DNA of 63,245 nt, counting the filler, from Folioceros fuciformis (taxonomy: Eukaryota): assembly GCA_049999805.1 (NCBI GenBank). It is 10 parts of 10 records of this genome, joined end to end, with 100 filler letters (N's around TTAATTAATTAA, not from the genome) between each part and the next. Parts side by side here need not be neighbours in the genome. Positions count along the whole stretch, not along the records: positions 33,290 to 37,664 come from JBNGIO010001012.1; 9 more parts are not named here. One strand, given 5' to 3'. Shown here one piece after another: positions 1 through 63,245 of this stretch. How positions within the stretch are numbered: position 1 is the stretch's first letter; every line of letters starts with the position of its first letter. Under the pieces are notes generated by a model. That model was not told the DNA's origin. It saw only the letters and a list, made by a program, of their open reading frames with translations, and did no database searches. Position numbers and translations under genes: made by a program.

Positions 1-3000
1 GGTCTTATCCTCGTGGAAGCACAACGGAGCCGGGGCAGCCGCGGTGCGTAGTTCAATTCCCTGTCTTTGTTGCTCGACACCACGTCTAATTGGCCTTCTA
101 AGTTGCTACGTCATGAAACCACCTGGTTGCAGATTATCTCCCTTCTTTGTAAGTTGCCCCTGCTTTCTTCGCCTATTGTGACTCTCAAGGCTATGATAAC
201 GGTGCACAAGTTGATGCAACAAGGGCCAGCAGAATGTTTGGTCTCCTGCTATGCCAAGCTACCAGTTTTGAAGGAGGTGGTCAACAACTGGGCTTCTCCA
301 CACAGTAAAGGAGGGTCGTACTGTCCACTCATCTGCGCCTACGCATCAATGCTAGTTGAGAAGACTAGATTTCACCACAGCTTCCCGGCTTTCGCGAATA
401 ACTACTCTGTCGACTTCACCAGAACACCCAACAGTGAGAACTACATAGCCGATCCTATCACAACAGGTTCCCTAGCATGCCTGCAGAATATTCAAGACGA
501 TATACTCCAGGCTTTGAACCAGGGCTTTGCACTCCTGAAGGAGAAACGTGCCATGCAAGGAGACGATACGATTGCTAACGGCGTGGTCACCGTGACTGAA
601 GGCAATCGGAGACAAGCTTGCCATAAAGGAGGATCTTCTGATCCTGTCGGTCTGATCGGAGCAGTTTTGATCCCCGTCTTGAGGGAGGCTGACCTGGTAT
701 ATGATATATGCTGGTATCTGATATCATCGCTTACATCAATGGCCGCTGAGGAGCAAGTGCCCAAGGCACCAGCTTCCCATGAGCTCGTATTGATGACAAG
801 AAAATTTGAAGCACAGCACAGAATGCTGCGCAAGATGTTTGACCAGGCTCGATGTGAGCCATCGATAGCCTGCAGCGTAGCTCCACCAAACCTTCGGCCG
901 GAACCTCCACGAGTTCTCATTAACGAAGTTGCCATGGATGAGAGGTAAGCAACTACAACATCTTGTGTGGTTGGAACCTCCGGCATGGCGTCTACTTCGC
1001 CGTTTAACCTTTTCTCTCAGTGACGCACAATTCTGTTTGCAGCTCAAGGGTTGAAGCTCTCGACTTCGAGGAGTCTCTAGATAACGTGGGAGTTCTGATA
1101 AAGGAAAACGAAGGACTAGATTACACGGTTTCAAAGTCCAGGCCTCAATCTGGTTCTGAGCATGACAAGACTGAAGCATGGGACGATGAGATACTCCTCC
1201 ATTCATCAGACAGCAAGCTCCTTCAGTTCCCTTCCGCAGGATCCTCCCATCCGCGCCAAGAAGTGAACACTGGACCCATCGTTGGAGGAGTCGGAGCAGC
1301 AGCTGCTGCTGCGATCCAGCGATTCGCTGCAGGTCTGACTTGATTCTGTAATATGCGTCCACGTTCATGGCAAGCATCAGTTTGTCCACAGGTACAAGTT
1401 CTTTGGTGGTGACGTTGCTTAATGTTGCTTTAGGACAAGCCGAAGCTCGAAGGGCAGCTGCATCAGAATATCCGCTCACACCTCCAGGTGGTTTCAAGAA
1501 CATCAAGTTGGAGCCACCGCCTCCGAACTTTGGACGAGCCCATTTCACTGGGCTTGAGCGACCATCCAAGCCACAGCACACTCGAGGGGGTGGACGGGAA
1601 TGGAGCAGCTTTGATGATGAGGTGTTTTATCATCAGCACTACGCTATGCCCTCGAGTCCCACGCTTCACCAGTGTCCCAGGTTTTTGTCTCCAAGGGAGC
1701 AGGCTGTTTCAAGGCCCTCAGAGGCTCTACACGCTGCAGGCCATGGTCATGCAGCATCACCGCAGATTACCGGCTGTGAGAGTCCAGGATACACCAACTT
1801 TTCAATGGAGAAAGCTAAGCAGAACAAGGACCAGAGAAGAGGGCACGAAGGAACCAGAAGCAAGTGTTGCCTCTTTGATGGGCCGGCTATGGAAACCTCT
1901 GGAATTTCCACAGAACATGCTCCTTTTGCCCGACTCTCTAGTGTCTCTAGAAGAGACGGTCCTCCGGCCCTTGAGGCTGCAAGTGTTTCAATTCAACACC
2001 ACCAGCATGCCTCACAACAACTGCAAACATCACCAGCGATAGTGGAAGCACCATTGATCCAGTTGGAGGTGCCCCTGATTGATGTGGACACACCCCTTGT
2101 TCGGTTGAGGAATCCTTCACTAGATTTTGAGCAGCATTCCTTAATCGATAGGGACTTGCGTCCCATCAATGTAGAAGGATCACGTCAGATGGAAGCCCCC
2201 ACGGGCAGGCTAGAAGCACCATGTCAGGCGGAAGTGCCTCTGATAGATTTGGATGACAGCAGGGCACCTACTGGGGACTGCGGCACTTCAGGGACAGAGG
2301 AGGCGTTTGCTAAGTTGTGCTTTGGAGTGAACTCAGCGTTAACCGATCGCCTTCTCATGGCTACTGCAGATGTGCTGGAAACTGCACCAGCTTCATGGCA
2401 GCTCGGAGCTGCCTCCATGTCAGACTCGACAGCTTGGAAGGACGATATACATCCAGTCGGACTCGCTCAAAATCGTGCGAAGATGGAGACTCTGCCGAAA
2501 CTGGCAAGCGTAGCAGACTGGGAAATTCCTGCCTCTGAACTCAAACTTGGCCCGAAAATAGGGCAGGTAAGTTCCTTCCCAATTCCGCGTGCAGGGCGGT
2601 TGCATCGAATGTTTGCCCGAGAGTGACTTGAGCTCGTGCTGTTCGTACGTGCAGGGTGCCTTCGGTGATGTCTTGAAAGGAACATGGCAAGGCACGGATG
2701 TCGCCGTGAAGCGTCTGCAGAATGCTTTGGTGTCTGGTGTGCTGCAGGCATATGAGGACTTCCGCCGTGAGGTTGTCTTCTCTTTGAACTTGCACTTTTG
2801 TGTGAGGTTTAGCAGAAGAAGCACAGGTTCTTTAATGATGAAGAACTCGGGAAGAAAGCAATTGACATTTGCAGCAGGTGCTCTCACACTGCTAAAGGTC
2901 TACATTTCCTACGAATTGGGTGGACGATGACGCCCATTTTGATATGTTCTCGTTGGTTGCAGGTTGCTCTTGTCATGAGGTTGCGTCATCCAAACATCAT

Positions 3001-4068
3001 TTTGTTCATGGGCGCGTGCACAGTGCGTCCAGAAGTATGCATAGTGATGGAGTATGCAGCCAATGGGAGCCTGTATAGTGTTCTCCATAATCCGAATATT
3101 GCAATTGACATGGCTACTGTTGTGCGATGGGCAACAGAAGCGGCTCGCGGAATGAACTACCTCCACACGCGCAGGTATCATTTTTATATCCATTCCTTCC
3201 TCATTCGGACGTGTCTGGAATATACAAAGATGATAACCGTGCCATTCCTTCGTGTATGTGAAAAACACACTGCTGCGCTCTAAACAAAAGGGCTAAGATG
3301 CATCTGGTAATGAAAAAGGAATCTAGGACAATCCTTTAACATCGTAGGTATCGTCTCAGCCCTCTGCCTTTTGTTGGTGAATGTGTGGACCAGTCCTGCA
3401 GTTGTTCACCGTGACCTTAAATCTGTAAATTTGTTGGTGGATGAGGATTGGCACATTAAAGTTTCAGATTTTGGCCTTGCCATGACTAAGCAAAACGCGT
3501 ATGCCTACACACAGGTATTCCCTTGCAGGCTTCCTATTGCAAATTCTTCGTCTTTGAAGGGATGGAACACCCATGAAATAACACACGACTTCTTTCACCA
3601 GTATAGATGCTAGTCTCTCCTTCTGCTTCTTATGCTGTCTTGGCAGTTCAGGTAGGAACATGGGGTTGGATGGCACCAGAAGTACTTGATGCTGCACCCT
3701 ACGATGAGAAAGCTGATGTCTACAGTTTTGCTGTGGTGCTTTGGGAGCTTGTGACAAGGAAGGAACCCTTCAAAGGTTACCACCCAATGCAGGTAACCAA
3801 AATGTCTATAGCCTACATCAATCAGTTCATGGTAATCAGTTTTGGTCGGTTACGTTCCCACTGCACACAATCCAGCAGGTGCTGTAAAATTTTGCGTTGA
3901 ACCTTGCAGATCATGAGAGCGATTGATCGAGGAGAAAGGCCGCAGATACCTGATAGTTGTCCCCTTGGTTACAAGAACTTGATTCAGAGGTGCTGGTGCA
4001 GGGATCCTAGGCAACGACCCACATTTGAGCAGATATTGGAGCACCTAGCAGGCATAACAATGCTCTAG
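1..4068 (+). CDS. ANTH-domain + Raf-like (TKL) protein kinase fusion, PICALM-K-like; 5'-partial, multi-exon
   Basis: Predicted exons <1-43, 133-944, 1043-1332, 1392-2566, 2655-2771, 2963-3174, 3394-3514, 3652-3792, 3910-4068, all with GT-AG borders and compatible phases. N-terminus resembles Sla2/HIP1-type ANTH (VLSSWKH...LPL...[15 protein letters not shown]...[19 protein letters not shown]). C-terminus has Raf-like kinase motifs [65 protein letters not shown]. Stop TAG at 4066-4068. Confidence 0.85.
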
Positions 4069-5741
4069 CCAGTGCTGACGAGGCCCCCATTCTACTGAGG
4101 CTGTGTTTACCCTGCAGCCCCTTTCCCAGACAGCTCATCATCAAGTGAGCGGGTATGGGCCCTTGTCGCTTACGTAATGCTTGCCATATTCTGGTCAGGG
4201 TCGGTGGTTTAAAGGAAGCATTCTGTAGCAGGTAACCAGCACAAGGTGGACTTGCTACCAACTGAGAACAGCACAGCACAGCACAGCTCTGCTTTAGGCG
4301 CGTTCAGGGATGTGCTGGTAGACTTGAAGCGGTTTCTTTCCCCATGTTTACAAGTGACACATTGTGCCCTGCCAAGGCATGCGGACAACTCTAGACAGAC
4401 CTTGTCAGTCAAGCACCCTTGCAGTGGGCCCTCGTGGCATACTGGTTGCTTACAACATGCATCGGAGCCACCTCCAGGATTGAAACAGACACTTGACATC
4501 CTGTTGCACCTGTCCCTGTTGCTGCCTGGGGCGATAGGTAGAACCTACAGTTGGCGAAGGCGCGCCCACTTCCGTGTGTATATCCTTTGTGTTTTTGTCG
4601 AACATTTTGGCTTGATCATAACGGCCTCATGACAGGTGAGGACGAAGTGCTTGGGGGCTGGAAAGAAGAGCCTAGAAAGCTCCTTGAAGAGAAACGGAGC
4701 ATCTGTGTTTTCGCATCTGATAGCGAGCTTCCAGCGACTTCGAGCACACTGTTACGCAAATCTTATCGTCAACTCTGTAACTAGCACGTTGTCGCTGCAA
4801 ATTTTATCGCCTGCTTACCACCTGGGCTTCGATTGAAGATAGTTCGTCCATTGACTTTCTTGCGGCTTATGCTACCAGTGGGACACGTAAACAGCGAGGT
4901 GATAGGTGGCTACACACGTGTTAGCGGCCTATTCCTCAACTTAGTTGATCGAGCACCTCAAACACGTTTGACTACACACCCTCGATGTGTGCGTTCACGG
5001 GAGGAGCTTCTGCTCGATCTGGTGAGTGCAACCAACCCGCACTCCCACACAAGGCTGCCCATAGATGCCACTAGAAACCCAATCCCTCCGTGGCAGGTGG
5101 GAATCAAGCCAGGCGCCCGCCAGGCCCTTGTCGACGTCGGAATCACTATTCCCGCCATGGGTGGCGAGGGGCGGCAGAATCTGGAGAAGAAGAAGACGGC
5201 ATTTAATAGCAGGCTGGAAATTGGTACGCAAGGAATTGTGACGAAGTGCTCGGGGTCACTCATTTACATTCGTGCAAGGTGGCAAGTCATGGTGCGTGCC
5301 AGCGCTCCGAGCATACACCCTGTGGAGGATATTTATGCGGAGTTGCCACACACCAACAGTGCTCCTCCTCAGGGTACCGACAGGCAAAAAATTTTTGGTT
5401 CCAGCAAAAGCTAAATTGAATACCAAGAGTCACGATCAGACAGACCGCTCGCTGCTCGGACCTACCCGGTTCCGAGGTGTAGCAACCAGTCTTTGCAGCC
5501 TCCAGCTCAGCCGTCTCCAGGTCTCCAGGCCCACATTATGTAGCCCCATTATCTCATTGCAGACGTGTAGAAGTTGCAGTAGTAGGATTGGCAAGTCCTG
5601 TAGGGGACGGACAGGTGACAAGAGTCGTCTGAAATTGCTGAAACTTGATAGGACGCTGCGGCCCGGGCCTCTATCTCCCCGCACCCCCCCGAAGAAGGCT
5701 AACTACTTTAGCCAAGACACGACTTGCAACTTCCAAGGCGT

Positions 5742-5841
5742 NNNNNNNNNNNNNNNNNNNNNNNNNNNNNNNNNNNNNNNNNNNNTTAATTAATTAANNN
5801 NNNNNNNNNNNNNNNNNNNNNNNNNNNNNNNNNNNNNNNNN
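5742..5841. other. Artificial contig linker (44 N + TTAATTAATTAA + 44 N)
   Basis: Same 100-nt spacer recurs at 15349-15448, 22771-22870, 26536-26635, 33190-33289, 37665-37764, 47927-48026, 52059-52158 and 59762-59861. The 12-mer supplies stop codons in all six frames. Confidence 0.98.
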
Positions 5842-6019
5842 CCTATTTGTTGTGTGTGTGTGGTCAGGCCCATAGACCGGCTAATAGGTAGAAGTGGGAG
5901 TAGATAGCTGTAGGTGTTCCTTAACACTAATTCACTCCCTTGGGAACGAATCATAAGACTGCAACGACAATAAGGGGAGGTGTGGCCCTTTGGTGGTTCT
6001 TGGGTGCAAGAAATCACTC

Positions 6020-8514
6020 CACGCAGCAATTAGCATATCATCCACATAGAGGACCAGTATGAGCAAGCTTGCATCCTTAGCTTGCTTCGTATAAAGCCAA
6101 TGATCCGCATCGCTACGTTTGTAGCCTCGAGAAAGCATAAATGAGTGGAACTTGAAATACCACTCCCTGGGTGCCTGCTTCAAACCATAAAGGCTCTTCT
6201 TTAACCTGCACACCAGATTCTCTTTGCCCTTCTCAATGAAACCCTCTGGTTGCTGCATGTTCTTGGAGATCACCATGTAGAAATGCCGACTTGCCATCCA
6301 TCTGGACAAGTTCCATGTCATTCCTCGCAACCAGAGCAAGAACACATCGCAAGGTGGTCATTTTGACAACTGGTGAGAAAATCTCATCAAAGTCAATACC
6401 TTGCTGTTGCTTAAAACCCTTAGCAACTAACCGCGCCTTGTACTTCAGTTTGCCATAATGGGGTATGTCCTTCATCTTATACACCCATTTGCATGGCAAC
6501 GCCTTCTTGCCTTTAGGCAACCGAACCAACTCCCAAGTTTGGTTCTTATGGAGCAAATCCATTTGCGACTGCATCGCCTTCTCCCACTTGTCCTTGTCAG
6601 TCACTAACATGGCCTCTTGATAACAAGAGGGCTCCCTGCAATCCGTCAGCATGACATAATCAAGAGATGCAACATACTTGTCTGGAGGACGTGAAATCCT
6701 TCCTAACCTACGAAGCACTGGTGCCTCGACCGGAGCTAGTTGCACTCTCTCCTCTTCTACAAGTGGAGGAACCACATCATGACGTTCAACCTGCACGGGA
6801 CGGTCAAGTGCATCTTCTTGGAAGATCACCTGTCGCACCTCCACAGTTGGAGCAGGCTTCTTGTGCATCTTGGTCTCATTGAAGAACACATGATTGCTGC
6901 AAACTACCCTCTTGGCCTCTGGATCCCATAGATGGTATCCCATCTCACCAGATTCACCATCGCCAAGAAAAATACATTTTCTTGATTTGGGAGCCAACTT
7001 GTCCCGAAACTCCTTCGGAACATGGTAGTAAGCTTCGCAGCCAAGCACTCGTAGATACTTGTATGACGGCTTCTTTCCAGACCACATCTCCTCTGGAACC
7101 TGCTCATCCACAGCCCTATTAGGAGATCTGTTAATAAGATGCACCGCAATAACCACTGCTTTTGCCCAAAATCCGTTAGGCAATCCAGAGTTTGACAACA
7201 AACTACGCATCCTCTCTTGGATGGTCCTGTTCATCTGTTCAGCCACACCATTCTGGGGAGGAGTATACGGCGCAGTCAATTCTCTCTTGATTCCCTTGGA
7301 ATCACAAAATGATTGGAAAGCCTTCGAGACATACTCTCCCCCATTGTCTGTCCTTAGACACTTTAGTAGTCGTAGGCCAGACTGATTCTCCACAAGGATG
7401 ACGAATTTATGAAACACCGTCAGAACATCATCATTTTTCATAAAGGATAAACTCACACCTTGCGTGAGAAATCATCAATAAAAGTGACAAAATAGGATGC
7501 ACCGCCTAACGATACAATGGGCATAGGTCCACATACATCACTGTGAACCAATTCAAGAGGTTTACTTTTATGTTTACCTCTGGATCCATGTGGCGATTTT
7601 GTCTGTTTCCCATACAAATAGTGCTCACACACGGAGAAATCGGAGAAGTCAAAAGCAGGGACGTAACCAAAACGAGATAGGATCTTCATTCCTTTTTGAG
7701 ACATATGTTCTAAGCGACAATGCCACAAGGAAACACTTGGCTGTTCCGTTACACAAATCACATGATCCTTGACAGTGGTTACCTGAAGTAAGTACAAAGT
7801 GCCACACTTCGATCCACGAGCTAACACGAGAAAACCTTTGGAGATCTTCCAAGAACGATCTCCAAACCAACAATGGTAGCCATCGTCATCCAACTGCCTT
7901 GCACTAATCATGCTCTTTGTCAACTTCGGAACATGCCTAACATCGTTCAATATGAATGAAGACCTATTGTCGAACTTCAGCTGCACATCACCAACACTTG
8001 CAATCTTACATGCGTAGTTTTTTCCAAGCTGAACACATTCTTTCCTAGGAGCATCATAGGTGCTAAACCACTCCCTATGCAGAGTAACATGGAAAGATGC
8101 TCCAGAGTCAATTATCCAATTACAGAATAAGTGACTCTCCATGGCTGTCAGTTGTGCAGAATCGAAGGAAGAAGAGATAAGAACATCTCCATCGACAATA
8201 GAAGTCACCTCGTCAAGCTTGATACTCGAGCTTGCCTTGTTGTCGCTCCGCTTCTTCTCCTTTTCTTTGTCCTTCTTGATCGCAATCCCTTCTGATGTGA
8301 CGCTTCTTGTGGCAATGGTAACATTCAACGTTGTTACGACTACGAGACTTGCTACGGGAAAGACTTCGCTCCTTGTACTTCCCCTTTGAAGTGGACCTTC
8401 CTCTCACCATGAGGGCATATTAGCTTAAGCTAATCTAAACTAATGCTACTTAACTAGACACTAATCTTAGACTAAACACATTAGTCTAAGCACATTGGGC
8501 TTTATTAACCCTAC
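6020..8514 (-). mobile_element. Ty1/Copia LTR retrotransposon, degenerate and truncated (family A, copy 1)
   Basis: Gag zinc-knuckle remnant (ECYHCHKKRHIRRDC), protease (WIIDSGAS), GAG-pre-integrase (LWHCRLEH), integrase (VHSDVCGP, RTDNGGEY, PQNGVAE), RT (CKWVYK, YKARLVAKGF, SLYGLKQAPREW, LYVDDML). Frameshifts and stops present. Ends just after YVDD. An LTR fragment lies at 8419-8514. Confidence 0.95.
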
Positions 8515-8870
8515 AGGAGAGGAGCCTCTTGTAGAGTTGTTTAGGTGAACATCTGAGTGATCAAATACCATGGATTATGGCAGGCGACTTCAACTTTGTA
8601 GAAAGGCGAGAGGACATCTAAAGGGTCAGCGAGATGGACATTCGGAGGGTTCCCTTATCGTGGCAAGAGCTGAGAGACACTAACCTAAATGTGCAGGATC
8701 CGTGGTTGGCTCTTCCGGCACACCGTCGTCAAGACTCTCTCAGGTTCAGCTGGTCCAATCAACAGCCGGCGTCTTGTGGGGCTCGAAGACTGGATAGGTT
8801 CTATGTTCCCACCACATGGCTACCATATGTGCAGGAGTATAGTAGTTTTGCTGGTACAATGCTATCGGCT
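8515..8870 (+). mobile_element. L1/LINE APE endonuclease remnant
   Basis: Translates to PWIMAGDFNFVE ... DPW ... FSWSN ... RLDRFYVP, typical LINE endonuclease motifs. Directly abuts the Copia LTR end. Confidence 0.75.
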
Positions 8871-10132
8871 GGCCCCCTCATTGTCCCACTCTTCTACATT
8901 TACGATGTCCCTTCCTCCCTTTCACGAGAGTGTGACACAACCAATTCAACTGTCTTCCTCATAGCCTAGCAAAATTATGGCACAAGATAGACTTCAAAAA
9001 CCCATGCCAGGCTTTGATAATAGAGTTATAATCTTAGCTTATGTGCCTCATACTTTGGATACCCTTTAACTATAAAAGAATCACGTTGTGCCATTGTTTC
9101 TTGAAATACTCAATGAAACTCAAAGCACTATCTCCAACATTTTACAGATACTTATTGTAGCATTTTGTGGGTCTCATCTTCAATTTTCCACTACTATAGG
9201 ATAAGCACATAATGTGACCAAGATGCTGGAAGATTGCAATTTGAACTTCCCAATTCCAGACCTTCAACAACAAATGTCGTAACTAGCACTTTTTGACATG
9301 CCACAAGCATAACAACGCTGGAACTATCACGCCCCATATATTGTGAATGGTTGCAATTTCCATAGCTGCATAGTCTACCAAAAAGATACTTGGTTGTCAT
9401 TTCAAGCAATGACTACAAATATGTTCCTTGCCAAGCAACATGCCCTCCATTGTACTAAAAATCAAACATTAAAGTGTGTACAAGTGAAACTTGTATTTAT
9501 TGAACCCAAATGTGGCATCCATGAATATGATATTTCCATTCCGAAACTAGAATTATAGAACGCTAGAAATGGGTTTGCAAGCCAATCACTAAGGAGGCTG
9601 TGTCATGACTTAGAAAGTCTGTTAGCACAATGTGTCGTTCGTGTGAACTTGTGATGCAGGATGACTTCATACAGGTGGGCGACCTTGGAATTACAAGCGC
9701 GTAAAGAGAATAATGTTGGTGCGTTTTGCTTGATAAGGCGATTAGTAGACAAAAAGTTATGTGAGAGGAAAACTGATAAGCAATTACTTTGGTAGTTAAC
9801 TTTCTCCAACGATTTATATCGGTTGGGGATGTTCAACCAGGTAGTTAGGAACGAGAGGTTGCAAGTATATAGGGGTATGAAAAGAATGAATAAGCATTCT
9901 TCTTATAGTTCGCTTAAAAGGTTGAGAGGCAATAGACAATCGGCACATCTTTTGCAGCACAGTTTGATCATTGAGCTTGTAGCAAACTGAACAATTGAAT
10001 CATAACTTCTATGTTACAAATTTGCATACACATATTTCATTGCACATGGGGAGGTTGCAATGACGTAATACTAAGGGTGGTCGGATTGACAGCACAAAAC
10101 TTGTTGGTGGTGAGCTTGTTGTATTCCGTTTA

Positions 10133-10434
10133 CATTGAGGGAGAAGGAGTAGAGAAGCTGTTCCTTTTGTTGATCTCATGTGAAGTGAACCACCAGAGAG
10201 TGGAAAGATGACCAATAGCCTATCTTTCCAATAGCCTTGGTGTGCACACTGGGGAAGAAGCACCCAAGGGGAGGCATCTATGTTTTATTGTGAATATCCG
10301 CTCACATTGAGGGAGAAGGAGCAAAGAAGCTGTTCCTTTCGTCAATCTCATGTGAACTGAGCCATCAAAGAGTGGAAAGATGACCAATAGCCTTGGTGTG
10401 CACAATGGGGAGGAAGCACCCAAGGGGAGGCATT
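10133..10434. repeat. Imperfect direct duplication, about 130-bp unit
   Basis: CATTGAGGGAGAAGGAG...AGTGGAAAGATGACCAATAGCCT...GCACCCAAGGGGAGGCAT occurs at about 10133-10277 and again at about 10304-10434. Confidence 0.85.
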
Positions 10435-10919
10435 TGAGTGCACTATTGTAAGAATATAAGTAGAGGTTGGCCACCTCATATTATGTGAATACATATACCT
10501 TTATATAATGTACCTAGGATTATATTTTCTTAGGTCAAGATAGTCAGATGTTGAGTGGCAAGATCCCTTATGGCACGACATATGAAACAAAATCATATTA
10601 TACAAGGTGCTTGTAAGCCTTTATCCACAAACCAACACTACCCTCATCATTAGGGTAATACTTATAAAGACAAAAAAAAATTGAGAGGTAATGTTGTTAA
10701 TGTCGTATGGCTGTAAAAAACCATTGCAACATGATTTATCATCATTAGCTCATGCTTTTAATTCTACTTGTTCCGTGGATATGCTCGAGGTATGTCTGCC
10801 TCTTTGTTACACCACCAAACAGACAATGCATCATAACAGCATGGATGTCCTCACTTAAACCGGTAGCAAGCCGTGAGACAGGGTTTGTAGTATGTTGAAG
10901 TTGGTGGTAGATTTGTCCA

Positions 10920-11850
10920 AATTAGTCTACATCTTCAAATGAATCACTACTACAAACCGTCAAATTGCTCCTTTGCCTCCTCAAGTTTTGGATCCTGCTC
11001 TTCTTCCACCATATCATAAGCCCCCCAAGCTTTGATTCCCAACTCTTTTGGATTAAGTAGCGCTTGCATAATACCATCATCCAGGCCTGTCCATAGCCAC
11101 CTAAAAATGAGTCTAATAGGCCGAGGTGGGAGTGCAAAATCCTCCCTTATTACCTCCACCGTCTTCCAGCAAGCTTCCACTCTATTGCACAAGTGTCTGA
11201 GTTGACACAAACCTTGATTGCTAGCCTTGAAGAAGATTTAGGATTGATAAACACGAGAAATAAACTCTAGGGCCCATAACCCCTTGAAGCCCTGTAGTCG
11301 GAGGCCTAAAGCATCATCCATACACATCGGCTTAGCTAGAGTAAGAAAAACCTTAGTTTTCAAAAAACTCGACAAAATAGATTTGAAGAGAGGGGAGCAC
11401 TCCTTGGCGTTAAGAAGGGGTTGGTTTGCAATAATGTTGTCAATCACTACCCTCTCCTAGGGACCACTTGGACACGCTCCAAGTGTTGCGTGATGAAGCT
11501 CTTCCCTGGGTAGTAAGAAGGGTCAGCAACTCAAATGACCCACTATGCGTGCAAGATATCCATCTTGCTAACTGGGTCCACTAATCCCAAGCCCCCTATT
11601 TGCCTAGGTTGGATTAGATGGCTCCATGCAACCTTCCGCGCATCAAGAGGCAAATCACCTGCTTGATTCCATAGGAAGTTGGTTAAGATTTGTTGCAATC
11701 TTTTTCAAATTTTGCTTTGCAAGGCCCCAAAGAAAGAGGTAGAACCAAAATGAAGCGGTAAGAATATGGTTGATCACCAGCAGTCTTCCTGCAAGATTAA
11801 GCTCCAAAACTTGCAACCCTACAACTTTCAGTATGAGCCTATATCAAACA
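10920..11850 (-). mobile_element. L1/LINE ORF2 remnant (region downstream of RT)
   Basis: Minus strand gives LNLAGRLLVINHILTASFWF and KVAWSHLIQPRQIGGLGL, conserved plant L1 post-RT motifs. Many stops. Confidence 0.65.
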
Positions 11851-12587
11851 AGTTTACCTAGTTGGTCAGACTAAGGCCTTTGTTGCGGAGCGTTTGGGAG
11901 TATTTGCTTATTGTTGCATAAGGCTTAAGGGTGATGACCCACACAAATTCAAGAGGAAAGAATGAAGGACGGCAGGATTCCTCACGTTAAACAAAGACTC
12001 TCATTGGAATCATGCTTGCCCGTGGAGAGGGCACATATAGGGATGCGTGACTTTAACTCATACTATGCTTAACGTGATAGTAATCATTTTGAGTTGGTCA
12101 AGAAGGATAACATTGGTTTGTCGACGCCACATACGGGGGGCACTTATTACGACATGAGATCCCCTTGTGGATAATGGTCATTGTGTAATCTTATATGCAG
12201 CCCATTGCTAGTTTGATATGGTTTTTTCTATGATCCTTTTCCACTAAAAGAACTAGGTTCTAAATTGAGTAATATATATATGCATAATGTTATATATATA
12301 TGTATATATATAATTATTATATGTAGAGTTTAGGGTTTAGAGTTATATATAGATGTGTGGTTTATATTTTAGTTTAATATTGATATGGCCTTCTTAGCCT
12401 ACATAAAGTGTTTCTCTCCTAGACTTGTTCTTCTAAGTGTCTTATATCTCCTAAATTTTTTTTTTTTTTGTCTCTCTTGGGCTTGTTGTTTTGAGTATTT
12501 TATATCTCCTAGCTCTATATCTTTTGCTTTCCACTAGTGTAGCTTGTGTTCTAGTGGTAGCTCTCTACAGCGCTCTTATGGCGTTAT

Positions 12588-12686
12588 GACAAGGTTGTGT
12601 GATACCATGGAGACTAGAAAGGAGATCGCTATGTCTGACAAGCTTGTGTGATACCATGGAGACTAGAGAGGAGAACGCTATGTCTC
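12588..12686. repeat. Tandem duplication, about 49 bp x2
   Basis: GACAAG(G/C)TTGTGTGATACCATGGAGACTAGA(A/G)AGGAGA(T/A)CGCTATGTCT repeated head to tail. Confidence 0.85.
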
Positions 12687-12904
12687 AATCATATTCATCA
12701 GTTGTAGGCTTGGTATGTTTTAACGTTTTTCATTGTAAAGTTGTACAAAAATATGATATATGATATTATGCAGGCTAGAATTCTAAGTGATTTTTTGTGT
12801 GAGTCATGTGTAAATTTTCATGTTTGTGAATGAATTTACTTCTTGTGAATGTTTTCTTTATTATTGAAAAAATATTTTCCTTTTCATTGAACAAAAATTT
12901 TACA

Positions 12905-13700
12905 ATGATCGTGGAAAAAGTTTTTAAGATATTTATGTGTTGGGACGAAAAATAGGAGGGGAGCCTTTGGCATAGTTTATGAATGTACGAATCAAAGTAC
13001 GACACAATTATGGGCATGTAAATGCATCTCCAAAGTAGGGAAGACCCTAGGAGCCCTTGAAAGCATGAAACTTGAAATGCGCATCATGAAACATCTCCCG
13101 AACTATCCTAATATCATCTGCTTTCAAGATTGTTTTGAGAACGATGATGAAATAAGGATTGTTATGGAATTGTGTGATGGAGGAAGCATGTTTGACTATA
13201 TTAAATCTAGGAAAAGATATAGAGAAAACGATATAAGAATAATTTTTCGACAAGTGATTCAAGCTATCCAATTTTGCCATGACCATGGAATTATACACAG
13301 AGATTTAAAACTAGAGAATTTTCTTTCTTTTGGTGGTGACAACCAAGTCTTTAAACTTGTGAATTTTGGATTGTCTTCTTTTCATACTAAAGGTCAAGTG
13401 CATACTAGCATTGTGGGAACATTATCTTACATGGCCCCAGAGGTATTGAATAAAAGGTATGGCCTTGAGGCAGATGTATGGAGTGCAGGCATAATATTAT
13501 ATGCTTTATTGGGCAGATACATTCCTCGCTTTGCTGAAAATCAGGTTTGTGGAAAAGTATGCTTAGAAAGGAAGCCTTGGAAAAAAATCTCATGGAATGA
13601 CAAAGCTTTACTACAACTTATTTTAAATCATCACGTATGGCATCGACCAACATTAGAACAAATCCTTAACCATGCATGGATGAGAGAGAGGCTTGGATAG
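12905..13700 (+). pseudogene. Intronless, AT-rich CDPK/CaMK-like kinase-domain pseudogene
   Basis: Gly-rich loop (IGGGAFGIVYEC) is out of frame with ORF 13065-13700, which has LEMRIMKHLPNYPNI, VMELCDGG, IIHRDLKLENF, NFG instead of DFG, VGTLSYMAPEVL and EADVWSAG. No EF-hand region follows. Confidence 0.75.
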
Positions 13701-14366
13701 GAAAAGTACGCTTAGAAAGGAAGCCTTGGAAAAAAATCTCATGGAATGGCAAAGTGTGGAGGCAAAACCCCGGGCACTGATTGCCAACGGGTTCCACCTT
13801 TAGTGGCCACACTTATCCCACTGTCGTTGAGACATTGGGTTTCGTTCCCACGAAGGAGCGATGGGGTTCCTTGCTACTGTGGATGGAGGGTCGGACTTGA
13901 TCGACTCGATGATGGATTCGAGGGCTCCCCTCTAGCTCCGATCAAGCATAGGACAGGCCTCGCTGTCCGGCGGTCAGCTGCACCTCTCTCGGTGCCCACA
14001 AACTCACTCCAGTCACTACAACGACCCTAACCTCTTAGATCTGCGACTTCCCTCACTCACTTCACTCACTCTCTCACTCCAGCACCAACACCAGCAACTA
14101 ACAATGACACCACTACCTTCTACACTTCCCTACTGACTCCTCCTACCCGGCAAGAGTCACTAGACTAACCCCAAAGGAAAGAAAGAAGGGAACACACTCC
14201 CCTCTTGGATATCTTCCCCTCACAACCTTACCAGATGCCCTGAGACATGGCCGGCCTACAGCACTTGTCCAAGCAAGGAACAAGAGTGGACAGGTTGAGA
14301 GAAAGACACATCCTTTACAATCAAGAGCTAGGGGCAAGCCCCTTCACCCTGGTCATTACACCTTGT

Positions 14367-14528
14367 GATCCTACCAGACACTATACAACCGGCAACACGC
14401 TGCCCGCGATCCTACCAAACACTGTACAGCCGGCAACACGCTGCCTGCGATCCTACCAAACACTGTACAGCCGGCAACACGCGGCTTGCGATCCTACCAG
14501 ACGTTGCACAACCGGCAACACACTGCAG
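14367..14528. repeat. Minisatellite, 41 bp x4
   Basis: GATCCTACCA(A/G)ACACTGTACAGCCGGCAACACGCTGCCTGC units start at 14367, 14408, 14449 and 14490. Confidence 0.92.
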
Positions 14529-15448
14529 GTCCTAGACCAAGCAGGGACAGACCACAAGAGCTCATGAAGAGAGGACCTCCAAGAGCTCACAAAGAGATAG
14601 ACTGACTCCCAAAGTGAATGACTCCCTCCTCCTACAGGCTCACCTGATCTTATAGGAGCCTCTCTCTCTCTCTGACTTCACCTCTCTCTAACTTGAGAAA
14701 TATTATTTTAATAGCCTAGCCGGTTGTCACAGCCACTTATTTAGACTTCTAGCACAACCTGCCACTAATGAGCTCCTGGCCCTACCACCACAAGGATCTA
14801 CCACCTCTTAGACTATCCTGAGACTTCGGAGGATGTCTGATCTTCAAAGATCTACGGACGCCGCCTTTTCCTTGCTGGATGGCCGCCCGCTAAGTCTTCC
14901 CCTGCAACTGTGCACCCTTGGTGGCTGAGCCAGCCGGCTTCCAGGGGAGGAGTATGAAAAGTGGGAAAGATAGAGAGGAGGTGGGAAGGAGTGGGATCAG
15001 CAACCGGAACCTGGCCTGAAAACGGTAGCTTATTCAGCGGAATAAGCTTCCAGCCGAAATGGTTCCTCAGCCATGGAAGACTGACCCTGGGGTGCTGGGG
15101 GAGGCCCCGAACTAGGAGGAAAAGAAAACAGGTGAAACGGAGTTGAATTGGAATTTCTGGAATTAAATCCATAAAATAGGGATGAAAATAGAAAAGGGGA
15201 AATTAGGAAAATAAAAAGAAAAGAAATACGAGGATACGTATACAGTATACGTATTAGTACGTATTAAATACATATCTATATAAAATACAAGAGGGGTATA
15301 CGTATACGGTCTCAAAAAAACACGGGGCAAGGGGAGGGAGCGGGATCGNNNNNNNNNNNNNNNNNNNNNNNNNNNNNNNNNNNNNNNNNNNNTTAATTAA
15401 TTAANNNNNNNNNNNNNNNNNNNNNNNNNNNNNNNNNNNNNNNNNNNN

Positions 15449-18400
15449 ACGCTCGGGGACGCAGAGGAGGCAGGTTCGCACTGGCGGGAGGGTCACAGCG
15501 CAGAAGGCAGCCGGAACCGCAGCCTGAGCCTGAGCCTAGAGCAGGGGGAGCAGCAACCTAGTGCGGACAGCTTGGAGATACAGGAGGACGAATTGCGAAA
15601 GAAGCGTAACCTGCAGGAGGTGACCTGTTTCTCCAACGTCTACCGCCGCCTTAAAGCTTGTCTTGCTGGAAATTGTGGTTTGCAGCGGGATGTGGAGGAA
15701 GCATATCATTCCCTGCTCAGCCTTGCAAATGGTGGCCATTACTACTCCTGTTCTTGACTTTTGGGTTGTTGGCTCTTTCTTCTTCCTTTTCCCGTATTGC
15801 TCAGCTTGCACACACCGCTTGCGGTGAGGTACAGGTCGTCGCCTCGCCCGGCTGTCTCATAATGCCATTATATGCTTCCATTCGATGCAGGGTGTGCGAG
15901 TGTCAGACGTATCGCTGCTGACCTTATTCCCCGCTACGCTAATCGTTGCCCCTCTGCTCTGGAGGCAGCATCGCAGGCCCTGCTGCAGATTTGTGACTGG
16001 AGCAGTGACCTAATGTTGGAAGGGGGCGGGGAAGCGGATGTGGTCGTGGAAGATACAGCCAGGGCGGCTTATGCGGGTCTCGTAGATTTGGTAGCCGCGG
16101 CGCCCTTGTTGGATTCCGCTGCCCTAAGTATGGAACCTCCTCGGGCGGGGGAGGAACAGGGGCAGGGGGTGACGCGCCGTATTGCACTGCGCCTGCTTCA
16201 CCAGGTGTATGGGAAAAAATTGGTTTTTTTCCGCTCCGCCGACGGTGCGGCCGCCGCGGTTGTGGATGACGCCTTTGCGGCGCAGGACTTGACGGCAGCT
16301 ACTGCGTCCCAGAGGTTTGACATGATGCTTGTCTCCTCTGTTGTAAACACTTTTCGCACCAGCCCGCAGGCTGTGCTGGCGGCTTGCTTCGACCTGCTGG
16401 CCTCTCCGATTTCGGACGACCGGAAGGAAGGCCAACACTTCTTGACTGAGATTATGGCGTTTGGAAGGATATTGACCCCAGCTCATCACGGGTGCGATGG
16501 ATCGTCGAGGGCCCCTGGAGGTGGGGATGCCATCACTACCGCTCCGGAGGACATGCGTAGAGAGATAGACGACGACGCCCAGTTGGAGATTGAGCCTGAG
16601 GATGATTCGCCTTTGAAAGTCTCGGAACCGAATTCCGATCCGTCCGAAAATCTGGTCATGCAGGTGAGGGGACGTCGGTGGAAGACAAGATTAACCTGTA
16701 GTTGGGACTTCTCTGCTGGCTCACATGCAATCACCCGTTTTCGCTATCGGATTCTAGACCTATTGATCATGGCACTCTGCAGCTGTTGGGACGTCCGTTT
16801 TGCAACGTTTTTTTTTCTTTTTCCCAGTTGTCTCTACCTTCTTGTTGGTCTTGCGGAAGTCTTCTGACGTCGGCTTTGATCTGTCTCGCAGGTGATTCAC
16901 CCTAGCCCGCCTCTTGAAAGATGGATAGTAAAGGAAGTGCGTCACTTCCGTAGGTCTGCAAGCCAAGAGGCTTTGGGGGAGGCGATGCCTCTGTTGAATG
17001 ACTTGGTGAGGTCTTTATGCTCTTTCAGGCCCACAGATTTGGACTTGAATGGGGAAGAAATGGAGGATACCCGTGCTCTTGAGGACGAAAGAACTCTCAG
17101 ATCTGATGACAGAGGTGAGCAGAGCTGGTCAAGGAAGGTAGATGAGTCTGGTGCTTGTGAGCCAGAGAATCTGCCACCTCACCGTTCTGGGGATGGGAAG
17201 GGCGCTGGTAGCAATGGAGATATTTCCGGAAGTAGAGGAAGGATCCCCTCCAAAGGGGAACTTGTGTCAAGCAGCTTTGAGACCGGAGAAGGTCAATCTG
17301 CTAATCGGAAGCATGTAAGACCTGATGACCACAATGATTACAATGGTGAAGGGGCAGCAGAGGACTTCCCACCAGGGCGGGAGAGGCTGTCTGGGAATGG
17401 AACACCTAGCGGAGAGAAGAGGGCATTTGGCTACAAGTCGTGGGAGTATGGTCGCACGGGGGATCCGAAGTATGTGGATAAGCCTCCGTCCAGTCATGCC
17501 GATAGGGCCAAGGGTCCAGCTAATGGTGGCTCCAAGAGGGATGCGGGTGGTTCATCTACTGGATCCCCTCTGTCTCCACTGCAACCGTTAACCCCACAAC
17601 ATGCACCATCTCCTCCGCACCAAGTTGTGTGGTATCAGGATGGTGATCCTGCTGCCATGGATGTTTATGCAGCGTCTCGGGTTCTTTCTGTTGGGCCTAT
17701 TGGTCAAGGAATAAGTGAATCTTCGCTGCAAGCAGAGTTTGAGCAGTTTGGAGTTGTGGAGAACATTAACATCCTTCGGGCTGAGGACTTTGCACTTGTT
17801 TGTCTCAAACAAGTGAAGGAGGCCGTGAAGGCACGTGAAATGCTTCACGGTAAGCTGCACTGCGGCAAGCCCTTGCAGGTTAGGTTTCTGGATGGCGGAC
17901 TCAGCGCTCAAATCAGTGGAATAACCTTGGCTAGCATTTGCCATGTGTGGATTGGTGGAGTAACAAGTCAACGTGCAAAAGACGAAATATTGAATGATCT
18001 TGAAACCGCTGGTTTGAAGGGCCCTCGAACAGTGTTTGCTCTGGTTACTGCTGGTGCCATTCTTCTGGAGTTTCAGGCCCCTGAGGATGCTGCAGCTGTA
18101 ATACAGCACGTTCGACAACGTCGCAGGGAAGGTGGTGGTCCTGCACAACCTTCTACGGCCATAGAAAAGGCTGCACCAGGGCGCCCAGCTGTTACAGGCA
18201 ATCGACATTTGTGGGTTGGACGCATAGATCCTGCTGTCAGAGAAGAGGAGTTAATAGGTGCCTTTTTACAATATGGAGATCTCACTGGGTGGAAAGTCCT
18301 ACGTGCTAGCTCCTGTTGTTTCATTGATTTCCGCTCCACTGCCGATGCCGCAGTTGCAAAGACAGAGCTTAATGGGACCAGGTTTGGCTGTCAGTGCATC

Positions 18401-20924
18401 CAGGTGGAGTTTAAGAATAACCCTGTGCGGAATCCACCAGTCCCATTTCCTAGTTCCCCTCCACATGGGTCGTCATCTCTACGGGGTAATAGTGGAAATG
18501 CCTTAGCTTCTGCATTGGCCAACTTATCGAGCAGATTCCATTTGATGGGGGGTGCTGGAAATGTCACACCAGGGAGGTTCAGGAATTTTCGAGCTGCAGG
18601 ACGAGAAGGGACCGAACGAGTTCCTACCAATACACTGTGGATTGGCTTGCCTGACAGTGTAGGACCTAGCTTTATGAATGAGACAGAATTGAAGATTCTT
18701 TTCAATCTTGCAGCCTCAGGAGTTGGCGTTGTAACAAAAGTGAGGAGTGCGCGGATTAGCAGGGGTCCTTGTCGGTTTGTGGAGTTTGACAGGGTGGAGG
18801 CTGCGACGGTGGCTCTCCAGGGTGTTTCAGGACGTCTGGACCCAAGCATACAGATAGAGTTCAGGTGCTATCTTCACCAGATTTCCTAATGTCAAATTAT
18901 GATCTTGAGTTTATTATCAATCCACGGATGTCATATTTGGTGCTAGTGCTTTGTACCCTTTAATCACAGTTCTGTCCGTGTTGTTCAGCAACTCAGCAAT
19001 ATCCATGCAACAAAGTGACAACCCTCAGTTCTATGGATATCAAAATGCAGCATATGGGCAAGGGTCTGTTGACGAGTCTCGGCGGCGTGCCTTCGACTAT
19101 CACCGTGACAGAGAAAGATCTTTGTCAAGAAGTGCCAGGGAGTGGGAGCACGAGAGGGAAGAGATGCATTCTCCTACACGAGGGAATTCAGATGAGGCAG
19201 GGACACCTGGCCGCAGGTCACTTCCTCCAGGTTGGGGAGGTGTCAGTGACAAGGAATTCTCTGCCGAAGAAGCTTATCGCAGAGAGCATAGAAGGAATCG
19301 GTTTGAGAGCTCATCTGACGTGAGGGAAGATTCCAGTCGGGGTGATCCATTTTCCAGGGGTGATTCATCTTCCTACCGCAACAGTTCAGATTTTCGGGAT
19401 GTAAGGGAGAATGACGAGAGCCCTCCTCTTGGCCATGGAAGTACTTCGACTGGCCGAAAGTCTTTCTCTGACAGGCAACCCTCTGTCCGCCCGCCCTTGC
19501 CACCTCAAGTTGGAGCACTTGCACCTCCAAATGCCAAGCACCCTCCCCGCATCCACATTGAGAAGGCTTCTTCAGGTGGAGGTTGGTCTGGTCCTTCAGG
19601 GGTGGACCATAGTTCGCAAGCTGCATCCAATACTGCAGTAAGGGCTGCGGCTGTTTCTCCTGCAGGTTTTGCCAGTAAGCATGGCCGGAACATCCCTCCA
19701 CCCTCGCAGTCCCCCGTCACACCAGCTATGTCCAAGCTGGCTGGTCCTGTCTCTCGTCCACCTTTACCTCCAGGTTCACCTCCAACAGAAATTGTAGCGC
19801 GTGCTGCTCCTCTCTCACCGCCTCCTAATTCTGCTCAGCCTCCGTCATTTGCACCTCCTCGCAGTCCTCGTTCATATCCCCCACCTGCCAGAGAGTTTGC
19901 AGCTGAGGCAACAGGAAGGAGAACTTCACCTGCTAGAGAATTTGCACCTGAGACAGCAGGAAGGAGAACTTCACCTGCCAGAGAGTTTGCACACGAGACA
20001 ACAGGGAGACGAGCGTCATTGGATATGCGAAGTCGCCGAGGTTTGCAACAATGGATAGGGCCGTTATGCAAGAGTGGGACACAATATTGTGAAGTTATTG
20101 CGTATCGGCAGGAGTCTTCTCTCTGTCATTATGAGAATGGGCTGAGGGAGCCAACCGGGTATGTTCACTTGTGTTCTTCTCTTATCATGAGACTCACAGA
20201 GGTTTTTGCTAGATATGTCATTGGTCTGTATACTGCATTTCCCTTTGTCTCCAAATTCCTGGATTCGTGTAACTGATTGTGGGAAGCTGAGAATCCTATA
20301 AGTGTCGTGCCTTTTTCAGTTTGAGTTGGTTTTTGTTGGTGGTAGGTGGCCAGATAAGTTGGATGTTACCAAGCGTGCTGACTTCAAGTCTGTGAGGAAC
20401 AGCTTCAACAACACCCCTCCTCAACAGGTGCCGAGACAGTCTTTGCGAATATCATGTCACTTTTTGGCTTGCAGTGTCTGCGCCTATGGCTGAGCACAGT
20501 CTTCATGTCCTTTCTCGTTTTTGCAGAGAGAAGTTTGCAGGATAAGTGTTTCTTCATCAGCGCACAATAGTGATGGGGTGAGCAATAGCTGTCTGGCATG
20601 CTCTATGCAATCTGCAAGGCAGCTAGCAACTTTGTTTGCTGTGTCTCCTCTCCTGAATGTAATAAGTCTTGAGCGAAGTGAATCGTGACTGAAATTTCAT
20701 CAGAGGTACGTTTGTGTTTGCAGTTCGAGCAGTTTGTATCATACCTGAAAGAACGAGAACGGGCTGGAGTGGTGAAGATCAGTGGTGGGGACAGAATATG
20801 GTCACGCATGCTCTACATTCTGCCGTGGTCAGTTGATACGTGTTCAATGCTGGGCATCTCTCCTCATCCGAGTGACTGCCTGCTCGGTCTCCTGTTACCT
20901 TCACCAGCAAACACTTTGGTGTAA
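15449..20924 (+). CDS. RRM + SPOC domain RNA-binding protein (Spen/FPA-related, plant AT1G27750-like); 5'-partial
   Basis: Predicted exons about 15449-15731, 15890-16663, 16892-18864, 18989-20158, 20346-20427, 20527-20577, 20724-20924. Conserved N-terminal block (GCASVRRIAADLIPRYA..CPSALEAA), several RRMs (LSVGPI..FEQFG, HLWVGRI..CCFIDF, TLWIGL..RFVEF) and a C-terminal SPOC domain (WIGPLCKSG, WPDKLDVTKR, FVSYLKERERAGVVKI). Confidence 0.85.
19883..20015 (+). repeat. In-frame 45-bp coding tandem repeat x3
   Basis: Encodes PAREFAAEATGRRTS / PAREFAPETAGRRTS / PAREFAHETTGRRAS inside the RRM-SPOC gene. Confidence 0.9.
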
Positions 20925-22229
20925 TGCGCTCTGAGTGACCAGCAGGTGACCCCTAGGACGGCCTCCAATTTTGAACGCAGTGTTGTGGGTAGAAGAAAGT
21001 GTAAAATACCCCCAGAACAGGGAGGCTGGGACTTGCCCACCAATCTGTGGCTGGTGGTCTTGGTCTCCTCCGAGCGGGGGACAATGCACCAGAGTAGGTA
21101 GGCAGGACTCGCCGTGATGATATTTCGACACCCATCACTGTCCTGTGCCAGATGTTATTTATGATTGCTTGCTTATATGAATCTCTAGCTTGCATTTGCG
21201 CGCTTGAGATGTATGTATTCCCCAAGATGGGGCCTTTTGAACTGGGGCATCCTACTCTTGCAGCGCTCCCCTTGCTTGCTTTCCAGTCGTATCCTATCCA
21301 CTTCTGGATGCCGGAGCACCTTGTGTTTCAGGCCAGGTCAGGTCAGACACGGTCTTATCCATGGACCGTGTAGTGTGTGGCACTTCTCCCTTTCCGACAC
21401 GACCCCTCCTTCATAGCTAGGCCCACCCGCAACATCCTGGTGCTCACCTCACTTGCTTCTCCTCCCCCGCTTTCCCCTCGTCCTGGCGTCTACCAAGCGG
21501 GGAAAGTATCTCCGATTTGCAACGGCATCCTATTGGAGGAAGGCCATGTCGTTGTCTATCACTGTTGTCCTGCAAAGGACTGTCTGTGGACGTTCATGGA
21601 ATGTACTTGTCACGGGAGACGGCATCGTTCATCCCTATCTCCAGGTCTTCAAATGATGTAGGTGCACACATTCATACTTTGGTGTCTGCAAAGCCCTTGG
21701 TAGGGAACAACTTGTATGTGTCGGGATTGTGGGTGTGGTGATTTTGAACATGGATTATTAGAAGAAGCCGAGTTATGTTAGCGTTGGCAGGCAGATATGC
21801 GATGTGTGGTAAAAGCCAGGCATTCCCGTGATTGGCGCATTTCTGCCGTGCCACCTGGAGGACCTGTGATTGGCTGGCCAGACGGGTCCGACGCGTGGGG
21901 CCGTTGTCATACGACACGCCAACACGCCAGGAACTGGGAGGCGATACCGGCGAAACTCCCCCGGCCCCGCTTTTTCGCCACCACCGCCCTCTGCTCCTAC
22001 AAAAGCAAAAGCTCGTCCGCTGTGTGGGCTCATGAGAAATGAAAGAAGATCGAACGCGAGCCTTCCCCCTCAATCTGTGCAGACACGGGCAAGCTGTGCG
22101 GAAATTGGCCTCCCCTGTAGCCACAATTGTGCGGAGCCTGACCCTGACCTTGCCCTGGCCCTGGCCTGCGCATTTTCGTGTCACTGACCCGATTCAGGAC
22201 CTCCGAAGCGCCAGGGCGTCTGTTCAGGG

Positions 22230-22752
22230 ATGGCTGTTACAGTGGCCTTGCATCACTGCGTCGCTGGAGTGTCGCTGTCCCACTCTAGATCTGCTGCTGC
22301 CGACATTCCCAGACCCCGGATCCTCTTGCCCAGAGACACGCCCAATTTGAGCTCTCCAGGACCTGCTTCCTTCTCCCCCCGCCCCAGAAGCTGGGAGAGC
22401 ACGCTTGCCACCTTGGACGGAGTCGGAGCGGTTGCCAGGCCTGAATTGTCGCTGATGCCTGCCCACCGATCGTCCCCGGCTCTGTCCCGGGCTGTGAGTG
22501 TGGAGCAGCCTGATGTTGAGACCGCCAAGCCCGCCGTGGCCGCCGGCGGTGAGGAGGCGGTGAGCAAGCCGGAGCTTTGGGGGAAGATTGTCTGCTTTGC
22601 GTGAGTCTCACCTGCTGCGCCGGCCTTTGCAGGAGGAAGGAGCTTTGCGGGATGAGGCGACGGACGCAGTGGCGGAACCCGTAACCCAGCCGAAGGAGCC
22701 CGAGCGGGACTTTGCCGGAACGGAGTATATTCCAATTTATGTCATGCTTCCT
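22230..22752 (+). CDS. BAM2: Beta-amylase, BAM2-type; first two exons only, 3'-partial
   Basis: Exon 22230-22559 encodes a Ser/Ala/Arg-rich transit-peptide-like sequence. Exon 22633-22752 ends KEPERDFAGTEYIPIYVMLP followed by GTGAGT. ERDF plus YVMLP is the start of the GH14 domain in the BAM2/BAM7 clade. Cut by a linker. Confidence 0.75.
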
Positions 22753-23989
22753 GTGAGTTCATCGTCGTTTNNNNNNNNNNNNNNNNNNNNNNNNNNNNNN
22801 NNNNNNNNNNNNNNTTAATTAATTAANNNNNNNNNNNNNNNNNNNNNNNNNNNNNNNNNNNNNNNNNNNNGGGCTGGACAGCAGCGCTGCCGCGACGTTG
22901 GATCTGCTACGCCGCGGGGCGAGGGGGATCGCATCGGGGATGGGGAAGGGGGTAGTGGGTTGGATTGCCCACCCATGGGCGGCGGAGGTAGGAAGAGTTG
23001 CCCAATAGCGGGCTGAACGGCGGCAGCAGGGAGGACTGGATTGTCCAGCCACGGACTCGAGTCTACAGCAGTGGGGAGAAGGGATGATGCTAGCTAGTCA
23101 GCCAGATGGCAGCGCGGCCTGGATAGCGAGATTGGCGGGCTGAAATCAGAGCGAGTGCCGGCTTCCAACTAGTTGCAAGAGGATGGGCAGAGGTAGAAGG
23201 AGGGCGCGTGGGATCTAGGCTATGATCAGGCTGGAAATGGAAAGCAAGGCTGATTGGGTTGGGTTGGATGCGCACCGGGCTGTGGACAGCGGCGCAAGGT
23301 TAGAAAGGATCAATGTGACAGTGAGATGGGCTGGAAATCGGGTTGAGCTTGGAATTGGGGACAGAGTTGGATCCAACACTCTTCGGCTAGCAATGGGATG
23401 GGAAAGGTGGAGAGAATGCAAAGCCCGATCCCTCGCCCTTCTACCTATAGCTTGAATCCATGGACAAACAGGAAGGGGAGATGGAGAAGGAAGGGGGAAA
23501 AGAGGAAGCAAGGACAAGAGGAGAATGGAGGAGAAGGGAAGAAGGGAGGGAGAGGAAGGGGAATGGGGATGGGAGCAGTCGCTCTCCTGCCCTAGCTAGG
23601 GCACGGCTCTCACAACTATTTAGTCAATCATGCAATCAACCAGCCAAACCTGACATATGACCCTGACATATCCCATATTCCCGCTCCTAGGTTCAAATAA
23701 TCATTTAATTATTTAATACTATATATCTTTAATTAATATTAAACCGATCCTATTGTTCGGTACTAGACCTAAACTTTTCCAGGGACCAAACCTATACCCA
23801 CTCTAATAACCAAACCAATTATTCCCTGGTCAATTAACCTAATTGGCACAAGAAAAAATAGGAAAAATAACCAGAAAATAAAGTAAAATTAGGAGAAATA
23901 AGTAAAAAAAGAAAACCAAACCATACCATTGTTATCCCTTTTTTAACCAAAACAAACCATTGCCCCAAACGTTGGAGGTTCACACCTTG

Positions 23990-25420
23990 GCTTCTCAGGC
24001 TCACTCTTCTTTCTCATGTTTGGGTACTTCCTCCTATTCAGAATCTTCAGCATCCATATCATTGTCTTCCTTCCATTCTAACATGGGAGGGATGGCTTTC
24101 TTCAGCTCCGCTCAACAACGTTTAGGCTTTAGATGGTCTCCTTGCAAGCACATCAAACTGCAAATTGGACTCCTTGGCTCCATCTCTTTCCAAATCCATT
24201 CTCTCATGATCTTTTTGAAATGCAAACTCTTGAGTCCAAGCTCCAACAAATTGACCACATAAACTTACATGGCTTTTTCCAACAATACTTCCACATCCAT
24301 CTCCAGGTTAGAAGCATCCTACACAACAAACACCATCATCAACTTGCCTCAAGCTTTTAAGCATCTTGCTCCAATTTCGTTCAAACGTGTCCTTGGTAAT
24401 AACCCCTTCTCCAAGGTCAAACACAACCTTCTTCTTTTTCTTGTGAATTGCCGCCATACCATACACCTCTTCATTCGAGTCAAAGAAGAGAATCTATGGC
24501 CCTGACCTACTGACCATGTTAGCCATTTGCTGCCGCATCTCTTCAACTTGCACAAGAAGAGCCTTGCAACTAGGACCTTTACCTTTCTTCATTTCATTGC
24601 CCATTGCCTTGTGCTTGAGCTCTGGATAAGCCTCCCAACATGCGACTTTTATGTGGCCCCATCAGCCACAAGCCTTACAAACCTCCTTGCCCTTTGGGCC
24701 TCCAGGTCTAAAGTCACACTCAAATGACTTATGTGCACCATGGCACCAGCCACATTTGATAGCCTCTTGGCCTGTGTTGTTTGCCAGTCGCTCCTTCTGC
24801 ACCGGTGACTGCTTGGTCTTATTCAATGTCTGCCCAAATCGTTCTCGCTATTAACTCTTGTGTCGGAATCTGGTTCCTCCTTGTCCACAACCATAACAAG
24901 TGTTGCTCCTAACAAGTGGTGCTCCATGTATGCTTGGCTGACAACATCCCCCTTTAGCACTTTCTCTGCAATCTTTTAGGCATCAGTCAAACCCTCTTTT
25001 CTCCATGAGTGCTATGAAGGGCATCCATCACCTTCCTTCATTGTTTGGCTGGCATTGCAACCATGAAAATCCTAGCAGCCTCCCACATAGTCTTCACATC
25101 TGTATCCCCTACCAAGATCTTCAGCCCCATCTTTGACGCCCTGAGTGTCTCATTGGGCTTGAAACTGAAATTGATCAACTCCTGAATCTCATCCACGAAC
25201 GACGCGGGAAACACGTCATTCAATCTTTCAAACATGAGATCGAACAAGTACTCCAGCTTGTCCTCCTTGGACGGAGTGAGTGGCTTGCCACATATGACTC
25301 TTCCTGCAAGACCTATTGTTCATTTCTCCGCCAACACCAGGATGTCCTTCTTCTCGTCTTTGTACTACATCAATACCTTGCCTACCAAATACTCCGACAT
25401 TCATAAGGGCCATCCTATGC
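23990..25420 (-). mobile_element. Retrotransposon gag remnant with two zinc knuckles
   Basis: Minus strand near 24620-24760 reads IKCGWCHGAHKSFEC and VCKACG*WGHIKVACWEAYPELK (CCHC-type). Heavily disrupted. Confidence 0.6.
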
Positions 25421-26635
25421 GGGAACTAGTGCTTATACTTCATTTTTGTTTTCATTTTTGTTTTTCGCCATTCCCCAGCGGAACTTCTCTTCAAAATCTG
25501 CAAATGACATGAGCCTTAGTAATAAATGGAGCCTAGCCATTCAGAGAGAGTGTAGGCTTGTCTGAAATTGTACGGGACGCACGTAGGCCTGCATGCGTGC
25601 TGCGGCATAAACGTCCCTTATTGTGTAATGTGGGAGTCTTTATTCCCTCTAAAACGGCCAATTTCTTTTGCCAAGGAAGGTTTGTACACATTGTTCAAAA
25701 GCAGTCAGGCGTCATCCCGATCGCATGAAGGACCTTGACTCGTAAGACATACCATGATCGATGTGTCCAATCAGTTGAGGTCGCTGCCATGGACACTGGA
25801 GGTCGGTGCCAGGGACTAGAGACAAACTTGTCAGCCTTATTCTATAAGATAGTCTCGTCACCATTGTTATTCGAGCATAGTTGCGTCCACCCGTCCCACA
25901 TCCTAGACACAACAACCCTTTATTGTACATTTTGTCACACCTGCGCACGGTCACTCTTCCCCGAAACATAGCAGCCAGGCGTTGTCGTCTCAGGTATGCG
26001 TTCACATACATATGTTGCTCAATGACCCGTGCATCGCCTTGCACGGATGCTCGTTCTTGTAGGGTGCCACGCATGCCCACCGGTAGCCAGTTTTCGCGCT
26101 CTGGCATTCAGCCAGATCGCACTCCAAGACGTCAAAGGTGACGAGCTCTGTTACAGTCGCATTGCACTGCCAACACGAGAATCTGATGTCCGCCATGCTT
26201 TGCGCACCAGGTCCTAAACCTCGGACCCATTGTACAAAGCCTCCTGAACCCGGCTTGGCACCGGCACTAGTGAGATCGTTCATTCTCAGCGATTCCACGA
26301 GCCCAATCGAGCTGTTCTGCAGCCCATCACAATGCCTCTGGGAGAGGCCAATCTGTTCGGCCTCCACCAGTTCGATAACCAAACCAGCTTTTTCTCCCAA
26401 GCTCTCTTTGCACAGGTATGGAAACCCCGGGGAAGGGGATGATCATCCTAGATCCAGATGCTGAATCATTTGGAACAAATTTGAACCAGTGAGGGTGAGG
26501 AATGTTTGTGGCAGGGGGTGGGATACGCGCTGCTGNNNNNNNNNNNNNNNNNNNNNNNNNNNNNNNNNNNNNNNNNNNNTTAATTAATTAANNNNNNNNN
26601 NNNNNNNNNNNNNNNNNNNNNNNNNNNNNNNNNNN

Positions 26636-29600
26636 ACCACTACCCTCCAATCCAGACCCTAGTTCTGCACCATATCGTTGGTGATCGCAGACTGCCAATG
26701 GATCGTTCCCCACGCCAGCAGAAGTCTTCCAAAGAGCCCTATTGCCTCCCCTTATCCCTTCTAGCAACATAAACGTTTTCCCTTCCGGGAAGGTGATATC
26801 CAATGACATGCGTTTAACAACTTTGTGCAACGCCTTCCTTGCCTTGGCCACGGTGATTTGATCTTGTCGTTTATGTCATGATACCATATCTTCCGAGACA
26901 CGCGTCCTCTTCCCAACTACCACCTCCAAGCCCCTCTGCTCTCTTGTGGTCAAGACAGAAGTTGACACTGTTTTCCAGGCAGTGGGGATGTAAATCGGCT
27001 CTGCATCAGGCTCTACAGATCCGGCAGGGCCGGGGTCCCTACCAAGCCCTGGAGGCTGCTGGCCCGGAGTTGACAAGCTGTAAAGTGTTGGGCCCCCCCA
27101 CGTTGAGATGAGAGACTAAAGCCCATAAAACCCCTTGGAAGACACTCTACCCACTTCCTCCTCGGCAGCTTGAGGTGGAGTGCTAGATCCTGACCCCTGG
27201 TTTGAGCTCACAGGAGCCACACCCTCACAATTCATCTGAGGGGGCAATACCGTCAGCTCATCGAAAAATGCGCTGGAACCTGGGGTATACCCCGAAAGTG
27301 CGGTTAGTATTCCTTTAGAACCAGTAGCCAGGGGCGTCGTTGCCCATTCAGCTACCCGAGAAGTTTCGAACTGACCGCCCATCTCCACAGGAGCTTCCAT
27401 TTGCTCATGGGTAAAATCATCCAACGGCCGACCCACACTGGCTGCCCCAAGCCCGGGGGCAGACAACGCCTTTTTGCCAGCGGCAGGTGGGGAAGCTGCA
27501 AAGCTCACGATCCCATCCTGCGTGCCCTCTGCCTGGCAGAGACCATCGTTGGAGACCATCCGTTCTCCCGACTCCCTCTGGCCTACCCCACCATACTCTG
27601 TAGCGCGATCCACCCACTTCTCGCCATCTGCCCTAGCATCGGCGCCTACCTCAGGCCTAGCCAGAAACCTCTCGCTATGGGTGCTATTAGACAACAGATC
27701 GAATTTCTCCCAAGCCCAATGCTCGTCTAGGGGTGGGGAAGCTTCGTCCTGCATGTTTTTCATAGGGGGATCCAAAGTCACCTCCTGTCTTCGGGGTCCG
27801 TCGGTATGCTGGATCCCCAGCACGACGGCACCGCTCTTCATAGATACCTCAACCCCCCAGTTCATCGTAGAGGGAAGAGCAAGCGGCACCTCCTCCCACC
27901 TCAATTCCCCTGCCTCCGTAGGATTTCTATTGTCGCGTTCACGCGAGTTGTAGCTACCTAATGCCTTAGGGGAAAAAAGCAGATGGCGCACATGTGGAGC
28001 GCTCACCAAGTTGTTCCTCCCTGTCTCAGTGTTAGGATCCCACGCAGGAGGCTCCACCGACACTTCTTTCTCTTCCCCACCAAGCTGCAAGGATGAGAAG
28101 CCAGACCCCGCTATCAGGCTACCAGTTTGTAGATTCTTCCCGTCCTGAGCCAGGAGAACCTCCTGAGACGAAGGGCCTGACCTGCTCTCCTCACCCGGCC
28201 ATGCCCTACCGCCTCTTGCTTGAGCAACCCATCCCCTTGCTGTTGAAACAGATAAGCCCCCTTCAGGCTGCCTGCCCGTCACCTCAGGACCCGTCATTAA
28301 CATAGCTGCCGGATTCTCCACCTATCGATCCACGATCGCTTCCCGAGGAGTTGCCCCAAAGACTGTCTTCTGACAGGAGGCAGGCTCCAAAGCAGCCGGT
28401 CTCGTTGCACCATCTTGGGCAAACTCTACCTGAACATTCCCATCGCTGAGAATCGGCTGCGCTCCAGCCTCTCCCAGCTCAGACTGTCTACCTCCTGCCA
28501 CACCACTTGGTTGCCACCCTGAATCAGTTCTACCTTCGACAGCCACCTTGCTCAGCTGAGCAACTCCATGAGGCTTGTCCCACCCCTCCTCAACACCTTG
28601 GTGGTCCTGCCCGAGAGGAGACTATTGAGACCTCCCTGAGGGTTCCAAGCCCTTGATTCCTGCACCTAGCTGCTGGACTTGTGCAAGAGGAGACCCCGGC
28701 AGCTGGCAGCTACCTATGCCTGTCTTCAGCAATGCAGAGGGGATGCTCTTGAGCAGCCCTATAGGCCCGCGTCTTGGATCACACGTCGCCATCTCGCCTA
28801 CCAACCCAACACGCATGTTGTCTGCTGGTTTCTGCTGAGCAGCAGTGACACCCTGCCCTGAGCTAGCCCTTGTCACCAACCAGAGGTTGAGCTCAGCCTC
28901 GACACACGGCCTCGAGGAAAATCCATCCTGCTCTTGTTGAGCCAGGTTTTTCTGTGGACCCGAGGCCCGCTTGGCCTCGCCAAACTCCTTGAGCTGCACA
29001 CCTCTTCCATTGCCTGAGGTAGCTTCTCCCCCAACAGGATTATGGGGGCCTTCCTGTTCCAAGGCCGAGGCTTTAAGCCGATCCACGAGGTGTTCATCAC
29101 CTTCAGCCATAGAACCCCATTGCCCGTTACACCCACTGTTGCCCCCAAACCCAGGCACAGCCCTGTTTCTTCCACCCTCAGGCTTTTCTTTCGCAGAAGG
29201 AGAGTATGTAACACCACCAGGTGGCCCAGCCCCCAACACGCCAGTCACCACATCAGGGATGTGGTGAACCAAAGGTTGCCCAGGGGGGAGGACAACCTGT
29301 TTGGGGTCAGGTTCCCCCTGCTCCTCCCGAGACAGGGCATGCCCAAGTCCCTCTCGCTCGTCTCCCTGTTGAGAAGCAATCGGCTCCTGGCCTTCCTCAT
29401 TAAGAGTAGTATATCCACTTTTCGCCCCATCTCCAACTTTGGCGCTCGTCCTATCCTAATCTGAGAGCTCCCCTGGCCATTCTAAACTGCAGCTACCAAG
29501 CACTCTGGTCACGTCCTCACCGCAAGGAAAGTCACCCGGCTATAAGGTCCTTGAGGGCTGACGACTTTCTGTCTAGCTCCTTACACATTAAAGGATAACC

Positions 29601-32112
29601 TAGCTTCTTTCCCGACCGTTTCCTTTGTCGTCCACACTCTGCATGGATGTGAGGCACACCTTTGGAAGCGTCAACCAGGAGCCCATTAGTCACAGTACTT
29701 GAAGGGCGGTGCATCGAGATCAGAGCATAAGGGACATCCTTCTTTATGGGGTCGTTCTCCCGTTGTTCCCTTTGGTAAGGACTACTATCCCGACCCTCTT
29801 GCTTCTCACCCTATTGAGCGTACATCCATTCCTTGCCCTCCTCGTCCCCGCTACCATCCTTGGGCTTTTTCTTATCCAGGCTTGCACGCTCCTCTGTCAT
29901 CACCGAAAAACAGCAAGTCTGGTCATTAGACACCGCTTCCCGGCAAGGAGTGCTCTCAGCTCCCAGGTTGATGCTCATGGAAGGTGCCTTGTCCTGCAGG
30001 TTATCCAGCTGAGGTTCCCCTGGCTTCCTCCCCTTCCTTGGCCTTGCTTCTTTACTGACCTTCCGACTCGGAGCCTGAGTAGATCTCCCTGACTCTTCCA
30101 TCCCTTTGTCACCTACACCAGAACGCTGCTTTTGCCCAAACGGTGACCCGAGCTGCTGAACACTGCCTAAGACTGCCTTCGGCGGTGAGCTAAGCGTGAT
30201 TTTAAGCTCCCCTGTCGCCCCGCAGCCTGGACCACTAAGCCTCTGCCCTCATGTCAACCCATGGCCTAAGTCTTCTACGGGTCTTTGCTGAGAAAGGTAT
30301 TCGCCTTGCAACATCTTGGCTCCTACCGGCAACCTCAGTACGGGTGCAGTGTCAGGACTAGGCTCTGAGACAACCTTCGTCTGCTCCTACTTGTTTACCT
30401 CTCCTTGAGTACCCAAGTGGTGGAGGGTTCCATCTTCTCTAGTCTCAACGTCCATCGGCACAGCTCTGTCCACCTCCAAATCCTCCTTCCATCTCAGCTC
30501 CCACTCCCTTGGCAACTTGATCGTGATCGGCGAAGTGAGCAAACCTAAGAATCCGAGGTGAGCTTTGGCCACAACTCTGGTAGCAAGGGTGACCCTACCT
30601 TTGCCAAACTTAGCGTCTCTGACAAAAGCAAGCATCTTTGTCTCCCCCAGCCATTGTGCCTGGTTAGAGCTCGGGATCAGACACTCCTTTCCCAAGTCAA
30701 ATATCGTGTTGAAATACATAATCACCGAGGATCCTTCTAGCCGATGATAGACAACACTGAACCTAGCCTCCTTCGACAGCTTGTTGGCATACTCTACGTT
30801 GACACCCAAGCCCTCCTGCACCACGCTCCTGGCCCTCTTCCCCACTGTCTCCCACACCAAATCCAATCGGGCACCATCTGTGCCGCCTAGCTGAAGTGCC
30901 CGAGTGGGAAACGTGTGCATCTCCTCCCCTCTCGGCATCCAGTAGAAGAATGTGTTCTCCACCTTCTTCCGCAAGATAACCCAAGCCTTCACTTGGAGAA
31001 CAATAGTGCCAGCAAACCTCGGGAAGGCCATAACCTGAATTCGGCAGGCCCAGCGTTGCACTGCCAGGCTTGCCCTCCATGGCTTTTCTGGGCACCTTGA
31101 AACCCCAGTAGGGGTACAGATTGGGTCTGCTCAGAGTTGCCGTTTTTTCTTTCTGCTCTTGAGCAGAACAGGCACTCTTGCTTAATATGGTTAGAAAGAC
31201 CACAAATACCGCACTTGACAGGAAGCCCTAGGTAATCGAAAAGCTTGGTGTAGTTCTTTGACGACTCAACCGGATCTCGAACAACCACCCCAGCGGGCAA
31301 GAAAGTAAGGCTAACTATCCTCACACCGAAGCGGCCAGGCTTGCTTCTGTCGAAAAACGGGAGTCCACCTACGGGACCTCAACCACCCAGCCAATTGTTT
31401 CCAACATCTTGTCTATCAACGGGATGAGCTGCATCGGTAGGGTAGGCAACCTCACCTAGATAAAGTGCCTTTTGATATGAGATTGCATGATTGTGCTACC
31501 GGGAGACCACGCCTCGATCATCACCGGGGTTGTGCCTTTGAAGGGAAGCGTTGTCTACAAGAGAGCAAGAGCACCAGCTGCTTCATCGCACTTGACCTGA
31601 AAGGATCCATCTTCTGTCAAGAAGACATAGGCGGGAGGACACCCTATGACCTGAGTTACCCCTGCCTCAAAATCGCCCACAGAGGGCAGCCCACCTGTAG
31701 CGAGCCTCCCCACCACCAAGCTACCTACCCGACAGCCTGACCTCAAACTGTTGAAAAAAAACGCAAAACGCTCATCGGTAAGGAGGTCAGCCAAAGGACC
31801 AAGCTGTATGCTGGGCCCCTCAGTTGCTAGGGCCGATTTCGTCACTATACTTGTGCCCTCTGTTGTCCTTCCCCAAGTGGTGACCTTCCCGGGAGTCCGT
31901 ACTTGAGCCTCCCGCTTAGATACTGCTTTCTTGCGCCTAAGCACCTCCGTATTAGGTGCATGCGAACTTGTGTTAGGATTCCGCCCATTGTGCCCGTTTG
32001 TACCCATGTCGGCCATTTGTGCCCATGAGTGGACTGTCAAGCCCCCAGGTAGGGGGCTCGATGCATCCATCAGACCGTCACGCCTCAACCTCCCATCGCC
32101 CTGTTTCCGCAA
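26636..32112 (-). mobile_element. L1-type non-LTR retrotransposon ORF1 remnant (DUF4283-like + CCHC knuckle + long low-complexity tail)
   Basis: SLVVGRL...GSFQV...IEAWSP...(W/stop)VRLPTLP...FDYLGLPVKCGICGLSNHIKQEC is the plant L1 ORF1 signature. It is followed by collinear, intronless minus-strand ORF fragments down to the linker. Confidence 0.7.
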
Positions 32113-33289
32113 GAGTCACTAGCCTCTCCCCAACCCGGCTATTGTTGCCAATCAACTGAAGACTATTGTCACTGAGTTGCTCTTGGTAATGGGTCCATAC
32201 TCTACTATGTTCCCTTTTGATAAAATGGTGCAAGATTTTTTACTCAAGTCTATGGATGTGGATTTATCAAATGAGTCCCTACTACGTAAGTTTTATAAAG
32301 CGTGGGGTCCAACAAGGGAGAACGGGGGCCTGAAGAAGATGGTTTGTACAAACATATGTGATCGGGGAGAGGGAGCTATACTAAGATATTTATTGAATTT
32401 CAAGTTCAGCTTTCCTAATCTTCATTTCTTTTGCGACCTAAAGTTGTATCAATTCTTGCAGGTTGCCAGAGCTCATTTGTATGAGCTCTTAGGCTTACCA
32501 AAGCCAGGATTGGATGTCACGCAGAGAAGCTAGAGTCTTGGTTTGAAAATTTTCTTCCTATACGTGGTAAGTGAAACATCCATGAATTATTTTCATATAC
32601 TATATCTAATTATATAGTTCTGACTAAGTGCTTAAACTCTTGCAGTTGGAATATGCAATGGATGGAAAAATAATGGAAGCTCCTAAGATGCATGAGCATC
32701 TCTTGGGCATGAAGAAGGGAGATTTTTGAGGATGCTTGTTTGTAAGTATGTAATAGTTACAAAAACGCGGATCCTTACACTCTCTTCCTACTTATGGTTG
32801 TCTTTTCCTCATTTCGTGGTCTTATTTGCGGAGAAGATTGCTAGGTTTTATACTATGAGTGTTTCTTATTAGGCATTTGAGATGATGTACACTTTTATTC
32901 GTTTATGCATATAGATTTCTTTAATATTTTTCAAACATATTTTTGATATAATAATATGATATAAATAAATAATATTTTATTATATAATTAATTTTTATTT
33001 AATATTATATTTTTAATAATATAGTATATAATGACTGTATTTAAATTATTTATTTTATAGGAAATTTTATTGAATAAGAATAGACACTTCATTGAAATGT
33101 ATATAACTTCAATATTTCATCAATACAAATAATGTACTTTCATAAGGGACTACGTGTAGTCTCTTAAGCGTTTTTTAACCTAGATGTACNNNNNNNNNNN
33201 NNNNNNNNNNNNNNNNNNNNNNNNNNNNNNNNNTTAATTAATTAANNNNNNNNNNNNNNNNNNNNNNNNNNNNNNNNNNNNNNNNNNNN

Positions 33290-36200
33290 CGCGTATAAGC
33301 ATACCTCAGCTGGTCCCGATGCTGGGCCACAGCCAAATTATCCATAGCCATGGGAAGAATTCTTTGAAATACTTCTGCTCTGGCTTGAACCTGTGCCAAG
33401 CACACATTTGCATCTTTGCTCCAGTCAACAGGGATGGAGTAGGTGTCCTTCACCACATTCGGCAACACTGCGTTGCGTCCGAATAACAAAAAGTATGGAC
33501 TGAAACTTCCAAGAGCTGCCTGCACACTGACCCTGTACCCCAACACGATGTAAGGGAGCAATTCATCCCAACACTTGGGCTCCATAGTAATGCATTATTT
33601 CCTTAGTGCATCCTTGAAGGTCTGCACTAGCCTTTCTGCCAGGCCATCGGCCTGTGGATGATCCCTCGATGTCCTCCTGTGATCAATGAGACTCCTGTCG
33701 AGCAAGGTCTGGAATTCACCTCGAAACTCGTTACCCTGGTCTGTGAGCACTTCCGCGCAGCTCCCAAATCGGCTGAGCACACACTGCAGAAACGCTCTGC
33801 TAGTGTAGTGTGAAGTTCTCTGTGGCAAGAACGCTACTTCAACCCACTTAGAGAAATGCTCAATCATGACCATGCAATGTCGGTTACCTTGCTTTGTGAG
33901 GGGAAGCTCTGGCATAAGGTCAACCGACCATCTAAAGAATAGCCCCCTGATTGGTAGGGAGTGCAACACCACATCCTGGGTGTTAAATCGGGCTTTGACT
34001 GCATCACATGCAGCACACTTAGCAACCACCTTCTCGACATCTGCATACATCCCTGACCAGAAATACGTGCTTTTCAGCATGTGGTGTGTCCTCTTCACAC
34101 CAAAGTGGCCAAGGGTTTCGTGCACCTTGGTCACTATGCCCACTCTTTCCTCATGACTTGGTACTTTCCTCACGAGTTCTCCTTCTAACAGTAGCAGCTC
34201 ACCATTTTTCCATGAGTATCTGGCCACGCGCCTTCTGAGTTTAGCCAAGCCTGCTTCAGTCATTCCAGGCACTGTGCCTTCCTTCAGCAACTGTAGGGCT
34301 TGAGGATGTCTCCAAACATCCCTGACGGACTCTGTCAACACATGTCCTTCTTCATGCTCACCTGTCCTGGCCATGAGTGCCATGAAGCTGCTGGGTGCAC
34401 CATCTACGTGCCCCTCGTCCTGTCGAGCTCCTGTGACATCCTTGTCACTGTCCAACGGATTTCTGCTTAGCCCATCTGCATTGTGATGTACCTTGCCTGC
34501 CCTGTGCACGATCTCCATATCGTACTCAGATAGTAGCAGTGCCCATCTGGCTAGCTTACCACTTAACTTCATGTTGGTCATCAGCCAATGAAGTGGCTGG
34601 TGATCTGTGACCAGTTGAAAACGCCTTCCATACAGATAGACCCTGAAATGCAGAACTGCCCATACCGCAGCAAGACACTCTCCCTCATATGAGGAGTAGT
34701 TCACTTCAGCGGAGTTGTTAGATCGGCTTGCATAAGCTATCACTCGCTCAACACCATCTGCATCATGTTGTGACAACACTGCTCCAATCCCCGCAGTGCT
34801 CTAGTCTGTGTACAGAGTGAAAGGGTGATCAAAATTTGGCCTGGCCAACATAGGCTTTTCTGCCAACTGGTCCCGAAGATCTTGCCAAGCCAACTCCTGG
34901 TTTTGGTTCCATTTCCACACAATGTCTTTCTTCAACAGCTCATACAGAGGTTTACACGTGGAACTGAGATCCTTCATAAATCTCCTGTAATAGTTCACCA
35001 AACCCAGGAAGGCTCTAAGAGCGGCTACATCCTTTGGTCTAGGCATTTGCATCACGGCCTGCACCTTAGCCAGCTGAGGCATGATGCCTCCTGGTACTAT
35101 CTCATGCCCCAGATACTCGATCTGCTGGAAAGCAAACTTGCATTTCTTAGGATGAGCTTTCAAACCCGAGCTTGACAGCCTCTGTAGCAATATCTCTAGA
35201 TGCTCCATATGTTCTTCGATTGTCTCACTGAAGACCAGGATATCATCTATGTAGCAACGCACAAATGGCAGCCCCTGCAGCTCCAGATCTGCAATTCTTT
35301 GGAAATATATGGAAGCATTCTTCAGCCCAAACGGCATCGTCTCCCATTCCCAAAGCTGGTCCTTCCCCCAGAAGGCTGTCTTGCACTTGTCCTGCTCTTC
35401 AATCACAATTTGGTTGAAGCCTGAGCGGAAGTCCAAACTGGTAAAGAATTTTGCCTTACCTATGGCATCGAAAATCTCGTCTGGAGTAGGCATGGGGTAC
35501 CGTTCCATAGGAGTCACCTCGTTTAGAGGTCGGTAGTCGCCACACATCCTCCTGTCCTTCCATTCACCGTTCTCATCCTTTTTGAGCGGTAGGACAGTCA
35601 CAGCAGCATATTGAGAGCTTGATTTTCGTATCAACCCCGCTTCGAACAACTCTTGACAGCGTTTGTCAACAATCGCCCATTCTGCTGAACTGAGGCGGTG
35701 CCTCCTTCTGAAGACGGGCTCTTCATGAGTCGTCACTACTTTGAACTTGATCTTCTCATACCTGCCCAGCTCCTTCCAACTGAATGCAAAAGCACCCTTG
35801 TTTTTCTCAAGCATGTCGATGATTTTCTGCTTATCTTCCGGGCTCACATCTTCTGCAATGTGCCATACATGAACCTCTTTCGTCACACTCTTGGTGGACA
35901 GTTCAGTATCCACAGCGGCCATGCTGAATCTCTCCCGCAGCAGCTCGTCTTCCTCTGCCTTAGGAACCTCTTTATCCTGCAGTAGTTGGAGGAAAGGCCT
36001 TCGCTTCCCTTTGGCTTCTGCAAGTTGGAACGCCAAGCCTGTGCTTACCAGCCACCTTAGACTGTACAAGTCAAATGCCTGTCCGAGCATCCTGCACCTT
36101 GCAGATTTTGTGATGCCCATGGTCTGAGTGTCCTTCTTGGCAAAGCCCATCGCTTGCTCGCGTTCCTCAACATTGAGCTCTCCAAGCTCATTCCCTTTCA

Positions 36201-37664
36201 AATTCAGAATCACACCATCTCCTCCTGGTCTGAAGGCATAAGATTGCGGTGTGCTCACCAGAGTTGGCCATGCCCTTCTGGATTCCCCTACTCGATTCAC
36301 AGGGTAAAATGGCAACTTGTCCATCCTCTTCACCTGTTGTGAGCACCTTCCCAACTCTAGGATATCATCCACAACCTTCCGATTCGGAGTTGTCAAATTC
36401 CTGTGCTGTCTGAGCACCTCCAGTCCAGCCACATTTGTCCAGTAACTGCGAAGCCTGTGTGCATATGAGCCACACTGCACCGCGTCCATGATCAGCTCAT
36501 TGCCGAACCACGCCCGAATCTCTTCATACAGGGCCCTAACAGCTGGACGTTTGTCCATGGCTGCACACACATTCTCCAGAATGTACCAACATCGTGGATT
36601 CGCAATCTGGACTTCTCGCGTGATTCGTGCGAGCTCAGCAGCCAACGAAACGCCTTCACCGTTGCCTCTGCCTGCTGTCGAAAATGTCTTGCATTCCCAT
36701 CCCGCGATCAGCATATCCACTGGGCTTGACAAGGCTTGTAGCTGCCGCTTCCCAACCAGGTTCACGTCTGTGGGCAGCCTGCTCTGACAGCCTCGAACTG
36801 CTTCCTCGCTCAGTAGTGTTGGATACTGTTTGCAGAACCTGAGGATTCGACCCCTAGCGACAGCTCGAATCTTCTCATCCTTCTCCACGCAGGTATATTG
36901 CCGTATCTTGATGCCACACTGCAACACCGCTTCCAGGCCACTGCTGATTCCCGAGCAGAGCTCCAACAAATGGATGCCTTGAGCGCCCACCTTCCATCGT
37001 ACTAGAGCATCGTCGATGCGTCGATCTCCCGACTTGGCAGGCCCCATACCTGGGATCGACCTCTCAGGACATGTGTCTGTGAGATTCCACGGTCGATCCT
37101 CCTTCCTTCGCTGGTTCTCTCGAACCCTCGCTTGATCCAAATATTCTGAGCGCACCACCTTAAGCACACCCTTCTGCTCTCTTGGCTTTGGCATCTCCAG
37201 AGAGGATAACTCCTGCGTTTCCTCCCACATCTCATGTCGATGTTCACTCTGAGCACTGTGGGCAATCATGGTGCTGCATGTCATCCTCGTCCTGCTCTTG
37301 CCACCACTCCTATTCATCCTTAGAGGAATTCGTGCAACATGCGTGAAATCTCCTCTCCACCAGAATGGTCTGTAGAAAGCTTCAGCGTGCAAGGGATCAA
37401 CCCCCATGGCAGGACGGTGAGTTCCGTCCGACCCCAGCAAGACATCATATGTCTTCGCACTGGTGACCAAACATCTCACTTCAACGATGCTGGCATCCTT
37501 CGTGCCAGGCTTCAATTCAATCTTCACGGGCCTCCTCGTCATTCCCAGTACCTGTTCCTTGGTACCTGCAGAGGTGGTGATGTTCACGTCGCTCGGAACG
37601 AGCTTGTGTCCGTACAGCTTTAGTGCCTCCTGCACCCGTGCTCCCAGCAGTACCGGATCCGCTC
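33290..37664 (-). mobile_element. Ty3/Gypsy LTR retrotransposon pol with domain order PR-DNMT-RT-RNaseH-INT; truncated at both ends by linkers
   Basis: One reading frame broken only by in-frame stops at 34801-34803 and 33595-33597. Protease C-half (YDVLLGSD), RT (RMCGDYRPLN, LDFRSGFNQI, MPFGLKNA, YIDD, YLGH, FLGLVNYYRRF), RNase H (YTD*S, SYEGECLAAVWA, TDH), integrase (H..LGH...CAAC, SVDL, LTDQG, GLAER). RT-RH-INT order is Gypsy. Confidence 0.95.
36045..36975 (-). CDS. C5 cytosine DNA methyltransferase domain (DNMT3/DRM-like) embedded in the Gypsy pol
   Basis: Motifs in canonical order: I (LLELCSGISSG), II (CVEKD), III (TDV), IV (DMLIAGWECKTFS, Cys codon 36691-36693), VI (YILENV), VIII (AHRLRSYWTN), PTL, IX (LNVEEREQAMGF), X (RCRMLGQAF). 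No stops within the domain. Confidence 0.88.
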
Positions 37665-37969
37665 NNNNNNNNNNNNNNNNNNNNNNNNNNNNNNNNNNNN
37701 NNNNNNNNTTAATTAATTAANNNNNNNNNNNNNNNNNNNNNNNNNNNNNNNNNNNNNNNNNNNNCACACGTAGGTGTGGACGACGCAAACGCGGGCCAGC
37801 CAGGATCCCGATCGCGAGGCCGCCAGATTTCGATCAGAGGATTTAAGCCCGTCGAGTTAGCTTGTGGAAACCCAATTCGGAACGAGGTGTGAGTGTAACT
37901 ATCAACATCTACATTATATTCCGACCGTTTCTAACTAGCCTTTTGCTTGATTTGCATCGATTTTGAATC

Positions 37970-40900
37970 ATGACGTCCTTAGAAACCGTCATGTTCAATA
38001 TCGAGAAGTTAGATGGTACTAACTTCCCGTTCTAGAAAGAACAAGTGTATAATGTTCTAGAGCAGAAGAAGAAGATCAAGCCCATAAAGTTGCTAGGAGT
38101 GAAACCTGTTAGCATGACTTTGGATGAGTGGCAGGATCTAGATGAGCTTGCTAGGTCTACCATCATGCTAACATTTTCGAAGTTGGTCTACTTCAATGTG
38201 AAAGACAATACCACAAGTTATGAGCTATGGCAGAAGTTGTGTGACCTGTATGAAAAGCAAAGTGCGGCTTCTCAGGTGTACTAGTTGAAATAACTGGTGG
38301 ACTTGAAGATGAAGGAAGGGACGAAGATGTCCGATCATCTGAATGAGTTCAATACCATTTTCAGCCAGCTCTCATCTCAAGGTATCTCGTTCCAATATTC
38401 CGTGATAGCTATGTTTCTATAAGTCACATTACCAGAGAGTTGGGACACCTTTCGTACAGCTCTGAGTAATTCCACTCCTGCCAGTGGTCTCACTGTTGTA
38501 AATGTAGAAGGTAGCATGTTAACGTAGGAGGTGAACAGGAAGAATATGAAACCTCCGAAAGGTTCTAATGCCCTCATGGTGAGAGGAAGGTCCACTTCAG
38601 AGGGGAAGTACAATAAGCGAAGTCTTTCCTGTAGCAAATCTCGTAGTCGTAACAATATTGAGTGTTACCATTGTCACAAAAAGGGTCACATCAGAAGGGA
38701 CTGCGAGAAGTTCAAGAAGGACAAAGGAAAGGAGAAGAAGCAGAGCGATAACAAGGCAAGACAAAGTATCAAGCCTGCCGAGGTGGATTCTGTTGGTGAT
38801 GGAGATGTTCTTATCTCTTCTTCCTTCGATTTTGCGCAATTGATAGCCGTGGATAGTCACTATTCTCTAATTGGATAATTGACTCTGGAGCATCTTTCCA
38901 TGTTACTCCGCATAGGGACTGGTTTAACACCTATGATACTATTAGGAAAGGATGTGTTCGGCTTGGAAATAACTACGCATGCAAGTTGCAGGCGTTGGTG
39001 ATGTACAGCTGAAGTTCGACAACGGATCTTCATTCATACTGAAGGATGTTAGGTATGTTCTGAAGTTGACAAAAAGCATGATTAGCGCAAGGCAGTTGGA
39101 TGACGTTGGCTACTACTGTTGGTTTGGGGATAATTCTTGGAAGATCTCCAAAGGTTCTCTTGTGTTGGCTCGTGGATCGAAGTGTGACACTTTGTACTCA
39201 CTTTAGGTAACCACTGTCAAGGATCATGTGATTTGTGTAACGGAACAATCAAATGTTTCCTTGTGGCATTGTCGGGTAGGACATATGTCTCAAAAAGGAA
39301 TGAAGATCTTATCTCATTTTGGTTACGTCCTTGCTTTTGACTTTTCCGATTTCTCCGTGTGTGAGCACTATTTGTATGGGAAACAAATGAAGTCACATCA
39401 TGGAGCAAGAGGTAAACACAAAAGTAAACCTCTTGAATTGGTTCACAGTGACGTGTGTGGACCTATACCCACTGTATAATTAGGCGGTGCATCCTATTTT
39501 GTCACTTTCATAGATGATTTCTCATGCAATGTGTGGGTTTATACTTTGAGGAGAAAGGATGATGTTCTGACAGTGTTTCAAAAATTCGTCACCCTTGTGG
39601 AGAAATAGTCTGGCCTCTGACTCAAGTGTCTACGGACAGACAATGGGGGAGAGTACGTTTCGAAGGCTTTCCAGTCATTCTGTGATTCCAAGGGAACCAC
39701 AAGAGAATTGACTGTTTCGTATACTCCTCCCTAGAATGGTGTGGCTGAACGGATGAACAGAACCATCCAGTAGAGGATGTGTAGTTTGTTGGCAAACTGT
39801 GGATTGCCTAACAGATTTTGGGCAGAAGCAGTGGCTACTGTGGTGCATCTTATTAACAGATCTCCTAATAAGGCTGTGGATGAGCAGGTTCCAGAGGAGA
39901 TGCGGTCTGGAAAGAAGCCGTTATATATTCATCGACGAGTGTTTGGCTACGAGGCATACTACCATGTTCCAAAGGAGTTTCGGGATAAGTTGGCTCCCAA
40001 GTCAAGGAAATGTATTTTCCTTGGCTATGGTGAATCTGGTGAGATGGGATACTGTCTATGGGATCCAGAAGCCAAGAAGGTTGTTCGCAGCAATAACGTG
40101 TTCTTCAATGAGACCAAGATGCACAAGAAGCCTATTCCAACTGTGGAGGTGCGACGGGTGGTCTTCTAAGAAGTGTTAGTGTCTGACAAGGACAAGTGGG
40201 AGAAGGCGATGGATTTGCTCCATAAGAACCAAACTTGGGAGTTGGTTCGGTTGCTTAGGGGCAAGAAGACATTGCCATGCACATGGGTGTATAAGATGAA
40301 GGACATACCCCATTATGGCAAACCCAAGTACAAGGCACGATTGGTTGCTAAGGTTTTAAGCAACAACAAGGTATTGACTTTGATGAGATTTTCTCACCAG
40401 TTGTCAAAATGACCACTTTGCAATGTGTTCTTGCTCTGGTTGTGAGGAACGACATGGAACTTGTCCAGATGGATGTGAAGTCGGTATTTCTGCATGGTGA
40501 TCTCCAAGAAGAGGTATACATGCAGCAACCAGAGGGTTTCATTGAGAAGAGCAAAGAGAATCTGGTGTGCAGGTTAAAGAAAAGCCTTTATGGTTTGAAA
40601 CAGCGCCTAGGGAGTGGTATTACAAGTTCCACTCATTTATGCTTTCTCAAGGCTACAAATGTAGCAATGAGGATCATTGCCTCTATACGAAGCAAGCTAA
40701 GGATGGAAAGTTCATTTTGGTCCTGTATGTGGATGATATGCTAATTGCTGGGACTAGCAGTGATGAGATTTCAGCGTTGAAGTCAAAGTTGAATGCTCAC
40801 TTTGACATGATAGACTTGGGAGAGGCAAGCGATATTCTTGGCATGCGTATTCGTCGAGACAGACATAAGCATTTGCTTTACTTGTCTTAGACTGAATACA

Positions 40901-42036
40901 TTAACGGGGTGCTCCAACGTTTCAGTATGGAGAAGGGGAAGGTATTGAGTACTCCGTTGCCTCCATACGTGAAACTTTCGAGCAAAGATTGCCCAAGCTC
41001 TGCGGAGAACAAAGGTGAAATGGAGAAGGTTCTATACTCATCAGCTGTAGGGAGTTTGACATATGCAATGAATGCTACATGTCCTGACATTGCTTTTGCA
41101 GTGGGAGTGGTAAGCAGGTTTATGTCAAACCCTGGTAGGAAGCATTGGGAGGCAGTGAAAGGAGTTATGAGGTACTTAAATGGTACAAAAGCTTTGTGCT
41201 TATGTTTTGGTAGTGAAGATGCATGTGTCATGGGATATACTGATGTTGATTATGCAGGGGATATGGACAAAAGGAGGTCCACATCAGGTTATGTCTTCAT
41301 GTGCACTAGAGGGGCAGTCTCATGGCGATCTCGTTTGCAATCGTGCATAACACTATCTACCACCGAGGCCGAGTATGTTGCAGCGACTGAGGCGTGTAAG
41401 GAAGCCATGTGGCTTGCTCGTTTAGTGGGAGATTTGGGGATCAAGGTTGAGCTGCCAGTGTTGCATTGTGATAACCAGAGTGCTATCCAATTGGCGAAGA
41501 ATCTAGTATTTCATGCGAAGACCAAACATGTGGAAGTGAAGTATCACTTCATTCGAGAGGTGTTGGAAGACAAGAAGGTACAGCTTGTCAAAGTTCACAC
41601 CAGTCAAAACCCTGCAGATGTTCTTACCAAGGGGCTCTCTACGGAGCAATTCGCACAAGCTCGGACACTCATGGGCATGAGGTAGACCACTCTCCTATAA
41701 AGGTAAATTGGCCTTTAAGTGGGAGGTTGGTATTAGAGCCCATTAAAGCCCAATGTGCTTAGACTAATGTGTTTAGTCTAAGATTAGTGTCTAGTTAAGT
41801 ATCATTAGTTTAGATTAGCTTAAGTTAATCTGTAGAAAGCTTCTTACGCAGCTTTCCGTACGCTTCTTGTGAAGCTTCCTTGGGAGCTCTTCTAGAGGGT
41901 ATAAATACCCCATTGAGCTCGCTTGCTATAGAGACATAGAGAGACTCTGTGTGAGAGTGTGACCTCTCTTTCTCCTCTCCTCCTTCACCATGTGGCTCCT
42001 CTAGCGATCCTCTAGCGACCCTCTAGGACGACAACA
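37970..42036 (+). mobile_element. Ty1/Copia LTR retrotransposon, near full length and degenerate (family A, copy 2)
   Basis: Gag from ATG 37970 (FNIEKLDGTNFPF*K), CCHC knuckle, DSGAS, integrase, RT (YVDDML), RNase H (YTDVDYAGD, STTEAEY, CDNQSAI, TKHVEVKYHFIRE) ending 41685. PPT AAGTGGGAGG at 41717-41726. 3' LTR about 41728-42036. Many TGG>TAG and CAR>TAR stops. Confidence 0.96.
41728..42036 (+). repeat. 3' LTR of Copia family A
   Basis: Follows the PPT, starts TG, ends about ...ACAACA, and has TATAAATA at about 41899. Homologous to 8419-8514 and 48173-48445, both on the minus strand. Confidence 0.85.
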
Positions 42037-42642
42037 TTAGCAGGAGAGGCGGCATCAACAACTCTACGGGTAGGTCATCAACAACTTTATTGGTAGGTAG
42101 ACCCTTAAGCGGCATCCTCCGGACTATATTTTAGATGCTATTGGTAGTCATTCAAGGGGCTAGCCCCTAATATCCCAAATATGATTATCTCCATTTTTAA
42201 AGGTAGATGAGATTTTTTACTTTTTTCTAAAATAAATAAAAACTTAAACACTATATTTAAAAAACTATGTAAGATTATTCTCTCAAAAATATAAAATTTT
42301 CTTGAAAAGGTTTTAAATATAAATATACTATATACAAATAAAAATATTTATATATTTTTAGAAAAACAATATAAAAAATTAGCCCTCAAGAAAAAAAAAA
42401 GAAAAAAAAGGTGGGTAGACGTGGAAGATGCAAGTGAAGTGTTTAAGTAGTTCGGTTTAGCCTTTTTTGTGATCTAAGCTAGAAATCTTCTATAATACCT
42501 TCTTTGAAATTTTTTTTACTAAATTATATATATAACTATTTATTACTAGATTATAGTTCTAAGTATATTCACGCTTCATACTTTTAGATATTTTGGTGCT
42601 GATTCCCTTCAAACAGCATGCACGTTTGAACATAATAGTCGT

Positions 42643-44582
42643 CTATCGATACTGGGGTGCGACCTCCCCATCTGGCTTCACAATGTAGTCCTTTCCAAGG
42701 AAGTCCTGCCCAGTGAACCAGCGGTGCAATATGTCCTTGGCCCCAGCAGCGAAACGAGCCTGTATCACACAACCACCCCGATTGAATTGAGCACGCCCTT
42801 GCAGCGGGAAGGAAAATTAGTCAAGTACAGAAGGGAAAAGATGCACGCCTGTCCGTCCAGTGAGGAGCCGGAGATGTGAGGCGTGAGCGCCAGACGGTCG
42901 TATCCTTTGAAGAGACGCCACGCGTGATCATTCGGAGGAGGCTGCTGCGACCACACATCCCCACTGTAGCCTGCAAGATGCCCTGACTTGATCAATTCGA
43001 CCACGGCGTCAGCGTCCACGAGCGCTCCTCGGGCGTTGTTCACGACCACGGCTCCTTTTTTCAGCTTGCTAAGCTTCTCCTTGTTAAACAGTCCTCTACA
43101 ACAGCGTGGATCCGTGAGCATCCAGAACCCTCTGTGCCCTAGGCCCAAGACAAATGCTGGGGTTTCTCTTCAAAGCCAGCAGCGGCAGAGTCTATGCTTA
43201 CCTGGTCTGCACTGTTAGAGGAACATTGAGCAACAGCACGTCCGACTTTGCAAGAAGGGTGTCGAGATCGGTCTCACGAACTGCTCCCGTGAGCTCCTCC
43301 TTCTCCTTGTCCCACGCGTTGCGGTCGTAGTAGATGAGGTTGGCATTGAAAGGCTGGAAAATGAGTCAATCGATGCTATTCGGTGTCTGTTAGGCAATCC
43401 GCACGCACGGCAGGTGGAGATTTGCAAGCATGGCGATATCGCTGGAATACACTCACCTTGAGACGCTTGAAAAGCTCGAAGCCTATTCTTCCAGCTCCAA
43501 CCGTGCTTATGGTCTTCCCTTCCACGTCGTGGGCCCGGTGCACAGCAGCCGCGACATTCCACTCACCGCGCGTGATTTGCTGCCAAGCTGGCAGGAAATT
43601 GCGGACCAAGAGAAGGATGCGCAGCAGCTCGTCCTCCGCTACAGACACCACATTGCTCCCTGCCCGATCCAGGTGCCAGGTACAGTCGGATGAGCTGAAA
43701 TGGCTGGGACTGACAGTCCACAAAGTCACAACGGACCAAGTTCGAACCTGTAACTTCCGCTACAACGATTCCCGCGTCGGTAGCAGCTTTGATGTCCACA
43801 TGATCGGATCCCACCCCAGCCGTGAGCAGCAGCTTGAGCTTTTTCGCCTTCGTGATGCGCTCCGCCGTGATGTAGGCTGGGTGAAAGGGAGTGGTGATGA
43901 TGACATCTGCATCCCCCAAATGCTTCTCCAGTTCTGTACGTAATTGAGGCGGGATGGGATCAAGCATGTGTCACACCAAACACACTACCAATCAGGTCGC
44001 GTTGCCAATCCTATCTAAATCTGCCAAGAAGAGCAAGATATCGCTAATTCCTCAAGATAGAAAATGTCCATGACCGGAGTTCTCGCCGTCCTTGTCGTGA
44101 GTGAGAATGTACTGGTGCCCCAGCCCGTGAAGCCACTCCTTCAAGTCCAGCCCGCGCTCAACGTTGCCTACAAACTTAGGATCGGCGTGCGCCAGGTCGT
44201 GAGCCTGGTAGAAGACTCCCACGATCTTCAGGCCCTGTCACAACTCCCCCAGGCCCCTTGGTTCCACATCCAGAATGCCAAATCCAGAAACTCTAACTAA
44301 CCCCGGGCCACATGCATGCAGAGGAGTCGGACGCACATGCTTAGCTTGGCTCGCGTACGAGCTCTGCTCCCGGCAAAGCAATTTGCTGAACGCGGTCTCC
44401 TGAAACGCCTGCGAGCCAACGACGGATGGAGAGAGATCGGGAGCAAGACGGAGTCCGTTCAGAAGGTGCGGCACCCGCGGAGCAGCGTTGGTCACACGAG
44501 AGGAAAAGCTCTGGACATGGCCGGCGCCTCGGCACCGGTGTCCCAGGAGCGCCCGAACAGCCTGTTTCGCTGCACTTGCCAT
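42643..44582 (-). CDS. FDH: NAD-dependent formate dehydrogenase, organellar precursor (7 exons)
   Basis: [85 protein letters not shown]-terminal presequence-like exon at 44337-44582. Stop at 42643-42645. Last intron (42760-42848) is GC-AG. Confidence 0.95.
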
Positions 44583-45145
44583 TCTTGCTTCCTTGCTTGC
44601 GTAGTTCAGACTTTAGTGCGGGGCCTGAAAGAAGGCCTTTCGTAGTCGAGTTTATGGAAGGCAGCCTGGCAACCTGGTTCAGGAAAGGACAGCAGAGGAG
44701 AAGCAACATACATCATGTCAGGGAATTGGCAGAGAAGGGCAGTTTCAGAAGCAAGCGTCTGCAAGCACCCCGTGGCCGTCTCCTCATGTACAGACAGAAG
44801 CATGAACAAAAACTTGCTGACAGGCTTCAGGATGACGTGTACGACAAGATAAGGGCAAGCACCGACGATGTTTCGAACGTCCGTAATTCCAGTTCGCGGA
44901 TTGCAGAAGGGGAGCCGGTTCGAAAAGCGGGTTGGCTGGCCGAATTGTTTGTGCTGCCCCTGCCTGGTGCCGGCCAGGTGCATTCCCCTGTCACTCACAT
45001 CGATGCAGCGGAATATCCGCCTTTTAACTGAAACAAAATCCTTCAGTCAAGCCGGTGCATTCGACGTACATACTGTGCTTTTCCGATAAGTTTCGGTTGC
45101 TGTTTTTGTTACATGATACGGAACGATTGGGAACCATCGCACAAT

Positions 45146-47926
45146 TCATCTCCTCTTAGCTTGCTTTCTCTTCTTTCTGTCGTCCTCGCTACTATCACTA
45201 CTGCTGTCACCTGAGCTACTAGAGGCAGTGTCGTCCTCACTCGGTCCTCCACTGGAACTGCTGCCGTCCGTGCTACCAGATGACTGACTTCCACTGTCCT
45301 CGGATTCACTGTCTAGCGGTTTCTGCTGCTGCATTATCAATCTTGGCATGTTCTTCAGATGCTCCCTGAGGGCATCGGTCAGCCCACCCAGACCAATGGA
45401 AGTGAAGAAGTTAATAGCAAACCGGGTGTTCTTCGGATTGTCCTTGGGGAAGATGCCGTCAAATGAGTCTTGCATGAGAGGATCTGTGAGTCTTTCGTTT
45501 AGTTTCCGCAGTCCCAAGTGCTCTGACAGCTCCTGCGCAACAAAATAGGAAATGAGCCAAAGAAAGTGAGGGTCGAAAAGGTGCTCATGACACCAATGTC
45601 AACATAGACAGACGAGACACCATCCCACCTGGAAAAGGATTTTGATGAAAATTCGTGAAGAAGAAGTCGTGTCTTCCTCTGTGAGGCGAATATAGGCCAG
45701 GGCTTGCCAAGGCAGAGCATCTGTCCCTAGAAGATGGGCAAAAAACTTTGCCACATTCCTAAGCTTGTTGGTCTCCAGCCTGTGGATCATGGAGTACTGC
45801 TTCACAAAACACTGATCAAAGTTCTCCTGGTAAACTCTGTTGATCATGCAGAATCTCTGTCCTAGCAGTCCGTAGTAGCGCAAGTAAGTTCTCTCCTGAC
45901 TGCAACACTCCAGGAGCATTACACAAAGCTCCATCTGCAGCAGGGACAAAGTCAACATCAAATCCGTAAAAGATCAAGCAGAAACCAACAAGTAATAAGG
46001 CAAAGAGGAGCTTCAACAGAGCCCGATCGGACCACAGACGTCACACGGTGTAGCGTACCTCTTGTCCTTGCTCAAGTTTGATTTTCAGCAATTTGTGTCC
46101 AGCTTCCTCAAAATCAACACTCGACATGATCGTCAAGTAGATTGTGCGTCTCAAATTCACCAGATTTGTTTCTGTCTCATCCTGGATTTCCATGCGCTCT
46201 TGTTCGTCTTCATCATCTTCAGAGTCTTCTTCAGACTCTTCATCGGAACCTTTCTCCCCATCACCATCATCTTCCTCTGCCTCATCTCCAAGAATTTCCT
46301 TCTTTATAGCCTCGTACTTTTGCTCGCTTTCAAGAAACTTGGGGTCGAGCTTGAAAACATCTACACGTGCACAGTGTGAGGCAGACTAGCCCATGAAGTT
46401 CATACTGATACTGTACGATGGACCCTGGCATGCAACTGGTAGCATCACGTTTTTTACTTCACAACGGACAGCAGGTAGTATTGAGAGCTTACCGAGGCCT
46501 GTCTCGGGGTCAAGATCGTCTTCCAGAGACAGCTCATGCGTGATCTGATCCTCTTGTTCCACAAGGTCCAGCTCCTTGACAACCGCTTCAAACCCCTGCC
46601 AGTGAGAGCACAGGGAACGTTCTTACAACGCTCATGCAGGAACCTACCTACCGCACACCTGAAAAGTAATGATAAGCAAATAGAATGTGATGTTGAAATA
46701 CCTGAAACTTTGCTTTCCTAATGGCAAACAGCCCCTCGATCATGAATTGCACACGCTTGTCAATCTCTCCTTCATGTAGAATTCCACGGAAACGCTCAAA
46801 TATTCCTTTGGCAATACATACACAGCATCAGGCCCTCGGAGCTGAAATGACTCTGGAGCAGAAAATGAGATTCCAGGGCTCCTGCATTAGAGGCTTGACA
46901 GGAAATCAAAGACATACCATGTAGTCCCTGAGGCGATATATCCTGCAGGATTGCTCCACACTCCTTAACAAAGCCGACAGCAACCTGGCAAGAAAAGCGG
47001 GTGCAAAACAAATCGTTCAGCCAAGGCATTCCAACGTCAGCTACAAACCCCAAACCCTAAAGAGCGAACGGCCCTTACCTCCACGCTGTCATCCGTGGGA
47101 TGCTCCAGCAGTAGTGTGAGCAGCTCCAGCGCTATGATTTCGTGTGCTACTTGCTGGTTGACAAGGTGAGCAATGAACTTGGCAGCTGCGAGCAGGACCG
47201 GCTGATAAGATCACAGGAACAGAAGTATAAGAAATGCTCCAATGTCACAACAAGGAATGCCTGCAGAGAAAGCAGGTAGCTAGGTCTAGGCTACCGCACC
47301 TTATCATTTCGGCGAAACGACCTCTTCAGCTGAAGAACAATCCTCTTCAAAACGAGCTCACCGAGCTCTGGAAACTTGGTGTTCACGACAGCTATGATTG
47401 CCGCAAAAACATGAGTAAACGCCGGAGACGCCATCTGGGACTTCATGCACGACCGGGCAAACAGTCCACGACCTCGTACCAGATTCTCAGCGAAGAGTTC
47501 TGGAATGATGTTTTTGATGTTGGAAGCGTTCACTTTGTTCACCAACCCGTTGATACTCTTCCGCAACGCATCCCAGGTCATCCTCTGGTACTGAGGACTG
47601 CTCTTGTCCTCCACATCCTTCATCATTTGCGCCAGCTTGAACGGCGGGATATACACTCCCCCGCTCTTCCCCAGGGCTTTCTCGTCGTCCTCGCCCCGCT
47701 CCCGCTTCTTACCCCGATCCCTTTCCTTCTCCCTTGCCCCATTCTCCTTCCTGCCATCCCTCTCCGTGGCTGGCTCGTCCCCGTTAATCCTGAGCTCGCC
47801 ATTCCATCTGTCATCCGGGTCAATCCTCTCATCCCCCCTGTACCCCGCCCTGTCGCTCTTCCAGTCCCTGTCCCTGTACCTGTCCCGCTCCCGGTCCCTC
47901 TCCCTGTCCCGATCCCTCTCCTTATC
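45146..47926 (-). CDS. CWC22: Pre-mRNA splicing factor CWC22 (MIF4G + MA3); 5'-partial, multi-exon
   Basis: [109 protein letters not shown]-rich N-terminus is cut by a linker. Confidence 0.96.
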
Positions 47927-48158
47927 NNNNNNNNNNNNNNNNNNNNNNNNNNNNNNNNNNNNNNNNNNNNTTAATTAATTAANNNNNNNNNNNNNNNNNN
48001 NNNNNNNNNNNNNNNNNNNNNNNNNNCCCTTGACGTTTTTCGCGCACCGGCCCTCCCTGCGCCCTGTGCCTCTGGCGCCTCTCCTAAATGCCCTTCCTCA
48101 AGGCCTTGCACCTTTGTCCGCCTCACCCAAAGCCATCACCATCTTGCTCCACACCCAA

Positions 48159-48170
48159 GCTCTGATACTA
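48159..48170 (-). promoter_or_regulatory. Primer-binding site (tRNA-iMet type), one mismatch
   Basis: Minus strand TAGTATCAGAGC versus canonical TGGTATCAGAGC, immediately after the LTR. Confidence 0.8.
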
Positions 48171-48172
48171 GT

Positions 48173-48445
48173 TGAAGGATCGCTAAAGGAACCACATGGT
48201 GAAGGAGGAGAGGAGAAAGAGAGGTCACACTCTCACACAGAGTCTCTCTGTGTCTCTATACCCAGCGGGGTATTTATACCCTCTAGAAGAGCTCCCAAGG
48301 AAGCTTCACAAGAAGCGGATAGAAAGCTGTGCAAAAAGCTTCCTACAGATTAGCTTAAGCTAATCTAAACTAATTATACTTAATTAAACACTAATCTTAG
48401 ACTAAACACATTAGTAAAAGCACATTGGGCTTTAATAACCCTACA
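48173..48445 (-). repeat. 5' LTR of Copia family A (copy 3), 273 bp, TG...CA
   Basis: Minus strand reads TGTAGGGTTATTAAAGCCC...GATCCTTCA, homologous to 41728-42036. Followed after 2 nt by a primer-binding site. Confidence 0.88.
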
Positions 48446-51400
48446 AATGGCAAGGGGGATAAAGATGTGTCTAGTTTGTAAAGGGGTGTACTTGTGAATC
48501 TTGGCTAACGCCCCCCTCTTTGCTGTTCCACCCGGGGAATGAGAGGGTAACATACTTGTAGACCGAAACCCACGTAAGGGTAGTTACATCCCACATCAAC
48601 CATAGAAATGTGATGTTCTCCCTAGGTGAGGAAAAGGTCAACCCAAATGTTATTAAGTAGAGCGTATAGGCACTCCCTTTGGGATGAGAAAGTAAGAAAG
48701 GTGGACTCTCCATCCATCTTAGAGAGAGACTTTGTCACTCCTTCAGGAAATGAAACCCAACGTCTCGACAACAGTGGAAAGTGTGGACACTAGAGGCATC
48801 TCAAGCCCCTGGCAATTGGTAGATGGATGCCCGGGATTTTGCCACAGTAGTGGCTTTGATAACCTCACCATCCCCTTTGATCTACACACTACTATAAACT
48901 TTCACTTTTCATACGTCCATTGTAGTTCTATACATAACAGCAACTAACTATGTAGGGAAATGTTCGTGAGTGTGGCATACCTATTTCAAATTTCTTAGGG
49001 TTATGCCAAGCCAAAGGCTTTCTATGTGATCCTCTTACTAATAAAATATATAATATGAGCCAACATATGTTTTGAATCTTTTCACAACAAGTCTAGTGAA
49101 CTAGTAGGTATTAACCTATCTAACATCTTGATCCATATTTGCGATACTTCTACTAATATTTATAACATCAACATTGGTCAAGATGGAAACAAACATTGAG
49201 GTTCTAGATAAGCGATCATAAAGTCCTATGTTGCCATCAAGAAAGTTAATAAAAGTAGAAGAACATGTGTTTTCTTCTAAGCCATGGAAGTTGTTTTTTC
49301 TTAAGAAAAAGAAAATTTTAATGAGAAAATGAAAATTCACCAAGGCACAATTGGGGGCATCAAAGTGGTTTGTAGAATTTTGCAAGCATATGCAAAACTT
49401 GTTTCAATTGCATCAGAGATAATGTAAGGAACAATATAAGCAACTTCTTGTCTACGGATTAGACGACCTGAGAACACTAGAAGCACGATATCAATTGGGT
49501 GCTACACTACTATTGAAGAAAACTATTTATTCTATCAAAAAAACCTTTATAGGTGATCCTATCTATAATAACCTATATATGCAACAGCCAATCATTTGAG
49601 ATCTTGGTTGTTCTCTATTGAAAGAAAATAGAGATGGAAAATTACGTTTCTTCGTGCCCACCATATTCTACATGCCACATTGTCCAGCTCCTTTATATGC
49701 TAATGTTATAAAATCCAATAAGCATCTCACTAACTATAGATAGAATGCTGTGTTTTTAGGAAATAGTTTAATGATATATCTTGAAATTTGGATGCCTGAC
49801 TATGCGGGTAAAGATAAAACATGGGCAAGCATAGTAGAGATATATGAAGATATAAAAGAATACCCTATTTTGCATCACGAAGATGTGAATTTTGAAATTT
49901 TGGCAAAAAATTTTGGTTGGGCTTTTCGAAAAACAAGCTGCTTTTGTTTCCCAACTACAGTGGATGATTGTTTCCCACCTATAGTTGATGATTGAAGAAG
50001 ATTCAAACGAAAGCAAAAGTTGTAGCTGTGATGTTGAATTTGGTGCTAGTAGTATAAACAAAAAATTAGTATCTTTTGATGCACCTATAAATTTAAAACT
50101 CACATGATACTATAAAAGTGGGTTGGTCATGCATCAAGATGTAGATTTTTACATGATGATAATAGTGTCTTTCCATTGTTGTAACACTCCACACATGGAA
50201 CTCTTGTGGAAGGTTGAGGACTATGCTAGGAATGACTTGTTTCCGTTGTGAATTTTGTAAAGGAAGTTTTTCAAATATGGAAGGAGGTTTATTTACTAGA
50301 TTTTGCCATAACAGGTTTTGAATGAAAATGTATTTTAATTTTTTTGGCACATATTCATGCTGATGATGGTTTATTCTCTAATAAGCGGAAACTATCACAA
50401 AAAGGATGACGTGGAGCTTTGTTAAGGTATTTGAGGGATTTGAGTACAACCAAGAGAAGACATCTACATCAGAGTCACTGTCACTGCGCAACAAAGTCAT
50501 ATCATGCTTTGAATCGTAGACCAAGTTTTGAGAGTGAAGAGACACCAGCCTAAAACTGAAGCGGTAATTGAAATGAGTTTTAGGGTAGAATGTAATTAAA
50601 ACAAAAGGTAGCTCTCGAAATAGGTCCCATGACACTTATTTCATAGCCATTCATTCTTGTTAAAGAAGCGACACAGAGAGCAAACCATTGAAAAAGCAAC
50701 ACTTAGAGATGCCCATTCACAGCCGCCATAAGAGATATGACTATTGAGAGCTCTGTCTCCAGTAAATCATTGTCTTCCATCTTGAGTGTCGCTTAAAATC
50801 TGGTACTTGGAAAATTCACAAAAGGACAACATTGAAACTCTAAATCTATGAAAAGCAAAAAGCTACAGCTATCACTACTTTATAGAACTACCAACGTCAC
50901 AAGTTGGAGCCATGACATTTGGTGTCAATGAGCGCGGATAGAATGGCTAGGTTCACGAATCCCCAAATAAGTGATAACTTGCCAAATGAGTCCTTCTCAG
51001 ATCGAATCCAACGGTAGGGGGGAGTACTGGGGTCCTTCTAAATGAGGGAATGGTGCCCTCCCACAGTCTAGACGTGTTGCAGGATTGGTAAGGACGTGAT
51101 TGGGAGTGTTGATTGTCGTAGGGGAACGATAGACATAGCTGACCAGGCTTGGAGGGGAGCAATTCTAAGGAAGCCTGCAACGATGGTGGGATTGATGTGG
51201 CCACGATACATGTGAGCGGGTGCTTGGTAGGGGGACTATACCTACTTACCCGCATTGTGTAATGTCTATATATATTCTGGTTATCTCTACCACACATACC
51301 GAAATCACGACCCTGTCCTGAAAACATAGGAGGATAGAGGGGGAAACAAAAGAAAAAGAAAAAAGGCCAAACCCTAGTACTAAATCACTGGCCCTTCAAT

Positions 51401-52908
51401 TAGTTGTTCGTGTTTGTAGAGTAATTTAAGGTCACTTATGTCCTTAGTAGTACTCCACACTCATAAACAACCCTGTTTTTAGAACATGAGAAGGGAACGT
51501 TTGCGTAAATAATATACAATGGTAGGTTCTAGTAATACCACGGACGATTGAAGTGAACTAATTCACCAAAGTCAAATAGGCGCGCTAATCAGTAATCTAA
51601 ATTTCTCAAAGCATAGTTTTTTGCCAAAACCATAGCGTACTAAAATTACAATGAATTGGAAGCTCTAAATATATTCATCCCTCCAAAATTCCTAGTGGTT
51701 ATGCTATATGTAGTGATCGCAACCAATGGCATCCACATCAAAGTGAAATTTTTCCTCAAGTTCGATAAAGGATATCATCGAACCCTTATAAAAAGCCACA
51801 AAAAAAAGAAAAAAACAAAAAACAAATCAGAAAAAAATAGAAGAAGGAAAAAAAAAACCAAAAATCACATGAAATTGTTTGAATTCTCACTAAATCCCAT
51901 TTTGACTAGAGAAACCTCTTTTCAAATCAGACGTTATTGATTAAAAAATTCAATTTTTAAATTTATGTTAAAACAAAATACATTTGATTGATATAAAACA
52001 TTTATAAAAGTCCTTAATTTGTTGTCCTTCATTTGATACTTCTACTTCTTATATGTTTNNNNNNNNNNNNNNNNNNNNNNNNNNNNNNNNNNNNNNNNNN
52101 NNTTAATTAATTAANNNNNNNNNNNNNNNNNNNNNNNNNNNNNNNNNNNNNNNNNNNNTTTAGTGGACAAATTAAATATTCTTACAATTCGTATACTTCT
52201 TTTTTCATCTGAGTGAAATTTATTAGATGAATTAGATATACTAGCATTTGAATTGGATATACTAACATTTAATATGGATATACTAGCAATACTAGTAACC
52301 TGCTAAATGATTTCCATCAACTCTTTCTTCCATTTTGAATGAAGGTGGTCCACTAGCAGTGTGGAGTGTAAGTTATGGGCCTATTGAAGGAGTTGAGTGT
52401 GATCACAAGTGGCATTTAAACTTAGAAGCTTGAAAATATCAATGGTCTGGTTTGACTTCAAGATGAAGTGTGGGTGTTGCAAATGCTACATCGCGATGGG
52501 TTGGAGGAGGTGCACTCTACCTCTGTGATGGGGAAGGCTTCCTTAGCCCATACAGGTCCCCTTCTAATGCTAGATTAGAAGATCTACCAATAGAAGCCGA
52601 GTTATGGGATACCTGCAATGAATTGGAACTTTGGTCTCTATATACTAGGACATGCAAGGGAGTTGGCAATTTGGGTGCACAAGATAATAGAGAAGCTAAG
52701 GGAAATATGGCTGACACGTTTTAGTTCTAGTGTTAGAGATGGTTAGACTCTCATAAGTTTGGCATTGCAGTTGAGCAAAATGATTTCTAATTTGGCTTTT
52801 AATTGATAGGAGATATTAAGATGTACTACAGTATAGAAAATCTCCACATGTTCTTGAAGGAGGAAGTGCAATAGACACAATTCTAACAATCTAAAGTAGA
52901 CATGGGGC

Positions 52909-53000
52909 GCCCATGAGTATGTTAAAGAGGTTGCCCATGAGTACATCAAAGAGGTCACCCATGTGTGCATCGAAGAGTGCGCCCATGTGTATGTCAAAAA
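52909..53000. repeat. Minisatellite, 24 bp x about 4
   Basis: Degenerate units of the form GCCCATGAGTAYRTYAAAGAGGTY. Confidence 0.8.
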
Positions 53001-54345
53001 ACTTGGGCTGTTGTGGGATCCACAAAGGCATCAATTGTGGATTAGATTACCCATGACATTGAATTCAATGGTTATATCAATGAGCACAATGTGTGGGTTG
53101 TTAAATATTGTTCAATAGAGAACTGCGGATGCCAACTTTTTCAGGCACAAGTCTCACCTCCTATATATTATGAACATGTTGGAGAATTTCTTGGTGTACA
53201 TTGATTTTTCTGTTAATGACAATAGGCACTTCCAACTATTGAAGGCGTGATATGATTGTCGAGACTTTGTAGTGGCTTTATATTTGGGCTATTAGGAGGC
53301 TGCTCACATGGGTACTTGTTTGAAATCACAAGCCTTCCACAACCTAGTTGTTGAGGTGTTCGAAGGAAAAATTTTAGACCAAAGGAAGGGTCACACATTA
53401 TATGTGTGAGTGCCATACCATAAACAGAATTCATAACATACAGGTGCTTGCTCCATGTCGTACACGCATAAGGTTTGGGTTCAAATGTTGGGGTGTGGCC
53501 CCAAAAAGGGCTATAGTTTTGACAGAAAAGAAGAGAAGGAGAGAAGATTGAAATGGGTTGCGGGCGCATTCGCTGTGTGGACTCAGCTACAATCGTGAAT
53601 CCTAATTCCCCTCCTCAAATACAATGGAGGACATAATCTTTAACCCAAAACAAAGTCGTGTCATGTGACATAGAAAACCGCAGGCATGGAGTGATGTATC
53701 ATCGGGCACCCTAAGATATCAAGTACCCCGTACATGTACCTCATTATGTGTATTTCTCTATTAAATCTGCTCCCCTAAAGTAAAGAAACGTAGGCGGGGA
53801 AGGCCTATAAGTCAATTTAAACTATGGCTTCACCAAACTGACTTGTGTAAGTCACACCCAAGGGGTCACCCTGCCTCCATGAGCCGATAGTATGGTAGGA
53901 CAAGGGGGTGACATTGTTGGCAAAATAAATAACAAATGCTGAGAAAGAGCTACTCCAATTCCTTATTCAAAAGTCTTCTTTGCCATGTAGCAAAGCCTCG
54001 CAAGAGTGTGCTAGTTGGCAAATAGAAAGAATTATTATAACCAACATAAAAACTAAAGGAATAGAAGGCCCACCACGTTAAAGCCCACATTGTTATGATG
54101 GGTGAGTGTAGCAATAAGAAATGTAATACCATACTGTGATAAATCAAAGGTGTTTCTAGTAGTGTCTACTAAGAATAAAACATCAGAAGAAGAGGCCCAA
54201 TGGATAGACACTTTTCTTAGCCTACCACAAAATTATGTTACCGAGGATGAGTACAAGATCTTTAAGTCATGCAGCTATTAGGTTGCCATTGATAATTGTA
54301 GATCACATCTAGCAAGTTGTTCTATTGAAAGGGCTATGCACTTGC

Positions 54346-54490
54346 ATGCATGATGCCATTTGTAATGTTATGTTTGCCATGCATGAGCCATTTGTAACGT
54401 TATGTTTGCCATGCATGACCCATTTGTAACATTATATTTGTCATGCATAACGCCGTTTGTAACATTATAATGACATTTGTAATGTCATGT
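54346..54490. repeat. Minisatellite, about 32 bp x about 4
   Basis: TGCATGA.CCATTTGTAAYRTTATRTTTGYCA units. Confidence 0.8.
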
Positions 54491-55088
54491 TCTCAGGAAC
54501 CAAAGAGTGTCTTCATACATAGGAAACGAAGTTTCTCTTATGACTAACCTTTCTTATTTTCTTTTTCCTAGAGGGAGTAAGTTTGTGTTGGAGATGTGGT
54601 CATCATATACTCCATTGAGCACTTAGCTTGTGTGGACATGGGCCTTGGACCATGGGCAAAGACTTTTTGGACTTATCAAGGATTGTACAGACACTATTAA
54701 TCACATTCGTAGCATTCATAGAATGAATTTCTCATCTTCCTTTCACCAACACATTTTCATTACTCTACAAAGGGCTCCAACAAAATACGATTTAATGTAA
54801 GCTAGGTTGGCTCCGTTCCACATAGGCCCTTCTCTAGTTCTAAAATTTTGCAATCATGATATATAAGGGGCTGTGGGTAATGAAGCATCTGCTAGCCCAT
54901 TTGGTTTCGGCCCTTTGTGGGTCTTTTTCTGTTTTGTTTTGTTTTGGGTTTGTTTTTTGGCATCTCTTCTAAGTAAAATACTCTCGTCTCTTGTTTGCTA
55001 GATATGAGCCAAACAAGAGAGTTCCGAATTGTGTTAAAAGCTGTGGCTGTGACTGCAGGGTGGAGTCCGAAGGCCAAGCGTGGAGGTG

Positions 55089-57224
55089 ATGGCTCTCCGA
55101 AGCCTCACCGGGACGGCAACGAGGGATGTGATGGCAGGAGCCCTGAGCTGCGATGTTGTGAGGAGGATTGGCGGGAGGGGCTTGGATGGCGACTGCAGCT
55201 CCTGCAGCACTTCCTTGGGTGTCAGTGGGAGCCTGCCCATCCCAAGGAGGAGCTCGCCGCCCTGGGCAAGGCTGCAGAAGGGCTCTCCTCCGCTGCGCCG
55301 CCCTCGGCGGGCGTCTGAGCTTGTGTGCTGGGCGCAGGCTGTGGAGGTGGTGCAAGAGGAACGGCAGCAGCAGCAGCAGAAGGCCATCGAGGCCGGCAAG
55401 GACCGGCTGTCGAAAGTGCCCATTTCCAGGATCAGGAACTTCTCCATCATCGCTCACATCGACCACGGGAAATCCACTCTGGCGGACAAGCTTCTACAGA
55501 GCACCGGGACAGTGTCGGATCGGGATATGAAGGAGCAGTTTTTGGATAACATGGATTTGGAAAGGGAGCGGGGTATCACAATCAAGTTGCAGGCTGCTCG
55601 AATGCGGTACGTAGCCAAGGACGGGCACGCCTACTGCCTCAACCTCATTGACACCCCCGGGCACGTGGATTTCTCGTACGAGGTCTCCCGGTCCTTGGCG
55701 GCCTGTGAGGGGGCTCTGCTAGTGGTGGATGCTTCGCAGGGGGTGGAGGCTCAGACCTTGGCCAATGTATATCTGGCCATGGAGAATAACCTGGAGGTTA
55801 TTCCAGTGCTGAACAAGATTGATTTGCCTGGGGCTGACCCCGAGCGAGTGCGGCAGGAAATTGAGGACATCGTGGGCCTAGATTGCACCGATGCCATTCT
55901 GTGCTCGGCCAAGGAAGGGATAGGGATACAAGAAATTCTGGAGGCGATTGTGGAGAAGGTGCCGGCTCCCAAGGATACTTCCCAGTTACCTCTGAGGGCT
56001 CTCATCTTCGATAGCTACTACGATGCTTACAGAGGAGTGATTGTGTACTTCAGGGTGGTTGACGGCAGCCTGAAGCAGGGTGACAAGGTGCAGTTCATGG
56101 CCAGTGGGAAGGAATATCAAGTGGATGAAGTTGGGGTCTTGTCTCCCACGCAGTTGCAGGTGAAGGAGCTGTACGCCGGCGAGGTGGGGTACCTGGCGGC
56201 TTCCATCAGGTCAGTGGCGGATGCCAGGGTCGGTGATACCATCACCAACGCAGCCAGGAAGGCTGAGAAGGCGCTTCCTGGGTACCAGGAAGCAACGCCA
56301 ATGGTCTTCTGCGGGCTGTTCCCGGTGGATGCCGATCAGTTCACGGAACTGCGGGACGCGTTGGAGAAGCTGCAGCTGAACGATGCTGCCCTCAAGTTCG
56401 AGCCGGAAACGTCGAGTGCCATGGGTTTTGGTTTCCGCTGTGGTTTTCTTGGGTTGCTGCACATGGAGATCGTGCAGGAGAGGCTGGAAAGGGAGTACAA
56501 CCTAAACCTCATCACAACAGCTCCAAGTGTTGTGTACAGAGTTTTGCTGGCGGATGGTGAGGTGACGGAATGTTCCAACCCTTCCCTGCTGCCGGATTCC
56601 AGCAAGCGAAAGGCGCTTGAGGAACCCTACATCAAGATCGACATGATCACACCAAAGGAGTACATCGGTCCTCTCATGGAACTTGCTCAGGACAGGCGAG
56701 GTGTCTTCAAAGAGATGAAGTACGTGACGGAGAACAGAGCCTCTATCACTTACGATCTGCCGCTGGCCGAGATGGTGGGAGACTTCTTTGATCAGCTCAA
56801 GTCCAGGTCCAAAGGCTATGCGAGCATGGAGTACTCACTGGTCGGGTACCGTGAGAGCGACTTGGTGAGACTGGACATCCTCATCAACGCCGAGATCGTG
56901 GACCCTTTGGCCTGTATCGTGCACAAGGACAAGGCCTACACCGTGGGCAGAGCCTTGACTCAGAAACTGAAGGAACTCATCCCTCGACAACTATTCAAAA
57001 TCCCTATCCAAGCGTGCATAGGTAGCAAAGTTATCGCAAGCGAGGCCATCGCCGCCATGCGTAAGGATGTCTTGGCCAAGTGCTATGGCGGTGATATCAC
57101 CAGGAAAAAGAAGCTTTTGAAGAAGCAGGCAGAGGGCAAGAAGAGGATGAAATCTCTTGGAAGGGTTGAAGTCCCTCAAGATGCCTTCATGGCTGTGTTG
57201 AGGCTGGAGAAGGAGGTCGTCTAG
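55089..57224 (+). CDS. LEPA: Translation factor LepA/GUF1 (EF4), plastid type, intronless
   Basis: Transit-peptide-like N-terminus, then [74 protein letters not shown]. Single open frame; first ATG at 55089 (the ORF track starts at a GTG). Confidence 0.97.
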
Positions 57225-57436
57225 TCTGGGAATCCAAAATTGTATAGTAGCTGACTGCTGACTTACCTTGAAGGACACTTGATTTGTTGCTGGGACCATC
57301 CAGAGCATCCATTTGTGAGTGATACCAACTATCACCTCCCCTTATTTCCCCCCAAAATAGTATCGTCACACAACCCTGTGATCGAAACAAAAATGAAGGT
57401 ACAGATGCCTATCGGAGGGGCTTCATATTCCAACAC

Positions 57437-57445
57437 TTAGGGTTT
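57437..57445 (-). promoter_or_regulatory. Telo-box (AAACCCTAA) upstream of RPL14
   Basis: TTAGGGTTT on the plus strand about 100 bp before the RPL14 ATG. Telo-boxes are typical of plant ribosomal protein promoters. Confidence 0.55.
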
Positions 57446-57544
57446 GTAAGCCCTAGGTTAAAATCGTGTAGGCTCGAGGTATACCCCTTTCTGACTGGAT
57501 ACCTTCGTCTCGCTCTCGGGTCGAGCCGCCGGCTGCCGCCAGCC

Positions 57545-58398
57545 ATGGTGAGTCCTTTCACTTGTCGTTCGTCGTGGTGTATGCCTGCTCTCGAGTCCGT
57601 GGGGCTTGCACGATGCTCCGATTGCAGCTGGAATCTTTGGGCCGTGAGCTCACACATGAGGGATTTAGTGACGGTTGATGACTTTGCGTGCAATTGCGGT
57701 TCCAGCCTTTCAGACGGTATGTCGAGATTGGGAGGGTGGCCCTCGTCAATTACGGTCCTCAGTATGGGAAGCTGGTGGTCATTGTGGACGTGGTCGACCA
57801 AAACCGGGTATGTACAGTGGCCTCCTCTGTCGTTTTTATGCAGCCTTAGCTGAACGCCAACGACCGGGAGGTTGTGACCAACGTCTTTTACTCTGAGCTG
57901 TGTGTGAGTGAGTTTTGTGCAGGCTTTGATCGATTCACCGGAAATCGTAAGGACTCAGATAAATTTCAAGAGGTTGTCTTTGACGGACATCAAAATTGAG
58001 ATCCCCCGGAACCCTAATAAGACAGCGCTCAAGAGAGCCATTGAGACAGAAGGTAGGGAGGGTTTTTTTCTGCGGTGTTCGTCGTCTCACTCCTTTTGGT
58101 TTTGTTGAATTCCGATACTTCCGTCCTGGCTCTGTCCATAATCGACAGATGTTGCGAGGAAATGGGAAGTTAGCTCTTGGGGGCGAAAGCTTCTCGTCAG
58201 GAAGCAACGGGCTTCCTTGAACGACTTTGATCGGTACAAGGTGATGGAGGCCCGTGTTAAGGTGAGTTATTTGTGTATGGACTCGGACTGCGGATAATTT
58301 TGACCTGGCGGGGTCACTTACGTCTGTAGTGGATTCTTCTGCAGAGGTCCTCGATCCTTCGGCGAGAGTTGTCGAAGCTGAAGAAGGAGAAAGCTTAG
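57545..58398 (+). CDS. RPL14: 60S ribosomal protein L14 (eL14), 5 coding exons
   Basis: Exons 57545-57547 (ATG only), 57706-57807, 57923-58052, 58149-58261, 58345-58398. Protein [39 protein letters not shown]...NFKRLSLTD...WGRKL...[10 protein letters not shown]...LKKEKA*. Confidence 0.96.
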
Positions 58399-58694
58399 GC
58401 CAGTTCAATTGTATGAGTTTCTGCCAAGATTTTTGAAGCTTGCACCCTTGCTTAGCTGGATGTTGGCCGAGGAACAGTTTTGTAGTAGTTTGGGTCCATG
58501 GTTCTTTCAAATTGATTTAAAATTATTTGGAATACAGGTCCCGTGTATGAAACTCTCTGCATGTGCATGCCAAAATTGTTTGATGGCTGGCCCTGTCAAT
58601 GATGGGCGGAAAGTGCTCATTGGGTTTAGGGTGAGGAAGACCGACGGGTAAGAGACTCCGTGCACGCCTTTTTCAACTGGATGAGAAGGTGATG

Positions 58695-59761
58695 TCACCG
58701 CTCATGGTGACGTGTCTGGTGAGGTTGAGAGGATGTTCTCCTCCTAGGTGACGGTCTGCATCCATCCGTCGCAATGTCTTCAGCGTCATGGTCGACTTTT
58801 CTCGTCTTCCTGGACCCATTTTGATCCACCGGGTCTCTCCGAGAATGCTGATCTCTTAGCGAGATGCTGCCGTCTCTGCCCTTCTCATTGCTGCGTGGGG
58901 AGGGGTATTCCTTCTTTCCGTCTCCAGGTCTCTGTCTGGCAGGCTCCTGATACCTACTTGGAATATGGTCATACCGGACGTCTTCAAATCGGACTCTGAC
59001 CCCCTTTTGAATCCTACTGGGTGAGAGCTGTTGAGAGGTACGCGGATTCTCCACGTTCCTACCATCCGCATCTTTCAAGGGATGCATTTCATTGGCTGAA
59101 CCTGTACAACTGGGTTCTCTTCCGCCACGCTTAGTTTGCTGACGAGGTCGTCCCCCGACACCACCATTCGTGGAACAAGGCTGAGATCCTGCGGACTCCT
59201 GAAGTCTCATGTTCCTGATTGAAGCAGATGGACAGCACCCAATGAGCCCCCAAGTCACTCCAAACCTACATTTAGAAACACACCTCTTTGGCGAGGGGGA
59301 AACATACTCTTCGCGCAGTTCTTTGATGTTCCGGTCTTTCCTTGCTATCTCTAGTTGGGCGGTCTGCGGCAAGCAACAAAGTTCACCACTGGTTTCTTCA
59401 CACACTGCATTCCGTTCCTTACACACCCCATTGTTCCGTTTGCCAAAAATCTTACAGTGCTCCTAAAAATGGGAAGGACAGTCTCATTACGTCCAGCTGT
59501 AATTCAAACCAACACTTGAAACCAATCATGCCATCTGCCGTAGCAACAAAGCCATAGCCTACCTTAAAGAGACAGGAGATATTTCGAATGAGCGTTTGCT
59601 TCTCTTGTTGCAGTGTCTCATTCTAAGAAACCAGCGTGCAGGTTAAAAAACTGTGCACAAACCCAACACTCACGGCAGAAACTTTCACCGGATTCTCACA
59701 AAACTTGAATCACCTACCTGCTGTTGCAACTCCGTCATGCTGGCTTCCATCTCCTTATCCC
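58695..59761 (-). CDS. 3' part of a coiled-coil protein with a FLASH/CASP8AP2-like N-terminal motif and an Arg/Ser/Asp-rich tail
   Basis: Exons about 59761-59718, 59622-59563, 59363-59308 and 59214-58695 with GT-AG borders give DKEMEASMTELQQQNETLQQEKQTLIRNISCLFKTAQLEIARKDRNIKELREENMRLQES... Confidence 0.7.
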
Positions 59762-59861
59762 NNNNNNNNNNNNNNNNNNNNNNNNNNNNNNNNNNNNNNN
59801 NNNNNTTAATTAATTAANNNNNNNNNNNNNNNNNNNNNNNNNNNNNNNNNNNNNNNNNNNN

Positions 59862-62009
59862 GTTAGGCAGTGTGCATATTCATTGTTAGTGTTGATGTAC
59901 ATGTTGTTTAGAGGGAGTGAAAGTGGGTGTTGGCTAATGGGTGCTTGCACTTTTTTCACCACAAAAGAAATGAGCAGTGAGTCTTTTTCTTGTTGGATAA
60001 CTTCAAAAGACCATCAAGTGTCTCCTTTAAGAAATGTAATCATAGTTTTGAACTCTAAGAAATTAGCTTTTGAAATACTACGAAGTTGGCTCTCTATAAT
60101 GTTAATTTCTAAGGTTTGAAAAATTCATAACTTATTTCAAACCTTAAGATTCATACCTTAATAACTTATTAAGTTGTTTATAACTTGCTTATGAACAGCT
60201 TGTTTATGAACATAATGATGAAATATATCTAGCTTAGGTACTATTCATTAGGGCCTTATTATTAAGGGTTTAGCATTATCAGGCCTATATAAAGGAGTGT
60301 ACTTTATTCGTTTAATCAATTCATTATTCGTTTAATCAATTCATTGCATTGTACTACTTTGCATCCAAGAGCAAGATATGATTTTCATCATGGTATCAGA
60401 GCATCTTGCTCTCCACTATGCATGTGCAGCTTCAAGCATATAAGGAGCTTATTTAAGAGGCACTTTTCAATCTAGCACCTTGCTATATGGATTGTGTTCA
60501 ATGTAGAATTGCTGCTCTTTTATATTTTCTTCTCATGCGCATACATCTTTTCTAACAATTCTTTTATGCACTAATTCCTTGTCTCCTCTCCATGGAAGTG
60601 TTTTCCCTTAGAACGAGGAGGCCTAGAATTAGGAAAAGAAATTGCCTTGCAAGACAACAAGAACAAGTTATGAACAAGAACATTAAAAACAATAGAAGTT
60701 CACGCATTATAGCAGGAGAGATTGATGAAACCTCTTCCTGTGTAGCTAACTTTATTTCTAAACCCTAAACCAGATCAAGGGAAGTTGATTAAGCTAGCTA
60801 AACATGATTTGCTAAAAGTTCTTAGCCCAATTCACGTCAAAGCATTAGAGCTAGCAATCCAACGTATCCCAAATTTAAGAGCTGGTATTCACACCCCTAA
60901 TTCTTATAGTCTGCAAGGCTAAGACATAGAAACTCTTAAAATTGACGACCTAGATAGACAACTATCGTCACTTAGAATCCAACATCTTGATCTCAAGGGA
61001 GAGCTAACTAAACTAAGAACAAAGATGTCTAGTCTCTCTAAGTTTATAGGTGTGCAGGAATTTCCAAGCAGGTTGTCATCTCCTTGTAAAGCTTAATTAG
61101 GAAGTCACTAGAAAATGACAGACTTGGAAGAACTCAATTATGCTCTTGGCGTGAATATTATAAGGGATAGAGGTAACAAATCCATTTCCTTAGTTCAGGC
61201 AGAATATTTAAAGGAAAGTTTAGCCAAGTTTGGACTTGAGGATACTAAACCGGCAGCCACACCATTTCTTGGTGGTACAAGGCTCACATCATACATGAGC
61301 CCTAAAACAAATGCAGAAAAAGAAGAAATGTCAGCTGTACCATGCAGATATGCTGTTGGTACATTAATATATTTAAGCAACTTCACGAGACCATACATAT
61401 CTTTTAAAGTTAGTGTTGTCTCACAATGTTTGAAGAACCTTGGACGACAACATTGGCAATGCGTCAAGAGGATATTCAGGTATCTAAAAGAGACTATGCA
61501 CATCGGCTTAATGTATGAACATACCTCAGGCATATGTAAGCTAAACTTAATAGCATATGCTGATGTTGACTACGCTGGAGACCCTGACAGCCCAAAATCT
61601 ATATCCCGCTACGTTCTACTGCCAGGGGGAGCTCCCATCTCATGGTCAAGTAAGAAACAACCAACCATTGTTTTGTCAAGTATCGAGTCAAAGTATAGGG
61701 TCCTAACCTCAATGTCCAAAAATATAGTCTGGAGCAAGTTAGCATTGAGTGAGCTAAACTATCCTCAAGATGGACCCATACCTCTCTTCAGTGATAGTCA
61801 GGGTGCTATAGCTTTAACAAAAAACCCTATTTTCCATTCAAGGACCAAGCATATAGCAATAGAGTATCATTACATACGAAAAATGTTAGAAAATAAAACC
61901 ATAGATATTATTTATATACAAACCTAAGACAACGCAACTGATCTATTAACCAAGTCATTAGGGAGAGATTTGCATTCGAAACATATGAAAGTGTTAGGTA
62001 TACAATAAG
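59862..62009 (+). mobile_element. Ty1/Copia derivative (family B): LTR + PBS + RT C-terminus/RNase H, with most of gag-pol missing
   Basis: LTR-like 59862-60390 (TATATAAAGG, ends CA) and perfect PBS TGGTATCAGAGC at 60391-60402. ORF 61115-61927 has MTDLEELNYALGV, AVGTLIYL, YADVDYAGD, ISWSSKKQ, DSQGAI, RTKHIAIEYHYIR. Confidence 0.88.
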
Positions 62010-63245
62010 TCAAAACTAACTAAGCAAGCTAGCTAGTGCAGATACCTAAACATTCTATAATCCACAAAGCTTGTCAAGCATTGCAAGTTCCTCTTCTAAC
62101 TCTAAGTAGTCTTCACAATACTCCTTAGTCTCTTTTTCTAATGCCCAAAAGGATCCTACAACAAACCTCATAGGTTAAGTGATGAAAATGATGTAACATT
62201 GATAATTAAGTAGTTAGGTAACTCACTATAAAGGTGTTTTGTGTGTCCTTCATATTCTTCACATGGAGATGGAGATGCAACTAACCACATTATTTTTATC
62301 CCTTACTTGTCACACATCTATTCCATGGGGATTTCATGGTCATCCTTTTCTCCAAGAAGTACTACTTATTTCCAGCTGGTAGGTAGGAATTAGGTATTTT
62401 TTTGTTCGTACTTGCTCCCTCATGAGTAGCATGTAGTGGTAGGGCAAATCTCACATGGCTTGTGCCTACACATTTATCTACATCTGAAACATAGAAGTAG
62501 GTTTTTATCAGGAAAAATGCTAGCTTTTAGCTTACATATAAAGGTACCCCCACCTATTTTCCTACTCACTCTTTTCATTTTCATTCATCTCTACTGCCAC
62601 CACTAGCTCTGCTTTGCTAGCCTTCACCTCTTCAATGTGACTATATGCACTAAGATGCGACCTCTAGCTCGAGCTGCCTTCACATATAGCCTAATGGGGG
62701 TCACATAGTTTTTCATGGAGCCTCAAGATTCCTCCGACGTATCATCATCTTCAACTTCAAAATTATCATATCCTGGGTATTCTGAAGACACGGCTCCTTA
62801 GTCTTCACTCATTGGATTTCCACCTTTGTAATGAATAGGAAACACTTGCCGACAAGGATTATCTGCATCAACATCGCAAATTAGCATTATGCAATAATGC
62901 ATTTAATACAATTTATTTTAGGTTTATTTACTTACCAGCCTTTTCGACATCTTCGACCTTTTTAATTACCACTTCGGCGTTCTCTATATGGGCTTGTACG
63001 ACCATCAAGTCCTCCTTTTCATCGACCATATCTTCACATTTGTTAGCAGCTTTGGCACATATTTGAAGAAAATCCATATTAAAATTCAAATTCTTTATAG
63101 TACGACCATGACCCGATAGCGGGATTTTATCTCCCCGTGCTAATGCATCTTGGTACCAATAGATGCGCACACGGCTAGCATGCCGATTCAAGGCATCTTT
63201 TTCACAACGCGCGGCAAGCCGTCTTCTCCTTGTCATGCGCAGCGC

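What the first reader, a model, noticed from the sequence alone, without database searches (positions are those of the whole stretch)
33290..37664. Gypsy retrotransposon encoding its own C5 cytosine DNA methyltransferase between protease and reverse transcriptase
Seen: the 944-aa minus-strand ORF runs without stop or intron from the protease C-half (YDVLLGSD), through a ~310-aa domain with C5-MTase motifs in canonical order (LELCSGISSG, VEKD, GWEC, ENV, HRLRSYW, EREQAMGF, LGQAF), into a Gypsy RT. RNase H and integrase follow in the same frame. All of it lies within one segment, so it is not a linker artefact. Known: ordinary Gypsy pol has nothing between PR and RT. DNMT-bearing retrotransposons have been reported in dinoflagellates and charophyte algae (de Mendoza et al. 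2018), so the concept is not new but it is rare. Inference: the MTase would be cleaved from the polyprotein and packaged with RT and IN. It could methylate the element's cDNA or new insertion (mimicry of host methylation, self-silencing or protection) or alter the host epigenome. If the host is a land plant or an unreported algal lineage, this extends the known range.
Basis: partly seen in the sequence, partly recalled or inferred. Interest (0 to 1): 0.92.

Follow-up and report, generated by a model that had tools for sequence, protein, structure and literature searches.

The report
Gypsy retrotransposon carrying a DNMT3-like methyltransferase
This is a broken-off, recently disabled copy of a plant "jumping gene" that carries its own DNA-methylating enzyme domain, a rare kind of element already described in a green alga and here found in what looks like a land plant.

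Summary
The finding's interval is one whole 4375-bp contig; the window is ten contigs joined by N linkers. Its minus strand reads protease C-half, a ~350-aa C5-methyltransferase domain, then RT, RNase H and integrase, all in one frame. The methyltransferase is real and DNMT3-like: Pfam PF00145 passes only just, but the AlphaFold model (pLDDT 86.7) matches DNMT3A/3B best (Foldseek E 6e-16; VIA Z 27.6). It is a member of the known Gypsy-DNMT3 kind (KnitGypsy-Dnmt3 of Klebsormidium nitens, de Mendoza 2018). Its DNMT falls in one clade with the K. nitens, Closterium and Marchantia polymorpha elements, all with the PR-DNMT-RT order. A larger sister clade, including a chlorophyte, has the DNMT between RNase H and integrase. 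This copy is dead, with two in-frame stops, but public runs of the same organism read sense codons at both places. The family is multi-copy and the DNMT region sits at full family depth. In-frame derivatives that lack RT and RNase H but keep DNMT and integrase predominate. A host gene on another contig (LepA) is most like land-plant sequences. No paper in the searched library reports this kind from a land plant. Catalytic activity and biological role remain untested. Verdict: new member of a known kind, moderately interesting.

The parts
33290..37664 (-). Whole contig. It is an internal fragment of a Ty3/Gypsy element (PR C-half, DNMT, RT, RNase H, IN), cut at both ends by the contig ends.
   Evidence: N-linker map; translation; Pfam
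37318..37662 (-). C-terminal half of the aspartic protease (residues 1-115, includes YDVLLGSD). The active-site half lies beyond the contig end.
   Evidence: blastp gives 32-40% identity to the PR region of relatives P0005, P0149, P0246 and P0391; those regions carry Pfam aspartyl-protease hits in P0004, P0006 and P0008.
35947..36999 (-). DNMT3-like C5 cytosine methyltransferase domain (residues 222-572), motifs I, IV, VI, VIII, IX, X in canonical order
   Evidence: PF00145 at 22.4 bits vs cut-off 22. PDB phmmer best hit DNMT3A at 4.4e-5. AF2 pLDDT 86.7, pTM 0.87. Foldseek DNMT3A E 6.3e-16, TMt 0.79. VIA DNMT3B Z 27.6. Motif table.
36688..36702 (-). Motif IV 'GWECK': the catalytic Cys is kept, but Glu stands where DNMTs normally have the Pro of the Pro-Cys pair
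   Evidence: Cys is present in 108 of 108 typed family sequences. At the Pro position, 64 of 108 have Glu and 34 of 108 have Pro.
35098..35562 (-). Reverse transcriptase (RVT_1, residues 701-855, YIDD box at 35236-35253)
   Evidence: E 2.4e-28
34801..34803 (-). In-frame TAG inside the RNase H motif 'YTD*S'; private to this copy
   Evidence: In run X1, all 4 contigs covering the place (depth 103.7 of 103.7) carry another letter that makes a sense codon.
34522..34911 (-). RNase H domain (RT_RNaseH / RT_RNaseH_2), interrupted by the TAG
   Evidence: 1.5e-32; 1.6e-18; 3.7e-5
33658..34155 (-). Integrase: H2C2 zinc-binding domain (33991-34155) and rve catalytic core (33658-33933)
   Evidence: 1.6e-16; 2.8e-11
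33595..33597 (-). Second in-frame stop (TAA) in the integrase C-terminal part; private to this copy
   Evidence: All 5 contigs of X1 (depth 496.2 of 496.2) and both contigs of X5 (12.2 of 12.2) carry another letter that makes a sense codon.
34355..35827 (-). Stretch missing from the commonest deletion derivative: 1473 bp, in frame, residues 612-1103, i.e. RT plus RNase H. The breakpoints share 4 bases (AGCA).
   Evidence: Joint 34354->35828 seen in X1 (depth 149), X3 (one 1669-nt contig) and X5. Frame. No GT..AG ends.
34540..35673 (-). Stretch missing from a second deletion derivative: 1134 bp, in frame, residues 664-1041
   Evidence: Joint 34539->35674 seen in X1 (depth 65.6) and X5

Best explanation
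Identity, shown and held at about 0.9. The contig is an internal fragment of a young but dead copy of a multi-copy Ty3/Gypsy retrotransposon. Its pol polyprotein carries a DNMT3-like C5 cytosine methyltransferase domain between protease and reverse transcriptase. It belongs to the same lineage as KnitGypsy-Dnmt3 of Klebsormidium nitens and unreported look-alikes in Closterium and Marchantia polymorpha; I call this order 'type A' (PR-DNMT-RT-RH-IN). The host is most likely a land plant. The domain keeps the catalytic Cys of motif IV, the Glu-Asn of motif VI, the Arg-x-Arg of motif VIII and motifs I, IX and X. Like most of its family it has Glu-Cys instead of Pro-Cys. Mechanism, inferred and held at about 0.4. 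The domain is made as part of Gag-Pol and ends up in the virus-like particle or pre-integration complex with RT and IN. There it acts as an active SAM-dependent C5-MTase on the element's own newly made cDNA or fresh insertion. The new copy would then enter the genome already carrying host-like (probably CG) methylation rather than as naked foreign DNA. After insertion, copies are methylated and decay like other plant TEs: the private changes of this copy are mostly C-to-T type at CG and CHG sites. Internal deletions by template switching at short repeats produce RT-less derivatives that keep DNMT and IN in frame. These depend on full-length copies for reverse transcription.
For: The domain is DNMT3-like. 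PDB phmmer returns DNMT3A/3B/3C first, at 4e-5. The AF2 model has pLDDT 86.7. The top listed Foldseek rows are all DNMT3 entries, E down to 6.3e-16. VIA-align against 48,161 chains gives DNMT3B Z 27.6 and DNMT3A Z 26.3, against M.MpeI 24.0, M.HhaI 21.4 and DNMT1 18.9. Motifs run in the non-permuted order, so this is not DRM. Catalytic residues are kept across the family: motif IV Cys in 108 of 108, ENV Glu in 108 of 108, first Arg of motif VIII in 106 of 108. Family membership rests on a DNMT tree of 142 sequences. All 19 type-A sequences plus 8 of unknown order form one clade (support 1.0), apart from 89 type-B plus 26 unknown. K. nitens GAQ93235.1 lies in the type-A clade. Its neighbour gene KFL_013780010, on the same 7497-nt contig, supplies the RT (44-47% identity). 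The RT tree of 174 sequences gives the same A/B split. The nearest RT relatives (55-58% identity) carry the DNMT upstream of RT with 'GWECQG'. The contig is neither chimeric nor a one-off. Organism-A runs from 3 studies hold it (shares 0.89, 0.55, 0.24). X3 and X5 contigs bridge PR to DNMT. X1 depth over the DNMT region is 374-702, like the PR and IN regions at 442-607. The copy is young and dead. Both stops read as sense codons in X1 and X5. At 12 places all or nearly all X1 depth differs from the window; 9 are of the C-to-T/G-to-A type, and 8 of those 9 are at CG or CHG. Only 36% of the contig's cytosines are in those contexts (binomial P 0.0017). For the host, an intronless LepA/GUF1 ORF at 55053-57221 is 83-85% identical to liverwort, moss, lycophyte and fern proteins and 80-82% to angiosperm proteins, and every species named among the best 120 hits is a land plant. 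The self-methylation mechanism is the one proposed in de Mendoza 2018, where SymbioDIRS-Dnmt3 domains methylated CG de novo in yeast (sections 10 and 11 read).
Against: Pfam PF00145 passes by only 0.4 bits and covers only residues 299-372. This copy departs from its own family at motif I (Cys where 82 of 108 have Phe, though 21 of 108 also have Cys). It also departs right after the catalytic Cys (Lys where 93 of 108 have Gln; Thr where type A has Gly in 18 of 19). The Pro of the Pro-Cys pair is replaced by Glu; what that does to catalysis is unknown. The only published test of the K. nitens domain found no methylation in yeast (inconclusive). The DNMT evolves faster than the rest of pol: 33-41% identity, against RT 42-58%, RH 52-68% and IN 33-61% for type-A relatives. 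Among the few within-host variants listed in the DNMT, 3 are synonymous and 4 are not (from a truncated table). That gives no sign of purifying selection inside this host. Self-methylation should silence the element, so the benefit is unclear. No LTRs, gag or full-length copy could be seen. The host assignment rests on a different contig of the window. Placement inside the type-A clade is poorly resolved (supports 0.64-0.9, long branches).
Confidence: 0.8

Rival explanations
1. The DNMT-like domain is no longer a methyltransferase. It is kept as a DNA- or chromatin-binding module, for example to tether the pre-integration complex to methylated or heterochromatic DNA, much as chromodomains guide chromoviruses, or as a structural spacer in pol.
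For: Glu replaces the Pro of the Pro-Cys pair in 64 of 108 family sequences. This copy also has unusual residues in motif I and after the Cys. The K. nitens domain produced no methylation in yeast. In the sister type-B elements the domain sits next to integrase, and PHD fingers follow the integrase. That is the place where targeting modules usually sit. PHD-bearing proteins also occur in the type-A RT clade.
Against: The chemistry-specific residues are kept almost without exception over a very deep divergence. The catalytic Cys is in 108 of 108, the ENV Glu in 108 of 108, Asn in 103 of 108, and the motif VIII arginines in 106 of 108 each. A mere binding module would not need them. The yeast result was inconclusive, because human DNMT3B also failed there.
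Confidence: 0.25
2. The contig does not belong to the land plant that owns the other contigs. It comes from an alga (charophyte or chlorophyte) living on or with it, so there is no range extension from this window.
For: The contig is short (4.4 kb) and holds no host gene. The described carrier (K. nitens) and many relatives are algae or come from metagenomes. In the DNMT tree the window sits near the K. nitens subclade. No whole genome is held to test linkage.
Against: Runs labelled with the same organism from 3 different studies hold it at 99% or more. Its depth in X1 is high and repeat-like. G+C (0.51) and CpG observed/expected (0.54) lie within the range of the other nine contigs (0.37-0.53 and 0.42-0.68). 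Its closest named RT relatives are liverwort proteins (Calypogeia fissa 48-51%, Marchantia 51%), above Closterium (42-46%) and K. nitens (44%). Independently of this window, the same architecture lies on chromosome-sized Marchantia polymorpha contigs.
Confidence: 0.1
3. Assembly chimera or one-off event: a host DNMT3 gene fragment was joined to, or inserted into, a single Gypsy copy.
For: Only one copy lies in the window; tblastn of the polyprotein against the other nine contigs finds nothing.
Against: There is one continuous frame across both junctions. Independent contigs from other runs span PR to DNMT and DNMT to the downstream part. The DNMT region is at full family depth. Relatives in at least four other named species have the same order.
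Confidence: 0.03

Closest known systems
KnitGypsy-Dnmt3 of Klebsormidium nitens (de Mendoza et al. 2018, PMC5890265)
   Same: Both have a DNMT3-like, non-rearranged DNMT domain inside the Pol ORF of a Gypsy-type element. The K. nitens protein GAQ93235.1 is homologous (32.5% over 335 aa) and lies in the same DNMT clade. On a close ENA relative (P0296), PR sits upstream of the DNMT, and the RT follows on the neighbouring K. nitens gene of the same contig. Both are multi-copy and intronless.
   Different: The host differs: here probably a land plant, not a charophyte alga. The sequences are only about 33% (DNMT) and 44-47% (RT) identical. The paper's figure legend says the K. nitens repeats are arranged as in DIRS elements; the ends cannot be seen here. 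Ka/Ks below 0.2 was shown for K. nitens copies; I could not measure it here.
Type-B relatives: Gypsy elements with the DNMT between RNase H and integrase, often with a PHD finger after the integrase (e.g. 'pol' KAF8056149.1 of Scenedesmus sp. PABB004; many metagenome proteins)
   Same: The DNMT subfamily is homologous (33-37% identity). The catalytic residues are the same, including the frequent Glu-Cys. The RT lineage is sister.
   Different: The domain sits at another place in pol. They form a separate clade in both the DNMT and RT trees. One named carrier is a chlorophyte. I found no description of this arrangement in the searched library.
SymbioDIRS-Dnmt3 and SymbioLINE-DNMT of Symbiodinium (de Mendoza et al. 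2018)
   Same: These are retrotransposons that carry a C5-MTase in their coding region. SymbioDIRS-Dnmt3 is also DNMT3-like and methylated CG de novo in yeast.
   Different: They belong to different retrotransposon classes (DIRS, LINE) and a different host kingdom, and the paper treats them as independent acquisitions.
Cellular DNMT3A/3B (animals), plant DNMT3 and DRM
   Same: They are the best fold and sequence match. DNMT3B gives Z 27.6, rmsd 2.7 A over 270 residues, with 20-24% identity. The motif order is the same as in DNMT3.
   Different: No PWWP/ADD or other companion domains lie in the frame. The domain is embedded in a retroelement polyprotein. It has Glu-Cys instead of Pro-Cys. It is not permuted as DRM is.

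Membership tests
Ty3/Gypsy (Metaviridae) LTR retrotransposon | pol domain order PR - RT - RNase H - IN (integrase after RT) | tested here: met
   RVT_1 at 701-855, then RT_RNaseH, Integrase_H2C2 and rve in the same frame. The PR C-half lies upstream.
Ty3/Gypsy (Metaviridae) LTR retrotransposon | RT groups with Gypsy RTs | tested here: met
   398 proteins at E<=1e-20. The listed ones carry RVT_1, RT_RNaseH, Integrase_H2C2 and rve. See also the RT tree.
Ty3/Gypsy (Metaviridae) LTR retrotransposon | Long terminal repeats, PBS/PPT, target-site duplication, gag | not testable with these tools
   The contig ends inside PR and inside IN, and no genome is held.
C5 cytosine DNA methyltransferase (PF00145) | Profile match above the curated cut-off | tested here: met
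   22.4 bits against a cut-off of 22, which is marginal. Of the 26 proteins found, 21 match PF00145 at E<=0.001, at 19-46 bits.
C5 cytosine DNA methyltransferase (PF00145) | Motifs I, IV, VI, VIII, IX, X with catalytic Cys (IV) and Glu (VI) | tested here: met
   Cys323 and Glu363 are present, and both are invariant in 108 of 108 typed family sequences.
C5 cytosine DNA methyltransferase (PF00145) | Pro-Cys dipeptide in motif IV | tested here: not met
   Glu-Cys stands here and in 64 of 108 family members; 34 of 108 have Pro-Cys. Human DNMT3A has Pro-Cys in the alignment.
C5 cytosine DNA methyltransferase (PF00145) | SAM-dependent transfer of methyl to C5 of cytosine in DNA | not testable with these tools
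   This needs an enzyme assay. The K. nitens relative gave no signal in yeast, which the authors called inconclusive.
DNMT3 subfamily | Catalytic-domain fold and sequence closest to DNMT3, in non-permuted motif order | tested here: met
   DNMT3A/3B rank first by phmmer, Foldseek and VIA. Motif order.
DNMT3 subfamily | Placement inside the DNMT3 clade in a tree with DNMT1/2/5, DRM and bacterial enzymes | not tested
   No cellular DNMT sequences could be obtained as ids. de Mendoza 2018 places the K. nitens elements as a divergent Dnmt3-related clade.
Gypsy-DNMT3 (KnitGypsy-Dnmt3 kind) | DNMT3-like domain inside the Pol ORF of a Gypsy-type element | tested here: met
Gypsy-DNMT3 (KnitGypsy-Dnmt3 kind) | DNMT and RT homologous to those of the K. 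nitens element | tested here: met
   DNMT is 32.5% identical over 335 aa to GAQ93235.1 and lies in the same clade. RT is 44-47% identical to KFL_013780010 and lies in the same RT clade.
Gypsy-DNMT3 (KnitGypsy-Dnmt3 kind) | Multi-copy family that keeps the DNMT; purifying selection on it (Ka/Ks < 0.2 in K. nitens) | tested here: inconclusive
   Multi-copy status and DNMT at full family depth are met. Selection could not be measured: no other copy sequences were obtainable, and the listed variants are 3 synonymous to 4 non-synonymous.

The most novel reading that the evidence does not exclude
Gypsy-DNMT3 is not a Klebsormidium oddity. It would be an ancient green-lineage retroelement lineage, from chlorophytes through charophytes to land plants. 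It has a TE-specific Glu-Cys catalytic variant and two fixed positions of the DNMT in pol, and it is still recently active in a land plant. In that plant the predominant copies, and the only form seen in a run that may be RNA, are in-frame derivatives that have lost RT and RNase H but keep PR-DNMT-IN. This would mean the methyltransferase is selected for in its own right. It could be supplied in trans to methylate sister copies or host DNA, or it could be on the way to host co-option.
Probability: 0.15. Interest if true: 0.75.

Novelty: new member of a known kind. Interest (0 to 1): 0.48.

Why it matters
Retrotransposons that carry the very enzyme class hosts use to silence them are a paradox, and their function is still unknown. 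The one streptophyte example studied (K. nitens) gave no activity in yeast. This work places the kind in land plants: this host, plus unreported copies on Marchantia polymorpha chromosomes and close RT relatives in Calypogeia. Recent activity means natural uninterrupted domains should exist. Together these move the question to organisms with good genetics and methylome tools. The family-wide Glu-for-Pro change next to the catalytic Cys is a concrete, testable biochemical feature. So is the existence of two insertion positions that track both the DNMT and the RT trees. The DNMT-keeping, RT-less derivatives offer a natural experiment on whether the DNMT is useful apart from autonomous replication.

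Tried and rejected
- Own genome: none is held, so copy counts, LTRs and linkage to host genes could not be obtained.
- tblastn of the read-through polyprotein (X at the stops) against the other nine contigs found only itself.
- Earlier findings of the scan: nothing, by place or by sequence.
- Rfam scan of the whole window: 0 matches, so no help for host identity.
- Expression: no RNA holder is listed. X3 is only guessed to be RNA, so I make no claim about transcription.
- Intron reading of the two deletion joints: rejected. On the coding strand the skipped stretches do not begin with GT or end with AG. The breakpoints share 4 bases (AGCA) or a 6-base near-repeat (ATGGGC), and the joints also stand in DNA runs.
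- Selection inside the host: counts from the truncated variant table are 3 synonymous to 4 non-synonymous in the DNMT and 11 to 8 in the integrase. That is too few and too incomplete (106 rows not shown), so no conclusion.
- CpG observed/expected does not set the element apart from the other contigs (0.54 against 0.42-0.68).
- ESM Atlas only repeated 'PF00145, Streptophyta'.
- Homodimer prediction of the DNMT domain: no verdict, after queue refusals.
- Host to genus: not achieved. In a quick midpoint-rooted LepA tree the host pairs with an unnamed Logan protein (89.7%) next to ferns and a lycophyte, outside liverworts, mosses and seed plants. I do not trust this beyond 'land plant, not close to any named species in the collection'.
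- Rooting the DNMT tree with cellular DNMT3, DRM or bacterial enzymes: not possible, as no such sequences were obtainable as ids. Whether types A and B stem from one capture or two therefore stays open.
- Literature: searches (listings) and passages show no report of a Gypsy-DNMT3 in a land plant. A 2026 preprint says only 'streptophytes (Gypsy-DNMT3)'. The library lacks most subscription journals, and I saw no supplements. Supplementary Fig. 13 and the data tables of PMC5890265 and the supplementary trees of PMC12344493 may bear on this.

Full report
WHAT IS THERE

The window is not one molecule. It is ten contigs joined by linkers of 44 N, TTAATTAATTAA and 44 N. The finding's interval, 33290..37664, is one whole contig of 4375 bp.

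On the minus strand, in the frame that starts at 37662, 953 codons are open down to a TAG at 34801-34803. The same frame then continues through 401 codons to a TAA at 33595-33597, and on to the contig end.

Pfam places these domains in the frame:
- RVT_1 at residues 701-855 (E 2.4e-28).
- RT_RNaseH across the first stop (1.5e-32).
- Integrase_H2C2 (1.6e-16) and rve (2.8e-11).
- PF00145 DNA_methylase at residues 299-372, with 22.4 bits against a cut-off of 22.

The protease is represented only by its C-terminal half. Gag, the rest of the protease, the integrase C-terminus and any terminal repeats lie beyond the contig ends.

IS THE METHYLTRANSFERASE REAL?

Yes, although the Pfam score alone is marginal.
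- phmmer against all PDB sequences returns 28 sequences at E<=1. The best are DNMT3A (4.4e-5), then DNMT3B and DNMT3C, with plant DRM entries lower down.
- An AlphaFold2 model of residues 225-570, made with a 21-row alignment, has mean pLDDT 86.7 and pTM 0.87.
- Foldseek against the PDB lists only DNMT3 entries at the top, the best being DNMT3A at E 6.3e-16 and TM 0.79 on the target.
- VIA-align against 48,161 representative chains does not depend on Foldseek. It gives DNMT3B Z 27.6 (rmsd 2.7 A, 270 residues) and DNMT3A Z 26.3. Behind them come M.MpeI 24.0, M.HhaI 21.4, Dnmt2 20.8, DNMT1 18.9 and ZMET2 18.3.
- The motif order is not permuted, so it is DNMT3-like and not DRM-like.

THE FAMILY

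A word-indexed search with the DNMT part found 26 proteins, the best at 43% identity. They include several from Marchantia polymorpha (Mp_8g17980, MARPO_0008s0049, MARPO_0084s0073), several from Closterium strains, and a weak hit in Sphagnum fallax.

An exhaustive phmmer run over 1.84 billion cluster representatives found 959 proteins at E<=1e-3, 480 at E<=1e-10 and 140 at E<=1e-30. In sequence space, then, the kind is not rare.

I located the window's five pol domains on the 172 family proteins in hand (26 plus 146 new). The results:
- 95 show the DNMT after RNase H and/or before integrase; I call this type B.
- 28 show it after the protease and/or before RT, as in the window; this is type A.
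- 49 show only the DNMT.

A FastTree of 142 DNMT domains puts all 19 type-A sequences (the window included) and 8 of unknown order into one clade with support 1.0. The 89 type-B and 26 unknown sequences lie apart from it. An RT tree of 174 sequences gives the same split. Type B forms a clade of 82 (support 0.918). All type-A tips fall in another clade of 65, and a third clade of 27 holds the DNMT-less relatives. The position of the DNMT in pol, the DNMT tree and the RT tree therefore agree.

Names could be recovered for only a few clusters:
- GAQ93235.1 (KFL_013780020, Klebsormidium nitens) lies in the type-A clade. Its neighbour on the same 7497-nt contig, KFL_013780010, supplies an RT that is 44-47% identical to the window's. 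This is the published KnitGypsy-Dnmt3 kind.
- Closterium sp. NIES-68 is type A.
- A 'pol' of the chlorophyte Scenedesmus sp. PABB004 is type B.

The window's nearest RT relatives are 48-58% identical. They are unnamed metagenome proteins that carry the DNMT upstream of RT with 'GWECQG', and proteins of the leafy liverwort Calypogeia fissa whose upstream part is not in the gene model.

CATALYTIC RESIDUES

The counts below cover the 108 sequences with an assigned type.
- The motif IV Cys is present in 108 of 108.
- The Glu of ENV is present in 108 of 108, and the Asn in 103 of 108.
- The two arginines of motif VIII are present in 106 of 108 each.
- Motifs IX (E-R-E...G) and X (G..D) are nearly invariant.

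The residue before the catalytic Cys is unusual. It is Glu in 64 of 108 and Pro in 34 of 108, with both residues found in both clades. Human DNMT3A has Pro-Cys. The window has Glu-Cys like most of its family.

Its own departures are:
- Cys for the Phe of motif I (21 of 108 share this).
- Lys for Gln after the Cys (3 of 108, counting the window itself).
- Thr for the next Gly, where it is the only one among the 19 type-A sequences.

The DNMT is less conserved than the rest of pol. Against type-A relatives it is 33-41% identical, compared with RT 42-58%, RNase H 52-68% and integrase 33-61%. The chemistry-specific residues are nevertheless kept. That argues for an enzyme rather than a mere binding module.

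THIS COPY AND ITS SISTERS IN THE HOST

Ten runs were listed for the contig. Three runs labelled organism A hold half or more of its sampled words, and organism-A holders come from three studies (shares 0.89 and 0.87; 0.55; 0.24). I laid Logan contigs of four runs on the contig.

In X1, 114 contigs match at all levels of likeness: 27 at 99% or more, 15 at 95-99%, 33 at 90-95% and 39 below. So it is a repeat family of mixed age.

At both stop codons of the window, every contig that covers the place carries another letter, which makes a sense codon. For the first stop that is 4 of 4 contigs in X1, depth 103.7 of 103.7. For the second it is 5 of 5 in X1, depth 496.2 of 496.2, and 2 of 2 in X5. The stops are therefore private to the assembled copy, or they are errors of it.

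Among the rows shown, all or nearly all X1 depth differs from the window at 12 places, about 0.3% of the contig. Nine of these are of the C-to-T/G-to-A type in the direction of the window. Eight of those nine lie at CG or CHG sites, while only 36% of the contig's cytosines are in such contexts (binomial P 0.0017). That is what deamination of plant-type symmetric methylation would leave. It rests on nine events and on a table from which 106 rows were withheld.

K-mer depth in X1 is uneven:
- 442-607 over the integrase part.
- 344-702 over 35772-37664, which covers the DNMT and protease; the DNMT bins themselves are 374-702.
- Only 67-100 over the RT bins from 34750 to 35625.

Two joints explain much of the drop.
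- 34354->35828 skips 1473 bp. It is seen in X1 (depth 149), in X5, and in X3 as a 1669-nt contig.
- 34539->35674 skips 1134 bp. It is seen in X1 (depth 65.6) and in X5.

Both are multiples of three. Both remove RT plus RNase H (residues 612-1103 and 664-1041) and leave PR-DNMT fused in frame to the integrase. The breakpoints share 4 bases or a 6-base near-repeat and have no splice-site ends. They are therefore deletions, as template switching would make, not introns.

Depths of Logan contigs are sums and not copy numbers. I say only that the RT-bearing form carries roughly a fifth of the family's depth, and that the DNMT is kept by the bulk of the family. In X3 only the deleted form is seen, but X3 is merely guessed to be RNA, so I draw nothing on expression from it.

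HOST

No genome is held and run labels are coded. On another contig of the window an intronless 723-codon ORF (55053-57221) is a complete LepA/GUF1. All named species among its best 120 relatives are land plants. Over 629 trimmed columns it is:
- 83-85% identical to Marchantia, Riccia, Calypogeia, Sphagnum, Diphasiastrum, Selaginella and Ceratopteris.
- 80-82% identical to angiosperms.
- 89.7% identical to one unnamed Logan protein.

The host is thus most likely a land plant that is not close to any named species in the collection. A quick tree puts it near ferns and a lycophyte, but I do not rely on that.

The element contig resembles the other contigs in G+C and CpG depletion. Its closest named RT relatives are liverwort proteins. 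The possibility that it comes from an associated alga remains, at about 0.1. Independently of this window, the type-A architecture lies on chromosome-sized contigs of Marchantia polymorpha. So the kind is present in land plants in any case.

HOW IT PROBABLY WORKS

Shown: a Gypsy pol with an embedded DNMT3-like domain that keeps the catalytic residues; membership in a deep, multi-species lineage; and recent amplification in this host.

Inferred: the domain is translated as part of Gag-Pol and enters the particle or pre-integration complex with RT and integrase. There it methylates the element's own cDNA or fresh insertion. This is the idea put forward by de Mendoza et al. 2018, who showed de novo CG methylation in yeast for the DIRS-borne Dnmt3 of Symbiodinium but found none for the K. 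nitens domain. They called that result inconclusive, because human DNMT3B also failed (sections 10 and 11 read).

I put about 0.4 on an active enzyme acting on the element's own DNA. I put about 0.25 on a non-catalytic tethering or targeting role. The remainder goes to other roles, such as RNA methylation, action on host DNA, or a brake on transposition.

COMPARISON AND NOVELTY

This is a new member of a known kind (Gypsy-DNMT3). Relative to what I could read, the following are new:
- A probable land-plant host with recently active copies, together with unreported copies in Marchantia and relatives in Calypogeia.
- The split of the wider family into two pol architectures that track both the DNMT and RT trees, with a chlorophyte carrier of type B.
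- The family-wide Glu-Cys variant of motif IV.
- The predominance of in-frame, RT-less, DNMT-keeping derivatives.

For the literature, I read passages, the outline and sections 10-11 of PMC5890265. I read passages only of PMC12344493, of bioRxiv 10.64898/2026.05.21.726589 and of PMC6453930. All else I saw only as search listings. None reports a land-plant Gypsy-DNMT3. The 2026 preprint speaks only of 'streptophytes (Gypsy-DNMT3)', and the 2025 paper cites the 2018 work for streptophytes. I saw no supplements, and the library lacks most subscription journals, so 'not in print' is only as good as those searches.

VERDICT

The element is real, belongs to a published kind and extends its range. 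Its function remains open. Interest is moderate.

Noticed in passing
window 1..63245 (linkers at 5742-5841, 15349-15448, 22771-22870, 26536-26635, 33190-33289, 37665-37764, 47927-48026, 52059-52158, 59762-59861): The window is ten separate contigs joined by 44N + TTAATTAATTAA + 44N. Features on different contigs are not physically linked.
   Followed up: yes
window 55053..57221 (+): A complete LepA/GUF1 (chloroplast-type translation factor) sits in a single 723-codon ORF without introns, flanked by AT-richer DNA. Land-plant orthologues normally have many introns (recalled), so this may be a retrocopy or a sign of an intron-poor genome. I used it only to place the host.
   Followed up: partly
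window 34355..35827 and 34540..35673 (-): Two independent in-frame internal deletions remove RT and RNase H but keep PR-DNMT-IN. Together with other joints they account for most of the family's depth in run X1. Only the first is seen in run X3, which may be RNA.
   Followed up: partly
window 33585, 34455, 34540, 34802, 34837, 35600, 36012, 36108, 36204: The private changes of this copy against the bulk of the family are C-to-T type, and 8 of 9 are at CG or CHG sites (P 0.0017). This is a deamination footprint of symmetric methylation.
   Followed up: yes
related proteins P0007, P0009, P0010, P0013, P0016, P0196 and others: A larger sister group of Gypsy elements carries the homologous DNMT between RNase H and integrase, often with a PHD finger after the integrase. 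One named carrier is the chlorophyte Scenedesmus sp. PABB004. I found no description of this arrangement in the searched papers.
   Followed up: partly
motif IV, window 36688..36702 and family alignment: Glu replaces the Pro of the catalytic Pro-Cys pair in 64 of 108 family members, scattered over both clades. The biochemical meaning is unknown.
   Followed up: partly
related proteins P0002, P0003, P0005, P0378, P0391 (Marchantia polymorpha): At least five annotated M. polymorpha gene models are pieces of type-A Gypsy-DNMT3 elements. Some have internal losses; for example, P0005 lacks the motif IV stretch. UniRef names one of them a DNA (cytosine-5) methyltransferase, so such models could be miscounted as host DNMTs.
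   Followed up: partly
window 6236..8403 (-) and 38528..41685 (+): There are Ty1/Copia elements on two other contigs. For the first, RVT_2, rve, Pol_BBD and gag_pre-integrs come from Pfam. I judged the second only from its ORF translations.
   Followed up: partly
run X4 (organism B, same study as X1): A second organism label holds a few 99%-identical pieces at very low depth (2-4) and many high-depth pieces that match only in part (43 of 53 laid). This could be a related repeat family or carry-over between samples; I did not resolve it.
   Followed up: no
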